IMG/VR virus record: IMGVR_UViG_3300014203_000001
Span: 64,001-128,000 of that record
DNA length: 64,000 nucleotides
Reading direction: 5' to 3' (one strand)
Source of the DNA: a virus
Lineage: Duplodnaviria; Caudoviricetes
In this document: one piece after another, positions 1-64,000 of the stretch
Layout of the letters: the number at the start of each line of letters is the position of its first letter
How positions within the stretch are numbered: the first letter of the stretch is position 1
Program-made: the position numbers and the translations under genes
Notes under the pieces: generated by a model
Told to the model about the DNA's origin: nothing
The model's input: only the letters and a program-made list of their open reading frames with translations
Databases searched by the model: none

Positions 1-1
1 T

Positions 2-334
2 ATAACTAATGACGATCTAGAAAAATTAGAAGCATTTTATACAAAATATAAAGCGTATGCTGATGCAATCGAAGTTATAATACTCCAAGATCAAAAAGAG
101 TTTGAAGAGAATGGTCCTTCTCTAGAAATTGAAAATAAAATAGATATGGAAAATATGACTCATAAAGAAGTTATCCAACACTGTAAAGAGCAATTAGAAG
201 AGATACCAACTGCAGGTAAGATATATAGAACTATTAGATCTACAGTTAATACATATATGTGTTTTACAGGTCGTCCAATGTTAGGGGAAACACAGGAAGA
301 ATTTGATGAATGGGGTGAATATAATGAAGATTGA
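2..334 (+). CDS. hypothetical protein, 5'-truncated by the window
   Basis: Frame is open from position 2 (ITNDDLEKLEAF...) through the listed 146..334 ORF to TGA. Confidence 0.75.
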   Translation: MTNDDLEKLEAFYTKYKAYADAIEVIILQDQKEFEENGPSLEIENKIDMENMTHKEVIQHCKEQLEEIPTAGKIYRTIRSTVNTYMCFTGRPMLGETQEEFDEWGEYNED

Positions 335-1862
335 GATAGGCGATGTATGGTATTTAAAATTTCCATATGATGAGAATGATGGAAGATTTAAGGACAGACC
401 TGGAGTGGTTGTAGATGAGTTACCAAATGACATATATGTTGTAGTAAAATGTACATCTAAACCTAAAAAAAGAACACCTTTTGATTACACGCTTAAAGAT
501 CCAGAAATTGCTAATTTAGCTAAAAGTGGTAACATTAGGTGCGATAACGATTTAAAAATAAAAATACGAGATTTTAGAAGAAAAAAAGGAGTTATATCTG
601 ATATTGATATGCCTGAAATAACCAGACTATATAAGGAAGCGATAGCTCAGGAAGGTCATCAATCTATGGTGCTTGAAGAGTTCTTTAGTAACGATGATGA
701 TACTTATCCAATTAACGAAGATGACCATATTGTTCCTCTCAACAATATGGTCCAGGAACAAGTTGCTAAACCTGGATATAGCTTCTTGGAAATATTAGAC
801 GAATCTGTAAACCTACAGAAGGTTTCAGAAAAGGATAAGAAGGATATAATGAATATTTATAATTCTTTATCCGAACAAGAAAAGAAATCTATGGGAGGGA
901 GATTTGCGAATTCCCCTAATATTGCTTTTAGCAAAGTATATAGAGAAGGATCAGTTCCAATGTCATTTGTTCAAGGATATGATTTTGGTAATGATGAAAT
1001 TGTAGTGGAAGTAGCATCAGCTACATATGCTAGAGGAGAAGGATATGCTTCTAAAGGAGTATATGAATTGACATCTTTTGCTAAAAGCAATGGGTATAAT
1101 AGAATAGTTTATCTAGTAAAAGAAGATAATGAAGCATCTATCACTTTGGCTGAAAGTGCTGGGTTTGAATGTGATGGTAAAGAGCGTAGTCGTTTTATCT
1201 ATGCAATGCAACTAACCAAACCAGTAAAAGAAAATATGGCTATGGGTGGAATGAATCCTATACCATCACCAACTAGAGCAATATGTATTACTCAGTATGG
1301 ATATAGAAATACTAGTTGTAAAGATGAAGTAGAAGGATATGCTATTCATAATGATATCATTACAGATAAGATTCTTACTGTAGACGAGTATGGTGTACTT
1401 AGAATTAGAGAGAATTCTTTTTTAGAAGGAAGAAATATTGCGATATATAAGTACGTAAAAGAAGATCTTAAAGGATATCATAAAATCTTGAAATCTGTAA
1501 ACAAGCAAGTTTATAGAGAATTCATATATGAAACTCTTACTGGTAAACGACTTCTATGCGACGATCAGATTATATGCGATGAATGTTTTACAGAGATATC
1601 TTTCGCTAAGATAGTCGCAGAACAGACATCTGCAATTCAAACTATAATAGATCAGTATAAGGAAATTATAGGCGAGACCGTAATTAGACTTCCTTTATTA
1701 ATCAAAGAAGATATCAATGCAGCGTCTAAATTACTAAAAGGAAATCGTACTATTAAAGTATTTGAAAATTTAAACGGATACTTTGCGGAGAATGCGTTAA
1801 CTAGACAACGAACTGGATACTATAAGAAGGTAAAAGATATTCAAATAGAGGTGATAATGTAG
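324..1862 (+). CDS. multidomain putative head protein: PemK/MazF-like domain + GNAT acetyltransferase + C-terminal unknown domain
   Basis: GGGGTG RBS then ATG 324. N-term GDVWYLKFPY..KDRPGVVV..VVVKCTS is the PemK/MazF pattern; ARGEGYAS..VKEDNEASITLAESAGF is the GNAT pattern; xxE|S/N motifs sit at domain borders. Confidence 0.75.
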   Translation: MKIEIGDVWYLKFPYDENDGRFKDRPGVVVDELPNDIYVVVKCTSKPKKRTPFDYTLKDPEIANLAKSGNIRCDNDLKIKIRDFRRKKGVISDIDMPEITRLYKEAIAQEGHQSMVLEEFFSNDDDTYPINEDDHIVPLNNMVQEQVAKPGYSFLEILDESVNLQKVSEKDKKDIMNIYNSLSEQEKKSMGGRFANSPNIAFSKVYREGSVPMSFVQGYDFGNDEIVVEVASATYARGEGYASKGVYELTSFAKSNGYNRIVYLVKEDNEASITLAESAGFECDGKERSRFIYAMQLTKPVKENMAMGGMNPIPSPTRAICITQYGYRNTSCKDEVEGYAIHNDIITDKILTVDEYGVLRIRENSFLEGRNIAIYKYVKEDLKGYHKILKSVNKQVYREFIYETLTGKRLLCDDQIICDECFTEISFAKIVAEQTSAIQTIIDQYKEIIGETVIRLPLLIKEDINAASKLLKGNRTIKVFENLNGYFAENALTRQRTGYYKKVKDIQIEVIM

Positions 1863-4540
1863 TGAAGAATATAGAGAATGATGTTATAACATTTGATAAT
1901 CTGGATGATAGAGAAACAAAAGACTGGCGAGCAATTCGAGGTATTATTCTTCTATACAGTGGATATAAGACAGAAGGAGAATTACGAAGAGATTTCGAGA
2001 ACTTTATAGGAATGCCATTAGGTGACAGAAGAGAAAGTGATTGGAAATCTATAGATCTGTATGGTAGTAACAACACAGATAGATATAATAAGATGCTATC
2101 AGTGTTCTTAAAGAACGATATAGAAAATGATGATTTATATTCTAATTACTATGCTCCTGTGAGAGAATCTGCAGATGGGAATATTAGAATAGGATTCGTT
2201 GGCTATAGTGATTCAGTATTTGATGTGAACAAAGCTATAACTATTATTGAAAAAATATTTGTAAAAATATCTAAAATGTATGATAAAAATAAAGTAGAGA
2301 TTGTATCTGGATATACTAATTTAGGTATACCTAAATTAGTATATGAAAAAGCCAATGAATTAGGTTTTAAAACTGTTGGCATTGCTTGTAAAAAAGCTAA
2401 TGAATATGATGTATTTCCTTGCGATAAAGTAATTATTAAAGGAGAAGAATGGGGAGACGAATCTGAGACTTTCCTTAATTATATAGATGCGATATATAAA
2501 ATAGGAGGAGGTAAACAATCTGAGAGTGAATTTAAAAGCATGAAAAAAATGTCTAAACCAGCTATAGAATATAGATTAGATCGTATAGGAAAGCCAGTAA
2601 AAGAATCTGCAATGGAGAGAGCAGAAGAATGGAATAATAATAGTCTTAATAAGATCATTACTAAAGCTACTTCTTTAAAAGATCTAGAAACCCAATGGGA
2701 AAGATATCAAGCTATTCCTATTCATGATAGAAATAAGCTAGATACCACATCTACTGAGATATTTGGTATTAATAATACTGATCATTATAATTCTCAGAAG
2801 AGAGATTATGTAAAGAAAGATATAGAGAATCCAAAACCAGATGTATTATATACTATTACTAAAGAAGAAGCACTGTTAGAGTATGCTTCTAATACAGATC
2901 CTATTACTTCAGCTTTAACTTGTATTAGATTACAAGAATCTGCATATCCTAACTCTAAGATATTATGCGAGAAAGCAGAGAAAGAGTTAGATGATAAAAT
3001 AAGTATGGATAATATGATGGCAATGTCTATCACTCCATATTTTACCCCATCTCAAATGGAGAAGTTAGGATTATCTGTATTAGATGTAGGCGGTATGTAT
3101 AGTAATGAACCAGACAATGTTATTATAGGAGATATATCTACTAAAGAATGGTTTCTAGAGTACAAGAACCGATTTAATGGATATGACGATACATCCTATA
3201 CTAGTCAATCCGCATGGGTAGAATCTATGAAAAAACTATACTCTGATTATGAGGATATAAAGGAATCTGGAGACATAAATAAGATAAATAGTAGAAAGCA
3301 ATCTATCTTAGATTTAGGATGGAATCCAGAAATAGATTTTAATGAGGAAACTAGAATATTAGCAACCAATCGTATAAATTCCATACTCAACGAAGAATAC
3401 TCTAGATATAGAATTATAGATATAGAACAAAGTGTTTCTCTTATGAATGAAAACTTTGTATATAACGAATCAGAAAATGGTCCTAAGATCAAACCCATCT
3501 TTGTAGTATTCTTTAATACGAAGAACTTATTCAATAAGATCGCTAGGCTTGTAGATAAATCTGTATATAGCCACGTATCTATATCATTTAATCCTTCTTT
3601 AAAAACTCTATATAGTTTTGATGCTAAGCATGGTGGATTCCATACTGAGTATCTAAAAGACTTTATAGAAGAAGGAAATGTAAAAGCTATACAAGTATTT
3701 TGTACTTTTGTAGATGAAGAAAGATATCATAAGATGAAGAATAGAATTTCTAATTTTCATAAGGATAAAGAACAACGAGGATATTCATTCCTTAATCTAA
3801 TAACTATTCCGCTAAAGATAAACTATATAAACCAATCTAAAATGGTTTGTTCTCAGTTTGTAGATAGTATGCTTAAATTAGCAGATCTGGATACTACTCA
3901 TATGGTATCTAGTATAATATCTCCTGGTAATCTGAATAGACATATTAAGAAGTTTAAAGGGGATATGTATAAGATATTTACAGGCGATCCTAAGAATTAC
4001 AATACTAATAAAGTAGGAGAGTTTATAAATAATCTAACCTCTGTTATACAAACTCATACAGAGTCTTCTGTATTAAATTCTTTTTTATCAGTAAATCCTA
4101 TTAGAGAAGAATTTGGTATTCAGTTTACTGATGATGGGGATTTGTTAATCTCTAAAGGAAAAGATATAGACTTCGAAGGTGAATATTCTAGATGTCATAT
4201 GGCATTAATGGAATATGATAAAGCTAAGAATACAGAAGCTATGAAGTACTGTATATGTAAACTATGGTATCTTAATATTATACTAGAAGAAAGAATCAAT
4301 GAGGAGAATTCTAGTAAAGATAAAGATAGAGAAAAACTAAAATCTTATCATAAAGCTAGAGCTAAGATATTGAATGATATTAAGACCTATATGAAAAGAG
4401 TACAGAGATTAGATAAAGATTTTGATATAATTAAAGAATATAACGATAGCCCATTTAATGATAAGAATATCAGAATAAGAAGATCTACTATACTATATGC
4501 TATAGAGCTAGCTAAAAGACTAATAGGAATAAAGAGGTGA
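1862..4540 (+). CDS. multidomain putative head protein with SLOG-like and permuted papain-like (YiiX-type NlpC/P60) domains
   Basis: IGFVGYS..IVSGYTNLGIP..IGGGKQSESE (SLOG); YSHVSI..YSF..MVCSQFV (His before Cys, permuted papain); internal repeat ..YG/FG-x-NNTD-x-YN..KNDIEN/KKDIEN. Confidence 0.7.
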   Translation: MKNIENDVITFDNLDDRETKDWRAIRGIILLYSGYKTEGELRRDFENFIGMPLGDRRESDWKSIDLYGSNNTDRYNKMLSVFLKNDIENDDLYSNYYAPVRESADGNIRIGFVGYSDSVFDVNKAITIIEKIFVKISKMYDKNKVEIVSGYTNLGIPKLVYEKANELGFKTVGIACKKANEYDVFPCDKVIIKGEEWGDESETFLNYIDAIYKIGGGKQSESEFKSMKKMSKPAIEYRLDRIGKPVKESAMERAEEWNNNSLNKIITKATSLKDLETQWERYQAIPIHDRNKLDTTSTEIFGINNTDHYNSQKRDYVKKDIENPKPDVLYTITKEEALLEYASNTDPITSALTCIRLQESAYPNSKILCEKAEKELDDKISMDNMMAMSITPYFTPSQMEKLGLSVLDVGGMYSNEPDNVIIGDISTKEWFLEYKNRFNGYDDTSYTSQSAWVESMKKLYSDYEDIKESGDINKINSRKQSILDLGWNPEIDFNEETRILATNRINSILNEEYSRYRIIDIEQSVSLMNENFVYNESENGPKIKPIFVVFFNTKNLFNKIARLVDKSVYSHVSISFNPSLKTLYSFDAKHGGFHTEYLKDFIEEGNVKAIQVFCTFVDEERYHKMKNRISNFHKDKEQRGYSFLNLITIPLKINYINQSKMVCSQFVDSMLKLADLDTTHMVSSIISPGNLNRHIKKFKGDMYKIFTGDPKNYNTNKVGEFINNLTSVIQTHTESSVLNSFLSVNPIREEFGIQFTDDGDLLISKGKDIDFEGEYSRCHMALMEYDKAKNTEAMKYCICKLWYLNIILEERINEENSSKDKDREKLKSYHKARAKILNDIKTYMKRVQRLDKDFDIIKEYNDSPFNDKNIRIRRSTILYAIELAKRLIGIKR

Positions 4541-4545
4541 TAAAT

Positions 4546-4620
4546 ATGATTAAGAAGATTAAAGAATGGGTGTTATCATTGTACTTACTTTTTATTTACT
4601 TTAAAAATAGTGGAAGATAA
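4546..4620 (+). CDS. 24-aa hydrophobic peptide
   Basis: GAGGTG RBS; MIKKIKEWVLSLYLLFIYFKNSGR*; lies just before a terminator hairpin. Confidence 0.45.
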   Translation: MIKKIKEWVLSLYLLFIYFKNSGR

Positions 4621-4626
4621 ATTAAT

Positions 4627-4660
4627 ATATAAGAGGTATCTATTATGATACCTCTTATAT
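4627..4660. terminator. intergenic stem-loop
   Basis: atataagaggtatc-tattat-gatacctcttatat, 14-bp stem. Confidence 0.7.
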
Positions 4661-4718
4661 TGATTCTTATAACCGAATATACAATATTGTAAAAGGATGA
4701 GAGAGGGGTTTTAATAAT

Positions 4719-5645
4719 ATGAAGAAGAAAAATAATACTGTTCCTATTGGAACCAAATTTTACAAGTATACTGAGGAAGATGAACTAGAAGTTATAAGAA
4801 TTCTTAAAGTTGGTAATTATCCTATCAATGGTAAAGTTGTGAATAATAGCTATATAGTTTCTATTGAAGGAGCTAATAGCCAAACATATAAATCAGATGA
4901 TGACCTCCATGAATATACTTTATTAAGAGCAGATGCTATATATAACTTTGCTCTTGTAGTTAATGCTGAAGATAATGTAAAGCTATGTGATGTTGTAGTC
5001 CTAATGGCTAAGAAGAATGATAAAGAACCTTATGTTATTTGTAGACAGATGATGAGTAATCTGTTTCACGAGATGTTAAATCCAGACCATGCAGCACTAG
5101 GATTGAGTTTGTCTCAAGATACTTGTCCAGCAGACATAAATATGAAATCGATGCTTATTTGTCATAAGCTAATTAAAACAGTTACGATAAATGGATACTT
5201 AGATGATACTCCAGATACTATTCTACAATTGGCTAATAGATTTACTATCCAAGCAGATAAAGTTCTAGAGAAACAAAAACAACAATTGAAGAATTCATAT
5301 GTAGGATTATGTGGTTCGACAAAAGAACTACTATTCAAGAATGGCTTCTGGGAAGACGTAGATAAAGGTTTAAATATTATTGTACTAAATGATAATATAG
5401 AAAATTGTTCCCTTAGTGGAGAACAATTAATTTATCTAGAGAACCATATCTCCTATATAATGAATGACATTCATGTTATCGAGTATGGTCATGATGTAGA
5501 CTTCACTAAAATTAAGACTGATTATATGCTAATCAGGGATCTGAATCAAAAGTTGTATTTAATAAACTACTTACGTGGTAGTTTTATAAAACAAGAACAT
5601 TTGAGTGAAGAAGAAATGCAAAAATTTACCTCTATAAAAATATAA
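4719..5645 (+). CDS. hypothetical protein
   Basis: 308-aa ORF, GAGGGG RBS, ACA-N6-TA at 4681-4691. Confidence 0.85.
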   Translation: MKKKNNTVPIGTKFYKYTEEDELEVIRILKVGNYPINGKVVNNSYIVSIEGANSQTYKSDDDLHEYTLLRADAIYNFALVVNAEDNVKLCDVVVLMAKKNDKEPYVICRQMMSNLFHEMLNPDHAALGLSLSQDTCPADINMKSMLICHKLIKTVTINGYLDDTPDTILQLANRFTIQADKVLEKQKQQLKNSYVGLCGSTKELLFKNGFWEDVDKGLNIIVLNDNIENCSLSGEQLIYLENHISYIMNDIHVIEYGHDVDFTKIKTDYMLIRDLNQKLYLINYLRGSFIKQEHLSEEEMQKFTSIKI

Positions 5646-5650
5646 TCAAG

Positions 5651-5669
5651 TATATATTATAGAGATGAA
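5651..5669 (+). promoter_or_regulatory. putative early (virion RNAP) promoter
   Basis: TATATATTAT-AGAGA-TGAA; motif occurs 10 times upstream of genes. Confidence 0.7.
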
Positions 5670-5728
5670 TAAATATGCTGGTAACTTTAATTAGGTAACA
5701 GCAAATAAAAACAAAGGGGAAATTTACA

Positions 5729-6559
5729 ATGGCTAGAAACTTTTACGAAAGAGGAAGACAAAAACAGGAGCGTTATGAAAGCACAACTAATGGAGTTGGG
5801 GTTGGAGTAACGCCTGAAGGTAAACCAGTTGATGAGACTAGAGTACCTTCAAAGATCGCAATCAAATCAATTGAAATGGAAGGAACTTTTACATCTAAGC
5901 TTATCACATCTCAAAAACTTTGTGCTATGATTAATAAAGTAATGAAAGGCGTAAGCCCAGATTATGATGGTTCCAGAATCACAATCAGTGGATTTAAAGT
6001 AATTTGTGAGTTATTCTTTGCAGAAAACCCACATGTTCAACCTCGTGAGAATCAAATCAAAATCATCCAACACCGTGACACAGCTTATGGCTCTGGTAGA
6101 TTGAAAGACTTATCTACAATGATTGATCGTCATAATAATAGAAATAGAAGTCTTTCTATGTATGAACTAACTCAAAGTGGTAAAGAAGCTCTATCTGAAT
6201 TCTTACCATATGAGTATATCATCAATCGTGAAAAAGGAATCTATGATTGGAATAAAGCTGCAGTGCAAGATGTAGAACAAACTAACTTTGCAGGTCAAAA
6301 CAAGATCCTGTTAAAAGTACAATTTGATTTACAGAAATTCTTACAAAAGCTGTATGGATTTAAAGCTAGCGATGGCTCTCGTTATATTTATGAAGTAAAT
6401 GTAATGAAACCATTAGATGCTATCAAACTTCCAAATGGTAATATTGTTGCTACCAAATGGCAGTTAAACGTCCTACAAATGGATGAGCAAAATCTTACTA
6501 CTGCTTATGAAGAAAGCGGTCTAAGCCCATTACAAAATACGTTGAATATTATCCGCTAA
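5729..6559 (+). CDS. hypothetical early protein
   Basis: 276-aa ORF with RBS, between an early promoter and a hairpin. Confidence 0.9.
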   Translation: MARNFYERGRQKQERYESTTNGVGVGVTPEGKPVDETRVPSKIAIKSIEMEGTFTSKLITSQKLCAMINKVMKGVSPDYDGSRITISGFKVICELFFAENPHVQPRENQIKIIQHRDTAYGSGRLKDLSTMIDRHNNRNRSLSMYELTQSGKEALSEFLPYEYIINREKGIYDWNKAAVQDVEQTNFAGQNKILLKVQFDLQKFLQKLYGFKASDGSRYIYEVNVMKPLDAIKLPNGNIVATKWQLNVLQMDEQNLTTAYEESGLSPLQNTLNIIR

Positions 6560-6566
6560 GAGAACA

Positions 6567-6602
6567 TATATGCAGGAGTAGTTAATTCTACTCCTGCATA
6601 TA
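6567..6602. terminator. stem-loop terminator
   Basis: tatatgcaggagtag-ttaatt-ctactcctgcatata followed by a T-rich tract. Confidence 0.75.
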
Positions 6603-6630
6603 AATTATTTTTTATGGAGGGTATATAAAT

Positions 6631-7023
6631 ATGGCTAAGGATACTAGTAATTTTAAATATACTGTAAATGAAGAGGTAGATGAGATAGTAGATGAAAAAG
6701 GTAATACTGCTATCTTATTTAGAAAGCTAGCTTGGGGTGAAGGTCAAGAGAAGTTAGAGATAAGAAAATGGTATGTTAATATTGATGGGGAAACTCCATC
6801 TAAAGGCGTTACTTTCTTAACAGAAGATGGTCCTCATAATCTAGTTCATGTATTTGCTAAGAAAGGCTTTGGTGATACAGAAACTATTCTCAATACTCTA
6901 AAAGAAAGAGATGATTTTGAAGAGGCTCTTTCTAATGTAATTGGTAAAAAGAAAGTAAAAGCTATCAAAGAACAGGATTCATCTGAGGTACAATACTATG
7001 ATCCTAAGGAAATGCTGGGGTGA
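6631..7023 (+). CDS. PC4/YdbC-like ssDNA-binding protein
   Basis: RKLAWGEGQEKLEIRKW..PSKGVTFLT resembles the YdbC/PC4 pattern lnlvsWng...k.DIR.W....gKGITLT. Confidence 0.65.
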   Translation: MAKDTSNFKYTVNEEVDEIVDEKGNTAILFRKLAWGEGQEKLEIRKWYVNIDGETPSKGVTFLTEDGPHNLVHVFAKKGFGDTETILNTLKERDDFEEALSNVIGKKKVKAIKEQDSSEVQYYDPKEMLG

Positions 7024-7029
7024 TTATAA

Positions 7030-7437
7030 ATGGCTATAGATAATGCAGACTTTGGTGGGTCTAAAGAAGGACCATTTAACCAATTTGCTTTGTGTCATTA
7101 TACAGAGAATAGCTGTAAGTATAAAGACGTAAATGGATATTGTATATTTGAGAACTGTGTTGTAGATGGAACTAATCCGCCCGCTGTATTGCTACACTAT
7201 TATGAGTGTATTATATGTAAGAATGTGGATTGCTGTACTCCAATGGATCTGAAAGCTCATATATGCACTCATTGTTTAGAAAGAATACAAGCGGCAGAAG
7301 TATTACCTCATACATGTAGATGGTGCGGAGCTTCGGTCGATACCCCACCAACTTGGATGTTCTCTGGTTTATGCGAAGAATGTTTAGGAAGATTAAAAAG
7401 AGCAGCATGGGAGCATGATTTTAATGATTTACGATGA
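7030..7437 (+). CDS. Cys-rich zinc-binding protein
   Basis: Multiple CxxC pairs (CIIC, CTHC, CRWC, CEEC). Confidence 0.75.
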   Translation: MAIDNADFGGSKEGPFNQFALCHYTENSCKYKDVNGYCIFENCVVDGTNPPAVLLHYYECIICKNVDCCTPMDLKAHICTHCLERIQAAEVLPHTCRWCGASVDTPPTWMFSGLCEECLGRLKRAAWEHDFNDLR

Positions 7438-8479
7438 TAAGACTCCAATAGAATATGTATTATATGGACAGTTTATAAAGTATAATGCATTAAAGAATCT
7501 AGTTGGTTTAGAATTTGCAAACTCAGATGCGGACGAAGTAAATATATTCATAGATCTTAATCAGATGCTTTTACCAGCATTTAGATATCTTAAGATCCAA
7601 GATTATAACGTTATAAGTTCTGCTATTATAAACTACTGTGCTCATATGAGATCTTATTTTAGAACCAGGCATAGAGTAGAATCTAATATCATATTAGTAT
7701 ATACTAGAAATATGTCTGTTAATAATACTAAGTTCTGCTCAGAGTACAATAGCCAATACAGACTTAGAATGCAATCCAACGAGAAGATAATGGAAGCGGT
7801 AGATTATAATATAGATATCTTAAAAGTTCTATGCCCATATTTACCTGATATATATCTTAAACTAGGAACAGTAGAACCATCGGTTATAATTCATGATTTA
7901 GTATTGAATGAGTTTAATAATGGCAATCCAAATGTAGTTATATCAGCATCTCAATACGCTTATCAACTACCAGCTTTTACTCCAAATACTGTAGTGTTTA
8001 GGAAGAAGTTTACTAATAAAGAAGATACTTCTTATTCTTATAATCTCATAAACAGTATCAACGCTTATATTTATGAGACAAAGAATACAGTAGTGAATGA
8101 AGTTCTAAATACAAAAGCTATTAGTTTGGTAATGGTATTGAGTGGATTGCCTAAGAGAAATATCAAAAGTTTATTCGATATTAATAAGACTCTAAAGATT
8201 ATTCAAACTATTCCAGATAGTTGTCTTGGGGATATCGACGCAATGTATGGTTATATTAAATCATACTTAGATACAACTAAGTCTAAAGCTAATCTAGATT
8301 ATAATGAATTCTCTTGTAGATTTAAAGCGATAGACTTACAATATCAATATAGTATGTATGGATATCTACCAGAGTCGAAAGAACAATCTTATTTACAAAG
8401 GTTTAGTGACCCACAGACTGTAAGAGATATCAACGATAGATATTTCAGTACTGTACCTTTGGATCTAGAGAGATTATAA
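7424..8479 (+). CDS. FEN1/T4 RNase H-like (PIN-fold) protein, catalytic motifs degenerate
   Basis: IFIDLN..TVEPSVII..VVISAS..YQL..LSGLPKRNI follow the FEN motif order. Confidence 0.5.
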   Translation: MIYDDKTPIEYVLYGQFIKYNALKNLVGLEFANSDADEVNIFIDLNQMLLPAFRYLKIQDYNVISSAIINYCAHMRSYFRTRHRVESNIILVYTRNMSVNNTKFCSEYNSQYRLRMQSNEKIMEAVDYNIDILKVLCPYLPDIYLKLGTVEPSVIIHDLVLNEFNNGNPNVVISASQYAYQLPAFTPNTVVFRKKFTNKEDTSYSYNLINSINAYIYETKNTVVNEVLNTKAISLVMVLSGLPKRNIKSLFDINKTLKIIQTIPDSCLGDIDAMYGYIKSYLDTTKSKANLDYNEFSCRFKAIDLQYQYSMYGYLPESKEQSYLQRFSDPQTVRDINDRYFSTVPLDLERL

Positions 8480-8497
8480 AAATATATGGAGGCTAAA

Positions 8498-8974
8498 ATG
8501 ATTGTTAAAGCTTTAGTACTAGACGATATATATTATAAGTATGAAGAATTTGCTAAAAATATATACAAAGCAATGTATAAGAGCGAAAAATATAATAAAC
8601 TCAAATATATTAGACTGAAGATTAACAAAGACATTGGTTGCCCTCATGGTGTTAGTTATAAAAGCACAGTTACACTATTTTTACGCCAGATAATGTTAGA
8701 CAAAGGTAATATAATAGAAGAGGATATGAAAGGGTATATTGCCTTTGTTATAGCTCATGAGTTATCGCATCAATTGCAAGATATAAATATCAATTTGTAC
8801 CATACTGATATAAAGTATCGTAATTTTATCGAAGCTTCAGCTGACGTTGATGCCGCATCGTATTTAAAAGAAAACTACACTTCACTTACTAGAATAAGTA
8901 ATTTCTCTTTAAATATAATGCTAGATCAAGAAACAGCTGCTATAAATTATTTTAAACAATCTGGTAAATTGTAA
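8498..8974 (+). CDS. HExxH zincin-like metallopeptidase
   Basis: VIAHELSHQLQ followed by EASAD; GGAGG RBS before ATG 8498. Confidence 0.6.
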   Translation: MIVKALVLDDIYYKYEEFAKNIYKAMYKSEKYNKLKYIRLKINKDIGCPHGVSYKSTVTLFLRQIMLDKGNIIEEDMKGYIAFVIAHELSHQLQDININLYHTDIKYRNFIEASADVDAASYLKENYTSLTRISNFSLNIMLDQETAAINYFKQSGKL

Positions 8975-9013
8975 AGTTTAATTTACAAAATATTATTAGG
9001 TAGGCGTAAGATA

Positions 9014-9217
9014 ATGAACGACGATGAAATACTAGAAGATATAAGAAAAAAGATAATGACAATAATACCACGCAATGCTATTTCTAATAATATTGATTTG
9101 GTAAAATACTATGCAAATGATATTGCTAGCAGATATGGGTTAGAAGTAGCATCTATTGTCGATGGGGGAAACAAAGTATTTAGGATTACTTTAGTTCCAA
9201 AAAGAATAAAAGTATAA
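9014..9217 (+). CDS. hypothetical protein
   Basis: 67-aa ORF in operon, followed by a terminator. Confidence 0.65.
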   Translation: MNDDEILEDIRKKIMTIIPRNAISNNIDLVKYYANDIASRYGLEVASIVDGGNKVFRITLVPKRIKV

Positions 9218-9229
9218 TTCAAAACATAC

Positions 9230-9255
9230 AAGGTAATAGGGAAACCTATTACCTT
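9230..9255 (+). terminator. intrinsic terminator
   Basis: aaggtaatagg-GAAA-cctattacctt plus T tract. Confidence 0.75.
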
Positions 9256-9281
9256 TATTTTTTATAAGGAGGAGATAATCA

Positions 9282-11582
9282 ATGGCTCAATATAAATATA
9301 CTATAGAAATGACATTTGTGTGTGGAGAAACTGCTAAGAAGATCGAAGCAGAAAATATAAAGAGTTTCTTTATAGATAGTGATTATGAAAAGAATATTAT
9401 GCCAGCGATGTACGCAGTATTGAATATAGACAAGAATTTCTATGATGAGATAATAAAGAGTGCTAAGATAGCTATCATAAATACTAATATATATAAGATC
9501 GCAGTTGATGATAAGACTGAAACTAAGACTCTTACTGGGTATAGAGGGGCATGTTATTATTTCGTATCTGGTGATATAAACTACAATAAAGATATTGATT
9601 ATACTGGTCCTAATGCTGGTAGGAAAGATGTATATAAAGAAGTTCATTTAGGACTTATATACAAAGAATGTGTAGAGAATAATAAGCAGACTAATAATAC
9701 TACCATTGTTAATACAACTATGCTAAATTCTGTTATGAAATACATGCAGGATAAACCATTATTATTAGAAAATTTTACATACAATGAAGTTATATCACAG
9801 CTAATTGTTCCACCTAAAGATTCTCTGTATAAAACTATCGTATTTCTAAACTCTATAAAAGTATTTTATGATACCCCTTATAGATTCTTCATAGAGCCTG
9901 GGTGTATTTATCTAATAAGTAGTTCAGGTAAAGCTGTACCTAAAGCTAAAGAAAAGTATAAGAACGTTACATTTAAAATACACGCTATAACAGATAGCAA
10001 ATCTAATAAACTTGGTATGGATGAAGATAGCGATAACAAATTATATTCAGTAGATATAAGTGTATTAGATAGCCATTACACTATAGATAACGATACATGT
10101 AAAACAATAAACACAATCAGTTCTATAGTGAATCCAGCTAAGAGTAATTCTCTAATAGCTGGGAGTTCTATACAAACATCTTTGGCTAAAATCATTAAAG
10201 TAAAGAATGCTACTTTAAATAATATAATTAAGAAAGTAGCAGATATAAAGAAGATGGTATCCTCTACCAATACATGTAAAGTTATATTAAAATCTGATAG
10301 CAAAACAACTGATGTGAATATAGCATCTGTTAATGCTAATATCGATATAGCTATACAAGCTATTAAAGATGCACCAGAACCACCAGTTGCAGGAGAGGAT
10401 GGAGTTGTTCCTCCCCAAGATCCTAATGTAAAGTATATGACTTCTACTGAGAAACAAGCAAAGATAACTGAACTTACTAAAACTAAAAAAGATTTACTAG
10501 ATAAGCAAGCTAAAATGTCAACAATGAATGATGATTTTGTTAAGTCTAGTAATAAATTTATACAAGATTTAGGAAAAACAACCACTAATATACCAGGGAT
10601 GTTAAATTGCATACACCCTATAAATATAGCAGACAATATAGCCCCATTAAAATCATTATCTGGGGTGGTAACGAAATCTGCTTCTATTAATAATAAATTT
10701 ACTATAGATAGTTTATTGCCACATTCTGTTACAGCAAATGATATTAATAGTCTTATTGCCTCTTCTCATTCCACTATATCTGGACTGGGATTGCCAGGAT
10801 TAGAAGATGTAATAACTTCTGTATCGTCTAGTGTATCCGCAATCAATAGTGCGGCTACTAGAATTAATAGTACTATCAAAACATATCAAGCTTTTCCTGC
10901 TAAACTAAGTTCTATAAGTAGCACTATATCTACTCAACTTAAATCTTTTGATAAGATTAATACGAATATCAAATCTCAGTTTATAAATAAGAAAACAGAT
11001 CTTTCTACTACTCCTAATAAAAATAATAAGAGTTCTTCTAATAAGGCAACTTCTATAGCCACTGCTATGGTTGCAGGTAAAGTATTAGGTAGTCTAAAAT
11101 CTAAAGTGTTAAATTCATCAGCTTTAGCTGAGATAACTAAAGATATAACTAAGATAAAAGATATCTCTAGTCTAGGGCAATTAGGAGTTAGTAAATTTAA
11201 TATGAATCTTAATTTAGCAGGTGGGGTTAGCACGGTTACTGGCTCTAAGATAATTAAGATTGATAACGATAATGCCAATCAGCTAAAGAATATAAAAGCT
11301 AATATGGAAAATAAATCCAATAAACTTACTATAAATAAGAATGGATTAGATCTATCAGTGTTTACTATTAATAAAGAATATATAGTAAAGAACTATGATG
11401 CTCATTCTAATAAAGATGGTAAGTTTCTACTAAATAGAAAAGTAGAAATATTCATTAGAGAAGATAAGAAGTTTGTTTTGAATACTATGCTAGAGATGCA
11501 TAAACTAGCAGATGAAAACAAAACAGCTACAAAAGCAACAGAGTTAGGTAAAGATAAAAAGACTACTGATATTAAAAAATAA
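9282..11582 (+). CDS. putative virion structural (baseplate hub-like) protein with central S/T/K-rich insertion
   Basis: 766 aa, AGGAGG RBS; beta-rich N- and C-termini around a low-complexity helical middle; next to structural genes. Confidence 0.5.
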   Translation: MAQYKYTIEMTFVCGETAKKIEAENIKSFFIDSDYEKNIMPAMYAVLNIDKNFYDEIIKSAKIAIINTNIYKIAVDDKTETKTLTGYRGACYYFVSGDINYNKDIDYTGPNAGRKDVYKEVHLGLIYKECVENNKQTNNTTIVNTTMLNSVMKYMQDKPLLLENFTYNEVISQLIVPPKDSLYKTIVFLNSIKVFYDTPYRFFIEPGCIYLISSSGKAVPKAKEKYKNVTFKIHAITDSKSNKLGMDEDSDNKLYSVDISVLDSHYTIDNDTCKTINTISSIVNPAKSNSLIAGSSIQTSLAKIIKVKNATLNNIIKKVADIKKMVSSTNTCKVILKSDSKTTDVNIASVNANIDIAIQAIKDAPEPPVAGEDGVVPPQDPNVKYMTSTEKQAKITELTKTKKDLLDKQAKMSTMNDDFVKSSNKFIQDLGKTTTNIPGMLNCIHPINIADNIAPLKSLSGVVTKSASINNKFTIDSLLPHSVTANDINSLIASSHSTISGLGLPGLEDVITSVSSSVSAINSAATRINSTIKTYQAFPAKLSSISSTISTQLKSFDKINTNIKSQFINKKTDLSTTPNKNNKSSSNKATSIATAMVAGKVLGSLKSKVLNSSALAEITKDITKIKDISSLGQLGVSKFNMNLNLAGGVSTVTGSKIIKIDNDNANQLKNIKANMENKSNKLTINKNGLDLSVFTINKEYIVKNYDAHSNKDGKFLLNRKVEIFIREDKKFVLNTMLEMHKLADENKTATKATELGKDKKTTDIKK

Positions 11583-11585
11583 ATT

Positions 11586-11621
11586 ATATACCACTACTCT
11601 ATATATAGAGTAGTGGTATAT
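11586..11621. terminator. 36-bp perfect palindrome, bidirectional terminator between convergent genes
   Basis: atataccactactctatatatagagtagtggtatat. Confidence 0.75.
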
Positions 11622-11627
11622 TTTGTG

Positions 11628-13028
11628 TTATTTCATAGCTCCAAGAGCTTTCTTAATAGCATCTACTCCACCTGGGAAATTAGGATTAGTTTGTTTAGCT
11701 TTAGCATTGATCTCTCCAATAAGTTTGTTCTTTGCATTAGCATCTTTATTATTAGGATCTTCAATTTGTGCTATAGTTTTAGTATAGTAATCTTTATCTT
11801 TAGGATCTAAGTTTAGTGCAGATCTGTAATCCGATCCCGATTTGGCAACTTGAGTATCTCCATCTTTTCCTACATTAGCACTTACATGCATTCTAATTAG
11901 TTTCATATAATCATCGAATATTACATGAGCTGCAGTAAGCTTAGCTGCAAGAACAGCACCCGCATCTGTGTTATACGTTCTAATCTTCTTATCCAATTCT
12001 TCTAAATCGTCACCTTCTTGTACAGTTGGTTCTTTAGAAGTATGAACAGATTGCATATTAGCAGAAGCTTTCTGATCTCCAGTGGTAGCTGCAGCATTAC
12101 CAGATGTATTAGCAGCGGCTGCAGGGGTTTGTTTCTGAACTATTTGCATTCCATCACCTTCATTGATATATGAACCTATATAATTATCAATAGAAGACTC
12201 GCCTGTATATTCCCATTTATTAGTTGTAGTATTAATTTTCTTTGTTTTCTTTGGACCTGGGTTTCCAATTGGGTCGTTTTCACTACCAGGACCAGAGGTG
12301 GGAACGGCGTTATTGGCAGCGGCTGGAGGTGTTCCTCCTTCTGGTTTTGGTGGTTCGGTCTTTGCAGGTTCTGGATTTTTAGCCTTTTGAATATCTGCAC
12401 TAGCGTCATTGAAAGTTTTAGACAAAGTAACTTTATCTTTTTCAATAGCGGCTTTAGTCTTTTCAAAATCATGACAGTAGTTATACAAATCAGTCATATG
12501 AAGATTCTGCAGATTGGTAGTCTTTTTCTCTTCTCCACCTTCAAAGTATGCAACTGCATATCCTTTGAAGTCTTTATTAGCATCAGTGTAATCTTTTATT
12601 AGAAGAGTTTTAAAACTGATATCCGCAGAGTCTAATGGAATATCTTTCTTTACTGTACTAAATGCAGGAATAGGATTGGATACTAATCTGCGTATACCTT
12701 CATCGTATGGTCGCATTTCTAAATCTACATCTGCAGGTTTTTTATTTAAAATGATTTCTTTATACTTCTCAAGATAATCTTTTTCGCTAGCAATCATCTT
12801 GTTAGTAAACTCAACAAACTTAGCCCAGATTCTATTTAGGAATGCGATAAACTTATCCCATAAGCTTCTAATCTTATCTCCCACTGCTTCATGAATAGAA
12901 TCTAGTTTCTTATAAGAAGCTCCTTCATTAACACCAGTAATAGTTCTAATGAAACCATTCATCTTCTCATTCTCTACTGCACATTCTATTACATATTGAA
13001 AATATCTAGCATCTTCAGTATATCTCAT
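11628..13028 (-). CDS. internal head protein paralogue 4 (phiKZ-like family)
   Basis: IHE|AVGDKIRSLWDKFIAFLNRIWAKF amphipathic motif shared with the three neighbours. Confidence 0.65.
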   Translation of the reverse strand: MRYTEDARYFQYVIECAVENEKMNGFIRTITGVNEGASYKKLDSIHEAVGDKIRSLWDKFIAFLNRIWAKFVEFTNKMIASEKDYLEKYKEIILNKKPADVDLEMRPYDEGIRRLVSNPIPAFSTVKKDIPLDSADISFKTLLIKDYTDANKDFKGYAVAYFEGGEEKKTTNLQNLHMTDLYNYCHDFEKTKAAIEKDKVTLSKTFNDASADIQKAKNPEPAKTEPPKPEGGTPPAAANNAVPTSGPGSENDPIGNPGPKKTKKINTTTNKWEYTGESSIDNYIGSYINEGDGMQIVQKQTPAAAANTSGNAAATTGDQKASANMQSVHTSKEPTVQEGDDLEELDKKIRTYNTDAGAVLAAKLTAAHVIFDDYMKLIRMHVSANVGKDGDTQVAKSGSDYRSALNLDPKDKDYYTKTIAQIEDPNNKDANAKNKLIGEINAKAKQTNPNFPGGVDAIKKALGAMK

Positions 13029-13030
13029 GA

Positions 13031-14305
13031 TTATTCTACCTCCGATACATAGTTTGGAATTAATGAAAGATCTATAGATTCGTTATTCAAAGTAGATTTC
13101 AATGCATGATGTAATAGTCTATCTTTACGTTCTTTCATCGCAGGGCTATCATGCGGATCATGAACGTATTGCTTATCTAGATGATGATTCTTATCATGTT
13201 TGTCATCCGTAGGAACTGCATATGGATTATAATTATGACTAATCTCCTCATCTACTACAGCTTCATTCTTAGCAAGGATCTTCTTAAATGCTCCATATAG
13301 AATGCTCTTATCCTGCCCGTAGCAATCTTTTAACGCATCTAATTTAGCTGAAAAAGCCATCAGATGCATATTAGCAATAGTAGTGATCTCCTGAGATTTA
13401 GCTTTCATAAATAGATCATATAGAGCAATCTTATCAGAAGATGTATCACCATCTATAATATCTTCAATAGATACTACTTCTTTACCATCTTGGGTAATCT
13501 TGTTTACGCTATCTAATTTCTTCTGAATCTCATTATATTTCTTTTCTATATTATCAGAATGGCGTTGAGTAGAAGTTTTCATCTTATCATAGTTAGTAAA
13601 GAATGATAATGCCTCTGTAACGATAGCATTTGTTACACTAATCTTACTAGTAGATGAATCACCACTACGATATATCTTAAACAGCTCATCTTTGAAATCG
13701 GTTTCACTAATATTGCTTTTAGCTTTGATACAAGCTTTTCTAATATCATCCATATAAGAATTACCATTCTTTGTATCTAGGAAAGAATCGTATGCTGTTT
13801 TCATAGCATCTTTCCCTTTAGCTTTCCCACTAGCATCTTTAAAATCTGCAATAGAATCGTCTAACTTTTGTAAAGGATTGATAGATGGTACATCTTCTTC
13901 GAATTTGAATGTGTACCCTCTAATATCAAACTCATGAATAGAAGAGAACTTAGCGAGATCCCCTTTGTGTTGTTCAATATACTTATCTCTCATAAACAAT
14001 GAGTTAATTCTAACCCAGAACTTAGCTAGTAGATTCTTAAGAAATTTGATAATGGATTTGATGAACTTCTTAATCCCATCAAAGAAATCAGAGAATGATT
14101 CTCTAATAAGTATAGCATCTCCGCTAGATTCATTAATTCCTTTATATAGAGCGGCATTTAAATAAGTAAACTCTCTATTCTTATTAGACAGAAAGTCTAG
14201 GGTTTCAATAAAATAAGAATCATCATTATATGAATCAGTACTCTCTATAGTAACAATAGAAGTTTGTTCATCTAACAATGATAATGCGCTAAATAGTTTA
14301 GACAT
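13031..14305 (-). CDS. internal head protein paralogue 3
   Basis: IRE|SFSDFFDGIKKFIKSIIKFLKNLLAKF; His-rich C-terminal tail. Confidence 0.65.
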   Translation of the reverse strand: MSKLFSALSLLDEQTSIVTIESTDSYNDDSYFIETLDFLSNKNREFTYLNAALYKGINESSGDAILIRESFSDFFDGIKKFIKSIIKFLKNLLAKFWVRINSLFMRDKYIEQHKGDLAKFSSIHEFDIRGYTFKFEEDVPSINPLQKLDDSIADFKDASGKAKGKDAMKTAYDSFLDTKNGNSYMDDIRKACIKAKSNISETDFKDELFKIYRSGDSSTSKISVTNAIVTEALSFFTNYDKMKTSTQRHSDNIEKKYNEIQKKLDSVNKITQDGKEVVSIEDIIDGDTSSDKIALYDLFMKAKSQEITTIANMHLMAFSAKLDALKDCYGQDKSILYGAFKKILAKNEAVVDEEISHNYNPYAVPTDDKHDKNHHLDKQYVHDPHDSPAMKERKDRLLHHALKSTLNNESIDLSLIPNYVSEVE

Positions 14306-14330
14306 TTAATTTCCTCCTTTTATAATATAA

Positions 14331-14356
14331 CAGGGAATACCAATTGGTATTCCCTG
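14331..14356. terminator. 26-bp perfect palindrome
   Basis: cagggaataccaattggtattccctg. Confidence 0.65.
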
Positions 14357-14374
14357 CAATGTAGTTTTATTTAA

Positions 14375-15442
14375 TTATCGGAATTCTACAGAACCGAAGA
14401 TATCTTCAGAACTTCCACCGTATGACTGCCAGCTAGCAGATTCTTTAACAGAAGCACGGATTACTTGTGAAGCGAATCCTTTTGCTTGTGAAATTTCGTT
14501 AGAAATAGCAGTTACTTGAGCACCAAGATATGCTTGCTTTGCGGCTAAACAACCTTTGAATGCACTAACGATAACAGGATATGCAGCTGTTCTCTTACCA
14601 GCATCGCCATCTTTTGGATCTTTAGTTTGAGCAGTAATGCTAGTATTTTGGGCTTTTTCAGTTAACTTGATAATTTCATTAATGTCTTTCTCAAGTTGTT
14701 TATAGCTATCAGATGCATCTTTTGCTGCTTTATCGTTTCCTAATACTTTAGCCAAATATGCAAAATCTACACCATCAACTTCAGATTTTGTACTTTGCCC
14801 ATCTCTAAAATGTTCAAAAAGGGCTTTATTATATTCAGATGCGCTGTAAGATCCGCTAGTTTCTCCAAGACATGCAGAACGAAATCCTTCAATCTTATCA
14901 TCTAGTTTTTCTCTACCATCTATAATTTTTTGAGCATCAGTTGCGCTAAAATCTAACGATTGAGCAGAGACACTAAACATAGCTGCCACTGTATTCGCGA
15001 TGCCTTCCTTATTCATACTGTTTTTGCTATCAAGATGGGTAAATTTATAACCGTGGAATTTCACTTTATCTTTATCAATCTTACTGAACTTCTCAGCCAA
15101 TTCTTTCTTGTATTTATCAAAGAATGATTTACCACCTTTGAATTGAGCATCTACGCGGCTCATGAAGCTATTGAAGATACCTTTCAATTTAGCAAGAATA
15201 CTCATGAAGAATTTCTTCACTTTTTCCCAGAAAGATCTAATAGCACCTTCGTTTAATGCACATTCACCTGATTCGCGAAGTGCTTTGTTTTCATGTAGAC
15301 CAATCGTAGTCATAAGAGCATTGAAATTACTTTCAGACTCTGCTACTACAGCAAGTACTGCTTCGTGGTAGTTACTAATATAGCAAGGTACAGCTTGAAC
15401 TTCAACTGATGTACCTAATGTGCTTTCACCAAAAAAACTCAT
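14375..15442 (-). CDS. internal head protein paralogue 2
   Basis: MSFFGE start; LNE|GAIRSFWEKVKKFF. Confidence 0.7.
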   Translation of the reverse strand: MSFFGESTLGTSVEVQAVPCYISNYHEAVLAVVAESESNFNALMTTIGLHENKALRESGECALNEGAIRSFWEKVKKFFMSILAKLKGIFNSFMSRVDAQFKGGKSFFDKYKKELAEKFSKIDKDKVKFHGYKFTHLDSKNSMNKEGIANTVAAMFSVSAQSLDFSATDAQKIIDGREKLDDKIEGFRSACLGETSGSYSASEYNKALFEHFRDGQSTKSEVDGVDFAYLAKVLGNDKAAKDASDSYKQLEKDINEIIKLTEKAQNTSITAQTKDPKDGDAGKRTAAYPVIVSAFKGCLAAKQAYLGAQVTAISNEISQAKGFASQVIRASVKESASWQSYGGSSEDIFGSVEFR

Positions 15443-15457
15443 TATCTTTTCCTCCTC

Positions 15458-16570
15458 TTAATATACTGCTTCTAGAGCAGATAATACTTCATATTCAGCA
15501 GCTTCTTGTTCTACTTCAATCAATGAAGTATCTTCATGTTTCTTAGGATTGAATGCTACAATAGCAGCAGCAATTCTACGAGACTGAGCCACAGCAAATT
15601 TAATTTCAGTTAAAACAGCACTATTAGCAACACCAAGAGCTTCTTGCATAGCCTGAGCCTGCTTTTGTAAACGCGCAGCCAATTTCTGATGATTTTCAGC
15701 TTTACCACTAAATTTACCACCATCTGTTTTATCAGTATCTTTACCACTGAATTTATTACTGTAACCACCATGGGTTACATCTTTTGTACTGTCTACAGCA
15801 TAATCCGTAGCTTTACCTGCAAATTTTTCAATTTGTTTAAGGTAATTATTAAGACCTTTTTCTTGGTCTTCACCTAATTTCTTAAGTGTAGAAACTGGAT
15901 CTTTTTTGCCAGAAATATATTGAACATATTCGGCAATATTACTAGAGCTGACTTCGTGAGTAGCTTCTTCTGAATCGAAGCATTCATCATGGAAATCTTT
16001 ACGGAAAGATCCTTTACTAGCATTATTAACTTTAGGCACTACGATATCACTCAAATATTCATCCACTAAATCACTCTGAGATTTGTCGTCTGATAAATTT
16101 CCGTCTGGGCTGGCACCGTCTACATTTACTTTAATATTAGCAAAGCCAGATGTAGGTTTTGAATATTTCACTTTCAAACCATCAAGATCTTTTCCCGAGA
16201 AGATTTCTTTCTTATATTTATCAAAGAAAGCTCTACCGTCTTTACCCATCCAAGCTTCAAATTTAGCAATGAAGCCTTTAAAGATACCTTTAATTTTAGC
16301 GATAAGTTTTCTAACAAATGCTTTAACTTTTTCCCAGAAGCTAGATAAAGCACCTTCTTGCATTGCACTAACCTCTGATTCGCTAGCACCTTCTTGAACC
16401 ATTCTATGTTCTTGACGGTCAGCCATTAGAGATGCGGAAAACATATCCATATCATTTTGGAAACCTTCTACCATAAGCATTTGAGCACCAATTGTGCCGC
16501 TGTATCCTTCAGCAGCTTCTACACAAATATTGCCAATGCTGCCTATTTCGTTTTCACCGAAAAAACTCAT
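15458..16570 (-). CDS. internal head protein paralogue 1
   Basis: AGGAGG RBS gives an MSFFGE start at 16570; MQE|GALSSFWEKVKAFV. Confidence 0.7.
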   Translation of the reverse strand: MSFFGENEIGSIGNICVEAAEGYSGTIGAQMLMVEGFQNDMDMFSASLMADRQEHRMVQEGASESEVSAMQEGALSSFWEKVKAFVRKLIAKIKGIFKGFIAKFEAWMGKDGRAFFDKYKKEIFSGKDLDGLKVKYSKPTSGFANIKVNVDGASPDGNLSDDKSQSDLVDEYLSDIVVPKVNNASKGSFRKDFHDECFDSEEATHEVSSSNIAEYVQYISGKKDPVSTLKKLGEDQEKGLNNYLKQIEKFAGKATDYAVDSTKDVTHGGYSNKFSGKDTDKTDGGKFSGKAENHQKLAARLQKQAQAMQEALGVANSAVLTEIKFAVAQSRRIAAAIVAFNPKKHEDTSLIEVEQEAAEYEVLSALEAVY

Positions 16571-16634
16571 TGTATATTCCTCCTTAATAAAATTCATAAT
16601 ATTATTATTTATGGAGAATTAACCTCCATAGATT

Positions 16635-16646
16635 TATTATTATGTT
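16635..16646 (-). promoter_or_regulatory. putative late promoter AACA-N6-TA
   Basis: AACA-TAATAA-TA upstream of the head-protein operon. Confidence 0.5.
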
Positions 16647-16695
16647 TATGCAAACAAATAAATCATTGATATTATATTGCTATTTTAAGACAACC

Positions 16696-17013
16696 TTATT
16701 TGAATAATAGTGGGATAAGTACTAAAATGTGAGCAGCCTGGTCAATGTATAGACTCGTTGTAAGAGCTGTTTCTTTGGAAGCGTAGTGACACTTCCAATA
16801 ATCAACCACTGTATGGGATAGTATTAACAATATCAGCTTCCATATAGCAAATAATCCTAATAGATCGAGAATAGCAGATATGATTAGTGAATACATAATT
16901 ACATGGCAAAATAATAAGTAATTATTCTTACCTTTCATTGTAGCTAAAAAATCACTTTGTAGCGGAAAATCTGCCAAGTAGTGTCCTAAAACCAAATATA
17001 AAAATGGACTCAT
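16696..17013 (-). CDS. DUF3307-like membrane protein
   Basis: LGHYLADFPLQ..HVIMY..SHTVVD..DQAAH. Confidence 0.8.
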   Translation of the reverse strand: MSPFLYLVLGHYLADFPLQSDFLATMKGKNNYLLFCHVIMYSLIISAILDLLGLFAIWKLILLILSHTVVDYWKCHYASKETALTTSLYIDQAAHILVLIPLLFK

Positions 17014-17053
17014 TGTATATTCCTCCTTAATATTATTACTAAAATAGTTATCG

Positions 17054-19660
17054 CTATGAAATTATATTATACTTAATATCAGGTGAGCTATTTGAAAGGG
17101 TATTGATATTCAAAAACTCTGGAACTGTATTGGATTCTACAAACTCCTCTATATTAGTTTGCTTGTATATACTCTGTTTAATAGGACCATATCCATTAAG
17201 ATCTATGAACTTAATATACACTAATTGAGTTCTATACTTGGTGGTGATATATGTTATAAGATTTGGCATATGAAGATTATCAATTGTATTGATATCTTCT
17301 AGATATGCTTTGATATCTGTACTAATATCATCGGTGATTGTACTATACTGTGGCATAGTAAACTTAATCTCGAATGTAAGACTCATATTTACTCTATTCA
17401 AATAAGAAGCATTGTCTATATTATATAGCTTAGAAGGACCGTATGTATTAAAGAACTTAAAGTCTATTCCAAATGAATCTTCTAAGAATATTAAACATGA
17501 CTCTATCCAAATACGTCGATAGTCTATTAGAGATAAGAATATTTTTATTCGCTCTTCTGTATTTAGATAAGTGAATCTTATTAGTGGCATCTTCTTCATA
17601 AAATAATTATAAGAAGCATCTGTATTCTTCTTAAGAGAAATATATGATGTAATAATATTAGTATAATCATAATACAGATCCAATCCAGAACCTAAAATAC
17701 TATACACATTACATAGAGTATAATCGGTTAGATTAGGAATCATATTATCTACATTCTGTTCTCTACCATACTCTTCGTCTAACTTAGCTAGCATAAACAA
17801 TCTAAGATCTACATTAGCAGGAAGATATGCTTTAGCTTCAGTATCTGTTCCTATCTCTTTCATACCAGTTTCAATTATAATTCTACCACTTCTATCTATA
17901 ATATCATTAGTTGTAAACTCTAGTTGGAAAGTATAGATAAACTCATTATCATCATAACTTATAAGTTTAGCGGTAGTATATCTACAAGCAACCCCATCTA
18001 TATATACAACCCCAAATACTTTAATAAAGCAATCAGTTATAACACCATCATCGTCTGTATTTATCAAACCATAATCAACGTTGATATTTTGCGTCATCTC
18101 TACTGTAACTTTATAAGTATTTCTATCAGTATAGAATAATCTTTTACATTTAAGACTGGTCGCAACAAACTGTAGTTGAGACTTAGTATTGATATAATCA
18201 AACGTAAGTGTTCTGCTATAGTCTAAAATATTTAGATAGTACGATACAAAGAATGGATTCTTGTTTATAATAGTCAAGAACGGATTCATAAATAAGAACC
18301 CACTTGTATCGTACGCTGCAATTTCAGCAGTGCTTAATGTAGCTGGAAGCCCAACTGTGGTATTACTATCATAATAGAATGCAGATCCTGGAGCCATTAT
18401 ATAATTCTCTTTATTTATATTCTTAAACATAGCCCTTCCAACTTCTACATCTAGCGTATTAGTAGGCACTATATTATTATCCGTCTTTAGAAGAAGATAA
18501 GAATAATATAATCTCTCTGACTGATTGTGAACTTTTTCTAAGAAGTGCAGTCTACAATCAGCAGAGTTTAGAGAATTAAAGTAGTTATTGATATCAGTAT
18601 ATGTAGTAACTACTCCTCTCGATAATGCTTCTTTTGGAATAGCTTCTTTCAATTCTTCGATAGTTTGCCGATCAGAGCCAGATTCAGAATCTGAGTTTGG
18701 TTTTGTTACCATAAACATATTGTCATAAGAAAACCTCTCTGAAGTTATATCCTGTATAATATTAGCGGTATAAGAGAAGTTGCATTCCGATCCTTTTGTG
18801 GTATATACATTGATAGTCACTTCACAATTGGATCTAGGTTGATATGAATCTCTATTGAATTTGATTCTTATTGTTTTGGAGTCGATATACATGTAATTAC
18901 AAAACTCATATCCACTAGTATAGTCATATAGTCCATCATATACAGAAGTTAGATAGTGTGTATTATTTCCTTCTTTAACTTCTACTGTGAAATATGCTAA
19001 CTGATCTTCAAATGCGAAATTAATAACTTTATTTTCCAATGGATTAGTAATTATAATCTTCTTATATATAGTACTATGTGTAACCTGTCTGATAGTGGTA
19101 TTTAACATAATGAGATTAGTACCACTCATTGTTACATTACCAAGAGTGGGAAGATATGGATTAGTAATATCAGTAATAGCATTTCTATCATTAAGGTCAT
19201 ACATCGCTGTGTATACATACGTTCCATTAGGAAGAAGAGTTCGTTCTATAACGATATCAAAATCTGTATGGTATTCGTACGTGCCAATTTTAATAGCTAC
19301 CTCTTTATCTAAGACAAATTTATCATCTACCATATTATTTAGAAGATTTTCTTCTGGTATACAGATAAAAACATTCATCTCTGCAGGAGCAGCACATAGT
19401 TTTTTTATACCTAGCGATAAAGCATGGCATATTACATTCCTATCAAACTTAGCTTTAGTAGGTATTGCTTCGTTAGAATATTCAGATGCCATTATAGTTG
19501 CATTTTCTATACTATTACTAAATATCTCAGAAAGATATCCATATATACCCATAGTAAGAGTATCTTCAGGTATATCTATAAATTTAGATTTTACACTATC
19601 TACAAATGTAGCTATTTGATACATGTCGGTGGATGCTATAGTAGAAGTAGTATCTGCCAT
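17054..19660 (-). CDS. putative baseplate wedge protein
   Basis: 868 aa; YTTKGSECN..SGSDRQTIEELKEAI..VTTYTD is a baseplate J/gp6-like motif. Confidence 0.7.
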   Translation of the reverse strand: MADTTSTIASTDMYQIATFVDSVKSKFIDIPEDTLTMGIYGYLSEIFSNSIENATIMASEYSNEAIPTKAKFDRNVICHALSLGIKKLCAAPAEMNVFICIPEENLLNNMVDDKFVLDKEVAIKIGTYEYHTDFDIVIERTLLPNGTYVYTAMYDLNDRNAITDITNPYLPTLGNVTMSGTNLIMLNTTIRQVTHSTIYKKIIITNPLENKVINFAFEDQLAYFTVEVKEGNNTHYLTSVYDGLYDYTSGYEFCNYMYIDSKTIRIKFNRDSYQPRSNCEVTINVYTTKGSECNFSYTANIIQDITSERFSYDNMFMVTKPNSDSESGSDRQTIEELKEAIPKEALSRGVVTTYTDINNYFNSLNSADCRLHFLEKVHNQSERLYYSYLLLKTDNNIVPTNTLDVEVGRAMFKNINKENYIMAPGSAFYYDSNTTVGLPATLSTAEIAAYDTSGFLFMNPFLTIINKNPFFVSYYLNILDYSRTLTFDYINTKSQLQFVATSLKCKRLFYTDRNTYKVTVEMTQNINVDYGLINTDDDGVITDCFIKVFGVVYIDGVACRYTTAKLISYDDNEFIYTFQLEFTTNDIIDRSGRIIIETGMKEIGTDTEAKAYLPANVDLRLFMLAKLDEEYGREQNVDNMIPNLTDYTLCNVYSILGSGLDLYYDYTNIITSYISLKKNTDASYNYFMKKMPLIRFTYLNTEERIKIFLSLIDYRRIWIESCLIFLEDSFGIDFKFFNTYGPSKLYNIDNASYLNRVNMSLTFEIKFTMPQYSTITDDISTDIKAYLEDINTIDNLHMPNLITYITTKYRTQLVYIKFIDLNGYGPIKQSIYKQTNIEEFVESNTVPEFLNINTLSNSSPDIKYNIIS

Positions 19661-19663
19661 TTA

Positions 19664-20695
19664 TTATACCCTCCATTTCAATTTATATTGTTTATACTTA
19701 CCAAGCCCAGCATTATCCAGAATAATATATGGAACTAATACATTCTCACCACTAATACAATTAGTAGCGATATCATATATAGGAACATCAGTTCCGCCAC
19801 TCTTAGATATACGTGCTAATTCATTAAAATCAGATATTGTATTGGGTATCATATCTTCTTGAAAAGTACACTTCCAATGCGTAGTAAACTTAAGATGCCC
19901 ATCAGACGATAAATCTGAAAAGACTTCTCTTGGGCAATTCAAAGGAAAACACCCGAAGAGCTGGGACCAATGAATAATAGTTTCTCCATCTTCTCCTACA
20001 ATAAACTTATATAAAGTCATCTGATCATGCAATACTTTATTCTGTCTATATAGATCATTAGGAGGAGATATCTTGCCCTCAAACTTTTTCTTATTGTACA
20101 TATCGAATGTCTTAAACCAAAGATAAACGTCTAAATACTTATTATCTTCAAACTCTATAGAAAAGTCTCCTTCTTCATCCGAATGGTCAGATGACTTTCT
20201 ATAAAATAATCTAGTACCATATAGATTAGCGGATGTTTCTACAGCTTCTACGTTTATAGCATTCAGGTCTAGATTAGAAGTTTTTTCGTTAGATAATATT
20301 CTAACAAATGGTGTAGATTTGTCTACACTATATTGCAGATCTCTGAGTACAGTAGTATTGTATCCTCTTCTAAGAAGATCTGCAAAATACGGCATATTTT
20401 CAATCTCTTTATTCAGAGTGCATATATCAGTACTATTAAATAGATGCAAATCTGGTTTGGTAAAGAATACATATTCTCTAGTAGTTCCTAGCATATTGTA
20501 AGGATCTATTCTCGGAAATCTATAAAATACGTTAAACTTATCTAACTCAGCTCTAGTATATATACCATTAGCTCGTATAAGTTTTTTATATTCATTACTA
20601 TCTTCTTTTGCCATTAAAGCAGTTCTAGCATCGTTCCAAGTGGCAGATGTTTTTAATTCATATTCAGCCAATATAACTCCCTCCTTGTCTTTCAT
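19664..20695 (-). CDS. putative tail/baseplate structural protein
   Basis: Tube-like beta fold (FSIEFED..LFGCFP..FTTHW); the real start may be TTG 20671 after GGAGGGAG. Confidence 0.55.
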   Translation of the reverse strand: MKDKEGVILAEYELKTSATWNDARTALMAKEDSNEYKKLIRANGIYTRAELDKFNVFYRFPRIDPYNMLGTTREYVFFTKPDLHLFNSTDICTLNKEIENMPYFADLLRRGYNTTVLRDLQYSVDKSTPFVRILSNEKTSNLDLNAINVEAVETSANLYGTRLFYRKSSDHSDEEGDFSIEFEDNKYLDVYLWFKTFDMYNKKKFEGKISPPNDLYRQNKVLHDQMTLYKFIVGEDGETIIHWSQLFGCFPLNCPREVFSDLSSDGHLKFTTHWKCTFQEDMIPNTISDFNELARISKSGGTDVPIYDIATNCISGENVLVPYIILDNAGLGKYKQYKLKWRV

Positions 20696-20696
20696 T

Positions 20697-20708
20697 TAAT
20701 CTGATGTT
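20697..20708 (-). promoter_or_regulatory. putative late promoter
   Basis: AACA-TCAGAT-TA. Confidence 0.5.
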
Positions 20709-20744
20709 CCCAATATGCTTTTGTAGGGTAAAATATATTATGCT

Positions 20745-20763
20745 TATATATTATATATGTGAA
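20745..20763 (+). promoter_or_regulatory. putative early promoter
   Basis: TATATATTAT-ATATG-TGAA. Confidence 0.7.
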
Positions 20764-20924
20764 AAGAAAAAGGAGGTGATAAAAACAAGCGAGCATTTGA
20801 AGAAATTTAAAAGCTATTGTGTATATCGCAATGCCATACAACAGGTAGATAGAATACTCCCCGACACTTTATAAGGATATACGTTACGGCGTAAACACTA
20901 AAAAATTATTGGGGGTATTTGAAT

Positions 20925-21185
20925 ATGATAACATGGGGTAATCCGAACATGCCAATTATTAGACAGAATCTTGCTAGACAGACTAGAGAGGATATGCTAC
21001 GCGAGTCTCAGATTGATCTGAACCGAAAGCTAAGCTCATCATTGCCTGCGACTCAAGTGAAGGATAATAGGACGGTAGTTCATAACCACTTTAATATCAT
21101 CATCAACGTTGCACCAAATACTAGTGAGGATAAGATAACGTCAATTGTGCAAAAGCTAACAACTATTGCAGAGAGAGTTAACTAA
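20925..21185 (+). CDS. small hypothetical early protein
   Basis: GGGGG RBS; followed by a G-U-containing hairpin and T tract at about 21201-21240. Confidence 0.6.
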   Translation: MITWGNPNMPIIRQNLARQTREDMLRESQIDLNRKLSSSLPATQVKDNRTVVHNHFNIIINVAPNTSEDKITSIVQKLTTIAERVN

Positions 21186-21278
21186 AACTACTATGTATTT
21201 GATTGTATGCATTGTAATGTATATAATCTTTTTTATTTTTTGGGACATAAGAGTAAAATATACATGGGAGGTAATGAT

Positions 21279-22538
21279 ATGACGAATAATCCTAGAACAA
21301 TTCATGAAACTGTCATTAGAGATATAGTTTCAGTTATAAGTGATATATCCTCAGAGGCTGAGCCACTGAAGGGTTTATTTGCAAACAACAGTTTTAGAAG
21401 TGTGGCTAAAGCATCTTCTAATTTAACCCTAGTATTTCCTTGTATTGCTACAGAAAATACTCAAATTGAATCTGCAAGAATGATTACCAAGTCGGTAGAA
21501 AGAAAAGCTGTAGCTATGCTACAGATGCTTTTGTCTGCAATATGCATCTCAGATAGCAAAAGTGCTATAGAGCACATTCAAAAGTTCCATAACAATATTG
21601 ATATGGGTGATGATCTAAATGTGGATGAGTTCATTGGTATTATGGATAAAATTGCTACTAGCGAATCATCTGGTATTGAAATTGCAGATAAGAGAATGTA
21701 TGATATGGTCATGGAGGATCTTAGAAATAATACCAGTTATTGCTTAGATGAGAACATGAATCCTAGAAGTATTAATTCTTATAGCGTAGACAGAAGTAGA
21801 GTAGATGGTATTTATATTGAAGCTGATATATATGACGCTGGCGACAAAGAGTTCAAGCAAATGACTGATATAGCCAAAAATCAAGTTATCGACACTGACG
21901 TTAAGAAAGCCAATGAATTGATTCCTTCTCTAATGGTAATCAAATTTATTAGTTCTACTGATGGTGGTTCTATTCCAACTAATGTAGTTATTGGAGTTAA
22001 GGCTAAGTTACAATATGTATCTTCTAGTGATATGATCAATCGTCTTGTTATAAAAAATAAAGATAAGAATGGTCTATTCAACTTTGTAAAAGCATTTACT
22101 AGAGAAACTTCTTTCTGGAAAGATTTTGTTTTTGCTGTAGATAGAGCCAAGATTGATGCTATCTCTACTTCTGGTAGAGGATCTTCATCTAAGATTTGGA
22201 AGTTATTAGAACGTAGAGCACTTAAGAGCAAAATCAAAAGAGGTATTGGTCTTAATAACGATGCTAGTGCTATTACTACCATCATCTTATCTAAAGAAGA
22301 AGCAGAAGTGTTAAAGAAAGACTATCAGATCGATGTTAGACGAGCATCTGTTGCTGCTCAATTAATGGGTGCATATAATTTAATGGGATTTGTAATTTGC
22401 GATCAGGTATTAGAGAAAGTGGACTTCTTATTCGATGATGGATCAAATGAATTTGAAACTGTTTCGTTTACTCATCTTGAAAGAGAAGATGGTGGAAATT
22501 ATAAAAAGGTTATTAACCTTTTAGCTAAATCTAGATAA
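21279..22538 (+). CDS. putative virion structural protein
   Basis: GGGAGG RBS before ATG 21279; GACA-N6-TA at 21244-21255; IHE|T, TSE|S and YIE|A motifs. Confidence 0.6.
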   Translation: MTNNPRTIHETVIRDIVSVISDISSEAEPLKGLFANNSFRSVAKASSNLTLVFPCIATENTQIESARMITKSVERKAVAMLQMLLSAICISDSKSAIEHIQKFHNNIDMGDDLNVDEFIGIMDKIATSESSGIEIADKRMYDMVMEDLRNNTSYCLDENMNPRSINSYSVDRSRVDGIYIEADIYDAGDKEFKQMTDIAKNQVIDTDVKKANELIPSLMVIKFISSTDGGSIPTNVVIGVKAKLQYVSSSDMINRLVIKNKDKNGLFNFVKAFTRETSFWKDFVFAVDRAKIDAISTSGRGSSSKIWKLLERRALKSKIKRGIGLNNDASAITTIILSKEEAEVLKKDYQIDVRRASVAAQLMGAYNLMGFVICDQVLEKVDFLFDDGSNEFETVSFTHLEREDGGNYKKVINLLAKSR

Positions 22539-22552
22539 AGGAGGATATTACA

Positions 22553-23560
22553 TTGAAAGAATATTTTAGAGCTGCTATAACAGAGCATATGGATATACAA
22601 GATGAAAAGACTAGAAATGTTATTCTTAGTCTTAATGAACAAGATCAAGATAGTGTATTATTATCTTTGACTGGCAAATTGTATCAGATGATTGTAGATA
22701 AAGTTGATGATATTGACTTTGGTGATATCCCTGATACTAAAGGAGATATCGAATCTCTTCCTGCTTATGACAAGATTGTATCTAGTATTGAAACCCTTAG
22801 AGCTATATTAGAACAATATAAACAACCAACAGAAAGTATTGATACTATCGACAATGCATTATCCAACTTGGTAAATCATAAAGATTTATTTAAGAGAGGG
22901 TATATGGCTAATATCGAACTTATTCAAGTTACTTATTGTGAAGTGGCATTAGCTATTGTTAATAGTATTTCATATATGATTGCTGCTACTATTGACTTTA
23001 TTAAGAATCCTAGCGATGAAGGTTTTCAACTTTCATTTACTAGAACAGGATTGGCTAGAACTAAAGATTCTCTAGTATATTCTAACTTAGTTAAGTTTAA
23101 TGAAGCATGTAGACACAACCAATTAGAGAATGCTTTTGATCCTCTAATCAAAGCTAGAGTTAAAAACTTTACTGGATTAGAAATTGGAGCTATTGCTGGT
23201 GGTATTGCTGTTGCGGGTATTCTGTTAAACATTTTACCTATTCTACGAGAGCTAACTTTCTTTTTTTATGCTACTCGTACTAGAATTAGCCAATACTTCG
23301 ATCTTCAAGCAGATTTGTTAGAGATGAATGCTACTGCTATTAAGAACAATGATATTAGAACAGTAGATGATAAAGGTAAAGTTGTTAAACGTCAAATGTC
23401 TATTGCATCTGGGTTCCGTACATTATCTAATAAGATTTGTATTACTCATGTTGCGGCTGAGAAGGATACTCCTAAAGCTATTAAAGCGGAGAATAAAAAA
23501 ATGAAAATCGATGATGTTGTTGATACTATGCCAGATTCAGCAGCTCAATCATTGTTTTAG
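22553..23560 (+). CDS. putative virion structural protein
   Basis: TTG start with GAGG RBS; ITE|H and LNE|Q motifs; one hydrophobic segment. Confidence 0.55.
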   Translation: MKEYFRAAITEHMDIQDEKTRNVILSLNEQDQDSVLLSLTGKLYQMIVDKVDDIDFGDIPDTKGDIESLPAYDKIVSSIETLRAILEQYKQPTESIDTIDNALSNLVNHKDLFKRGYMANIELIQVTYCEVALAIVNSISYMIAATIDFIKNPSDEGFQLSFTRTGLARTKDSLVYSNLVKFNEACRHNQLENAFDPLIKARVKNFTGLEIGAIAGGIAVAGILLNILPILRELTFFFYATRTRISQYFDLQADLLEMNATAIKNNDIRTVDDKGKVVKRQMSIASGFRTLSNKICITHVAAEKDTPKAIKAENKKMKIDDVVDTMPDSAAQSLF

Positions 23561-23573
23561 GAGGTGTGATAAA

Positions 23574-24527
23574 ATGGGTATGGATAAAGTTTTAACTTCA
23601 GGTGAGTTTGCTAAGATAACTCTAGAGCAATACGACCAAGGTCTTGTTAATCAAAAGAGTTATCAAGAGCATGTTCAATATGAAGAAGGTAAGAAATTTA
23701 ACGAAGATATGATTACTCTTCAAGAAGGATTAAATAATGTAAGAACTAGACAACAAAAGTTATCTAGCTTCTCAGAACAATTAAAAGAAAATCTTTTACA
23801 AGAATGCTTATGCAGTATCTTCGATGAGGTTATGAAAGCAGAAAGAGCAACTCAACATGAAATGGCTATCGGTCATTCTATGATATCTAAACTTATCAAA
23901 GAAGAAGGTGTAAATAATCTTCTAACTAGATTTGAATATAAGAATATCATTCTATCTGAGTTTGCTAGATGCACTGAAAAGTATCATGCTTTAGTAATGG
24001 AAACAGTTGGGCAAAAAGCATCCGCCGAACCAGATGATGATAGCTGTTATGTATTCGATAAAGAAATTGCAATGAAGTTTATGGATGATGTTAAAGACAT
24101 TACTCCTCAACGTACCATAGATCTTATCCGTGATAGGGTTGGAGACGCTATGCAAACTTTTGTTGATCAGAATACAGAGAACAAATTAGCGATTAAAGAT
24201 ATTTATACTAAAGCCAAAGTATCTACAGAAAAGGCAGAATCTGATACTGTTAAAGAAGAGTATGCTGCTAGGGCTAGATATCTAACCGAACAGGTTTATT
24301 CTAAACCTACTAATGTATTCGGAGCTATGGTAAATATTATTGGCGAATCTGTTGTGCAGAATAAAGATTTACAGCAGCATTACATGGAAGGCACTACACT
24401 TAAAATGAATGCTTTAGCTGACGATGTAAGAGTAATGTATACAGTACTTGAAATGGCTAATACTATCAATGCTATTTCAGTAAATGAAAATTACATCAAA
24501 CAAATCATTCTAGACTTAAAATCATAA
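23574..24527 (+). CDS. putative virion structural protein
   Basis: AGGAGGTG RBS before ATG 23574; helical; LQE|G and VME|T motifs. Confidence 0.55.
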   Translation: MGMDKVLTSGEFAKITLEQYDQGLVNQKSYQEHVQYEEGKKFNEDMITLQEGLNNVRTRQQKLSSFSEQLKENLLQECLCSIFDEVMKAERATQHEMAIGHSMISKLIKEEGVNNLLTRFEYKNIILSEFARCTEKYHALVMETVGQKASAEPDDDSCYVFDKEIAMKFMDDVKDITPQRTIDLIRDRVGDAMQTFVDQNTENKLAIKDIYTKAKVSTEKAESDTVKEEYAARARYLTEQVYSKPTNVFGAMVNIIGESVVQNKDLQQHYMEGTTLKMNALADDVRVMYTVLEMANTINAISVNENYIKQIILDLKS

Positions 24528-24534
24528 AAAATAA

Positions 24535-24560
24535 ACCCGTACTACAATTGTAGTACGGGT
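24535..24560. terminator. 26-bp perfect palindrome between convergent genes
   Basis: acccgtactacaattgtagtacgggt. Confidence 0.75.
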
Positions 24561-24565
24561 ATTTA

Positions 24566-25153
24566 TTATTGAGCGACTGTAATTATATATCCATTTTTAT
24601 CTTCATTAATAATATACATGATATTTCGCATATATGTTTTATCAAATTTAATACAGCTTCCGATATTTATTTTACAATAATCCAGATCTAAAGATGTACA
24701 TGCATTCTTGCTATATACTATATCAATATGATCGTTTTTATTAGATATGTGACCATATAGATATTTACTTGTCTCTTGACATCTATCAAATATTACAGTA
24801 GCGTTAACTATATTAATACCATATATGGGGTGATGTTCAAACGTTATTTTGTTATGAAAGAAATCTTTTATTTTATCAACGCATTCATCTATATTTTTTT
24901 CTGAAACTTTTATAAAACCATTATCTGGTACGTCATTCTCTCCTTTAATATATCTAAAATATTTTTCTACCTCTTCTGCATCGACTTCTATTGGATATGT
25001 GCCAGTATCACATATTGTAGAACCAGTTGGTAATTCTATAGTATTCTCAGCATCATCAGTATCGTAATCTACTATGATTACCTCTACATCCTCAGTATCA
25101 GAAACTATGTTTTGAATAATTCCACCTTCGACTACTACTAAAAGTTTTGCCAT
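24566..25153 (-). CDS. hypothetical early protein (two-module)
   Basis: N-term VVVEGGIIQNIVSD..VDYD module; C-term resembles the 52569/53210 family. Confidence 0.75.
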   Translation of the reverse strand: MAKLLVVVEGGIIQNIVSDTEDVEVIIVDYDTDDAENTIELPTGSTICDTGTYPIEVDAEEVEKYFRYIKGENDVPDNGFIKVSEKNIDECVDKIKDFFHNKITFEHHPIYGINIVNATVIFDRCQETSKYLYGHISNKNDHIDIVYSKNACTSLDLDYCKINIGSCIKFDKTYMRNIMYIINEDKNGYIITVAQ

Positions 25154-25167
25154 TTTCTATCACTCCT

Positions 25168-25523
25168 TTAGTTAAGTACTTTTGGAACCCAATCTTTAAC
25201 TGTAGTTTCTACACTAATATCATCGAAAGAGATTCCGCTAGCATCGCAAGCATTTTCAATACTTTTAGCTATCATACCACTTGTCATAAGTTTTATGAAA
25301 GCTTCTTTATTTGCATTTTCAGATAGATCTACAATTATATTTAGAGTAATTGCTTTTATGTCTCTGGATTCGTCATCTTTATCGACATTTACCAATACAT
25401 TAGATATCTGATAATCTGGAGCCTCACCAAGGCACCCAAAAAGTTAGGAATACGTATCACACTTAAACTAACCGATTCTGAATTTGATTTTACTATAGTT
25501 TGTACACATAAAACGTCAACCAT
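25168..25523 (-). pseudogene. frameshifted early gene (44-aa 5' ORF plus -1-frame 3' ORF)
   Basis: AGGAG RBS and ATG 25523; the frames join at a T5 run (plus-strand A5, 25438-25442). Confidence 0.55.
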
Positions 25524-25565
25524 CTTTACATCACTCCTAAAAGTTTGATGCAATATTTATTATTG

Positions 25566-25584
25566 CTCATCTATATAATATATA
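25566..25584 (-). promoter_or_regulatory. putative early promoter
   Basis: TATATATTAT-ATAGA-TGAG. Confidence 0.7.
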
Positions 25585-25590
25585 ACCATA

Positions 25591-25629
25591 ATAATATAAG
25601 GATACACAATTTGTGTATCCTTATATTAT
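25591..25629. terminator. 39-bp near-perfect palindrome
   Basis: ataatataaggatacacaa-t-ttgtgtatccttatattat. Confidence 0.7.
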
Positions 25630-25630
25630 C

Positions 25631-26188
25631 TCATTTAAGTGTATATTTATCACCATTACCTAATGTAGCAGTTATCTCAGTACTATCCTCAATAAGATCA
25701 TATAGATCAGCTTTATCAAATAATTTATTCTTTAGTTCTAAAGAATAATGGTTACTTTTGAATTCGCTATATAGTTTTACCAAAAGATTCAATTCAATTC
25801 CACCATTAGTATTATTAGTCCATACAGCTCGGTTATTCTTATCTACGCTAATAACATTTGCCCATTTAACAAATTTATCACCATAAGGTGTGCTAACATT
25901 TACACCTTTTATATTTACTAGTTTAACATATCCAGTTAACTCAGGATTAGATTCATTTTTATATACAACTAAATCTCCAATATTGGTAGTAAATCTGTAA
26001 TCGATCTTAAATTGTTTCTCTTCATATTCTCCCATTTTTGTTACTACCTCTTGTGCATTAACATCCTCGCAATCTACCCTTTCTTTTTCCATATCAGAAA
26101 CCATTTTATTGAACCATTTGTCCATCCCTTCGAAATCTTTACCACATTCTCTCATTTTAGATATTGTATCTTGTAGTGGCTCACTCAT
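25631..26188 (-). CDS. hypothetical protein
   Basis: 185-aa ORF, AGGAGG RBS. Confidence 0.8.
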   Translation of the reverse strand: MSEPLQDTISKMRECGKDFEGMDKWFNKMVSDMEKERVDCEDVNAQEVVTKMGEYEEKQFKIDYRFTTNIGDLVVYKNESNPELTGYVKLVNIKGVNVSTPYGDKFVKWANVISVDKNNRAVWTNNTNGGIELNLLVKLYSEFKSNHYSLELKNKLFDKADLYDLIEDSTEITATLGNGDKYTLK

Positions 26189-26201
26189 ATTAATATTCCT
26201 C

Positions 26202-26609
26202 CTATAAGTTTATAAGAATAGTATTTTCTCCAATACGTCCGATATAATAGAATAGGTTAGCTGGTAGGCTAAAGAATTTAATTACATCTTCTACATGCAT
26301 AAGTGAGTAGATAGATGTCTTATACTGGTTATAAAATTTCTTCATAATAGCATCGATAATGCTATAGAAAGTCATAGAGTTGTAAGCATTACCATCAATC
26401 TTTTTCATGAATGCTTTACGGAATTGGATTTGAATGGTTTTGTTTGTATAGTCAATATTATAACTAGAGATGTAATTAGAAACATCTCCTTTTTCAGTTT
26501 TAATGATATCTAATAATGTATCTAGTTTATCAGGAGAGTAGAATTCGTTTTTACATAGTTTATGTCTTACATCTCCTGCGAAAATAATAAGTTCTTCTTG
26601 TGATTTCAT
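26202..26609 (-). CDS. hypothetical protein
   Basis: 135-aa ORF, AGGAG RBS. Confidence 0.8.
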   Translation of the reverse strand: MKSQEELIIFAGDVRHKLCKNEFYSPDKLDTLLDIIKTEKGDVSNYISSYNIDYTNKTIQIQFRKAFMKKIDGNAYNSMTFYSIIDAIMKKFYNQYKTSIYSLMHVEDVIKFFSLPANLFYYIGRIGENTILINL

Positions 26610-26624
26610 GATATATTTCTCCTT

Positions 26625-27320
26625 CTATTTAAAGTATTTAATTTCTCCATCATATCTTTTTGACATTGCTTTGTATTGGTGCTTGTTGTATAACATGTTT
26701 AGATATCTTAATCGTATCTCTACTCTTGGAAGAACAGAATAATATTTCTGTACTCTTCCATCTATAACTAACGAATCGTCTAACCATATATTGCTATTAG
26801 ACATATCGCTATATTTCTTTCCTATATTATCCCAGTCAGGTTTGTTTATATGCCGATCTGCTCCTATCTCTGCTAGATAAGTTTCTACTGCATTGTAATA
26901 ACTGGGAGTTTGAAAATATGTAGTATATACTACATCACATGGAGTATGTATTATAGATTCTAAATTAGAAAAGTCTTGTTCAGTGACAAATCTTTCCATG
27001 AATTTATTATCTTCAGCTCCTGTGATAGAATAGACATGAACAAAACTAGGATTAGCCATTGCCATGTTAGATAAGTTCTTTCTATTTATCAATCTAAATC
27101 TAGGTCGAGGTGATCCCTCTGGTACTTCATATAGAACTATAAATATCTCGGTATAATACATTTCTTCTTGCATTCTACGATACATATCTACTATTTGATC
27201 TGCTTTCTTATCGGTTATCTTCAGCTTATCATATAACCAGTTTAATCTTTCTAGATATTCCCTAGGAATTTCATTGTACTTGTTCTCGTATATTAGTTCT
27301 TTTTCATTTCTTTTCTTCAT
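26625..27320 (-). CDS. rusA: RusA-family Holliday junction resolvase
   Basis: RPRF..KPDWDNIGK..D..IWLDDSLV..KYY..PRVEI. Confidence 0.85.
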   Translation of the reverse strand: MKKRNEKELIYENKYNEIPREYLERLNWLYDKLKITDKKADQIVDMYRRMQEEMYYTEIFIVLYEVPEGSPRPRFRLINRKNLSNMAMANPSFVHVYSITGAEDNKFMERFVTEQDFSNLESIIHTPCDVVYTTYFQTPSYYNAVETYLAEIGADRHINKPDWDNIGKKYSDMSNSNIWLDDSLVIDGRVQKYYSVLPRVEIRLRYLNMLYNKHQYKAMSKRYDGEIKYFK

Positions 27321-27337
27321 TTATTCACCGCCAAATT

Positions 27338-27372
27338 ATAAAGCTAAAGCCACGTATGGGCTTTAGCTTTAT
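27338..27372. terminator. stem-loop
   Basis: ataaagctaaagcc-acgtatg-ggctttagctttat. Confidence 0.7.
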
Positions 27373-27395
27373 GTCTCTATGTATATAATTTCCTA

Positions 27396-29264
27396 TTATT
27401 TTCTAAACAGATTCATCATTTTATTAGTAGCCCACTGGTCCATGCCACCTGCCAAATCTGTATATACTTTATCAGTAAATTTGTTTCTAAAATACTGAGA
27501 ATAGTAGAACATAGCAGTTCTCTGTAGATCAGGTTCGTTGATATTGACACCGCATAGGTTGCCTATATAGTCCATCAAAGTTATATTGCTTAGTACGCCA
27601 TTGGATATATTTTTATTTGTCGTGATAGCCATTGTTCCGTATAGTTCTTTAATGGTGAAATTTACATCTACTATTGTTGGCAATCCACTAGCCGTCCAGC
27701 TACCTTCTTGCCCTTTGGTAATAGACATACTTGATATAATTCCCATATCACAATTAAATAGACCTTTATATGATCCTCTAACTAAGAATGGGGAAACATA
27801 TCCATTTGGTCCTACCGATCTAGGGCATACAAATCCTACTAGATGTAATATAGGAACTATTATATTTAAATATATACTATAGTCATCGCAATCTGGAGAG
27901 ATAAGTTTTAGATGGACACTATAATCTCTTGAGAATTGCGAATCGTTCCATATCTCTGGAAATATTAATTTACCACCAGCTATTACTGTGTTTACTCCAC
28001 TCATTATACCACCAATAAGATTACTAACAGATCCACCACTAGCTCCCAATATCTTACCAGTCATAGAATCTTTATTCTCTTGGCTTCTGCCTAATGCTTT
28101 TTCTTGACCAAATGCATCAAATTGTTGACCAGCCATTGCTGAAGAAGTACCCATTAAGAAATTTATTTCTCTACCCATTTCGGATATACCATTTACTTTT
28201 CCTGCTATTGCAGATTGACCTGTGCTATTAGAGAAAGAATCTCCTATTTGAGTATCTGAATTTATATAGAATGCCATACCGCCTTTGTAATTTAAAATTC
28301 TATGTATTTCTTCGTTATTATTATCTTGCCACGAATAGTTATTTAATTCTTTATCAAAATATTTCCTATCACCTATACCCATAATTTGTGCAGCTGCTCT
28401 ACACATTGGATTTACATGGTTAAAATATTCAGTCCAATTTAACTTTAACCCATAGTATTTTCCTTTACCATTTAATAATTCATCTAGTTCAGACTTGGTT
28501 CCAGTAGCAGATCCAAATAAGTCTATCATATAATTTACTAGCTTTTCCTTTGAATCTTTATCATACCCAGCTAGAAATTCTGGAGTCCCTGGAGTCAGTA
28601 TAAGGAGAGGAATTCTGGCGACTATTTTCTCTGCATATTTTCTGCCAAAAGATGAATATTCATCCCCATCATCTATTCTTCTATCTGCTATTGACATATA
28701 CTGATACGGCATACCAAATATACCCTTAAGTGATTTTACTCTAAGTCCATTCAATTCAGCTGATATTGTTTGTGTATTTGTATTAACAATGCTAGATGTA
28801 GAAGTATTAGAAGTTATCCAAGTTTTATCCTTTTCAGTTGCTGCAGCAGTAGCACTTTCAGATACATCAGAACTAGCTGTAGAATATGCTATAATAGAAG
28901 ACAGTGTAACCCAATATGTTTTTTCTCCACTCTTTATCTGAATCTTCTCAGCTGATTCGACAACAGTCACTATGAATATAGCATCTGTTTCAGCTATAGC
29001 ATCACCATTAATAGTTACTGGATTGGTTAGTTTCACAGTCGTTCCAACTTCTATTTTAGTATCATTATTTCCTATTTTAACTGCTATTAGAGTAGAACTA
29101 TTTGCATATCCATAAGCCCATCCGTTTTGTGTATGATACCAGCCATTTGTTATTTCGCTAACTAGAGTATTAGCATTAGCTGCTAACTCACCCATAATTT
29201 GAGAATCCATTGTGCAATCTGATCTTAACGAAACATCTTTGGTAAATTTATATACATCATTCAT
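27396..29264 (-). CDS. putative baseplate/tail structural protein with N-terminal SH3-like region
   Basis: Directly downstream of the giant tail gene; C-term FPEIWND..GIISSMSITKG..PTIVDVNFTIKEL is tube/baseplate-like. Confidence 0.55.
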   Translation of the reverse strand: MNDVYKFTKDVSLRSDCTMDSQIMGELAANANTLVSEITNGWYHTQNGWAYGYANSSTLIAVKIGNNDTKIEVGTTVKLTNPVTINGDAIAETDAIFIVTVVESAEKIQIKSGEKTYWVTLSSIIAYSTASSDVSESATAAATEKDKTWITSNTSTSSIVNTNTQTISAELNGLRVKSLKGIFGMPYQYMSIADRRIDDGDEYSSFGRKYAEKIVARIPLLILTPGTPEFLAGYDKDSKEKLVNYMIDLFGSATGTKSELDELLNGKGKYYGLKLNWTEYFNHVNPMCRAAAQIMGIGDRKYFDKELNNYSWQDNNNEEIHRILNYKGGMAFYINSDTQIGDSFSNSTGQSAIAGKVNGISEMGREINFLMGTSSAMAGQQFDAFGQEKALGRSQENKDSMTGKILGASGGSVSNLIGGIMSGVNTVIAGGKLIFPEIWNDSQFSRDYSVHLKLISPDCDDYSIYLNIIVPILHLVGFVCPRSVGPNGYVSPFLVRGSYKGLFNCDMGIISSMSITKGQEGSWTASGLPTIVDVNFTIKELYGTMAITTNKNISNGVLSNITLMDYIGNLCGVNINEPDLQRTAMFYYSQYFRNKFTDKVYTDLAGGMDQWATNKMMNLFRK

Positions 29265-29291
29265 TTAGTTCACCTCTTACTTATGTAATTT

Positions 29292-29303
29292 TAATATAGT
29301 GTT
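29292..29303 (-). promoter_or_regulatory. putative late promoter
   Basis: AACA-CTATAT-TA immediately after the hairpin at 29304-29327. Confidence 0.5.
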
Positions 29304-29333
29304 AGGAAGGTCAATTAAGACCTTCCTTGTATA

Positions 29334-32300
29334 TCACCTTGCAATGATAGCCTGCATAGAATTTATGATACTTTGAGTATCTTTACCAGCCATTAGATCA
29401 CCTGTTCCATTAGTACTTCCATTTCCAGCTGTAGATAATTTACTCATTATAGAAGCCGCTGGGTTGGTAGCATTCTGCTGGGTAGTACTATTAGCAGTAG
29501 CTGGTTTAGTTTGAGCACCAAGAGCTGTTGCTATTGAAGTTAATAGAGCAATCATAGTATCGAACTTAGCTCCATAATCTGCTCCACCAATACTAGCAGC
29601 AGAAGTGGCAACCTTAGCTAATTGTTGTTGTGTTTGAACTAGACTTTGGGCTGCTTGGGTTACGGCTTGAGTTGACTGTGTAGGTTTGTTAATATCAATA
29701 ACATTCTTCTCTACTTTATTAACAATGGAATTTGGTTTAGGAGTATCTTTTTTATTGTTATTAACTAGAGAATTCTTATCATTTAATAGATTATTCACGA
29801 TAGAAAGTTTATCTTTGTTTGGGTTTGTTACAGAGTTATCCGTTGGCTTATCCGATACAGGAACGGATTTAGCTAGTTCTGCATTTTTAGCATTCTTAGC
29901 AGCAATAACATCATTGGAATCTCCAGGCTGTATTGCATTGTAATCAGCTGTGTCATCAGTACTATAATTAGAATCCGTAATGGCTCTGGATTTTTCAATA
30001 ATAGCTTGATATTGATCTGGATCTTCAGTTGCCAGTTGAGCTAATGCGTCTGCCATTTCTCCTGCTTTGGAAGTATTATCATATTCGCGGTTCATATATG
30101 ATGCTACCTCTTCAGCACTATATGCAAATGCACCTTTACCATATTTCTTAGATCTGCCATACTTGCCTTTAGCATTTTTGGCTTTCTTATTAGCTCCAGG
30201 TAAGTAATTACCGATACCGAATTTGCCTAATCCGTACTTACCCGCGCCAGTTTGACTACCAGGTCCTGCTTCTGCTGCTACGTCTATTCCGTTTGTTTTC
30301 GCGCCACTAACAACATTAGCATTACCAGCACCAGTAGAAACGTAACCCCAGATCTTATCTGCTCCCCATGTATCTGCCATTGGACCATGTTTTACTTTTA
30401 GAGTACTAGATGAATTACCGAAGAACCCACCTTGACCATCTGCAATAACTGCATGATCTGGACCGTCAGCTTCAGTCATATTATTATTAGTATCTACTAA
30501 AGCTATATCTCCTTCAGCGCCACCCTGTGATGCTTCTTTCCATAGACCAGATGATTTAGCCTGATCTTTAAGAGTAGGACAATATAGATCCATTTGATCA
30601 GCGAATGGATTTCCTGCATGTTGCAGATAGTCTTTAGCAAATGCGGTACAGCCATTAGGACCGTATCCTTGCGGTTGATCGCTAGATACTAATTGATTAG
30701 CCCAATCCGAAGCCTTTTTAATTCCTTCGTTTGTGCTACTAGAAGTGAATGATCCATTGCTAGAACTAGAATTATTTTTGGAACCATCAGTTTTCTTTTT
30801 GGAACCGAATATACTAGAGAATGGATTATCGTCGCCGAATATAGTTTTTATAGTACTGTCTCCGAACATTTTACTAGCCGAACTCATGATGTTACCTGCT
30901 AGTGGTTTAAATGCTCCCTGTACACTTCCTGCTAATTGTTTAGCTTGAGCTATAGCTCCATCTAAGAAACTACCAGAACTGGCAGTAGTTGCTGCGGCAG
31001 GTGTAGTCGCTGGAGTCGCTGCAGCGGGGGTTGGTGTGGTTGCAGGAGGAGTTGTAGTATCGGCAGGAGCAGAAGATGTTAATCCGTCTGGACCTCTTCC
31101 CCATTTACCTTTACCCCCACTAAGATCTAAAGCACCACTCATTACACTAGATAATTCAGCCAGCTTACCAAATAATCCAGTATTCTTTGGTTTGTTAGAT
31201 CCAGAAGATGCAGTACCACTAGTTCTTTTACCAAATTTAGAACTATCAACTAGAGAGGTATCATACTTTCCTGGTATTTGTGCTATACCTGCTGATACGC
31301 CATTTATATATTCATCTACACTAGCTCCATAATATCCATTATCTTTAAGAGCCTGTGCAAATTCTGGTACAGAATTGGTTCCTATTACACCGTCACATTT
31401 TTTAATATATCCAGCATAATATTCAGCCCATTCCTCTGGAGCGCCAAAGTGCATATAATAACAAGTTCCATCTGGTTGTTTGTCAGCTGGATCTCCTGTA
31501 GGTTGACTTTGTGTCATTCCACCGAAATTATAATTTTCTTTAGCTAATCGACTAGAAAATCCTCCACTCTCATGATACCATTGACCATATACAAACTCAG
31601 GCTTGAGTCCTATCTTTTCACTAACCCAGTTAGCTAAAGCCCACATATGTTCTGGGTTTAAATCTCCACCTCTTCCCCATTTACCTTTACCTGATTTGGT
31701 TTTAACAGGGTCATTTTTGGAGGCGATATGAATATCATGGCTATACCCCATACCATATTTACCTTTACCACTCTTTTTCTTATTGGCTCCAGGTAAGTAA
31801 TTACCGAGACCGAATTTGCCTAATCCTTTACCAGCAGCTATAGCCATAGAGGATTTATTTAGAACATCACTAGCTTTATACACTTGATCTGGTGTTGTAG
31901 ATTCTGGATCTTGTACTGTTATATTACCTTTTCCATCCATTCCAGTTCCTACTACATAGTGATTGTATTCACCGTATGGATTTTTAGAATTAACACCTTT
32001 ACCATCTTTACCCATAAGCAATACAGGATTGCCTTGAGATAGATTATCTTTGATACTGTCAGACGAGTTAACTTTCTCTGTTCCTATTCCATAATTGCCA
32101 AGCAAATCTCCGAAATATCCAGGTTCAGTTCCTCCATCTTTTTCTTTATATCCTTTGTTTAGAGCATAGCTAGCAGCAGCTTTAGGATCTATTGATACGC
32201 CTAATGCACTAGCCATATTAGTAGCGGATACTGGACCACAGCCACTGTCTTTCATACTTTGATGAACGGTATCACCTGCTGCGTTAAAGTCCATAGCATT

Positions 32301-35300
32301 AGCTGGATCTAATTGAGAATTGAATCCTGCAGCTAATCCTCTTCCATATTTAGGACCAGTTTTGCCATATCCGTATTTACCTTTACCACCATTAAACCAA
32401 CTTGAAACTGTACTCTTGGTATTCTGCCACATATCACTAGCTTTATTGGCAACGTATTGTGCGTTGTTATTAACCCAATCTACTGCGGCAGCACCTTTCT
32501 CTTTTATAGATTTTAATGCATCAGCACCTTTGTCTATTACATAATTGACTCCGCTCTTGGCTCCTTCATATGCATCGCTACCCATCTTTTTAGCGGTATC
32601 AACTGCAGTTTGGAATGTGGATTTTTCTGAAGCGTTATCTGTGCTATCACTAGTAGGATTGGATGCCTGAGATGATTCACTAGAAGCATTGTTTATAGCA
32701 GCACTAGTCTTTTTGTTTGCATCTTCATTTGCCTTAGCAATCTTTTCTATATCAGATCTACCAAATCCAAATGGAGCACCAACATATTCTATTGCCAAAT
32801 CCAATACAGTATCTGTTGGTATAACTATTCCGATTATAGGAATCATACTAATTGCAGCGTTTACTAGACCAACAACAAATTTCATTCCAGTTGTAGCTCC
32901 AGATTGTAAGTGAAGCATTTCATTAGCACTGCTCCAACCTTGCAAGAACCAACCAACAGTTTCAGCTGCTCCGACAACTATAGCCCCAACTCCACCTGCT
33001 GCTAATCCAGCAGCATAAGCTGGACCCATTGCTAACTTAGTCCCTAACTTCTCTACAATCTTTGTAATGCATTTAGGGGTAGAGATCTTCTCTATTAATT
33101 TAGCACAGAATTCTTGCACACCTGCATATACACCTTTATTAGGAATCCATTTTCCTAATTTAGTAACCATTGCAGATAGCCCATCTTTAGCTTTAGCTAA
33201 AAATACTTGAGCTTTTTCTACCATATCTGGAGATAACCCATTCATTGCTTTGGCTGCTACTGAGGTGAATCCTAAAATCCCCCCTATAGTACCGAGTGCC
33301 TTATTATCACCAGTTGGATCGTTTTGTGTAGGAGTGTCAGGTCCTTGATAATCAGCTTGGTTATCTCCTCCACCTGAGAGTTTATACGCACCATAGCTAA
33401 GTGCAGCAACACCAGCTACAGCTGCTCCTATTTTACCAGCTTTAGCCCATTTAGATGATCTATTTCCGGCAGTATTATTAGCTCTAGATCCTCTTCTTCG
33501 CCTCTTCTTTTTATCATCGCCATTTGCTAGATCTGATAGAGGATTGTCATTATCTTCTGCTCCGCCACTGCCATTATTATTTATAGCATCTAGGATTTGC
33601 TGTAGATAGCTAACAATAGATGTTCTATTTACATTGATAGCGTCTATCATATCTGTAGGTTCATCTACTGGATTTCCGTCAGCCCCGATTGCATTTGCCT
33701 CAGTAGCCGAAGATTGCTCGCCGCCACCAAACAGACCAGATATAGCATTTTTACCTTTAGTTGCCCATTTACCGACTTTACTATTAGTAAATTTGTCATT
33801 CCATTTACCAACTTTTTGACCGAACTTAGTTCCCATAAATTTATCTTTTAGTTTGCCACCTAGAATCCCAGCTTTATCTCCTGCCCAATTAAAAGCAGTC
33901 TTTCCAGCATCTAGTGCTTTATTACCAGCCCAGCTAGCAGCATTTTTGATTTTCCCACCAGCCCAACCAAGAGCACTTTTTGCCAATCCTCCTAGACCTA
34001 ACATTTCTAAAGGTGCTAGTAATAAACTACCCATACTTTTAAGCAAAGTTAATGGCATTTTAAATAAACCTAATAGACCACTTAGTGCTCCCAATAATCC
34101 ACCTTTAGCAGTCTCAACAGTTTTGTTAATAGCATTGCCAGCTTTACCTTTAGCAGTTCCTGCTAAGATCTTAAGGTTTTCTAATATACCTTTTTGAGTA
34201 TTGTCTCTTTCGGCAATATGATCAGTAATAGCTTTATTATCTTTACTATTATCCATTCTCATAGAACCATCAGTTGCTTTCGTATATGTAGCCATACCAT
34301 AGTCTGTAGGGACTTGTTTACCTAAAAATTTGTCTTTTAATTTACTGGCTCCAGCTACCGCACTGGCTAGAGGAGCTTTAAAACCATCAGTGAACCCACC
34401 AATATGCATAGGTCCGCCAGATTTAGCAGCACTTACCATTTCAGAGAAGCTTTGTTTTGCTGGTTCGATGCGTTCACCTTTAGATACTACAGCAACTCCA
34501 CCTTTAGAAATAGAAGCAGCTCCTTCAGCAAACATGTTTGCGAAACCTTTATCTTTAGTAGCTAAAGTTTCACCAATACTTTTAATTTTACCTTTAATAG
34601 CCGCACCATATTTACTTCTTAAAGGTGCAGTTATCTCTTTGGCTGCATCTACAGTATCTTTAACTTTATCACCAAATGATCTGTAGTCGTGGGTATTATT
34701 CTCATTTTCATTTTTAATTATTCCGTGAGATGCTTTATCAGAATCTGCATTTTTGCTACTATTCATAGCATCCATTGCTTTTCCTTTGAACTTATCACTT
34801 AGATACCTAGATTTAGATTTAGCCATTTCCATAAGATTTTTCTGGCTCTCATTAGTATATCCAGCCTTATATAGTTCCACCATACCTTTTAATATCTCAG
34901 GATCGGCTTCTATTATAGCATCCATATCAGTAATTTTCATACCGCTTTTGGTAATAGCAACTACGTTATCAAACCCAGACTGTGACATCTTGGCTATTTT
35001 ATCATAGTCTTTAATATCATATCCAGTAGATTGAATAGTTAGGAATCTATTCAGCTGTTTATCTGAATAATCCATAGCAGTATTTATATCGTTTAGTTTA
35101 TGACCAGCTTCGGCACTTTTACGAATCATTTTATGTCTTCGTTTATTATCAGTCATACTATATCTGTGGCGTGCGTCTATTTTTGTATCTCCACCATATA
35201 AAGATTCTATAGCTTTGTTTCTAGAATCAGCTGCATCATCGTTTGTATTTTTATAGACTTCTGATGCTCGCTTACCTTGTTCTTTATCATTTACTAAAGC

Positions 35301-38300
35301 TCTTCTCTGTTCTGGAGTTATTCCTTGTAGTGTATCTCTAATCTCAGTTAATGTATCTAATTGAGGTTTTAAATAATCTACAAGTTTATCAGTATTGGTT
35401 TCAAGAGCAGAATTCATAGAAGACATTTGTTCTTCTTCAGCACCACTAGGTGTTTTATCGTGTCTAGATTGTATTTCAGTTTCTAATACAGATCTGTACT
35501 TATCGATATTTTTAGCATTAATACCTTTGATACCATGCTTTTCTTGCAGAGTTTTATAGATATCGTTTTCGTTACCAGTATAGTTATCTTTACGATATTT
35601 GCTTTCTCTATACTTATCTGCTTTTTCATTAAGTTCTGATGATAGTTTTTGTTTCTCGGCAGTACTTAAGTTAGACTGTTGTATTAGATCCTGTACTCTT
35701 TGCATATCTCCTTCTTGAGCAGCTTTATGGATATTATATGCAGTAGCTTTATCCCATTTATAAGAACTAGCTTTATTATATACAGTATCTTTTAGATCTT
35801 GGCTATATTCATCATGTCTAGAATCGACAAACTTCTTACCTTTCTTTAGTTCACCCATCAGATCGCTAACTTTTACTAAATCACCTTTCTTAGCTCCAGC
35901 TAGTTGTGTATCATAATCTTTAAGTTTATAATCTTTACCTTTGCTAGCCATGAACTCTAAACGTTCACTGGCAGTCATATAATCAGCATTAGATTTACTA
36001 ATTTGATGTGCTCTAGCTGTATCTGCTACAGCTTCTAAAGCTTTGAATGGCGATGATACTACCTTTCCTAAACCATTTTTAAGAAATCCAGATATTTTAC
36101 CCATACCTTTTTTAAATGGAGCAAGTAAAGGTTTTGCTATAATCTTAATAGGAGTTAAAACAGCATCGAGTGCTGTAGAGACTACAGGTTTTACAATACC
36201 AGTTATAGTTTTTCCTATAATTTTCATAGTATCTTTCATAGCTAAAGATATCTGTTTTCCTAAAGGTGCTATAGAACGTTTGAGAGGAGTTAGCATATCA
36301 CGTTTAACAAAATTAACAAATGTACTCTGCATTGTATTTCCGAAAGACGCCAATGGATCGATAAGGGCACTTCTTAAACTTCCGGCTAAGCCACCTTTTC
36401 TATTTCCTTTTGCGTCGGCTTTACCTAGCATCATATCTTTGAATTCATCTGTAGTTGTAGCTAATCCGATACCACTACCTAATATAGCATTACCGAGTAG
36501 ACCGAATGGTCCTAAGAACATAGTACTTATAGCTCCAGCTGCTACATGAGGAAATACCTTTTGGATAATCTTTTTACTATCATCATTTATCAATCCAGTT
36601 TTACCAAATAGAGAATTCTTAACAGTTTCATTATTCTTAGCAAAGCTAATAGCAGAACCCATCATTAATCCACCTAAAGGTCCAAGTGGAGTAAGCATAC
36701 CTAGAACGGTACCCGTTATACCATACGTCTTAGCGTCTGGTAAGTATTTTTTCATTGTATCTTGGAACTCAGAAGAGAATAATCCGCCAGCTCTTTTACC
36801 AGTTTCATTTCCTTCAGCATCGTATACTTTTTCACCGAATAGACTCTTTTGTAGAGTTTCACTATTAGAAACTACAGATATGGCAGAACCTGCTACCGCT
36901 CCTAATAATGGTCCACCTATACCAGTAAGTAATCCTACAGTACCTCCTAGTAAACCACCAGCTATTCCTTTAGGTAAATGCTTTCTAACTTCTTCATTAG
37001 TCTTAGTTAATATTTTAGATGAATCATCGGTATTAAATAGAGTATTGAAGAAACTTGTAGCTCCCGATTTAACATCATCTGTTAGTTTAGCAAATCCAGT
37101 ATTCTCTTTAGTACCAAAAGCAGTGCTACCTTCTGCGTTTTGTGCTATATCGTTTACATCGAATGATTTTCCTATTCTTTGTTTAATACGCTTTTCATTC
37201 TCTGCATCCTTAGCTCTATCTGCATATTTAAGATTTGGGTTGTATGGATTTACATCTGAAGGGATGATTGCTTCGCCTTCAGATACAATAGTTAAACCAC
37301 TTTTAGTGATATTTCTAGCGCCAGTTGCAAAATGAGAGATCTTATTAGTTCTGTTATCATATGCGTTAGGATCTGTTTGCAGATCCATACCTAGAATTTT
37401 ATAATAATCCTCGTCCCGAGCAGATGGTTTATCATCTTTACCTACGAATTTATTCCCTACCTCCGTAAAGTTTTCCAACCTAGTCGTACCAGCTACAAGT
37501 TTAGCTGCTCGTTTCCCTTGTTTCTTCGATCCAAATTTTACCCCATCAAGTTGTCTTTTTATCATCCCAGATGAGCTATATGATTGCAATAGTGGAGTTA
37601 AAGACGAATCTATCTTTCCAACTTCAGATACAAATTTATCGAAATTTGTATTTATTTCACCAAGAGATTCTAGTGAATTAGTAGTTATTAATTCAGATAC
37701 TATTCCGCTTATTCTATCTTCAGATATTCCAATTTTCCCTAAAGCATTAGAGAATATATTAGTATATCTTCCCACTAAGGCTCCCTTAGAAGCTATTATA
37801 GTATTTAGTTTCTCTGTTAGTTCACTCGCACCTTGTATATCGCCTTGGGAATTTGCACGATTGATATCGACTTGTATTCCTTTTAGTGGATCACCTTTCA
37901 TTCCAGTAGTAGCATTTTTATACTCTTTAGCCAATGCCTCTACTGTTTTGTAAGCTTGTTTAGCTTCTGGTCTAGAACTAGCTACATTTAGTATACTAGA
38001 CATATAGTTTATAGCATCTTCGAAATCTCTATTACCTCTGAATTCGGATTTGTTTTTATTTTCTTTAGCATATTCTAAAAGAAGTTTTGGATCTAATGAA
38101 GCTTTATCTTTACTAGTTCCAGTTTCGTCCCATAGAGATTTCTTTTTAGCTTCTAAAGCAGCTTTCTCTTTAGTTAGCTTTTCCATTCCTGTTTTAAGTT
38201 TAGAAATTTCTTTTTGAAGAGATTTAGCTTCTTCTAAATCTGCTTTATTTTCATCAGTATTTAGATGAGAATACTCGTCCGATTCTAGGTTAACTTTTGA

Positions 38301-41300
38301 TAGATCTGTTACACCAAGAAGATTTTTAAGTTCATCTAAGCGTTTAGTATGTTTAGCTTTCTTAGCAGATATTGCTTTGTCCTCATCAGTTTCAGCATAT
38401 TCATTTATTCTGCTACTAACTTTAGTTATATTAGAATTAGTTTCATCGTATTCTTTACTCTTTTGAGATACTTTATCTTCAGCATTAGTATATATAATGT
38501 CTAACTGCTTCTCTATTCTAGCCCGTTCTTTTGGATCTGTGGTTGAATTTAGTTTATTTAAGAGATCTGCTTCTTTAGATTGTAATTTAGCGTGCAAATT
38601 TTTATACCCAGATATTTTAGAGCTATTAGCCATTGCGGTTCTAAATAATCTGGATTCGTCTAAATGATCTACTCCTGCTTTTTTCTTAGCTGAGGTTAAC
38701 TTCTGTTCATCGGTCTGTTCTCCTAGAACCTGATTATGATAGAATTGGTTGGCATCTTTTTTAGATTTCTGAAGATCTTTCTTAGCTTCTTCATATGCTT
38801 GCTTGAAAGTGTCTTTAACTGCGTCTATAGTTGGTTGTAATATTCCGTTATCTCCCACAAAGAAACCTTTAGCTTTACTAAAAATCTCATCTACATCAAT
38901 ATTAGTATATTTCTTTAAAGCATTCTTTCCAGCTTCCCACATAGACTTTCCACCGAATTTATCTTTAAAAGGTTTTAGTAAAGAATTATCTATCCAATCA
39001 TTTACTTTACCAAAAGTTCCTTTTAATTCAAATACCATTCGGTTGAAGAAACCTTTTACTTTATTACCTTTCTCATCGGTAACGCCAGTTTCTTTACCAT
39101 AGAAGAAATCATATATATTTTGATCTGCTTTGGTAAGCATACCAGTTAGAAGATCTGATGGTTTAGCAGTTAATTTATCTATACCATTTCTAATAACATC
39201 ATACTTAGCTCCCAAAGATCCAGCATGTAATAATTGATCTAAGAAAGTAGCTCCATCTTTCATTTCTGGATTTTCAGATATATTCTTTCTAGCTTTCTTG
39301 GCACTATCTGCCATCATTTTATTAAGCCACGTTTCGTTAGCATCATGAGTTCTTCTATCTTCTGCAAGTTTAGCATTATGAGCATTAGTATATATAGCTC
39401 CAGTAGCGGCAGATGTATCATCCATATATTGATCCACTTCAGCAACTATCTTACCATTGGCTTTGGCTCGTTTAGCATCTTCTTGACTTTTAACTCTATG
39501 CTGTTCATTTAGATTGGCTTCTTGCTCTTCTCTTAACTTAGCATTGGATTTGTCTTTAGGTCCTAATTGTGATTCATAATAGTTCTTCCAATCTTTTTCA
39601 GTGAATTGATTGAAATCTATAGTATTATTATCTGGGGCGAATTTACCTTTCTTTCCTCTGCTTTTTCCACCAATACTACCACCTTTTCTAACTATAAATA
39701 ACTCTTGGTGGATCATTCTTAGATAGTCAAATATATTCTTCTTAAATGGATCTTGTATCTTTAGAAGATTAGAACTATCTCCTAGATTACCATACTTTTC
39801 TTTTATCTCTTGGGTTTTAGAATCTTGCCTAATATGGGAATCCATTCCGTAGTTATTTGTTAGGTTACCATATAAAGAATATCCTTCTTTTTCAATATTC
39901 TCCATATTCTTATTATGCATTTCTCTCTGAGACATTACGTTTCCAGGAGTAGCCATAACAGTTTTACGTTTAAGATTCTTATACATCTCTTGGAGAATTT
40001 TAAAATTGGCTTTGCTTTGTACGCCGTAGTCTGTATGTGCCGATGATTTTTTATTATTAGGATCGAAGAATCCACCGTCATCATATATTTGGGTGAACAT
40101 TGATTGCATATCTTTTAAGAAGGCTTCTTTATCTCTTCTTTCTTTAAAGACAAGAGATTGCATCATCTTTCCCATCTCATCAGATACATCAGACATAGAT
40201 GATTGTACATTACTTTTCTTTATATTAGCGAAAGAAGTTTTTATGCTTTTAGCATCAGTCCATTTACCACTATTATGATCAAAGAATCTTTCGTTCTGAC
40301 CAGACAATAATGCTTCAATTCTTCTAAGATGACCAGGGATTACTTCTACTATACTCTTTTGGGTAATGCCGTTAAAAGGAACTGCTCCCTTTTCAAACTT
40401 AGATGTATCTATAGTATTTTTGACATTATTCTTTACACCAAAGATCTTACCTAAGAATTGTTCCATTGGACTAGCATTCTCATCATTAGCATTTTTATTC
40501 ATCTTAGCAGTAAATGTGGTAAACATACCAGCCATAGTAGAATCGAACTTCTCTAATGCAGTATTTAATTTAGGACCCATCATACTAGATATTAGAAACT
40601 GTGGTATAAATCCTAGAGGATTAGAAGCTAACATCTTTAAATTCTCTTCTGATAACATGCTCATCATGCCACCACTTTGTTCGTTCAAAGTGTTCTTCGT
40701 ATTTCCCCATATGACTTTAGCATAGTTCTTCATATCAGGTATTCCGTTAGCATTGAATACATCATCAATTCTATTAGCTTTCTTCTCTTTCTCTTCTTCT
40801 AACGCAACTTTATATTTTTCTCTTTGCATAGTAACCATTTCTTTAAGAATGGCATTTTGCTCTTGAAGCAGACAAGTAGAAGTTTCAAAGAACTTTTTAG
40901 AATTCTCTACATGGACAGACATAACATCTGTGTTGAATCTGTGGAGAGCATCTACCCCAGACGATAGACTACTAAATCCAGTTTGTAAAGTATTTAGAGT
41001 TCTAGTAGCTTGAATATATTGCTGATTTGCGATAGCTTTACTAGTACCAGCAATATATTCAGCAGAAGATGCTACTGCATTGGATACTGCATACGCATTC
41101 TTCTTAGAAGAGTTAGCAACTGTTTTGACAACCATTTGATCGCCAGTAGTAAAATCAGTAGCAGAATCGGCTCCAGATGAATCTCCTCCGAATCCGTCGT
41201 CTATACCAGATTCCATATCAAAATCGTCAAAACTACCAAAAGAAGAGTCTTCTCTTCCTTTGTTATATAGATTACCACTCTTGATATCTTCTAATGCATT

Positions 41301-41528
41301 ATCAAATGCCATATCTCCAGCTTTATATACAGGACTGTTTTTTACTAGATTTTTGGCACGTTGTATTGTAGTTTTATAATCTCTAATACCATGAAATACT
41401 TCTTTATATAAATCTTGATTGGATTCAACAAAGCTAGCAGCGGCTGGGGATTTTTCGCTTAAATGTTGTACCGTTGCATATTTCACAGACCTACCAATAT
41501 TCTTTATATATTCAGCAACAGGATTCAT
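29334..41528 (-). CDS. giant tape-measure-like tail protein (4064 aa) with C-terminal C39-like peptidase, GH73 glucosaminidase and NlpC/CHAP-like domains
   Basis: GGAGG RBS before ATG 41528; Gly-rich hydrophobic TMP repeats; SGCGPVS..NHYVV..QDP (C39); YHESGG..NYNFGG..NGYY (GH73); NGCTAF..GDI..DHAVI..GNSS (NlpC/CHAP). Confidence 0.8.
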   Translation of the reverse strand: MNPVAEYIKNIGRSVKYATVQHLSEKSPAAASFVESNQDLYKEVFHGIRDYKTTIQRAKNLVKNSPVYKAGDMAFDNALEDIKSGNLYNKGREDSSFGSFDDFDMESGIDDGFGGDSSGADSATDFTTGDQMVVKTVANSSKKNAYAVSNAVASSAEYIAGTSKAIANQQYIQATRTLNTLQTGFSSLSSGVDALHRFNTDVMSVHVENSKKFFETSTCLLQEQNAILKEMVTMQREKYKVALEEEKEKKANRIDDVFNANGIPDMKNYAKVIWGNTKNTLNEQSGGMMSMLSEENLKMLASNPLGFIPQFLISSMMGPKLNTALEKFDSTMAGMFTTFTAKMNKNANDENASPMEQFLGKIFGVKNNVKNTIDTSKFEKGAVPFNGITQKSIVEVIPGHLRRIEALLSGQNERFFDHNSGKWTDAKSIKTSFANIKKSNVQSSMSDVSDEMGKMMQSLVFKERRDKEAFLKDMQSMFTQIYDDGGFFDPNNKKSSAHTDYGVQSKANFKILQEMYKNLKRKTVMATPGNVMSQREMHNKNMENIEKEGYSLYGNLTNNYGMDSHIRQDSKTQEIKEKYGNLGDSSNLLKIQDPFKKNIFDYLRMIHQELFIVRKGGSIGGKSRGKKGKFAPDNNTIDFNQFTEKDWKNYYESQLGPKDKSNAKLREEQEANLNEQHRVKSQEDAKRAKANGKIVAEVDQYMDDTSAATGAIYTNAHNAKLAEDRRTHDANETWLNKMMADSAKKARKNISENPEMKDGATFLDQLLHAGSLGAKYDVIRNGIDKLTAKPSDLLTGMLTKADQNIYDFFYGKETGVTDEKGNKVKGFFNRMVFELKGTFGKVNDWIDNSLLKPFKDKFGGKSMWEAGKNALKKYTNIDVDEIFSKAKGFFVGDNGILQPTIDAVKDTFKQAYEEAKKDLQKSKKDANQFYHNQVLGEQTDEQKLTSAKKKAGVDHLDESRLFRTAMANSSKISGYKNLHAKLQSKEADLLNKLNSTTDPKERARIEKQLDIIYTNAEDKVSQKSKEYDETNSNITKVSSRINEYAETDEDKAISAKKAKHTKRLDELKNLLGVTDLSKVNLESDEYSHLNTDENKADLEEAKSLQKEISKLKTGMEKLTKEKAALEAKKKSLWDETGTSKDKASLDPKLLLEYAKENKNKSEFRGNRDFEDAINYMSSILNVASSRPEAKQAYKTVEALAKEYKNATTGMKGDPLKGIQVDINRANSQGDIQGASELTEKLNTIIASKGALVGRYTNIFSNALGKIGISEDRISGIVSELITTNSLESLGEINTNFDKFVSEVGKIDSSLTPLLQSYSSSGMIKRQLDGVKFGSKKQGKRAAKLVAGTTRLENFTEVGNKFVGKDDKPSARDEDYYKILGMDLQTDPNAYDNRTNKISHFATGARNITKSGLTIVSEGEAIIPSDVNPYNPNLKYADRAKDAENEKRIKQRIGKSFDVNDIAQNAEGSTAFGTKENTGFAKLTDDVKSGATSFFNTLFNTDDSSKILTKTNEEVRKHLPKGIAGGLLGGTVGLLTGIGGPLLGAVAGSAISVVSNSETLQKSLFGEKVYDAEGNETGKRAGGLFSSEFQDTMKKYLPDAKTYGITGTVLGMLTPLGPLGGLMMGSAISFAKNNETVKNSLFGKTGLINDDSKKIIQKVFPHVAAGAISTMFLGPFGLLGNAILGSGIGLATTTDEFKDMMLGKADAKGNRKGGLAGSLRSALIDPLASFGNTMQSTFVNFVKRDMLTPLKRSIAPLGKQISLAMKDTMKIIGKTITGIVKPVVSTALDAVLTPIKIIAKPLLAPFKKGMGKISGFLKNGLGKVVSSPFKALEAVADTARAHQISKSNADYMTASERLEFMASKGKDYKLKDYDTQLAGAKKGDLVKVSDLMGELKKGKKFVDSRHDEYSQDLKDTVYNKASSYKWDKATAYNIHKAAQEGDMQRVQDLIQQSNLSTAEKQKLSSELNEKADKYRESKYRKDNYTGNENDIYKTLQEKHGIKGINAKNIDKYRSVLETEIQSRHDKTPSGAEEEQMSSMNSALETNTDKLVDYLKPQLDTLTEIRDTLQGITPEQRRALVNDKEQGKRASEVYKNTNDDAADSRNKAIESLYGGDTKIDARHRYSMTDNKRRHKMIRKSAEAGHKLNDINTAMDYSDKQLNRFLTIQSTGYDIKDYDKIAKMSQSGFDNVVAITKSGMKITDMDAIIEADPEILKGMVELYKAGYTNESQKNLMEMAKSKSRYLSDKFKGKAMDAMNSSKNADSDKASHGIIKNENENNTHDYRSFGDKVKDTVDAAKEITAPLRSKYGAAIKGKIKSIGETLATKDKGFANMFAEGAASISKGGVAVVSKGERIEPAKQSFSEMVSAAKSGGPMHIGGFTDGFKAPLASAVAGASKLKDKFLGKQVPTDYGMATYTKATDGSMRMDNSKDNKAITDHIAERDNTQKGILENLKILAGTAKGKAGNAINKTVETAKGGLLGALSGLLGLFKMPLTLLKSMGSLLLAPLEMLGLGGLAKSALGWAGGKIKNAASWAGNKALDAGKTAFNWAGDKAGILGGKLKDKFMGTKFGQKVGKWNDKFTNSKVGKWATKGKNAISGLFGGGEQSSATEANAIGADGNPVDEPTDMIDAINVNRTSIVSYLQQILDAINNNGSGGAEDNDNPLSDLANGDDKKKRRRRGSRANNTAGNRSSKWAKAGKIGAAVAGVAALSYGAYKLSGGGDNQADYQGPDTPTQNDPTGDNKALGTIGGILGFTSVAAKAMNGLSPDMVEKAQVFLAKAKDGLSAMVTKLGKWIPNKGVYAGVQEFCAKLIEKISTPKCITKIVEKLGTKLAMGPAYAAGLAAGGVGAIVVGAAETVGWFLQGWSSANEMLHLQSGATTGMKFVVGLVNAAISMIPIIGIVIPTDTVLDLAIEYVGAPFGFGRSDIEKIAKANEDANKKTSAAINNASSESSQASNPTSDSTDNASEKSTFQTAVDTAKKMGSDAYEGAKSGVNYVIDKGADALKSIKEKGAAAVDWVNNNAQYVANKASDMWQNTKSTVSSWFNGGKGKYGYGKTGPKYGRGLAAGFNSQLDPANAMDFNAAGDTVHQSMKDSGCGPVSATNMASALGVSIDPKAAASYALNKGYKEKDGGTEPGYFGDLLGNYGIGTEKVNSSDSIKDNLSQGNPVLLMGKDGKGVNSKNPYGEYNHYVVGTGMDGKGNITVQDPESTTPDQVYKASDVLNKSSMAIAAGKGLGKFGLGNYLPGANKKKSGKGKYGMGYSHDIHIASKNDPVKTKSGKGKWGRGGDLNPEHMWALANWVSEKIGLKPEFVYGQWYHESGGFSSRLAKENYNFGGMTQSQPTGDPADKQPDGTCYYMHFGAPEEWAEYYAGYIKKCDGVIGTNSVPEFAQALKDNGYYGASVDEYINGVSAGIAQIPGKYDTSLVDSSKFGKRTSGTASSGSNKPKNTGLFGKLAELSSVMSGALDLSGGKGKWGRGPDGLTSSAPADTTTPPATTPTPAAATPATTPAAATTASSGSFLDGAIAQAKQLAGSVQGAFKPLAGNIMSSASKMFGDSTIKTIFGDDNPFSSIFGSKKKTDGSKNNSSSSNGSFTSSSTNEGIKKASDWANQLVSSDQPQGYGPNGCTAFAKDYLQHAGNPFADQMDLYCPTLKDQAKSSGLWKEASQGGAEGDIALVDTNNNMTEADGPDHAVIADGQGGFFGNSSSTLKVKHGPMADTWGADKIWGYVSTGAGNANVVSGAKTNGIDVAAEAGPGSQTGAGKYGLGKFGIGNYLPGANKKAKNAKGKYGRSKKYGKGAFAYSAEEVASYMNREYDNTSKAGEMADALAQLATEDPDQYQAIIEKSRAITDSNYSTDDTADYNAIQPGDSNDVIAAKNAKNAELAKSVPVSDKPTDNSVTNPNKDKLSIVNNLLNDKNSLVNNNKKDTPKPNSIVNKVEKNVIDINKPTQSTQAVTQAAQSLVQTQQQLAKVATSAASIGGADYGAKFDTMIALLTSIATALGAQTKPATANSTTQQNATNPAASIMSKLSTAGNGSTNGTGDLMAGKDTQSIINSMQAIIAR
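30183..31826. repeat. nested intragenic direct repeats: 51 bp (30183-30233 / 31776-31826, 2 mismatches) and 24 bp exact (31092-31115 / 31668-31691)
   Basis: Direct sequence comparison; they encode GLGKFGxGNYLPGANKK and GKGKWGRG. Confidence 0.85.
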
Positions 41529-41554
41529 TCCTATTCCTCCTTTCACTATACGAT

Positions 41555-41566
41555 TATATCTATGTT
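41555..41566 (-). promoter_or_regulatory. putative late promoter
   Basis: AACA-TAGATA-TA about 27 nt upstream of ATG 41528. Confidence 0.55.
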
Positions 41567-41582
41567 TTGTCAGATAGAAATG

Positions 41583-41607
41583 CAGACTACAGCATTGCTG
41601 TAGTCTG
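41583..41607. terminator. palindromic terminator
   Basis: cagactacagca-t-tgctgtagtctg. Confidence 0.7.
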
Positions 41608-41611
41608 ATAT

Positions 41612-41851
41612 TCAATATTGTTTAAATTTAGCAAGATCTTCCAATGGAATGCAAGTATTAATTATTTCTCCGTCTAAGCTGGTAATAATTGCAGTAGGAA
41701 TGTTCATCCCAGTACTAGTATTACCGATGCCGCCCCTATGAATTGATGATAACATTTCATCAACTTGCTCTTTTGTGTATAACCCTAGATCTGTTCTATT
41801 TTTGATAAGAATATCGTGGCATTCTTTTGTAGTCATTTCTGAAAATAGCAT
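41612..41851 (-). CDS. small hypothetical protein, paralogue of 41905..42123
   Basis: Shared FSEMTTxEC..YT..Q..EM. Confidence 0.75.
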   Translation of the reverse strand: MLFSEMTTKECHDILIKNRTDLGLYTKEQVDEMLSSIHRGGIGNTSTGMNIPTAIITSLDGEIINTCIPLEDLAKFKQY

Positions 41852-41904
41852 AATATACACCGTCCTCTTAAATTTATTTATTATTATGTAAACGGGTTCA
41901 AATT

Positions 41905-42123
41905 CTAACTATTTTTCCATCTATTAATATCTTCTACACTTATATCTGCACATACAGTTTCACTATCTTTACTAGTAACGTAAACCATATCGCCTAATAT
42001 TTTCATCTCTAAAATTTGTCCCATTGTATATCTTGATAGACATGTTCCTTTGCTTTTAAATAAGTCTTTGCATTCTTCTGTGGTCATTTCTGAAAAATAT
42101 CTACGATCTCTTTTACTGAACAT
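41905..42123 (-). CDS. small hypothetical protein, paralogue of 41612..41851
   Basis: GGAG RBS; AACA-N6-TA at 42151-42162. Confidence 0.75.
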   Translation of the reverse strand: MFSKRDRRYFSEMTTEECKDLFKSKGTCLSRYTMGQILEMKILGDMVYVTSKDSETVCADISVEDINRWKNS

Positions 42124-42174
42124 AATATATCACTCCAATATATCTTATAATACTATCATGTTGAGACAAAGGAC

Positions 42175-42202
42175 ATAAGACTACTCCTAGGAGTAGTCTT
42201 AT
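42175..42202. terminator. 28-bp perfect palindrome (20-bp core repeated at 42461-42480)
   Basis: ataagactactcctaggagtagtcttat. Confidence 0.7.
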
Positions 42203-42438
42203 ATTTTATTAATCCTATCAAAGACACTTTTAGAATATATTTTATCGTTTTCTAACCTTTTTGTTATTTTTCTAAATATATCATCATTAGAACATTTTAT
42301 ATTTAATGTATCATTTTCACTGTCTTTGTATACAACTATTTTACCAGCTTTAACAGAATTTGATAATGCTAATCTAAATTCTATCTCTGTATAATGCTCT
42401 AATGAATATAATTCTGATTAGCATATTATAATATTCAT
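42199..42438 (-). pseudogene. 80-codon gene with in-frame TAA at codon 7
   Basis: GGAGG RBS; MNIIIC*SELYSLEHYTEIEFRLAL...VFDRINKI* ends exactly at the palindrome. Confidence 0.65.
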
Positions 42439-42478
42439 ATATCCTCCAAAAATAAAAGATACTACTCCTAGGAGTAGT

Positions 42479-42922
42479 CTAGTATGGCATAAAAGTATAA
42501 TTACATGAGTCATTATATTGGAATATCATTATGTCATCGTCCCAACAAAATACTGTCATTTTATAATACGTATCAGAATAAATATTTGATTGTCCTTTAT
42601 AATAATTTATGCAAAAATCTATGGAATATTTTTCATCTTCCGAAAATACAACTATATTCTCTTTAGGAACAGAGAAGCTATTGAACAGCTCTATAACCAT
42701 CAAATTAAAATCAGATGTTGTATTCGATAAAATAAAGGTTGTATTCCTTATATCATCCTTATTCCAACCCACTATACTAAATTGATGGCGTAGAGTGTTG
42801 GCTATAGTTTCTATTTTACCTCTTTCTTCACTACCAATAATCATCACGGTTTTAGGTAAAGAATCACTAAGTTTTTTAATATAGGTTGGTATAGCATTAA
42901 TAGCACTTGTAATATCGATCAT
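42479..42922 (-). CDS. hypothetical protein
   Basis: 147-aa ORF, GGAGG RBS, bounded by hairpins. Confidence 0.8.
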   Translation of the reverse strand: MIDITSAINAIPTYIKKLSDSLPKTVMIIGSEERGKIETIANTLRHQFSIVGWNKDDIRNTTFILSNTTSDFNLMVIELFNSFSVPKENIVVFSEDEKYSIDFCINYYKGQSNIYSDTYYKMTVFCWDDDIMIFQYNDSCNYTFMPY

Positions 42923-42942
42923 GATATAACCTCCGATAAATT

Positions 42943-42974
42943 AAAAGAGACTACCAGTTTTGGTAGTCTCTTTT
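42943..42974. terminator. bidirectional stem-loop terminator
   Basis: aaaagagactacca-gttt-tggtagtctctttt. Confidence 0.75.
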
Positions 42975-42982
42975 GTGTGGTA

Positions 42983-43516
42983 TTATTTAGCTACCCATGT
43001 AGGGCATGGTGCATATACTTTAATACTTTCATATGCAGGTACAAGAGTTTCCCCTCTACCATAAATAGGTTTGTTAGTTTTCTCATCAATACCAATTTGT
43101 TTTGGATAAGGACGAGGACCAGCTTCAACTTCTTTTACACTAATAGCAACATCAGATTTTTCTCTTCCGCCTAAAGGAAGTTTACGACCAGTATGGACAT
43201 AGGTGTTAATGAATTCTTTAGCAACGCCTACAAGATTCTCGGCTTCACCATTCTTAAATTCATAACCTTCCATGATGGAAGCAGCTTCAGCTGCAGGAAT
43301 TTTAGCAGCTCCAGACATAACAGATGCAGCCATAGCACGTACTGCTTTAGATGGATTAAAAGTATCAGCTTTACCTTCTTTAGTATAAACGCCTACTTCA
43401 TATGAAGTATCATTCATCATTGCTCGCATTACACGAACCTCATCTTTTTTACTACCTGTCATTTGAGTAATTGTACCTTTGATTTCGTCTACTAATTTTT
43501 TTACAGTTGTATCCAT
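42983..43516 (-). CDS. divergent HU/IHF-like DNA-binding protein
   Basis: AAKIPAAEAASIM..FINTYVHTGRKLPLGG..VKEVEA..P..LVPAYESIKV parallels the HU helices and beta-arm. Confidence 0.45.
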   Translation of the reverse strand: MDTTVKKLVDEIKGTITQMTGSKKDEVRVMRAMMNDTSYEVGVYTKEGKADTFNPSKAVRAMAASVMSGAAKIPAAEAASIMEGYEFKNGEAENLVGVAKEFINTYVHTGRKLPLGGREKSDVAISVKEVEAGPRPYPKQIGIDEKTNKPIYGRGETLVPAYESIKVYAPCPTWVAK

Positions 43517-43675
43517 TTTTATATCCCCCTTATAATTTGTTTTATTGGATTACATTAAAGTTACATGTGTAATTAATTATAATTTCATAATACCTCTAGA
43601 ATAGACTAATTATAATACATTACAAACATTAGAATTCATATTTGAATTTATTTACTAAATCTAATAGAGAATCTA

Positions 43676-43816
43676 TCATTTCTTATCTTCCTCCATTCTT
43701 TTTACTCTTACTGCTGGATATATTAGCTTAACAGGTTTACATTTCTCATGAAGAATATTATTTAATTCTTCTCTAGTGCACGTAGATATCTTCTTTAAGA
43801 ATTCAGTCTTTCCCAT
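43676..43816 (-). CDS. 46-aa hypothetical protein
   Basis: MGKTEFLKKISTCTREELNNILHEKCKPVKLIYPAVRVKRMEEDKK*, coupled to the upstream stop. Confidence 0.6.
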   Translation of the reverse strand: MGKTEFLKKISTCTREELNNILHEKCKPVKLIYPAVRVKRMEEDKK

Positions 43817-43817
43817 A

Positions 43818-44615
43818 TTATAGCTCACTCCATATCAATGCAGTAATTTTATATTCAGTATCACTTATCTTTTCAATACCAACTATCTTTCTATCAACGA
43901 AGCCATCGCTTATTAGATTACACATATTATTTGGTTCCATTACTCTTAGGATATTCGTTTCTGTATTGAATATCATGCCATATTTTATAGGGTAATCATC
44001 TGGATCTATTTTATATAAATTGATACCTAATACTATTTGTTTTTCTAAAGGTTTATATGTAGTAATAGAAATTGTATATCTATCGTCCAGGCATTGTTTT
44101 ATTACATGTGGCAAACTAGATATAGCGTACTTATAATCTTCGTCTATATCTCCAAATACGTCTGAATCATGTATTTTATAGATTTTACCAGTAGATTTTA
44201 ATCCATCAATAAATCTTATATCTAGCATTTTTCTTCTTATATCTTCATTAACAAAATAGAAGATGATCTTAGCGATTGTATTCTCCATTATTTCCATACA
44301 ATCATCAAACTTTTCTTTAGATACTAATATACATGTGGATAATTTTTTAATTTTACCCCACCCATCAAATGGATATTCTCTATATCCATATATAGATACC
44401 AGATATTCTCCTATCTTTTCAGTATCTATATCTATAATTATTTTAGATGTATCTTTATAAAAATACTCGCATCTTTTTATAGCATCGCAGGTATCTACCA
44501 TTTTGTTAAACCCTGCATCTACTAATTCCTGTATAATATCATTAACAATACTTATTTTCTTGGGTAATTTCTTAGTTGTTTCTATTTCCTCGATAATATC
44601 TTCTATTTTTCTCAT
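43818..44615 (-). CDS. hypothetical protein
   Basis: 265-aa ORF, GAGGGGG RBS. Confidence 0.8.
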   Translation of the reverse strand: MRKIEDIIEEIETTKKLPKKISIVNDIIQELVDAGFNKMVDTCDAIKRCEYFYKDTSKIIIDIDTEKIGEYLVSIYGYREYPFDGWGKIKKLSTCILVSKEKFDDCMEIMENTIAKIIFYFVNEDIRRKMLDIRFIDGLKSTGKIYKIHDSDVFGDIDEDYKYAISSLPHVIKQCLDDRYTISITTYKPLEKQIVLGINLYKIDPDDYPIKYGMIFNTETNILRVMEPNNMCNLISDGFVDRKIVGIEKISDTEYKITALIWSEL

Positions 44616-44698
44616 TTTAATTCCCCCTCTTCTTTTATTCTAAAGTCAATATTCATTTAAAATCTTATATCCTGGGTAGCATACAATTAGATATAGTA

Positions 44699-44710
44699 AA
44701 CACTAGAGTA
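44699..44710 (+). promoter_or_regulatory. putative late promoter
   Basis: AACA-CTAGAG-TA upstream of the RNAP gene. Confidence 0.55.
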
Positions 44711-44737
44711 ACTAAACAAGAAAAGGTGGTAGATATT

Positions 44738-47700
44738 ATGACAGTATATCTTGAAGATATAAAGCCGATGATATTAAATAAAACACAGTTCTTCCTACCT
44801 ATTAACGAGGAAGATAAGAAGAAGAATAGTGCTATATTTCTATTAACTCCTAATATAGAAAGCTCTATTAATACAATGAAACACCCACTAACTTTGAATA
44901 GAAGGCTATTTGAATCTTATTATATAGAGAAGGATATCTCTTTTATTATTAATGAAGCTCACCAATTAGTAAGAAGTGATGTAGTTCCTTTATACGAATC
45001 AATGGTAGAGCAATATAAGAATAGTAGAATTTATATAAATTCCGTAAATGAACAAGCTATCCTTTCAGAAGCAGCAGAGGATATTATTGCAGAGGATTAT
45101 ACTTTACTTAGAGAAGATTATCTAGTAACAGAAGACTTTATTCATACTAATTATGAGCTTCAAGAAAGTAAGTTCTTCTTTGGAGATGCAGTTCAATCTA
45201 TATTAGAAGAAGATAGTCCTAAATCTGGTAATTATTCTGCTATGATGCGAAAGCTTCTATATTCGGAAAGAATAAAGAATCAGAAAGAATGTATTCTAAT
45301 CCATGATAAAGTAAAAGCAGATCTTGCCTTTATTAGATATACTTATATCAACTATGCTTTATATAAACAGAGAAACTTATTCATAGATTGGTCTTATTAT
45401 ACTCAGGCTTTCTTTAAGAACAATGTATATAAGTTAGATAGAGCGGTAGATCTATATTTTGAGTTTCTTAATAAATTCTTATCTGATACTAGATTAGACG
45501 ATAATGGATACAAAATCAAAACTGTATTCATTCCAGTATTAGATTGGGTTAAAACAGATATTGTTGCTTGGGATTATACAAAAGATATCAATCCTATCTC
45601 TATGATATATAGACTTCTGAAACGTAAGTCTACTATACTAACTGACAAATGGAGTGGATATACATTTGTATTCTTATCAGATAAAGCATACTTCAAGCTA
45701 AACTTCAGTGAATTCAATGAAACTAAACTTCCTGTATTTGTTAGTCTTATTAGCAAACTTAGTACAGGACAGGTTCAGGATGCTGAATTGGAAACTAATG
45801 ATTCATCTAAAGCTATTGTTCATAAAGTAATAGATAAGATGGAAGATGGTGGTATAGAAATCACTAATCTTACTGGAGGAACAACTAAGATATCTCCAGA
45901 GGAAATGAAAAAGAAGTTTGATAATGGAGATACTATTATTTCTAAAGATACGTCTAAAGAAGATGCCGAAGAAGAAAAGAAAGCTCAGTTAGTAAACCAA
46001 ATTAAAACAGTAGCTGATAAATCTTCTGATGAGAATAATGCCATGGAGAATCTAGATTCTGATATGGATAATGAATGGACTAAGCAACTTATTGTCGATT
46101 TACAATCAGAAGATGGTCCTAATATAAATGCTAGTCGAAAAGCTAGAATACTTAGTCTTAGAAGTGATTTTTCTAATAAGAAGATTAATGGTACTAAAGT
46201 AGAAGATCTTATTAAGAAGAATAAAGAGATGACCGAGTTAGAAGTGGATACTATTCCTATAGACAATATCAATGAAGAATGGCAAAATGTACAGTTTAGT
46301 ACCTTTAGTAAAAACTACGATCTAGACTCAGATATATATGCTATATTAGCAGATATGAGTTCTAAGTCAGAACCTATCATGATAATATCAGTAGATAAGA
46401 AAGATACATCTACATCGGAAGATTATATTGAGACTTGGGATATAAAATGTGAAGATGCCAATGGTAAACGTTTTACTATTAAACTGGATATTCCTAAGTT
46501 TATAAACAATCGGTATATGAAACTAAGAGGAAATCTAAAAGTAGTTAGTGGGCAATTAGTTCTTATTCCTATTATCAAGACAGATGAAGATACAGCTCAG
46601 ATAGTATCCTGTTCATATAACAAGATATTCATCAAAAGAATAAATCCAAGCGGTGGTTCTAAAACTACTAGAGCTGTTAGTAAACTAGTAAAAGCTTTAT
46701 CTAAATATGAAGGAACTAAGATAAAAACTTTTGAGGGGGATAATAGCTTTGTATCTAGTAAGTATGAACTCCCTATAGAATACAAAGATCTATCTGGATT
46801 GTATAGCAGAATAGAATTGTCAGATGGAAGTTACTTCTCTTTTAATATGGATGATATGAGAAAGATTCCTTTACAGCATCCTAAAGAAGATATGAATAGA
46901 ATACCTCTTTATGTAAATAAAGATGGTAAAGCTGAATGTTGTACGGATGAGGCAGCCAATTTCATTATGCTTAAACTTATTGCGGCAGATCCAGCTTTTG
47001 ATGATATATTGAGCAATATCAAACCAGATAAGAGATTAAGCTACACATCTGCTAGTATTCTTAATACCGATATTCCCGTTATAGTTGTTATGGCATATAG
47101 TGAAGGATTGCAAACAGCTATGACTAAAGGTGGAGTTAAATTTAATTTTACTGATAAACGTCCCAATGCCAGCGAATTTTTTATTAAGTTCTCAGATGGA
47201 TATATAGTCTATCAAGATAATCCCAGTGTTTCTCTTCTAATGAGTGGATTAGCTCATTGTGATACTGCTAGCTATTCTATTAAAGATATTAATAAAAAAG
47301 AAATGTGGTTAGATTTCTTAGATAACTTCGGTGGTAGAATAAAAGCTGATGGTTTAGATAACTTCTATGATCTCATGTTTGATCCCACTACGAAAGAGGT
47401 TTGTGAATTATATCATCTACCTACTGATTATATTGAAGCGTTAGGTTATGCTAGTGATCTTCTAACTGATACTAAGTATAATAAACATGTAGATATTTCT
47501 GGTAATAGGATTAGAACTAATGAGATAATTGCAGGATATGTGTATAAAGCTATATCTAAAGGGTATGGAGAATACAAAACTCAATTAAAGAGAAATAAGA
47601 AAGACGCTTCTCTTACAATAAAACAATCTGCAGTTATAGATAATATACTAATGGACCCTACGTCTACAGATTTGTCTATTCTAAACGCATTACTAGAAGC

Positions 47701-49192
47701 TGAAGCAAACAACGAAATGTCGTTTAAAGGATTATCTGGTATGAACTCAGATAGGAGTTACAGCTTAGATAAAAGAACATATGACGATTCCATGATGGGT
47801 GTTATTGCAGCCTCTACTGGATTTGCTGCTAATGTTGGTATTACCAGACAGGCTAGTATAAATAGTAGCGTAAAAGGAACTAGAGGTTTAATTGTTTCTC
47901 CTAAAGATAAGGATATAAATACATTAAATACTCTATGTGTAACAGAAGCTTTAACTCCATTTGGTACTACTCACGATGATCCTATTAGAACTGCCATGGG
48001 ATTTATTCAGACTTCTAAACATCAAATGCGGGTCAAGAAATCATCTCCTAATCTTATAACAACAGGAATGGATGAAGCTCTACCTTATGTAACCTCTGAT
48101 ATATTCTCTTATAAATTTAGAGGTAAGAAAGGAAAGGTATTAGAAGTTACAGACGATTATATTATATATGAAGATTCTGATACTAAAGAAAGAGGATATG
48201 TAGATATAAGAGATAATGTCATGAAGAACTCAGATGGCGGTTTCTATGTAACAGTTAAGCTAGATCCATGTGTTAAGAAGGGTGATACATTGAAGTATCA
48301 TGATATACTTGCATATGACAAATCATCATACTCTAAAGCCATTGGAACGGATAAATCTGAGAAGACTATCTCATACAATATTGGTACTATGGCTAAGATA
48401 GGAATACTCACAACAGATGAAGCATTTGAAGATAGTGCTATATTTGATACATATCTATCCGATGCTCTTAGTTCTACTTATTGTGTGAAAAAAGAAAGAG
48501 CTTTATCTAAAGATACAAATGTATACAATGTTCTTAAGAAAGGAGATCCTATAGAAGAGGGAGATCCTCTAATAATATTCCAGAATGCATTTGATGAGAA
48601 AGATGCTAATGCTTTACTTAAATCTATAACAGATGATGATGTAGAAGCTATATCTGACTTGGGACGTATCCATGTTAGATCTAAAATGACAGGATGGGTA
48701 CAAGATGTAAAGATCTATCGTACATGTGAACTAGATGATCTATCTCCATCTTTAAAGAAACTTGTAGTTGAATATGAAAAAGGTATTCAAAAACAGAAGA
48801 AGTTATTTAAAGATAATAAGATGGAAGGAATGAATCATATACTAGAGCCAGACTATAAACTTCCTTCTACTGGTAAACTAAAAGGTGTAGATAACGGAGT
48901 CCTCATAGAATTCTATATCAAATGCGAGGATAAGTTTGGTATAGGAGATAAGCTAGTATATAACAATGCAATCAAAGGTGTAGGAAAAGATATAATAGCT
49001 GAGGGAGAAGAACCGTATACGGACTTCCGTAAAAATGAACCAGTAAATGCTTTACTAGCAGTAGCATCTGTAAATGCTCGTATGGCTTCTTCTATATTTC
49101 TTACAGGAGCATTGAATAAGTTCTTAGTAGAATTAGATAGAGCTTGTAAGGAAAAGCTAGGAATTCCATGGAAAAATTTAAAGGATATGTAA
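44738..49192 (+). CDS. rpoB: phage multisubunit RNA polymerase beta-like subunit, probably virion RNAP
   Basis: LTPFGTTHDDPIRTAMG, AFEDSAIF, IGDKL..IKGV and VNALL..SVNARM are beta motifs; long N-terminal extension with INE/YES/LQE sites and a late promoter fit a phiKZ/AR9-type vRNAP. Confidence 0.88.
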   Translation: MTVYLEDIKPMILNKTQFFLPINEEDKKKNSAIFLLTPNIESSINTMKHPLTLNRRLFESYYIEKDISFIINEAHQLVRSDVVPLYESMVEQYKNSRIYINSVNEQAILSEAAEDIIAEDYTLLREDYLVTEDFIHTNYELQESKFFFGDAVQSILEEDSPKSGNYSAMMRKLLYSERIKNQKECILIHDKVKADLAFIRYTYINYALYKQRNLFIDWSYYTQAFFKNNVYKLDRAVDLYFEFLNKFLSDTRLDDNGYKIKTVFIPVLDWVKTDIVAWDYTKDINPISMIYRLLKRKSTILTDKWSGYTFVFLSDKAYFKLNFSEFNETKLPVFVSLISKLSTGQVQDAELETNDSSKAIVHKVIDKMEDGGIEITNLTGGTTKISPEEMKKKFDNGDTIISKDTSKEDAEEEKKAQLVNQIKTVADKSSDENNAMENLDSDMDNEWTKQLIVDLQSEDGPNINASRKARILSLRSDFSNKKINGTKVEDLIKKNKEMTELEVDTIPIDNINEEWQNVQFSTFSKNYDLDSDIYAILADMSSKSEPIMIISVDKKDTSTSEDYIETWDIKCEDANGKRFTIKLDIPKFINNRYMKLRGNLKVVSGQLVLIPIIKTDEDTAQIVSCSYNKIFIKRINPSGGSKTTRAVSKLVKALSKYEGTKIKTFEGDNSFVSSKYELPIEYKDLSGLYSRIELSDGSYFSFNMDDMRKIPLQHPKEDMNRIPLYVNKDGKAECCTDEAANFIMLKLIAADPAFDDILSNIKPDKRLSYTSASILNTDIPVIVVMAYSEGLQTAMTKGGVKFNFTDKRPNASEFFIKFSDGYIVYQDNPSVSLLMSGLAHCDTASYSIKDINKKEMWLDFLDNFGGRIKADGLDNFYDLMFDPTTKEVCELYHLPTDYIEALGYASDLLTDTKYNKHVDISGNRIRTNEIIAGYVYKAISKGYGEYKTQLKRNKKDASLTIKQSAVIDNILMDPTSTDLSILNALLEAEANNEMSFKGLSGMNSDRSYSLDKRTYDDSMMGVIAASTGFAANVGITRQASINSSVKGTRGLIVSPKDKDINTLNTLCVTEALTPFGTTHDDPIRTAMGFIQTSKHQMRVKKSSPNLITTGMDEALPYVTSDIFSYKFRGKKGKVLEVTDDYIIYEDSDTKERGYVDIRDNVMKNSDGGFYVTVKLDPCVKKGDTLKYHDILAYDKSSYSKAIGTDKSEKTISYNIGTMAKIGILTTDEAFEDSAIFDTYLSDALSSTYCVKKERALSKDTNVYNVLKKGDPIEEGDPLIIFQNAFDEKDANALLKSITDDDVEAISDLGRIHVRSKMTGWVQDVKIYRTCELDDLSPSLKKLVVEYEKGIQKQKKLFKDNKMEGMNHILEPDYKLPSTGKLKGVDNGVLIEFYIKCEDKFGIGDKLVYNNAIKGVGKDIIAEGEEPYTDFRKNEPVNALLAVASVNARMASSIFLTGALNKFLVELDRACKEKLGIPWKNLKDM

Positions 49193-49506
49193 GAAAAGTA
49201 AAGAGGTATAGCAATGCTATACCTCTTATCTAAGTTCTCCATATATTCATAGAAGAAGTCTACAAATATAATTAAAAAATTAATAATATAATATAAGTTC
49301 GAGAGTATAGACAATCGTCTATACTCTCTCCTATATTTCTTATTAAGTTTCTTTATGGCTTTGTGTCTTCTCTTAGGATAATCATCAAATGTCCGATATG
49401 AACTCTTACGTACTAATAGATCGTCATTAATAAGATAATACGCTGTGATTCCTAATATATGACTACGCTTCTTTAATATCTCTTTTAGCGATTCAATGGT
49501 TTTCAT
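48913..49506 (-). CDS. hypothetical protein; 3' end runs through a terminator and antisense into the RNAP gene
   Basis: N-term YPKRRHKAIKKLNKKYR is shared with the neighbour; the last ~100 codons are probably not a genuine product. Confidence 0.55.
   Translation of the reverse strand: MKTIESLKEILKKRSHILGITAYYLINDDLLVRKSSYRTFDDYPKRRHKAIKKLNKKYRREYRRLSILSNLYYIINFLIIFVDFFYEYMENLDKRYSIAIPLYFSYISFKFFHGIPSFSLQALSNSTKNLFNAPVRNIEEAIRAFTDATASKAFTGSFLRKSVYGSSPSAIISFPTPLIALLYTSLSPIPNLSSHLI
49201..49227. terminator. palindrome (near-identical copy at 49957-49984)
   Basis: aagaggtatagca-a-tgctatacctctt. Confidence 0.75.
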
Positions 49507-49510
49507 AACA

Positions 49511-49933
49511 TCAATTCCTTTTTATTCCATCTATTATTAGCTCTTCTGCTGATGGAAGATTAAGATCTATTATATCCCCGTCAAGATCCAAACCAGCCAA
49601 CGAGTAGAATTCTGGAATGTTACCTATATTATCTGGAGATTTTACATAGATATGTTTGATCGGAATCCTTGGATATACTCTCGAATAATCAAAGTCTTTA
49701 AAATCTAATGGATTTCCATCATAATCCCCACATAACATAGGTGGAATTTTAAATATATTTCTATATACTCTAGACAGTTTCTTTATTAAACTTTCTCTTC
49801 TCTTTTTATGTTTAGGAAACTTTTGATACGCCTCGATATATACAAATCTACTCCCAGGTATTCTATATGTGATATCACTTAATAAGCATATCTCAAAATA
49901 CTCTAGATCTTTCCTGTATTTAATATTCTCCAT
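49511..49933 (-). CDS. hypothetical protein with GDYDG and GLDLDGD motifs
   Basis: AGGAG RBS; FPKHKKRRESLIKKL motif. Confidence 0.75.
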   Translation of the reverse strand: MENIKYRKDLEYFEICLLSDITYRIPGSRFVYIEAYQKFPKHKKRRESLIKKLSRVYRNIFKIPPMLCGDYDGNPLDFKDFDYSRVYPRIPIKHIYVKSPDNIGNIPEFYSLAGLDLDGDIIDLNLPSAEELIIDGIKRN

Positions 49934-49956
49934 TCTTATACACTCCTTTAAAAATA

Positions 49957-49984
49957 AAGAGGTATAGCAATTGCTATACCTCTT
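49957..49984. terminator. 28-bp perfect palindrome
   Basis: aagaggtatagcaattgctatacctctt. Confidence 0.75.
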
Positions 49985-49993
49985 CTATTCTGA

Positions 49994-51334
49994 TTAAATG
50001 ATTTTGATCTCCGAAACATCGTCAGATTTAAACATTAATACCTTTTCTTTATCTCCATCTTCGATTGTTACTTCAACGATAGATCCGAATTTGATACTAT
50101 GTTTCGCATCTTGAGAGATGTCGAATAATTTAGTAGTTCCATCTTTGAAATATACTTGAACTTTCTTATTTAAATAAGCAGATTCTGTAACATGATTCTT
50201 TTCTGTATCTTCGCCAAAGAAATAGGCATTGCGTGTTGTATTAAATACTGGGCGTTTGGCGTTTCGCCAAGCTAATGCTTTTTCTACCAGATATGAACCA
50301 CATCCAATATCATCCTCACCTTTTTCAATCTTAGTATTTTCTTTATTAGACGAATTATTATCCATAAAGTCTACACTTGGAGGTAATGGTATAGTATCTG
50401 TATCGCCAGATTTATTATAATGCGATAGACCTATACTCGGAGTCAAATACTCAGTTGATTTGAGTTTATAAGAATTAAAATCTGATGGATTTTGAAGTTT
50501 AATTAATACATCTGTATTGCCACTGGCATCTACAGCGCAATCTTCCTCCTGTTCGATCTTATCGGAAGTGACTAGAGGATTTTCTAATTTAACTTCAGTG
50601 AATGCAGCAGAAGGTTGCTTCACTATAGAGTTCTTGATATTTTGAGCTACTACTTTTCCATTTATCTGTTTATCATTCAATACATCATTGATTTTCTCAA
50701 GATAAACATCTTTATCTTTAAGAGTCAAAGCACTGATATAGTCATGGACTTTGATCAGGTTCTCGATTTTCCGTTCCATATTATGGATCGAAGTGATAAA
50801 CTCTAGCACTTTAGAGAAAGAATTAAGCTTTTCTCTAGTTAGCGTAAATAGCTTCAATTGCTCAGCGGAACCTAGAATTGCGCCGATGCACTCGCTTGAA
50901 AAGTGTAGTTCATTGTCAAGAATAACATGATCATGTTTTCTAGTTCTGTTGAATACAAATCTTTCTGGGAATACCTGATCGTATTCGCAGTCAACAAAAT
51001 ACCTATTAGCATTCTGACGGAACTTTTCTTTCTTCTTGTAGTCAGCCACTTTATAAATAGCTTTCTTGGTATAGAGAAATACATATCTGATTTTTCCTCT
51101 AATATTAATACCACTATCTGCTAATTCCTTAGCCCCATCATATATCTTGACATAATCCTCAGGATTTAGATAATTGTAGGTTCTCATATAGGTTAGGGTA
51201 CCAGTCACACTCTGTTTAACTAGAACGCTTACTTTAGACTCTTCTGTTAACCCCAAAAGAATTTTAGCTACACTCATAGCTGGGTACATTTTCTTTCCTG
51301 CTACCATTACATATAGTTTGTTTTCGTTTGTCAT
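49994..51334 (-). CDS. early protein, possible tandem Bro-N-like DNA-binding modules
   Basis: VAGKKMYPAMSVAKILLG and ILDNELHFSSECIGAILG resemble the Bro-N start; early promoter upstream. Confidence 0.45.
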   Translation of the reverse strand: MTNENKLYVMVAGKKMYPAMSVAKILLGLTEESKVSVLVKQSVTGTLTYMRTYNYLNPEDYVKIYDGAKELADSGINIRGKIRYVFLYTKKAIYKVADYKKKEKFRQNANRYFVDCEYDQVFPERFVFNRTRKHDHVILDNELHFSSECIGAILGSAEQLKLFTLTREKLNSFSKVLEFITSIHNMERKIENLIKVHDYISALTLKDKDVYLEKINDVLNDKQINGKVVAQNIKNSIVKQPSAAFTEVKLENPLVTSDKIEQEEDCAVDASGNTDVLIKLQNPSDFNSYKLKSTEYLTPSIGLSHYNKSGDTDTIPLPPSVDFMDNNSSNKENTKIEKGEDDIGCGSYLVEKALAWRNAKRPVFNTTRNAYFFGEDTEKNHVTESAYLNKKVQVYFKDGTTKLFDISQDAKHSIKFGSIVEVTIEDGDKEKVLMFKSDDVSEIKII

Positions 51335-51375
51335 AATAAAATCTCTCCCCTCTTCGATACAATATTTTATTATTG

Positions 51376-51394
51376 CTCACATATATAATATATA
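51376..51394 (-). promoter_or_regulatory. putative early promoter
   Basis: TATATATTAT-ATATG-TGAG. Confidence 0.7.
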
Positions 51395-51418
51395 ACTATA
51401 TTGTGTAAGATTTACAAA

Positions 51419-51446
51419 AAAGGAATAGCTATATAGCTATTCCTTT
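51419..51446. terminator. 28-bp perfect palindrome
   Basis: aaaggaatagctatatagctattccttt. Confidence 0.7.
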
Positions 51447-51653
51447 ATCATACTTATGCTTATCATAGTATCTAATATTTAACCTATCTCTACGATACCA
51501 ATTGGTTTTGTCCTCAATTAACTTGTATATCTGTCTATGTCTGCTATTACCAGGTTTGTGCATATAGCATACTTCTCCGCATCTTGGATAAAGATTATAC
51601 TCGTCAAAATCGTTTATTCCATATAGTTCTTTTCTACTTGGCAATGTTATCAT
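51429..51653 (-). CDS. small basic hypothetical protein
   Basis: GGGGAGG RBS before ATG 51653. Confidence 0.65.
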   Translation of the reverse strand: MITLPSRKELYGINDFDEYNLYPRCGEVCYMHKPGNSRHRQIYKLIEDKTNWYRRDRLNIRYYDKHKYDKGIAI

Positions 51654-51696
51654 ATCTTCACCTCCCCTAATCAATAGTAATTATTTGATAAAAATA

Positions 51697-51732
51697 AATA
51701 TAGAGGTATACCAATTGGTATACCTCTATATT
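51697..51732. terminator. 36-bp perfect palindrome
   Basis: aatatagaggtataccaattggtatacctctatatt. Confidence 0.75.
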
Positions 51733-51739
51733 AATAGGA

Positions 51740-51925
51740 TTATAATAAGAATAATGCTACTAAGGTTGCATATCCTACTAATAGGTATGCTATTCCTTTT
51801 AATACAATAACTGAATCTTCTTTAGTCCAGTTTTCTTTGATATACTTGGCTCCGTAAAATACACCTAAAAGTGATATTACTATTACCTCTACAATATCTG
51901 ATACTAATGCTGATACTATTCCCAT
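51740..51925 (-). CDS. small two-TM membrane protein (early)
   Basis: Two hydrophobic segments, AGGAG RBS, early promoter. Confidence 0.75.
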   Translation of the reverse strand: MGIVSALVSDIVEVIVISLLGVFYGAKYIKENWTKEDSVIVLKGIAYLLVGYATLVALFLL

Positions 51926-51952
51926 AGTAAAACAACTCCTTTTATATTATAC

Positions 51953-51971
51953 TTCATCTATATAATATATA
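51953..51971 (-). promoter_or_regulatory. putative early promoter
   Basis: TATATATTAT-ATAGA-TGAA. Confidence 0.7.
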
Positions 51972-51980
51972 ACCTAAATT

Positions 51981-52504
51981 TATAACTAATGCATATTTAC
52001 AATACTGTAGATATATAAATAATAAGTTATATAATACAGTAAGCATACCAGATACTATTATAGTATCTGGTATTATATTAATTCTTCTATTCTTTATTAA
52101 TCATGTCTATTTATCTTAATTTTGATCCCCCTTACGAATATGTAGTACTTTTAGAAATTAATTTGATAATTTTATACGTATCTTAACTTTCTCTATTATT
52201 AGTATACTAATAATAGAGAAAACAGTAAAATAGAGAGAAGACTATAGTCTTCTCTCTAATCATATTCATCCTCTATTTCTCCTACCAAAATCCCCTCTAT
52301 TGATATGTAATTGTTTTAGTTTTTAATTTGTATTTCTCAGTAACATAGATAATTTCCTATATAAACAAGTATCTAATATAGGAAAAGACAGTATAATTAC
52401 AGATAATCAATGATTATCTGTTCTATCTCTAATTAATCATGTCTATTCTCTTATTTCAGATCCCCCTTATGAATATGTCATGCTTTTAGAAATTAATTTG
52501 ATAA
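51981..52504 (-). repeat. array of three ~170-bp structured non-coding units (candidate small RNAs or replication origin)
   Basis: Each unit on the plus strand: hairpin A - ACAGTA - hairpin B - TAATCAT - ATCCCC - ATATGT - TTTTAG - TAATTTG; units 1 and 3 share a ~73-bp near-identical block. Confidence 0.75.
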
Positions 52505-52517
52505 AAATATCAATAGT

Positions 52518-52536
52518 TATATATTATAAGTATGAA
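52518..52536 (+). promoter_or_regulatory. putative early promoter
   Basis: TATATATTAT-AAGTA-TGAA. Confidence 0.7.
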
Positions 52537-52568
52537 TAGTAATAAAATATATAAAGGTGGTATAACTA

Positions 52569-52907
52569 ATGGAAAAGATAGTAGTTACAGTGGAGAATAT
52601 TAAGGAGGTATTTGATAAGATTAAGTCGTTACAATCTCCTAAAAAAGACATTGAATTAGAATATGGAATAGTAGATATTGCTAATGTATTTACAACTACT
52701 GAATGTAGTTGTAAGTTAAAAGAGTACAAGGTTGGAATATATAATTATATCAAATACAACCAATCAAATGTTAAAATCGAGATAAACTTCGACCTAGGAA
52801 CTAATATAATATTTCCAGGAATGGTTATAGTATTTGAAAAGGATTCATTCTACATATATTCAGATATAAAACTTCCAGTTATATCTCAAAGGTTTACTAT
52901 TAAATAA
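52569..52907 (+). CDS. hypothetical early protein
   Basis: 112 aa, AGGTGG RBS. Confidence 0.8.
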   Translation: MEKIVVTVENIKEVFDKIKSLQSPKKDIELEYGIVDIANVFTTTECSCKLKEYKVGIYNYIKYNQSNVKIEINFDLGTNIIFPGMVIVFEKDSFYIYSDIKLPVISQRFTIK

Positions 52908-52917
52908 AAGACACAAT

Positions 52918-52951
52918 ATATGCAGTAGTACTAAATTGTACTACTGCATAT
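52918..52951. terminator. stem-loop
   Basis: atatgcagtagtac-taaatt-gtactactgcatat. Confidence 0.75.
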
Positions 52952-53121
52952 ATCAGTGTAAAAAGGATGTAATAGTATATCAAAATGTTATTTTACTAGA
53001 TCGCCCAAATCTAATAAAATAATCAGAAGTAATCAAAAGGGAAGGTATTGTGTGCGAAGCAATACCTTCTATATATGGGGATAATAAGAGGAGAGAGTTA
53101 GCTGCTTGCATAACTAACTTT
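52918..53121 (-). ncRNA. candidate ~200-nt structured sRNA with C/U-rich linkers
   Basis: GACA-TATATG-TA at 53121-53132 (minus strand), three hairpins, then a terminator; no RBS-led ORF. Confidence 0.45.
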
Positions 53122-53155
53122 ACATATATGTCTATCAGTTATTATTTTTTATAAA

Positions 53156-53174
53156 TATATATTATATAGGTGAG
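53156..53174 (+). promoter_or_regulatory. putative early promoter
   Basis: TATATATTAT-ATAGG-TGAG. Confidence 0.7.
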
Positions 53175-53209
53175 CAATAAATATATTGCATCATAAGGAG
53201 GAATTAATT

Positions 53210-53704
53210 ATGGATATGATTATTTTAACTACAGAAAACACGAAGAGTGTTAAAGAGAAATTAATAAAGTTTTTAGGTAATAGTGACTATTGCACTTATA
53301 TGAAAGGAATGAGAGGACCAGCTAAATTAAATAGAAAAGAAGCTTTTTGTGGATGTGATTTTAATAGAGTTGCTATTTTGAAAGGTTTTAAAATATGTGG
53401 CAATATGGAACTTTGTGATGCTATAGATGATAAATTTCAGTATACTACAGCTGCTACTGGAATCGATATATGTTTATCGCATGGGTTAATCAATATACCA
53501 ATCAATACAACGCTAGTTATTTTTGATGATGTGTTATTTATATACTATGATAAGACATTAGGGGAACAATGCGCTAGAATCAGTTTACGTAATGACGAAG
53601 AAGTTAATGCAGATAAGGATGAATTTGGTAAGTATATTATAGAAGAGATCAAAGAAATTACTGTTAAAACAAACCCGATGCGTAAACTTAGAACTGACAA
53701 ATAA
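53210..53704 (+). CDS. hypothetical early protein
   Basis: AGGAGG RBS before ATG 53210. Confidence 0.8.
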   Translation: MDMIILTTENTKSVKEKLIKFLGNSDYCTYMKGMRGPAKLNRKEAFCGCDFNRVAILKGFKICGNMELCDAIDDKFQYTTAATGIDICLSHGLINIPINTTLVIFDDVLFIYYDKTLGEQCARISLRNDEEVNADKDEFGKYIIEEIKEITVKTNPMRKLRTDK

Positions 53705-53711
53705 AAAGAAA

Positions 53712-53748
53712 ATATACACCACGGTACAAATTGTACCGTGGTGTATAT
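53712..53748. terminator. 37-bp palindrome between convergent genes
   Basis: atatacaccacggtacaa-a-ttgtaccgtggtgtatat. Confidence 0.75.
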
Positions 53749-53751
53749 CTA

Positions 53752-54477
53752 TTAGTTATTATTTTCTACAACAGAGAAATCTAAATCTTCTCTAACTATC
53801 TTAGTTCCAGAACTAAACGAAATGGTATATTTCATATCCTTAGTATCTTTGAATGATACATATCCTCCTGGAACTGTAAAACCTTTAAGTTTTATTTTTT
53901 GTAACATTGCAAAGAAATCGTTATTCTGTACTGGCTCGTCGTTACAAGTTATGGCTGTAATGTTTCCTTGAATATTGTAAGCTGAGATGATCTTATCGAT
54001 AACAGCTAGCTCATTATCAATAACATCTTTAATCTCTTCATTTGTTTTAGTAATAGCTTCAACTAGATCTTCTTCTATATTAGGTTCATTATCTTCGCAA
54101 TACATAGATTGATAAAAGTCTACGGCATTGGTTCTAATATCATTCTTTTTACTTTTTTCATTTAGTTCGCTTAGAGGAGTATCCATTACAGCTTTAATAG
54201 CTTCCTCTTCTAATTTTAATATAGTTTCTAGATCCTTATCTTCTAATTCGATAAGTTCTCCATCTGATAATATAACGAATATAGCAGATTTTAATTCCTC
54301 TGCGGCTTGTCTAATTGTATCTAGACACGTTTGATACGTACCAACCAAAGCACCCTTTTTAATTTCATTGAGAGTTGATATAATATCTGCACAAACTTTT
54401 ACCCTGAATACCTCATCACAATCATTTGGTTGTGGTGTTAAGAATATAAATACAGTATTTGTAATATTTGGTTCCAT
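53752..54477 (-). CDS. acidic hypothetical protein
   Basis: 241 aa, AGGAGG RBS. Confidence 0.8.
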   Translation of the reverse strand: MEPNITNTVFIFLTPQPNDCDEVFRVKVCADIISTLNEIKKGALVGTYQTCLDTIRQAAEELKSAIFVILSDGELIELEDKDLETILKLEEEAIKAVMDTPLSELNEKSKKNDIRTNAVDFYQSMYCEDNEPNIEEDLVEAITKTNEEIKDVIDNELAVIDKIISAYNIQGNITAITCNDEPVQNNDFFAMLQKIKLKGFTVPGGYVSFKDTKDMKYTISFSSGTKIVREDLDFSVVENNN

Positions 54478-54478
54478 T

Positions 54479-54989
54479 TTAGTTTCCTCCTTTTGAGAAT
54501 AAAGTAGTTACAACAAGTTTAGTTGTATTGAAGGTAGCGGGCGTCATAATCCTTTTATAATATGATTCATTCGAATGGAACCAATCTAGTGCGGTATTAT
54601 TAAACTTATATCCCATCTAGAATCATTTCAGCAATATATACTCTATCCATATCAATAGGATGGTCTCCCGCTTTATCTCTCATTACCCAATACTCTGGAT
54701 GATGTTTATTGGTATTCATATGGTGTAGCCATGCTTTATCAAATTCAGTATGTATTGTTTCATCGCCAATATCATCACTATCTGGATAGAACTTCTTTTT
54801 ATACCCAGAAAACTCAGCTATTGCAAATTTAGAATTATCGTGAACATTTGTATTCATACCTAACTTTGTTGATAATGATTCATTTTTCATTATACCTAGT
54901 ATTTCCATTCCATATTCTATAAAAGCTTTCTTTACATTGTCTTTATGGTCAATAATATATTCTTGATATTTCTGTACTTGTTTTGTCAT
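54479..54989 (-). pseudogene. HD-superfamily (DUF5662-like) gene with frameshift near 54612
   Basis: HDNSKF..AWLHH..NKHHPEYW..EMILD, then the frame changes to GYKFNNTALDWF..KGGN*, which ends next to the downstream ATG. Confidence 0.7.
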
Positions 54990-55087
54990 TTTAACCTCTC
55001 CCTTAATATCTATTTTATTATATAGTAAATATCCGTATACAAATATACTAGAGTTGGTACAATATAGTAAATTTAAAAAGGGGGAGT

Positions 55088-55762
55088 TTGGTAATGAGTG
55101 GAAAAATTATTGTATTTGAGGGGTTAGATTGTAGTTTTAAAGAGACCAATTCTAAGGCTTACTACGAGTATCTTTTATCTAAAGGAGAAAAGGCAAGTAT
55201 ATATCACTTTCCTAAATATGAAGAAGAATCTTCTTATTTTGTAAGAGAGTATCTTGCTGGCAAATATGGAGATACTAAAGAATTAAATCATGGGGTAGTA
55301 TCTATGCTGTATATGGTAGATATGTTCGATAGTGCTAAGAAACATATCATTCCAGATTTAATGGATGGAAAAACTATTATTCTAGATCGATATTGGTATT
55401 CTAATCTTTACTTTAGAATTGGTATTTCTAGAATGATTAAAGATAATATTCTACCTAATTGGATATGCGATACTATAGGAGCTATTTCTAAAATATTAGA
55501 ACTACCTACAGCTGATATTGTAGTGAAATTAAAATCAAACCCTGGCGTTATGCTAGATTTTGTACATAAAAAGAACACAAAGAATGATCAACACGAAAAC
55601 AACGACGAGCTTCTACTTACAGTAGCAGATGTTTTTAATAATATAAATCTTGGAGATTATGTAAACGATAAAGTTGTTGACGTATATACAACTAACAATG
55701 GAGAAGTACGATCTAAGGACGATATCTTTAGTGATATCTTAAAGGTATTATGCGATGAATAG
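55088..55762 (+). CDS. tmk: thymidylate (dNMP) kinase
   Basis: IIVFEGLDCSFKET (variant P-loop), FPKY, ILDRYWYSN. Confidence 0.85.
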   Translation: MVMSGKIIVFEGLDCSFKETNSKAYYEYLLSKGEKASIYHFPKYEEESSYFVREYLAGKYGDTKELNHGVVSMLYMVDMFDSAKKHIIPDLMDGKTIILDRYWYSNLYFRIGISRMIKDNILPNWICDTIGAISKILELPTADIVVKLKSNPGVMLDFVHKKNTKNDQHENNDELLLTVADVFNNINLGDYVNDKVVDVYTTNNGEVRSKDDIFSDILKVLCDE

Positions 55763-56195
55763 TGATGGGGATAGAGTAATAGCTATCTTAACAGATAGAA
55801 CATTTTGTATTAGAAATGTAGCTGTTGTGATTGATCATGTGAATAGCATAATTTCTAAAAATAGAGATGCTATTTATATATACGGAATGAATGAACGGGT
55901 AGATTCTCATGTAGAGTATTTTGCTAGAACATATGCTCTTCCTAAAGATGCTCTTAATAAATTTGAATATGATGCGACTAGCCCGTTAGCTATATCCAAA
56001 GAGTTCTTTTCTTTATTACGATATAATATCGATGAGCTTCATCTATTCACCGATTATCCAAATTCAGATACAGCTTCACTTATTACTAGGTGTAAAGAAG
56101 CAGCAATTCCAGTAACTATTATAAATAGTTCTCCTGATATTATATATGATGCAAAATCTAATGGTAGTGTAACTTATTATAAAAGAGGGGTATAA
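55755..56195 (+). CDS. SLOG/YspA-like protein (divergent)
   Basis: IAILTDR..YG..VDSHVEYFA..LFTD..SDTASLI..AAIPVTII. Confidence 0.45.
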   Translation: MNSDGDRVIAILTDRTFCIRNVAVVIDHVNSIISKNRDAIYIYGMNERVDSHVEYFARTYALPKDALNKFEYDATSPLAISKEFFSLLRYNIDELHLFTDYPNSDTASLITRCKEAAIPVTIINSSPDIIYDAKSNGSVTYYKRGV

Positions 56196-56196
56196 A

Positions 56197-57531
56197 ATGG
56201 GAATACTAAATACCGTCAAGAATTTATTTAGTAAGAAAAAGAAATTTGATAAAGAAGTAATTATCAAACAGAAAGTAGATGAGTATGGTGATTTAAGTGC
56301 AACTCTTCTATCTTTTAGTGATGCATCTTATATGTCTAGCTTAGCAGCTAAGATGTGTATAGGGCAAGAACCAGATGAGGATTATGAGAAAAGATTAGAC
56401 CATATTAGTAGAGTTGTTAATAGAGGACACGAATCCACTATTGCTCATTCTAATATAGTAATTCTTCTTCTTATGGATAAGAATTTCAGTGAGAAGTTTA
56501 CCGAGGTTTCTAATGCTTTGAAGTTTACAGATTATGCTGTTTCTAAACAAGAAGACGAATCTATCGCTATCCTTATAGGTGGTAGTATTAGAGCATATAA
56601 GTACTTTTTCAGAGAAGTTAGAGATCTCAGTAATCCTATTTGCACTGTTATTAAAGAAACTCTATATCAATCCGCCGAGTCTGTATTCTTTGAAGACTTT
56701 ATCGCAGATGGGATTATGGATAAAGAAAAATGTAGATTCTATCCAATTACTTCTACTGAAGATAAACTGGAAGAACTTACTGATGCAGAAGGTAAGAAGT
56801 ACGAAGAAAGTTTCTGTGATGCTGTAAAGAAAGAACGTGTAGTTATTAAAGGTAAAGTTTGTGATATCTTGTCTGCAGATGATGTTCTTGGTATTCTAGA
56901 TAGAACAGAGCAATATGGGTTTACTTTAAGAGATGTACTGAAACTTACTTCTTGTACTATTGTATTTCACGATATCTCAAGAGCAATAGCTAATCAAATT
57001 ACTAGACATTTTGCTGGTATTTGTCAAGAATCGCAAAGATATGTAGATTATAGCAAATCTAACTTTATTGATCCTAGCCAATTCAATATAGAAAAGTATC
57101 CAGATAAAGATAAGAAATATGAGATTGATATAAATGGTATACTACTTAGTATAAAATCTCAAGAATTAGGAGATCTATTACAATCTATATATCCTCAATT
57201 GATAAGCCAAGGTATGCTAAAACAAGATGCCCGAGGATATCTACCATTTAATGTTGCGAGTAGGCTGGTTATGACGTTTACATTTGCCGATCTTATCCAT
57301 TTTATTAAAGAGAGAAGATCACCTGCCGCTCAACCAGAAGTGAGAGTAGCTACTGATGAGCTAATTAATAATCTATATACATATGATTTAACCGCATTCT
57401 TATTTACATCTAATGGGATAGATAATCTTATAACCTTATGCGAAACACCTGTATATAAATCTAAGAAAGAAAAAGAGTTATTAGATTTAGACAATTCAAT
57501 TGATGAAGTATTAGAGGAGGTAATAGAATAA
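56197..57531 (+). CDS. thyX: flavin-dependent thymidylate synthase ThyX (long form)
   Basis: RGHESTIAH, ISRAIANQITRH..QESQRY, QDARGYLP, R..AAQPEVR. Confidence 0.85.
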   Translation: MGILNTVKNLFSKKKKFDKEVIIKQKVDEYGDLSATLLSFSDASYMSSLAAKMCIGQEPDEDYEKRLDHISRVVNRGHESTIAHSNIVILLLMDKNFSEKFTEVSNALKFTDYAVSKQEDESIAILIGGSIRAYKYFFREVRDLSNPICTVIKETLYQSAESVFFEDFIADGIMDKEKCRFYPITSTEDKLEELTDAEGKKYEESFCDAVKKERVVIKGKVCDILSADDVLGILDRTEQYGFTLRDVLKLTSCTIVFHDISRAIANQITRHFAGICQESQRYVDYSKSNFIDPSQFNIEKYPDKDKKYEIDINGILLSIKSQELGDLLQSIYPQLISQGMLKQDARGYLPFNVASRLVMTFTFADLIHFIKERRSPAAQPEVRVATDELINNLYTYDLTAFLFTSNGIDNLITLCETPVYKSKKEKELLDLDNSIDEVLEEVIE

Positions 57532-57806
57532 TGACTGAATATATGAGATTAAAAAGTGCTAGTGAGGCAATGATGCCAGAGAACAAAAGAAGAGTAATTC
57601 TAGACAACGGTGAGATAAAAGATTTTATTGAACTGCAAGTTGGAGATATCTTTCAAATTCTAAACCCAGATGGAAATATCGAGCTTATGAAATATGAAGG
57701 TAAAGTTGTATCTTGGTTGGAGTGTAAGAGTAAACCATATCTAAATGATCAACAAAGACCAACAGTAAAAGCAGATCATTTAAATACACCTCCCAACCTA
57801 AGATAG
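57531..57806 (+). CDS. hypothetical protein
   Basis: GGAGG RBS, overlapping stop/start. Confidence 0.75.
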   Translation: MTEYMRLKSASEAMMPENKRRVILDNGEIKDFIELQVGDIFQILNPDGNIELMKYEGKVVSWLECKSKPYLNDQQRPTVKADHLNTPPNLR

Positions 57807-57863
57807 AAAATTATACACGGGTATACATTTAAATGACAATGAATGAGAAGGGGAGATTAATTA

Positions 57864-58376
57864 ATGGATAATTTTAAACAGTTCGAAACGTTCAAAGAAG
57901 GAATAACTGATCTAGTAGATACAATTCCAAATATTAAAGAATATATTGGTCTTACTACTAGGGAAAAAGATGTGGTAACACATCTAATGGGTAAAGTTGA
58001 AGACAACTTTCCTAGTATCTACAATCCAGAATATCCAGCGACTTGTGCTATTAGTATCAGTGCAGTAGAAGTTAGTTTTAAAACTAGAGGGTTTTATGCT
58101 TTTGGGTGGAGGGTAAACCCTAATACTGGAGTTTATAGCTTTAGGGTATCTTTTAGTGATACAAATACTTCAATTAGTAAAAGAACAATTGAAGCGGCAT
58201 TGAAAGAAAAAGGTTGGAATTCTAGAGAAAATAAACCTAGATCGACTAGAAGAAACAACCAACCTATTAAACAAGAAGCAAGCAAGCCCAAAGAAGTATC
58301 TACCGAAGAGCAACCTGATTATACAAAAGCTATTCCAGTAGAATATGTAAAAGATACTCCAACTGAATGTAGATAA
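57864..58376 (+). CDS. hypothetical protein
   Basis: 170 aa, GGGGAG RBS. Confidence 0.8.
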   Translation: MDNFKQFETFKEGITDLVDTIPNIKEYIGLTTREKDVVTHLMGKVEDNFPSIYNPEYPATCAISISAVEVSFKTRGFYAFGWRVNPNTGVYSFRVSFSDTNTSISKRTIEAALKEKGWNSRENKPRSTRRNNQPIKQEASKPKEVSTEEQPDYTKAIPVEYVKDTPTECR

Positions 58377-58378
58377 TT

Positions 58379-58412
58379 ATATACCCCTATTCCATATGGA
58401 ATAGGGGTATAT
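58379..58412. terminator. 34-bp perfect palindrome
   Basis: atatacccctattccatatggaataggggtatat. Confidence 0.75.
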
Positions 58413-58446
58413 TCTGTCTCTACATAGAGATAAGGAGGCGATCTAT

Positions 58447-59178
58447 ATGGCTAGAGATCCAAATGGTATTATAGGAATAGACTATAGTACAGTAAAAAGA
58501 GAAGTGGTGGAGTTTCAAAGCATACCAGATTTCGATATAGAAGATTATGATTTAAGTAATCCAAAAGACTTTCCTAAGTATATAGCTTCTATAGAGAAAA
58601 TATGTAGAGGTTCTTTTGAGTATAAGAAGTATGTAAACTTCTTGAGAGAACATGGGGATATGAATAAGTGTAGTTTCTTTGAGAATGTAACTAATATTGA
58701 TTCGTTCAAGATAAAGATACATCTACATCACGAACCTATTACATTATTCGATATAGTAATGGCAGTATATAATAAGAGATGCGCTTTTAGAGAATGCATT
58801 TCAGATGAAATGGTTGCCAAAGAAGCAGTATATAATCATTACAAGATGAATATAGGATTGATTCCTCTATCAGAAACAGTCCATGAACTCGTACATAATC
58901 AATATCTATTTGTTCCATCGACTGCAGTTCTAGGAATGTATAAGAATTTCATTCAGCAATATAAAGAGTTTATAGAACCAGAAACATTAGATAATATTAA
59001 GAAAATAGAAGTAGTTAGTGAGAATTACGATCATAGTAAAGCTCAATCTTTATTGGATACTAGAATGATATTTGTAGACCCATCAGGAGCATACAAATTA
59101 CCCAAATGTGAAGATGTTATCGCTAGTTTAAAAGGTAGGGTAGAAGAATTGAAAACTAATAGTGAAGTTACAAAGTAG
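58447..59178 (+). CDS. HNH/His-Me-finger-like protein
   Basis: KCSF..IHLHH..LIPLSETVHELVH. Confidence 0.5.
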   Translation: MARDPNGIIGIDYSTVKREVVEFQSIPDFDIEDYDLSNPKDFPKYIASIEKICRGSFEYKKYVNFLREHGDMNKCSFFENVTNIDSFKIKIHLHHEPITLFDIVMAVYNKRCAFRECISDEMVAKEAVYNHYKMNIGLIPLSETVHELVHNQYLFVPSTAVLGMYKNFIQQYKEFIEPETLDNIKKIEVVSENYDHSKAQSLLDTRMIFVDPSGAYKLPKCEDVIASLKGRVEELKTNSEVTK

Positions 59179-59198
59179 TAATAACTAGATTTCTTAGT

Positions 59199-59217
59199 TA
59201 TATATTATATCTATGAA
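59199..59217 (+). promoter_or_regulatory. putative early promoter
   Basis: TATATATTAT-ATCTA-TGAA. Confidence 0.7.
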
Positions 59218-59240
59218 TAATAATAAAGTGAGGTATAATT

Positions 59241-59363
59241 ATGCTACGTGTAGAGCTGGTAAAATTAAACAGGACTGCAACTATTAGATTACCTAGGAGA
59301 TATCCAAGGATAATCAAATCTTTTATCAACTTCATTGAAGAGAACTTTTTCCTATTCTTATAA
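59241..59363 (+). CDS. 40-aa basic early peptide
   Basis: Own promoter, GAGG RBS and terminator (59362-59380). Confidence 0.65.
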   Translation: MLRVELVKLNRTATIRLPRRYPRIIKSFINFIEENFFLFL

Positions 59364-59398
59364 GCAGGTATATCCTGCTTTATTTTTTCCTTGCGTGG

Positions 59399-59410
59399 AA
59401 CATATTAGTA
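59399..59410 (+). promoter_or_regulatory. putative late promoter
   Basis: AACA-TATTAG-TA. Confidence 0.55.
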
Positions 59411-59453
59411 AAATTCGCTCTGAAATAAGTGAATTAATTACGGAGGTGTAAAT

Positions 59454-59942
59454 ATGTCTTTATTTAAAAACCCAATGGCTCTAATCACTGAGATGAGCCG
59501 TGGAGAATGTCCTGGAAAATGTAATGATGATTTAACTGTAGATCTTACTCATATTGATTTTAGTGCACTATTGGATGATATGCAATCTATTAGTATGGGA
59601 GAGCTTAAGTTCACAGAGGCAATGGTAACCGTTAGAGAGTGTAGCCGTTTAGGTTTTGATTTAGTAGAAATCGATGAATTAGCTAAGTATATGCAAAGTA
59701 ATAAAATTCGTAACTTTAAAGAAGCAATTGAGAACATTGCTGAGCATTGTGAAAGAGACGCTTCTAAATTTGCTATCGTAATCGACGAGTCAGCTATCAA
59801 AGAAGCAATTCAGGAGGCAGAATATACTTTAAAATGCCCAGATGATATTCTACGTAAGGCTAAAATTAATGGTATTGTTGATACTAAAAAAGTATTAGAT
59901 ATGCTATATGATAATGGTCTGAATGTAGTTAAAAAGTCATAA
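59454..59942 (+). CDS. hypothetical late protein, possibly head-associated
   Basis: GGAGG RBS; ITE|M, VRE|C and IDE|S motifs. Confidence 0.75.
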   Translation: MSLFKNPMALITEMSRGECPGKCNDDLTVDLTHIDFSALLDDMQSISMGELKFTEAMVTVRECSRLGFDLVEIDELAKYMQSNKIRNFKEAIENIAEHCERDASKFAIVIDESAIKEAIQEAEYTLKCPDDILRKAKINGIVDTKKVLDMLYDNGLNVVKKS

Positions 59943-59946
59943 AATG

Positions 59947-59982
59947 ATATATCAGATAACCGTATTTGGTTATCTGATATAT
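59947..59982. terminator. stem-loop
   Basis: atatatcagataacc-gtattt-ggttatctgatatat. Confidence 0.7.
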
Positions 59983-60004
59983 GCTGTGTAAAAATAATGC
60001 TGAA

Positions 60005-60023
60005 TATATATTATATACTTGAA
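60005..60023 (+). promoter_or_regulatory. putative early promoter
   Basis: TATATATTAT-ATACT-TGAA. Confidence 0.7.
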
Positions 60024-60102
60024 ACACGAAAGGTATTTTGAACAAATACAAGAAAGTGCAAGACCAAATAGACAAAATTAAAAGAAAAGAGGAGAGAGTA
60101 AA

Positions 60103-60798
60103 ATGTTAGCATTTTTCAATGCGGTGAATACATACACCGACGCATCAATAGTAAAAGATCCAGAGGGTAATGGGTTTATAACCTGTGCTGGATTCGTAAC
60201 TGTATTTCATGGGGAAATCATAGATAGTGGCACGCAAATAGTTAGTGAAGCCACCAATAACTACGGGGAAATTATGGCGATTTATATGGGTATTCAAAGT
60301 TTGTTAAAGTTTAAAGATTATGACACATTTCTTAATCTATTCTCAGATTCAAGAATCTCTGTATTGGGATTGAGAGAATGGATATATTCATGGGTGAAGA
60401 ATATGCACCCCGAAACTTATATCTTAGTCAATTCTAGTGGAACTGAGGTTATGAACCAAGAGGTGTTTTGTAACATTGTAAATTACATCGTACAGAATAA
60501 TACACACTTATCTCTGTATCATCAGAGAGGGCATCAAGATCCAACAAATGTCAAAGATATGGAGGTTGTACGGGAATCGTTCCTATCTCAGAACAATGTC
60601 GCTCTGCCAGACGATATTATCAGAGAGATTTGCTACTATAATAACATGGTAGATGAAATGACAAGAAATATTTTATTAGAATCGCTCGAGTCGTCAATAT
60701 TCAATAAAGCTAAATACCGCAGACCAAAGATAATAGCTGCAAGAAGAGTATTAAACTGGAATATGTTAGGAAAATATAAGGAATTAATAGGAGGATAA
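60103..60798 (+). CDS. rnhA: ribonuclease HI
   Basis: YTDAS, TNNYGEIMAI, FSDS, W..W, HQRGH, NNMVD give the DEDD set. Confidence 0.9.
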   Translation: MLAFFNAVNTYTDASIVKDPEGNGFITCAGFVTVFHGEIIDSGTQIVSEATNNYGEIMAIYMGIQSLLKFKDYDTFLNLFSDSRISVLGLREWIYSWVKNMHPETYILVNSSGTEVMNQEVFCNIVNYIVQNNTHLSLYHQRGHQDPTNVKDMEVVRESFLSQNNVALPDDIIREICYYNNMVDEMTRNILLESLESSIFNKAKYRRPKIIAARRVLNWNMLGKYKELIGG

Positions 60799-60802
60799 GA
60801 TA

Positions 60803-61198
60803 ATGGAAAAAATTCAAAGTGGTGTAGTAATTCAAAGAAGTAAATACCATACTGAGGCGATAAACTCATGTTATGATGAGTTTCTACGGCTAAGACCAGA
60901 TGCGAGTGTAATAGGAAATATATTCTATACATTGTTACAGGATGCAACTGCGTCTTATATCAAATCTATAGCAAAGATTGGAGACAATTCTATTTTAGAA
61001 GACAACTCTGAGCCTATAGTAAAATTAACCGAGAAGTATGCTAGAATATACTTCGCTATGAATAAAGAGGAACGAGTCTTATTGATGTTTAGATCGGCAT
61101 TGTATGATATAGTTCGAAGCTATGACGTTACTAATAAAAAGTACGATGTATTAGCTTCAACTATATATGAGAATATTAGGAAGTTAATAGTAGTTTAG
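60803..61198 (+). CDS. hypothetical protein
   Basis: 131 aa, AGGAGG RBS. Confidence 0.75.
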   Translation: MEKIQSGVVIQRSKYHTEAINSCYDEFLRLRPDASVIGNIFYTLLQDATASYIKSIAKIGDNSILEDNSEPIVKLTEKYARIYFAMNKEERVLLMFRSALYDIVRSYDVTNKKYDVLASTIYENIRKLIVV

Positions 61199-61200
61199 AT

Positions 61201-61219
61201 CATATATTATATAAGTGAG
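61201..61219 (+). promoter_or_regulatory. putative early promoter
   Basis: CATATATTAT-ATAAG-TGAG. Confidence 0.65.
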
Positions 61220-61253
61220 CGTGTATATAAAATTATAAGAGGAGGAAACACAA

Positions 61254-64000
61254 ATGGCTTGCAAAAATATCGATCACAGTTATAAATGTAACTGTGATGT
61301 AGATGGTAAAGAAGAACCGATAAGAATTGCAGATGATAATATAACTGCATACAATGGTTTATTTGCGTCCATGCCAGAGGATGATATTGCAATGGAAGAA
61401 TTTAATAGCATTATCAGCCAGCATGGATTAGACAAAGTGTGCGAAATGTTCCCGTATGTAAAAATGAAACTAAATAGATATGGTGTCTATGTTCCTATAG
61501 ATGGGAATCAATCTTCTAAGATTTCTAACTTATACCATATCCTTAAAGCTAAAAGAAGAGATGAGGCTAACGAAGCCGCAGCTGCGGCTAAACCTAATCC
61601 TTTTTCTAGCTTATTAAAATCAATGCAACCAAAACCTGCACAACAACCACAGGTTCAAGCTCCAACACAACAAGTAGCTCAACCTGTGAATAGAACACAA
61701 GCACAACCTATCCAAGCACAACCCGTTCAAAGAGAACGTACTTTAAGACCTTCTGAACGTAGAAGAAAGAATTGGTTCAGAGGATATGCACCAGAAAATT
61801 ATAAACAGCCTGTTCGTGAAGAGCAACCACAACAGCAAATTGTTGAACCACCATCACAACAACAATTGAACAACGATCCAATGTATATTAGATTCTTACA
61901 AGAAAAAGCTGTGTATGAGCAGCAACAGATGATGCAACAGCAAACCCAACAGGTTGGCGGGTATGTTTCTGCTAATCAGGATCAGCAAATGATGGGATAC
62001 GTTCCAGCATACCCACAACAACCACAGATGAACGGATACGTTCCTGCTAGCGAAGAAACCTATCCAGAAACTCAACCTACTAGAAGAATTAGTAGAGAAG
62101 AACAACAGTTTGAAGAAGCTGTAAAAAATGTGAGAGTTATTGGTGGTTTTATTCCAGATAAGGATGAAGAAAGAACTATTAGTTTTAAAGCAAGTTCTTT
62201 TCTTGGGGAGAAACATGAAGAAAAGAAATACAGTCACAACTATAAAGATACAGGGAGTTTAGAACCTAAAGGTGGAGTGGATGCATACAATCCAGAATGG
62301 CATCCAAACGATCCTAAAAATTATCCTCAACAACCAACTCAATCTATGTTTCCAACGACTCCTGCATCAAATGGTATTCCTCAACCGGCTTATTATCAAG
62401 CAGGTACTCCTGGAATGGTTAATGAGAACGTACCTGGAAAAGAAACATTCTTCTCATTGAATAAGATGGTAAGAGATAAAGCCAATCAGAATTCTAATTG
62501 GCAACCAAACCATTTAACTATCAAAACACCTGAATTCCCAGATGGGATTGATGAGTCGCATCCTGAGTTTAAACGAGTACACGCTGGGATGATGCACTTT
62601 GATTGTTTTGATGGTGAATATGAATATATGAGTGCTGGATATGTGTCTAAAGCTAAAGTAACTGGAGGGGATGGATGGATTGACCCTGCAGAACTACTTT
62701 GCCCTACAGATGATGAAGTAACTGATAAAGAGCTAGAGGATGCTCTTATTGAAAAACAATTTGGTGAGCGTATTAGAAATAATAATATGGATAATACTCC
62801 ACCAGCTCAACCAGCTAAGAGTAAAACTGGGCAAGTGAGAATGTCTCCTGAAAAAATGCAAGCACTATTTGGTAATAACTTTAAGACCAATCCAATGCCT
62901 GTACCACCATCTATTCCTTCACCACAACCTACCGCTTTCATACCACCGAATCAATTGTATCATCAACAACCGTATTACAATAATGGCATGACAATGCCAC
63001 CAAATGGAATACCACAGATGATGATGGGACCGTTGGGTCCTGTTGGTATGTCAATGCCTAATGGCTCTAGACGTATGTCTGCTGAATGGCAAGCTAGGTA
63101 TGGTGATAATGAATGGATGCTTCCTACCCAGGAAGAACTTGATAGTGGAAAATGTACAATGGCATATATCGTTAAAGGTGAACCAGAGGAAAGCATAATC
63201 GAAAAGAAAAGAGAAAGCCTTGATGATATTAAAGTCGCTGTTGTAAAAGCGCATAAAGACGAAAATGGAGTAGAGTGGGAAGAGTTTCTTTATGGAGATG
63301 AAGAAGCTGTTAATAAGAAAAAGGATAAAAAATCCATATCCTACCAAGAAGCATATGTGTTAGCTAAAAAGGTAGAAGCTGAAAATGATACATATGCTTT
63401 AGCTAAAGAACTTTCTAGATATAACACACATCTAGCAGATGATCTTCTGTGGCATCAACAAAACGCAGACCTCGATTTATTTCATCAAGTTAAGAGTGAA
63501 GCTAGAGATGCATTATTAAGATATAGAGGTGAGGACAACTTATCGGCTATCAAATCAACCGTATTTGTTGCTGGTGATAGAACTATAGTACAACCAGGTA
63601 AACCAACCTCTATGGGAGAACTAGAAAGAATTGCCATGAATGAGCTTCTAAAATATAAATCTCAAAAAGAAAAGAATGAAGCTAAAGAAGAAGAAATTAT
63701 TGAGAATTATAGAAGAAACTCAAGATCCAATCCTGTTACAATGCAGATCGAAGAAATACGATCCGGAAAATCATTAAGCACTATAGTCAAGAGGCTCCAA
63801 ACCTTTACTGATATGCGGATTATTTGCACGCCAAAAGAAGAAAAAATGAATAGAGAGTTGCAGCAACGAATAAGCGCCACTCTAAATCCTATGCAAATAA
63901 ATGAACGTGATAACTATTTTACTTGGAAAAAGCTAACCAAACTGGCTAGAAAAACTACTGGTGCTGATATGAGTAATTTCGATAGGGAGTTTGATGAATG
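61254..64000 (+). CDS. large Q/P-rich early protein, 3'-truncated (>915 aa; absent from the ORF track)
   Basis: GAGGAGG RBS; MACKNIDHSYKCNCD... apparently open to the window end. Confidence 0.85.
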   Translation, partial: MACKNIDHSYKCNCDVDGKEEPIRIADDNITAYNGLFASMPEDDIAMEEFNSIISQHGLDKVCEMFPYVKMKLNRYGVYVPIDGNQSSKISNLYHILKAKRRDEANEAAAAAKPNPFSSLLKSMQPKPAQQPQVQAPTQQVAQPVNRTQAQPIQAQPVQRERTLRPSERRRKNWFRGYAPENYKQPVREEQPQQQIVEPPSQQQLNNDPMYIRFLQEKAVYEQQQMMQQQTQQVGGYVSANQDQQMMGYVPAYPQQPQMNGYVPASEETYPETQPTRRISREEQQFEEAVKNVRVIGGFIPDKDEERTISFKASSFLGEKHEEKKYSHNYKDTGSLEPKGGVDAYNPEWHPNDPKNYPQQPTQSMFPTTPASNGIPQPAYYQAGTPGMVNENVPGKETFFSLNKMVRDKANQNSNWQPNHLTIKTPEFPDGIDESHPEFKRVHAGMMHFDCFDGEYEYMSAGYVSKAKVTGGDGWIDPAELLCPTDDEVTDKELEDALIEKQFGERIRNNNMDNTPPAQPAKSKTGQVRMSPEKMQALFGNNFKTNPMPVPPSIPSPQPTAFIPPNQLYHQQPYYNNGMTMPPNGIPQMMMGPLGPVGMSMPNGSRRMSAEWQARYGDNEWMLPTQEELDSGKCTMAYIVKGEPEESIIEKKRESLDDIKVAVVKAHKDENGVEWEEFLYGDEEAVNKKKDKKSISYQEAYVLAKKVEAENDTYALAKELSRYNTHLADDLLWHQQNADLDLFHQVKSEARDALLRYRGEDNLSAIKSTVFVAGDRTIVQPGKPTSMGELERIAMNELLKYKSQKEKNEAKEEEIIENYRRNSRSNPVTMQIEEIRSGKSLSTIVKRLQTFTDMRIICTPKEEKMNRELQQRISATLNPMQINERDNYFTWKKLTKLARKTTGADMSNFDREFDE

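Follow-up and report, generated by a model that had tools for sequence, protein, structure and literature searches.

A candidate modular cargo polyprotein in a jumbo phage, with module borders of prohead-protease type

Injected multi-domain phage effectors have already been published as 'polyvalent proteins' of phages and conjugative elements by Iyer, Burroughs, Anand, de Souza and Aravind in 2017 (PMC5512222; also PMC7824862, PMC9503650). That paper covers embedded peptidases and autoproteolysis; in its searchable text 'prohead protease' occurs in the reference list only, and MazF and SLOG do not occur (PMC5512222). For gp21-type prohead proteases, Glu at P1 is the known specificity and self-cleavage is known as well; SPN3US gp245 cuts after A-x-E, favors Ser at P1' and makes several cuts per long propeptide (PMC10052503).

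Here we describe two adjacent genes, A and B, in a 64,000-nt window (positions 64,001 to 128,000 of IMG/VR record IMGVR_UViG_3300014203_000001) of a complete 245.7-kb jumbo phage related to AR9 and phiKZ. On balance we favor the view that they encode a modular cargo polyprotein that would be cut by the prohead protease, packaged and injected.

Modules and border sites of genes A and B

An earlier note on this DNA had reported two adjacent large ORFs between 324 and 4540, carrying unrelated domains with xxE motifs at their borders. Both are present on the plus strand (A 324-1862, B 1862-4540), the domains and border motifs are real, and the motif coordinates were right: ILDE/S 804, PVKE/N 1233, PVRE/S 2168, PVKE/S 2606, YNE/S 3470 and HTE/S ~4064 (a slash marks the candidate cut). 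Gene A is built as follows.

324-1862, plus strand: gene A, 512 aa; MazF, linker, GNAT, linker, C-terminal chassis
339-626, plus strand: MazF/PemK-like endoribonuclease domain, A residues 6-101 (PF02452 28.3 bits, cut-off 23.1; phrog_1936 E 1e-18)
669-803, plus strand: A linker with three candidate sites, VLEE119, PINE132/D and ILDE160/S
804-1232, plus strand: GNAT acetyltransferase module, A residues 161-303 (Pfam core 206-282)
1221-1235, plus strand: candidate site K-P-V-K-E303/N before the chassis, the Glu invariant in close homologues
1233-1859, plus strand: chassis, the conserved 210-aa C-terminal domain of A (AF2 pLDDT 90)

The GNAT module scores 27.2 bits against PF13302 (cut-off 25.4) and 25.7 bits against PF00583 (cut-off 20.7). 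In the variable 300 aa of A the only invariant residues are Met1, two GNAT residues, E132 and E303; both Glu residues lie within [IV]-x-E, and E132 is invariant in 7/7 aligned homologues regardless of the preceding domain. In the wider family, 77 of 83 aligned sequences have Glu in the column preceding the chassis, and P3 is I, V, L or M in 56 of 62. The first ~24 residues of the chassis, in which this site lies, are disordered in the AF2 model. The N-terminal half of the chassis folds like a permuted papain/NlpC-P60 domain (Z 6.9 to 3kw0, 6.7 to YiiX) and also resembles picornavirus 2A H-box/NC proteins; no Cys or His is conserved in the chassis.

Gene B contains the following modules.

1862-4540, plus strand: gene B, 892 aa, with a GTG start overlapping the A stop by 1 nt; helical N-module, SLOG insert, second N-module, helical domain, permuted-papain-like domain, helical C-domain
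1862-2167, plus strand: helical N-module copy 1, B residues 1-102, ending A-P-V-R-E102/S
2168-2605, plus strand: SLOG-like cargo insert, B residues 103-248, with PVRE/S and PVKE/S on either side
2606-2938, plus strand: helical N-module copy 2, B residues 249-359, ending I-R-L-Q-E359/S
2939-3451, plus strand: conserved helical middle domain, B residues 360-530, ending L-M-N-E530/N
3452-4063, plus strand: permuted-papain-like domain, B residues 531-734, with His ~566 and Cys 663, then T-H-T-E734/S
4109-4537, plus strand: conserved helical C-terminal domain, B residues 750-892, preceded by a nearly invariant P-I-R-E749/E

A and B are translationally coupled. The GTG start of B shares one base with the TAG stop of A, and homologues that align from B residue 1 back this start. 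The SLOG insert is missing from 21/21 aligned B homologues. The SLOG domain alone (B ~103-248) scores 24.3 bits, below the cut-off of 25.4. It shares 53% identity with gp345 of Bacillus phage G, a stand-alone protein that clears the SLOG LDcluster4 cut-off (27.4 vs 26.3). In nearly all homologues the last residues of the B N-module are P-[VMI]-x-E-S, and in B that site is duplicated around SLOG; the insertion was accompanied by duplication of the helical N-module. At the end of copy 2, homologue P0006 has a ~330-aa transglutaminase-like insert, and after T-H-T-E734/S, a site with no hydrophobic P3, P0023 and P0024 have GNAT and Zn-ribbon inserts.

Among the four domains named in the earlier note, MazF, GNAT and SLOG hold by profile or homology, and the assignment of B 531-734 as a papain-like domain is plausible but not proven. 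This region matches phrog_1128 (E 2.5e-10), has a tblastn match to a Fusobacterium phage 'cysteine peptidase', carries a conserved His (YSHVSISF) upstream of a conserved Cys (MVCSQFVD), and gives weak Foldseek matches to YiiX (2if6) and 3kw0. It is not the swappable cargo it had been taken for; it is instead part of the conserved core in most B homologues, and occurs as N-terminal cargo once, in P0126.

Cargo turnover and site conservation in relatives

Orthologues had been expected to keep the scaffold while cargo changed, and the relatives indeed keep the carrier segments, with cargo that varies or is absent between conserved x-x-E sites. A chassis profile search against 1.84 billion representatives returned 237 protein clusters. 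Among 151 clusters analyzed, 37 are chassis-only, 102 have N-terminal cargo of 96-2307 aa, and 15 fuse A to B; A and B are the halves of a single unit. The shortest homologues of A, with the chassis alone, have 218 aa and the longest 1802 aa. Relatives carry no cargo or up to ~2,300 aa of it, comprising MazF, GNAT, NUDIX, HAD, P-loop kinases, transglutaminase-like domains, YacG and a Zn-finger endonuclease; a Pfam census of 100 cargo regions gave zf-Di19 39, DUF6582 28, GNAT ~23, HAD 15, NUDIX 8, P-loop kinases 8, MazF 5, YacG 4 and others. Homologues of B (533-1067 aa) keep the core, with SLOG missing or other inserts present, namely a DUF553 transglutaminase-like domain, GNAT and a ligase-type Zn ribbon. 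The insert of P0026, which has no Pfam match, bears a Nudix box that was spotted by eye.

Two family members, L022 and L023, are >99% identical apart from a 194-aa P-loop kinase module with junctions MLQE/G...MFEE/N. Cargo-less chassis members begin M-N-E-A-M-G-L-A or M-A-M-G-L-A, and gene fissions in the family coincide with the same site-bearing linkers. The Zn-finger endonuclease cargo also occurs as separate chassis-less genes (g082 of this phage, L021 and AR9 g233); because some cargo stands as separate genes, covalent linkage to the chassis is not always required. Searches by tblastn and profile found no member of the chassis family in AR9, BpSp, S6, phiKZ or SPN3US, and cultured relatives whose virion proteome is known lack the family.

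The conserved border residue is the Glu of [IVLM]-x-E, which is retained position by position across homologues, and AF2 models place the sites in coil or low-pLDDT linkers. The claim that borders are richer in the motif than other sequence held for the strict form P[VIM][KRHQN]E[SNA], of which the 74,896-aa proteome has five instances, three of them within A/B. It held modestly for loose [IVLM]-x-E, which is common throughout the AT-rich proteome and for which a de-duplicated test of homology breakpoints gave z ~2.1-2.6.

Protease, head proteins and the proposed route to the host

The phage encodes a T4 gp21-type (S77) serine prohead protease (genome 30809-31654, outside the window), which is also found in 4/5 relatives. 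In this phage and four relatives the capsid protein has a conserved [VIM]-x-E/[NSA] immediately before its conserved core, which likely marks the propeptide/maturation border. Proteome-wide, motif enrichment is highest in a 748-aa protein adjoining the capsid gene (p = 7e-6), and the S77 protease is itself enriched (p = 5e-4). Recurrence of the motif in two further places, noted earlier, was also found.

11628-16597, minus strand: four paralogous internal-head-protein-like genes, each with [ILM]-x-E/[GSA] immediately ahead of a conserved helix
44738-49192, plus strand: RNA polymerase beta subunit, whose N-terminal ~150 aa are rich in the motif and form a candidate propeptide

The four paralogues match phiKZ_IP weakly, and the polymerase subunit has five motifs in its first 150 aa and five in the remaining ~1,330 aa. 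The surroundings of A/B are virion genes, with the phiKZ_IP-like paralogues ~7 kb away, and the A-B pair is syntenic and adjoins head/virion genes in all relatives examined. The idea of a chassis with swappable cargo is supported in its architecture, by the orthologues, the gp21-type protease and the capsid border motif, once the papain-like domain is removed from the cargo.

In the route that we propose, the carrier parts (the A chassis and the helical N-modules, middle, papain-like and C-terminal domains of B) would bring the precursor into the assembling prohead. The enzymatic cargo domains, here MazF (RNase), GNAT (acetyltransferase) and SLOG (nucleotide-binding), are strung ahead of or between these parts through disordered linkers bearing [IVLM]-x-E and then a small residue. 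At head maturation the S77 protease would cleave after the linker Glu residues, as it would between the N-terminal region and core of the capsid protein. The freed folded domains, exceeding the exit size of the shell, would remain with the DNA and be ejected into the next host to act before phage gene expression. MazF or GNAT might then shut off the host, and SLOG, or the NUDIX/HAD cargo of relatives, might disturb nucleotide-based defense signaling; holding the MazF toxin in the precursor until the capsid is sealed would also protect the producing cell. If this is true, a widespread, swappable system loads effectors into the capsid for host delivery. The N-terminal propeptides of known giant phages are for the most part broken down and not retained (PMC10052503), and thus the N-terminal cargo here could be discarded.

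A doubtful alternative is that whole multi-domain proteins, virion-borne or not, stay uncut and that [IVLM]-x-E serves in linking or docking, for instance as a short linear motif to which a head or scaffold protein binds. Polyvalent proteins such as N4 vRNAP are packaged unprocessed (PMC5512222), and the abundance of the loose motif and its modest global breakpoint enrichment would fit. However, the Glu is fixed beside every module border, including those of recent insertions, stand-alone chassis proteins start exactly at the site, gene fissions fall at sites, and the motif is common to the capsid core border in the presence of a Glu-specific protease family. It is also quite unlikely that A and B stay in the cytoplasm as late, unpackaged proteins that might serve host manipulation or competitor exclusion, their location among virion genes being incidental. 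Some of the same domains do occur free-standing and non-structural in other jumbo phages (phage G gp345, AR9 g233), but the conserved synteny beside head/virion genes and the site grammar in common with head proteins argue for the virion, and a late free MazF, for which an antitoxin was not detected nearby, would be hard to explain otherwise.

Processing by cysteine peptidase domains of the polyprotein itself, with the prohead protease uninvolved, is unlikely as well. The peptidases in question would be B's papain-like domain and, in relatives, the transglutaminase-like domains, acting in the capsid or after injection, in the manner of RNA-virus polyproteins and of the autoproteolysis proposed for polyvalent proteins (PMC5512222). 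This reading draws on the His/Cys papain-like domain conserved in most B homologues, on the chassis fold with its 3kw0, YiiX and 2A H-box/NC resemblances, and on the recurrence of transglutaminase-like cargo. Yet the B homologues P0015-P0021, which are without the papain-like His and/or Cys, mostly retain the E sites, so cutting would not depend on that domain. The chassis, moreover, has no conserved Cys or His, and the site is retained in chassis-only and A-only proteins. Cutting by the prohead protease is further favored by the same motif at the capsid core border and within the S77 protease, and by Glu at P1 as the gp21-type specificity (PMC10052503).

Comparison with described systems

The MuF polymorphic toxins of temperate phages (Jamet et al. 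2017, PMC5576092) likewise pair a conserved head-associated carrier with swappable toxins and are thought to travel in the capsid. They have an N-terminal carrier, one C-terminal toxin and often an immunity gene (PMC5576092), whereas the present carrier lies at the C-terminus or in the middle and takes several cargo domains, and no immunity gene was seen. T4 IPI-III and Alt are effectors built into the prohead core, cut by an S77-family protease after Glu in L/I-x-E and then injected together with the DNA (PMC5512222, PMC5694885). In T4, however, a ~10-aa N-terminal capsid targeting sequence is borne by single-domain proteins, while here a folded 210-aa C-terminal domain and a ~600-aa core accompany several cargo domains per precursor.

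The ejection and inner-body proteins of phiKZ, 201phi2-1 and SPN3US (gp175/gp245 substrates) belong to the same phage supergroup, with multisubunit RNAPs, an S77 protease and phiKZ_IP-like paralogues in common. They too have long N-terminal regions with several x-x-E cuts and Ser favored at P1' (PMC10052503, PMC5694885). In contrast to the cargo here, no enzymatic domains have been recognized in their known propeptides, which are largely removed from the head, and no sequence homologue of the chassis was found in phiKZ, SPN3US or AR9. P3 is small in that group (A/S/G-x-E) and I/V/L/M here; a hydrophobic P3 is also seen in T4, and a small one in phiKZ and SPN3US.

Polyvalent proteins are the closest known concept. 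They are single polypeptides of 2-15 unrelated conflict-type domains (GNAT, NUDIX, kinases, peptidases), are encoded among virion genes with predicted packaging and injection with the DNA, and have repeatedly taken up domains from stand-alone genes, all as in A and B. Pfam found no MuF, portal fusion, zincin peptidase, SNF2 or ParB in A or B. What is new here is the carrier, a conserved chassis plus the B core, together with modules split by a conserved [IVLM]-x-E grammar that matches the prohead-protease site.

Modular architecture of genes A and B

Two adjacent genes at the start of the window, A and B, encode proteins in which several unrelated domains are joined by linkers carrying [IVLM]-x-E motifs (the presumed cut after the Glu is written "|" below). 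The genes overlap by one base (TAG/GTG), and every motif to which the earlier note gave a position lies there. The genes are organized as follows.

324-1862 (+): gene A, 512 aa; MazF, GNAT and a conserved C-terminal domain of ~210 aa, the chassis
1862-4540 (+): gene B, 892 aa; N-module, SLOG, N-module copy 2, middle domain, papain-like domain and C-domain

The MazF-like and GNAT domains proposed earlier for A are both predicted above curated Pfam thresholds. The MazF/PemK profile PF02452 matches residues 6-101 with 28.3 bits (threshold 23.1; phrog_1936, E 1e-18), and residues 206-282 are matched by two GNAT profiles, PF13302 (27.2 vs 25.4 bits) and PF00583 (25.7 vs 20.7 bits). The SLOG segment of B (~103-248), taken alone, scores just below the threshold for LSDAT_prok (24.3 vs 25.4 bits) and below that for LDcluster4 (20.5 vs 26.3). 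A free-standing protein of 139 aa, gp345 of Bacillus phage G, shares 53% identity with it and is itself above the SLOG LDcluster4 threshold (27.4 vs 26.3). Fold matches to the segment were weak (DprA, ShosA and a Moco carrier protein), and a phmmer search of PDB sequences gave nothing meaningful. The SLOG-coding insert also contains a perfect palindrome of 34 nt (window 2311-2344; 17-nt arms, no loop). There are ~15 perfect palindromes of 28-36 nt in the genome and this is the only one seen within an ORF; the others checked are intergenic and resemble loop-less terminator hairpins.

A search of 5.8 billion proteins returned 24 homologues of B and six of A. In IMG/VR, a pattern-based search with single proteins gave no match and relatives were recovered by alignment-based search only. 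As the earlier note had expected of orthologues, the carrier segments (the chassis and the B core) are kept, and the inserts between E sites differ or are absent. Most B homologues are 610-680 aa long, lack SLOG and have a single helical N-module with P-[VMI]-x-E-S at its end (such as VKES, MRES, MKES, PVQES or PVRES). Gene B has two copies of the N-module (residues 1-102 and 249-359); SLOG lies precisely in the interval that separates them, with A-P-V-R-E|S on one side and K-P-V-K-E|S on the other. The B homologue P0006 has a transglutaminase-like insert of ~330 aa directly after TKILE|S, which corresponds to IRLQE359|S of B, while P0023 and P0024 have GNAT and Zn-ribbon inserts past the papain-like domain, with AINE|S, SVNE|A and SVNE|S at their borders. 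The insert of P0026 shows a Nudix-box-like motif by eye in the alignment and has no Pfam match.

All A homologues share the last ~210 aa and vary in the N-terminal part, where only Met1, two GNAT residues, E132 and E303 are invariant; E132 and E303 each stand at a module border, as the last residue of [IV]-x-E. The A-B pair is adjacent and overlapping in every relative (IMG/VR and ENA loci), with A-like genes spanning 218 aa to 1802 aa and up to ~7 modules per polypeptide. The 218-aa form, from locus L021, consists of the chassis only and begins M-N-T-N-E|S-M-G-L-A. The 1802-aa form, from L022, consists of a Zn-finger endonuclease, a P-loop kinase, three transglutaminase-like modules, an unassigned module, NUDIX and the chassis, and is >99% identical to that of L023 but for one clean indel of 194 aa, which is the kinase module (junctions ...MLQE|GTP...DDMFEE|NLIDE|T vs ...MLQ-E|TCIDE|T). 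In loci with a separate gene for the Zn-finger endonuclease, that gene stops right after the ...INIHEEVEAIEE linker and the next ORF starts at the chassis site.

The chassis profile, searched against 1.84 billion representative proteins, retrieved 237 clusters at E <= 1e-3. Among the 151 clusters analysed, 37 are chassis-only, 102 have N-terminal cargo of 96-2307 aa and 15 run on into a B-like protein. By these 15, A and B are one unit, which is split in the present phage. The chassis-B junction of the fusions reads ...L-K-L-E|D-S-N-L-E|D..., and in the present phage A ends ...IQIE-VIM and B begins M-K-N-I-E|N. A Pfam census of 100 cargo regions found zf-Di19 (39), DUF6582 (28), GNAT (~23), HAD (15), DUF7487 (10), NUDIX (8), P-loop kinases (8), MazF (5), nSTAND3 (5), DUF362 (4), YacG (4) and others. 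Some cargo types also occur as separate genes, including g082 of this phage and g233 of AR9 (Zn-finger endonuclease).

Several further observations concern the neighbourhoods of these genes. Just upstream of A and outside the window, g082 (genome 62232-64334, (+)) encodes the Zn-finger endonuclease (phrog_15137) with an extra domain of ~140 aa, and retains a VININE|EVEALKE|D linker, as in relatives whose Zn-finger module is fused to the polyprotein; two small acidic paralogues, g083 and g084, lie between g082 and A. Downstream of B, the genes at window 6631-8974 (~300, 276, 130, 135, 354 and 162 aa) resemble those of relatives, the L016 and L022 loci included, in length and order, and phrog_26916, for the 354-aa gene, is the only family assignment among them. 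A remote member of the family, 2,523 aa long (L035; genes at 1740-9888 of an ENA contig of 324,695 bp), has the order HAD, DUF362, DUF6582, second HAD, chassis, and is encoded beside a gene with a weak PhiKZ_VTX match, an ORF of 1,804 aa and a stand-alone SLOG gene of the YAcAr type.

No Pfam family was found on the chassis, N-module, middle domain or C-domain. The AF2 model of the chassis (pLDDT 90.3) has a disordered segment of ~24 residues at its start, site included, and an N-terminal half similar to permuted papain/NlpC-P60-LRAT folds. VIA gave Z scores of 6.9 for 3kw0, 6.7 for YiiX (2if6), 6.6 for PLAAT4, 5.6 for TseH and 5.2 for Aichivirus 2A; an unrelated Euglena respiratory supercomplex subunit stands among these matches at Z 6.4, and the next entry below them all scores 3.6. 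The BFVD matches agree with the papain/NlpC-P60-LRAT resemblance, and Foldseek against the PDB gave nothing at E <= 0.001. Since it has no conserved Cys or His, the chassis is probably a non-catalytic scaffold.

By hhalign, the papain-like domain of B shows no detectable relation to the chassis of A (probability 0.4%). B residues 531-734 match phrog_1128 (E 2.5e-10) and a Fusobacterium phage 'cysteine peptidase', and the conserved His precedes the conserved Cys, the permuted order. The domain has no Pfam match, phmmer against PDB sequences gave nothing meaningful, and fold support was weak (Foldseek to YiiX 2if6, prob 0.44). With the 892-aa model of B, Foldseek and VIA were swamped by generic helical matches to the C-domain, and because these dominate whole-B searches the domain could not be confirmed by fold. 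The earlier note had counted it among the inserted cargo. The domain is a core part of most B homologues, and its catalytic residues are lost in several of them. It is not a typical cargo, and could instead be the part of an ejection protein that cuts cell wall or protein.

Linker sites and the prohead protease

The source genome is complete (245,713 bp, direct terminal repeats, ~32% G+C; IMG/VR), and the window covers its bases 64001-128000. It encodes an S77 protease for head maturation, of the type of T4 gp21, a major head protein (phrog_20655), GroEL and split multisubunit RNA polymerase genes, and its large terminase shares ~39% identity with the terminases of AR9, PBS1, BpSp and Staphylococcus phage S6; by these sequence features the phage, which is uncultured, belongs to the AR9/phiKZ supergroup as a distant member. 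From the nearest terminases, the hosts are probably low-GC Firmicutes. Among cultured phages, the capsid protein had no tblastn match in 50,697 records, window 1-6000 had none by megablast, and gene A and two divergent chassis members had none by tblastn. The chassis profile found nothing in AR9, BpSp, Staphylococcus phage S6, phiKZ or SPN3US. The protease is present in four of five related records, the fifth being a fragment, 75% complete. The genes that bear on the linker sites are:

Genome 30809-31654, outside the window: S77-type protease; Peptidase_S77 PF03420 at genome 31127-31573 (-), 46.6 bits vs a cut-off of 27; phrog_207, E 5e-25
Genome 44933-45934 (-), outside the window: g061, extremely acidic and repetitive
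Genome 45950-48196 (-), outside the window: g062, 748 aa, adjoining the capsid gene and acidic scaffold-like genes
Window 11628-16597: four phiKZ_IP-like paralogues
Window 44738-49192: RNAP beta subunit

In the chassis-profile alignment, 77 of 83 sequences have Glu in the column that precedes the chassis. This border site has I/V/L/M at P3 in 56/62 and mostly Asn at P2. Because cargo-less members begin at the site (M-N-E-A-M-G-L-A or M-A-M-G-L-A), the predicted mature N-terminus of the chassis would arise from either cleavage or translation start. In the AF2 model of whole B, coil or the end of a helix is where E102, E248, E359 and E530 are found, and for two of these residues the segment has pLDDT <50. 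The capsid protein of the present phage and four relatives has a variable N-terminal region of ~100 aa whose end reads V-R-E|N, I-S-E|N, V-M-E|S, V-Q-E|S or M-T-E|A; the conserved core follows immediately. This [VIM]-x-E|[NSA] at capsid residue ~103 is the same motif as in A and B, and we infer that the capsid protein may be cut there.

Proteome-wide, [IVLM]-x-E-[SNAG] is most enriched in g062 (15 sites, p = 7e-6) and next in the S77 protease itself (7 sites, p = 5e-4). Prohead proteases of the gp21 type are known to auto-process, and gp245 of SPN3US cleaves behind the Glu of A-x-E, where P4 is Val and P1' is Ser, making several cuts in long propeptides (PMC10052503). Both g062 and g061 resemble scaffold or core proteins that would end up degraded. 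The motif had also been noted ahead of the internal-head paralogues and in the RNAP N-terminus, and it was found in both: each paralogue has it just before the conserved helix, and five copies fall within the first 150 residues of the RNAP beta subunit, a protein that in 201phi2-1 loses an N-terminal propeptide (PMC5694885). The phiKZ_IP profile PF12699 scores 22.1, 19.9 and 6 bits (cut-off 27) on the paralogues, its three matches all falling within the set, and phrog_26049 'virion structural protein' matches at E 4e-9. The 4,064-aa ORF at window 29334-41528 (-), considered as the vRNAP of the earlier note, was ruled out, as it has a Peptidase_C39-like domain (residues 3093-3208) and a glucosaminidase domain (3299-3411) instead. 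It probably encodes a giant protein associated with the virion, either a cell-wall hydrolase or a tail protein, and its glucosaminidase part has a paralogue in a gene of 144 aa at genome 54300-54734.

The loose [IVLM]-x-E motif is common in the proteome of this phage. Comparison of homology breakpoints with the motif gave 59.8% vs 46.3%, which is strongly significant only when redundant breakpoints are counted (z ~2.1-2.6 after de-duplication). The case for these predicted protease sites rests on position-specific conservation, not on motif counts.

Proposed delivery system and its relation to known systems

The modular arrangement of A and B with E-site borders is confirmed, and the architecture read from it is supported. 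In the reading of the domains as delivered effectors, this modularity is upheld by the orthologue comparison, but the papain-like domain, as part of the core, does not fit it. The mechanism of cleavage, packaging and ejection is plausible, and we regard it as somewhat probable. The prohead protease would read the linker sites and cut the cargo free during head maturation, which would tie release to maturation. That N-terminal cargo would be kept in the head is argued from folded-domain size only. More tentatively, carrier and linker grammar may form a widespread capsid-delivery system of AR9/phiKZ-type jumbo phages, into which almost any enzyme could be plugged, inactive as a precursor, freed only inside the closed capsid and injected as a mixture of individual effectors.

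To our knowledge, most head proteins of phiKZ-like phages have no known function, and how jumbo phages choose and load the proteins that they bring into the cell is an open question. If true, the proposed system would be a DNA-phage counterpart of the RNA-virus polyprotein strategy, would explain how a phage safely produces a toxin late in infection, and would be an obvious model for engineering phages to deliver proteins; it suggests that carrier and linker could be tested for loading foreign proteins into laboratory-phage capsids. The chassis with its [IVLM]-x-E linkers would then be a sequence rule for spotting injected effectors straight from metagenomes, and the cargo a list of enzymes for host takeover and anti-defence in the first minute (MazF, GNAT, SLOG, NUDIX, HAD, kinases, YacG and transglutaminase-like peptidases).

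The sites resemble substrates of the gp21/gp175 type in that an S77 protease is encoded, x-x-E stands at conserved exposed positions and the motif marks the capsid core border. In phiKZ and SPN3US P3 is small, whereas here it is hydrophobic, as in T4. The propeptides of known giant phages are mostly cleared from heads, while the N-terminal cargo here is proposed to be kept. T4 internal proteins carry a short N-terminal targeting peptide; in contrast, the conserved element here is a folded C-terminal domain of ~210 aa and the N-termini vary.

The nearest concept is the 'polyvalent protein', an effector that is embedded in the virion, is injected and combines several domains, among them GNAT, NUDIX, kinase and peptidase domains (PMC5512222; PMC7824862; PMC9503650). 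Likewise, several unrelated conflict-type domains (MazF, GNAT, SLOG) occur here with virion genes nearby. However, the usual anchors, which by text search include MuF/portal fusions and embedded zincin-like peptidases for autoprocessing (PMC5512222), were not found by Pfam in A, B or the carrier segments, and MuF, portal fusion and zincin-like MPTase were absent from the 25 most frequent of 43 Pfam families in the 100 cargo regions. By the same text search of PMC5512222, 'prohead protease' occurs in the reference list only and MazF and SLOG do not occur, and the text of a jumbo-phage review of 2026 (PMC13282480) contains neither 'polyprotein' nor 'polyvalent'. Full-text literature searches found no account of cargo arrays bracketed by prohead-protease sites. 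On the basis of these searches, we rate as new the widespread carrier family and a site grammar that would couple cargo release to head maturation, the polyvalent-protein concept itself being already known.

Follow-up and report, generated by a model that had tools for sequence, protein, structure and literature searches.

What is the role of three repeated units that lie, without a gene of their own, between two diverging promoters of a jumbo phage? The original prediction offered two answers: a new family of small RNAs acting as decoy, antitoxin mimic or guide, and a replication origin primed by transcription. The analysis described here does not establish the existence of a new regulatory RNA or of a replication origin. 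We present the anatomy of the units, their promoters and their counterparts in related phages, and then weigh the explanations that these observations allow.

Results

A gene-free gap in a distant AR9-like phage

The record is 245,713 bp long, has direct terminal repeats and a GC content of about 32%. The window, i.e. the whole 64,000 nt stretch that was analysed, comprises its bases 64,001-128,000, and coordinates refer to the window unless the genome is named. The source is a landfill metagenome represented by a single (DNA) sequencing run, and the contigs obtained from this run are mutually identical and of low depth. A beta subunit of a multisubunit RNAP (1484 aa) is encoded at 44738-49192 (match to phrog_3148, E 1e-125). 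Its nearest cultured kin are the Bacillus phages PBS1 and Goe21, the Yersinia phage phiR1-37 and the Staphylococcus S6 group, with about 26-32% identity (about 29% for the AR9-like PBS1 and Goe21). By this kinship the phage is a distant member of the AR9/PBS1-like jumbo phages. Gene calls were crude ORF picks, and the upstream regions of all genes were taken from these.

The gap between positions 51926 and 52568 (643 bp) is non-coding and the second longest of the genome. When it was searched for a conserved ORF, just three unrelated ORFs of 20-30 codons were detected, and no reading frame common to the three units was found. The gap had thus been correctly described as ORF-free, and small peptides as products of the units were ruled out because the short ORFs differ in place, strand and frame. 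The 600 bp at the array have the lowest GC content in the genome (22.2%, compared to a mean of 32.1%), and the array is the densest cluster of perfect hairpins, with four per 600 bp versus an expected 0.33. In the same zone gene orientation changes from mostly leftward to mostly rightward.

Anatomy of the three units

A repeat search identified a family of direct repeats with three copies at spacings of 165 and 170 bp, the units spanning positions 51975-52507. Their features and those of the immediate neighbourhood are the following (G001 is a related phage, see below):

51740-51925, minus strand: 61-aa gene downstream of the array, encoding a small protein with two hydrophobic helices; kept in both relatives
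51942-51973, minus strand: class E (early-type) promoter of the 61-aa gene; left arm of a 32-nt inverted repeat around the array
51975-52172, minus strand: unit 1 (198 bp)
52003-52041, minus strand: hairpin A of unit 1, imperfect, with outer stem TACTGTA/TACAGTA; includes the ACAGTA box (52036-52041)
52045-52073, minus strand: hairpin B of unit 1, a 14-bp perfect stem whose outer part is common to unit 3 and G001
52074-52133, minus strand: predicted leader of unit 1, beginning with the SD-like AAGGGGGAT at 52133; 73% purine
52133-52144, minus strand: late-type promoter box of unit 1, TACATATTCGTA; predicted start at 52133
52149-52168, minus strand: conserved upstream box of unit 1, reading CAAATTAA..CTAAAA on the minus strand
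52314-52333 and 52484-52503, minus strand: the same upstream box in the other two units
52173-52337, minus strand: unit 2 (165 bp), the most divergent copy
52298-52309, 52290-52298 and 52222-52227, minus strand: promoter box, G-run and ACAGTA box of unit 2
52188-52221 and 52231-52258, minus strand: hairpins A and B of unit 2, both perfect palindromes, B with a U-rich tail
52338-52507, minus strand: unit 3 (170 bp)
52468-52479, 52460-52468 and 52388-52393, minus strand: promoter box, G-run and ACAGTA box of unit 3
52353-52385 and 52399-52421, minus strand: hairpins A (10-bp stem) and B (perfect palindrome) of unit 3
52511-52547, plus strand: class E (early-type) promoter of the 112-aa gene, which is directed rightward; forms the right arm of the inverted repeat around the array

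The three units are 58-75% identical, and their best-kept parts are the promoter box, the G-run and the upstream box. All motifs named in the original prediction were recovered by a motif scan at the positions given there: ACAGTA (52036/52222/52388), TAATCAT (52098/52257/52434), ATCCCC (52125/52290/52460), ATATGT (52138/52303/52473), TTTTAG (52149/52314/52484) and TAATTTG (52159/52324/52494). Three pairs of these motifs, ATCCCC..ATATGT, ATATGT..TTTTAG and TTTTAG..TAATTTG, are confined within the entire genome (245,713 bp) to the three units and to one strand. Five of the predicted hairpins (B of unit 1 and both hairpins of units 2 and 3) were found as described and are stable, four of them being perfect palindromes and hairpin A of unit 3 having the 10-bp stem. 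Two details had to be corrected: hairpin A of unit 1 is not at 51981-52031 but at 52003-52041, and the block of about 73 bp described as nearly identical between units 1 and 3 consists of 59 nt with 86% and 35 nt with 80% identity.

Read on the minus strand, the order of parts is upstream box, late promoter, SD-like G-run, purine-rich leader of about 60 nt and two hairpins. The first 60 nucleotides predicted to be transcribed are 70-73% purine, a value of 70% being reached by just 1.4% of the 60-nt windows of the genome. No start codon was found at a usable distance after the G-run in any of the units. Each unit thus has the appearance of an expression cassette without an ORF.

Promoters and SD

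In the upstream regions, which were extracted for all genes, a long AT-rich box (TTATATATTATATA..TGAG, class E) was found before dozens of genes. It fits the early promoters described for the virion polymerase of jumbo phages (PMC7598289). Left- and right-facing copies of this abundant class flank the array, in agreement with the divergent early promoters that had been noticed from the sequence. The array lies between the two diverging promoters and so outside their transcription.

A different motif, class L (AACATA-N3-R-TA), was intergenic in 15 of its 16 occurrences in the genome. The relaxed form NACATA-N3-R-TA has 27 intergenic matches, 17 of them located 15-56 nt before a co-directional start codon. 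Of the eight orphan matches, three belong to the units and one is located at 53132, each of these four being on the minus strand. The promoter boxes of the units are TACATATTCGTA, TACATATCAATA and GACATATTCATA with predicted starts at 52133, 52298 and 52468, respectively.

The late promoter consensus of AR9 is A-11ACA-N6-U with A/G at +1 (PMC7598289). The late promoters of the AR9 nvRNAP (PMC7598289, PMC9209446) resemble class L in having ACA-N6-T followed by A/G at +1; in addition, our phage has a related RNAP beta subunit, and its motif is enriched just before genes. The element ACA-N6-TA is present in all three units, and the minus-strand pattern ACATAT-N3-TA, directly followed by the G-run, fits the phage's own late consensus, as had been proposed; this consensus is of the AR9 type. 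There are also differences. The consensus of our phage is longer (AACATA-N3-R-TA), and at position -11 the units have T, T and G in place of the A of AR9. Elsewhere in the genome this position is A at most strong sites and T, G or C at other likely promoters. Promoter recognition in AR9 needs uracil in the DNA. The labels early and late are used here by analogy, as taken from AR9 and the phiKZ-like phages. Sigma-70-like promoters were looked for at the array, and the matches did not exceed the level of shuffled sequences. A general upstream CTAAA element of late promoters was also sought and not found.

No 6-mer is more enriched before genes than AAGGGG, which occurs in 22 of 159 upstream regions, and in several genes TAAGGGGGAT is followed, after 6-9 nt, by ATG. 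Judged by this enrichment and this layout, the RRGGGGAT run of the units is the common SD variant of the phage. A late promoter directly abutting the SD is a usual layout in this genome.

Related modules elsewhere in the genome

An HMM of the unit core detected one further site in the genome, upstream of an SF2 helicase gene (genome 14392-15972, minus strand), with an nhmmer E value of 0.014, or 8.6e-4 with a five-sequence model. When 267 gene starts were compared with the units, the best match was again the helicase upstream region (score 43, z 7.2), followed by that of the 74-aa gene, which lies two genes downstream of the array. In the case of the helicase the alignment extends a few codons into the coding part. 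From the helicase and 74-aa gene matches we therefore conclude that the promoter-SD module of the units is a member of a small family that drives real genes elsewhere. A mimic of the helicase initiation region conserved in the clade was considered and rejected: the leader alone fits many gene starts equally well, and the helicase of G001 ranks only 63rd.

Counterparts in two relatives

The collections searched contained only two relatives, G001 (183,919 bp) and G002 (48,636 bp), with RNAP beta subunits 76-77% identical to that of the phage; L074 is the same DNA as G001. Searches with the flanking 446-aa and 241-aa proteins yielded no relatives beyond these two contigs, and searches with RNAP and the conserved loop of the neighbouring element yielded the same two contigs plus chance matches. 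The locus had no blastn match in cultured phages, and a three-hexamer pattern scan of IMG/VR returned 52 single matches, which were unrelated.

The gene order RNAP beta, 140-aa gene, 61-aa gene, variable stretch, 241-aa gene, DUF5662 gene and thymidylate kinase gene is conserved in the three phages. The variable stretch holds three units and the 112-aa and 164-aa genes in our phage, a 188-aa gene and one unit in G001, and one unit without a gene in G002. Syntenic counterparts are lacking in the other phages for four genes of our phage (446, 74, 112 and 164 aa) and for the 188-aa gene of G001. The locus is thus a hotspot of gene content. Much of what the original prediction saw here stands, but it overlooked this hotspot, the SD nature of the G-run and the occurrence of the module before real genes. 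The 241-aa neighbour was examined as a possible initiator or RNA partner; it had no Pfam or PHROG match and no usable Atlas match, and its AlphaFold model (pLDDT 46) was too poor for use.

Both known relatives carry a syntenic counterpart of the array, so the absence of homologous units from related phages, which would have spoken against the original prediction, was not observed. In each relative the unit is on the same strand and consists of AACAATAATRTA, then GGAG..GGG and a leader with 77-78% purine. In G002 it continues for 158 nt straight to the early promoter and the 61-aa gene, with no strong hairpin on the way. In G001 an inserted gene of opposite strand separates the cassette from the 63-aa gene, the cassette still being kept, and the unit is followed by a hairpin whose outer stem is that of hairpin B of units 1 and 3. 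A segment of unit 1 (52059-52099) aligns with the G001 unit over 41 nt with 83% identity (blastn; E 3.5e-4 for the whole record and 2e-5 locally), whereas the flanking proteins are only about 35-50% identical between the phages. The cores of the G001 and G002 units are 84% identical over 99 nt, as compared to about 70% in the adjacent coding DNA. HMMs of the units and of the relatives' element did not detect each other in either direction.

The orphan late promoter at 53132 would drive a conserved structured non-coding element, which is present in all three phages.

Hairpins

The genome contains 107-133 perfect hairpins, 107 with a stem of at least 11 bp. Among these 107, 63 have a loop of 0-1 nt, and most are located at gene ends. 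Sixty-seven co-directional gene pairs have a hairpin in their gap, and in 32 of them the hairpin and the next start are not separated by a promoter motif; read-through of hairpins must accordingly be frequent in this phage. On the minus strand a terminator-like U tail is present only at hairpin B of unit 2; on the plus strand hairpin B of unit 1 is followed by a T-rich tail.

The ACAGTA/TACTGT box is specific to the units. The combination of a hairpin with CTGT was rejected as a general terminator signal of the phage (4 of 74, versus a background of 3%). The half-sites of a LexA box are 8 nt apart; in the TACTGT..ACAGTA arrangement of unit 1 the distance is 25 nt, and this candidate was rejected as well.

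Hairpin B has the outer stem CAGATA/TATCTG in units 1 and 3 as well as in G001. Selection on structure had been proposed because hairpin sequences differ between units while pairing is kept. In favour of this part of the prediction, hairpin B shows three double changes that keep the pairing between unit 1 and unit 3/G001, a count from three sequences only. On the other hand, perfect loop-less palindromes are generic in this genome and, being symmetric already as DNA, are no pointer to an RNA family.

Discussion

Proposed late cassettes without genes

The array is best described as three tandem expression cassettes whose gene was lost or never present. The explanation that we prefer, and to which we would give a little less than an even chance, is that they are PeSL-like late regulatory cassettes without genes, which make short leftward leader RNAs and partly feed the operon of the 61-aa membrane protein. 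The nonvirion multisubunit RNAP of the phage would start late in infection at 52468, 52298 and 52133. At the hairpins transcription would end or pause, giving leader-like products about 70-130 nt long. A fraction of the transcripts would read through and so bring late transcription to the 61-aa operon, whose only other promoter is of the early type, and to the genes behind it. The cassettes may in addition act like PeSL linkers, i.e. as points of gene gain and loss, because they sit where related phages differ in gene content.

In T4-type phages, hyperplastic regions contain PeSL (promoter-early stem-loop) cassettes, each made up of a promoter, a stem-loop and an SD (Arbiol et al. 2010, PMC2839356). 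Like the units, they are repeated composites of a strong promoter, a stem-loop and an SD, with about 100 bp conserved, and they are found in hyperplastic regions beside ORFan genes that vary between related phages. Such a repeated composite and such a site are both present here. PeSL stem-loops act as attenuators. In contrast to the units, which are followed by no ORF, PeSL cassettes immediately precede a gene and have early promoters of the sigma-70 type; the units have late-type promoters, as used by a phage multisubunit polymerase, and form three geneless tandem copies with two hairpins each after the leader. The nearer formal analogue of PeSL in this phage is the abundant early-type cassette, which consists of terminator, T-run, class E promoter, leader and SD.

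Short transcripts that end just after their start were described in the giant phage 201phi2-1 (PMC11512511). In these transcripts of 201phi2-1/phiKZ (PMC11512511), as well as in the lambda PR'-tR' 6S RNA and in StxS (PMC7547250), a hairpin lies no more than 250 nt after a phage promoter, as in the units, and the small RNA is a by-product or a regulator while read-through serves the downstream genes. These RNAs differ from those predicted here in having been seen experimentally and in being single-copy, whereas the units are triplicated and known from sequence alone; in addition, no antiterminator is known in our phage.

Some observations fit the geneless-cassette explanation less well. Excision of the PeSL type would leave one chimeric cassette and not three geneless ones in a row. 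The predicted starts are 208-543 nt from the start codon of the 61-aa gene, compared to the usual 15-56 nt, and position -11 deviates from A in every unit. The G001 cassette was kept although it is cut off from the 63-aa gene. Taking into account the similarity of the unit 1 leader to G001, in spite of the divergence of the flanking proteins, and the G001-G002 core that exceeds coding DNA in identity, the transcribed part could be functional in itself. Conservation of the leader exceeds our expectation for neutral DNA. Together with the three geneless copies in a row and the long distance to the 61-aa start codon, this keeps a dedicated small-RNA function alive, although it gained support from none of the tests.

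A possible dedicated small RNA

In such a reading the array would encode a dedicated multicopy family of stable late RNAs of about 70-130 nt acting in trans, which we regard as possible, if on the unlikely side. Their 5' part would be a mimic of a ribosome site lacking the start codon, and it would titrate 30S or a regulator binding SD/GGA, or pair with pyrimidine-rich host targets. In its narrower form, which we consider unlikely, a late multicopy RNA conserved in the clade would soak up 30S or the SD/GGA-binding regulator as an SD mimic, with the hairpins acting as stabilisers only.

All five copies from the three phages have retained the promoter, the G-run and a purine-rich leader, and the conservation of the unit 1 segment and of the G001-G002 core relative to their surroundings (see above) also favours a dedicated RNA; yet high conservation is also expected from recombination between cassettes, as reported for PeSL (PMC2839356), and the failure of the HMMs to cross-detect speaks against one RNA family. 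The G001 unit has retained a homologous hairpin B despite its uncoupling from the downstream gene, and the pair-keeping changes in this hairpin agree with an RNA structure, but a U tail on the minus strand is confined to a single hairpin. A late non-coding RNA in this region is made plausible by the orphan promoter at 53132 with its conserved structured element, and giant phages were reported to make such RNAs (PMC11512511).

Neither the window nor the two relatives gave a match in tRNA scans or, at gathering score, in Rfam, and the best Rfam matches below this threshold were at chance level. This agrees with the original statement that the units resemble no recognised RNA family, and it counts against a known family. 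The leader resembles initiation regions in general and none specifically. The best duplex energies with possible targets among 267 phage initiation regions were equal to those of shuffled leaders. A decoy, antitoxin mimic or guide thus gained no support, having neither a family match nor a target above shuffles. A type III toxin-antitoxin RNA (ToxI-like) was rejected, the units being 165-198 bp long and 58-75% alike, as opposed to near-identical repeats of about 36 nt beside an endoribonuclease toxin gene, and no toxin-like neighbour having been found. If an RNA mimicking ribosome sites were true, it would be a new device of phage take-over.

Less probable alternatives: scars, origin and plus-strand RNAs

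The units could be inert scars, untranscribed leftovers of deleted or duplicated gene starts that are kept only because they are young. They do resemble 5' ends of genes without the genes, and the helicase alignment enters the coding part by a few codons; the locus is variable between the relatives, and conservation is weakly sampled in a clade of three genomes. However, in copies that are only 58-75% identical the best-kept parts are the promoter box, the G-run and the upstream box, and phages with flanking proteins only about 35-50% identical have a counterpart at this very site. We consider scars improbable.

A transcription-activated origin, at which purine-rich R-loops in easily melted DNA prime the leading strand after trimming by RNase H, appears rather improbable. 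The primary origin of T7 consists of tandem phage promoters and an AT-rich stretch, and RNA II of ColE1 primes replication through an R-loop. The array shares with these systems tandem promoters for a phage polymerase, purine-rich transcripts (70-73% in the first 60 nt, rare in the genome), extreme AT content in the most AT-rich 600-bp window of the genome, and a phage-encoded RNase H, which lies 7.6 kb away at 60103-60798, close to the distance of about 8 kb given in the original prediction. Its repeated units of 165-198 bp with promoters in the densest palindrome cluster, and the change of gene orientation in the zone, would also suit an origin. Between 108.7 and 120 kb of the genome the cumulative GC skew stays level at its lowest value, which is also in favour. 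The minimum itself, determined as the prediction had suggested, is at genome position 108,672 (window 44,672), 7.6 kb from the array, at the divergent junction before the RNAP beta gene. The skew minimum follows gene orientation, because it lies at the same gene junction in all three phages, and the strand-corrected skew fits only the right side of the locus. Unlike T7 and ColE1, the array thus has no origin signal in the skew beyond gene orientation, its promoters are of the late class, and short iterons and an initiator or primase gene are absent nearby, the neighbours lacking recognisable domains. Nor is the G002 counterpart AT-extreme, since 20% of the 600-bp windows of that contig have equal or lower GC. 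Of the arguments for an origin, AT-richness and repeats are left. A mapped origin would, to our knowledge, be new for the AR9-like group.

RNAs made from the plus strand (hairpin A, ACAGUA, hairpin B and a pyrimidine-rich tail), whose tail AUCCCCCUU would repress some phage genes by pairing with their AAGGGGGAU ribosome sites, are highly improbable in spite of complementarity to the SD variant of more than 20 genes, lower folding z-scores than on the minus strand and the T-rich tail of hairpin B in unit 1, as no early-type or strict late-type promoter directed rightward into the array was found, sigma-70-like matches were at shuffle level, and only a minus-strand reading makes sense of the conserved promoter box and of its place with respect to the G-run.

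Implications

If the geneless late cassettes fire as predicted, AR9-like jumbo phages would assemble accessory regions from modules of late promoter, SD and hairpin, and these modules may persist without genes and yield short RNAs, a late parallel to the early PeSL of T4-type phages. For a clade of uncultured phages, the analysis also provides a concrete promoter consensus together with three predicted sites of transcription start. With a conserved structured late non-coding element adjoining it, the locus is a good place to look for functions of phage non-coding RNA.

A candidate further late element near the array

Besides the three tandem gene-less cassettes, a fourth orphan late-type promoter, GACATATATGTA, is predicted at window 53121-53132 on the minus strand. 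Beyond it come a 5' hairpin, whose loop UAUGCAAGC is invariant, a CGCAC(G/A)CA block and, next on the same strand, a terminator-like hairpin at 52914-52955. Promoter, UAUGCAAGC-loop hairpin and block were kept in all three phages, this one and its two relatives, and the stem of the hairpin shows changes among them that preserve pairing. The region had no match in Rfam and has the appearance of a structured late non-coding element, conserved and approximately 215 nt long. Its location and counterparts are as follows:

Window 52905-53132, minus strand: candidate structured late non-coding element, kept in three phages
L069 (stretch of a relative), about 3560-3825: counterpart
L070 (stretch of a relative), about 7925-8200: counterpart

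The promoter-SD module of the three cassettes was also detected in front of genes: upstream of the SF2 (ResIII) helicase gene, outside the window (genome 15,960-16,018, in stretch L058), and, in degenerate form, upstream of the 74-aa gene (window 51654-51739). In the helicase orthologue of the related contig G001 a late-type promoter likewise abuts the SD, with a different sequence. The 11-mer TATAACTAATG occurs in identical form at window 51981-51991, on the left border of unit 1, and at 52561-52571, where the 112-aa gene has its start codon; its twofold occurrence is probably due to chance.

Comparison with the relatives

Judged from the comparison with L069 and L070, window 49994-53704 is a hotspot of gene content. 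Counterparts of the 446-, 74-, 112- and 164-aa genes were absent from the syntenic site of both relatives, and in G001 this site holds its own 188-aa gene; none of these genes belongs to a Pfam or PHROG family. The RNAP beta match spans ~5.15-5.3 kb in the relatives (L059 3001-8148; L060 3001-8295) versus 4.46 kb here; the extra length suggests that an intron, intein or homing endonuclease has been inserted, as is annotated for the PBS1 gene.

Hairpins and early-type cassettes genome-wide

Over the whole genome, 32 of 67 co-directional gene pairs whose gap contains a hairpin have a perfect hairpin 12-50 nt upstream of the second gene's start codon and no promoter motif between the two. These hairpins are therefore intra-operonic, and are leaky terminators or RNA stabilisers. 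Upstream of dozens of genes, the order is terminator hairpin, T-run, class E (AT-rich, early-type) promoter, conserved leader hairpin (GAGCAAT..ATTGC), and SD; these cassettes are a close formal analogue of the promoter-early stem-loop (PeSL) cassettes of T4-type phages.
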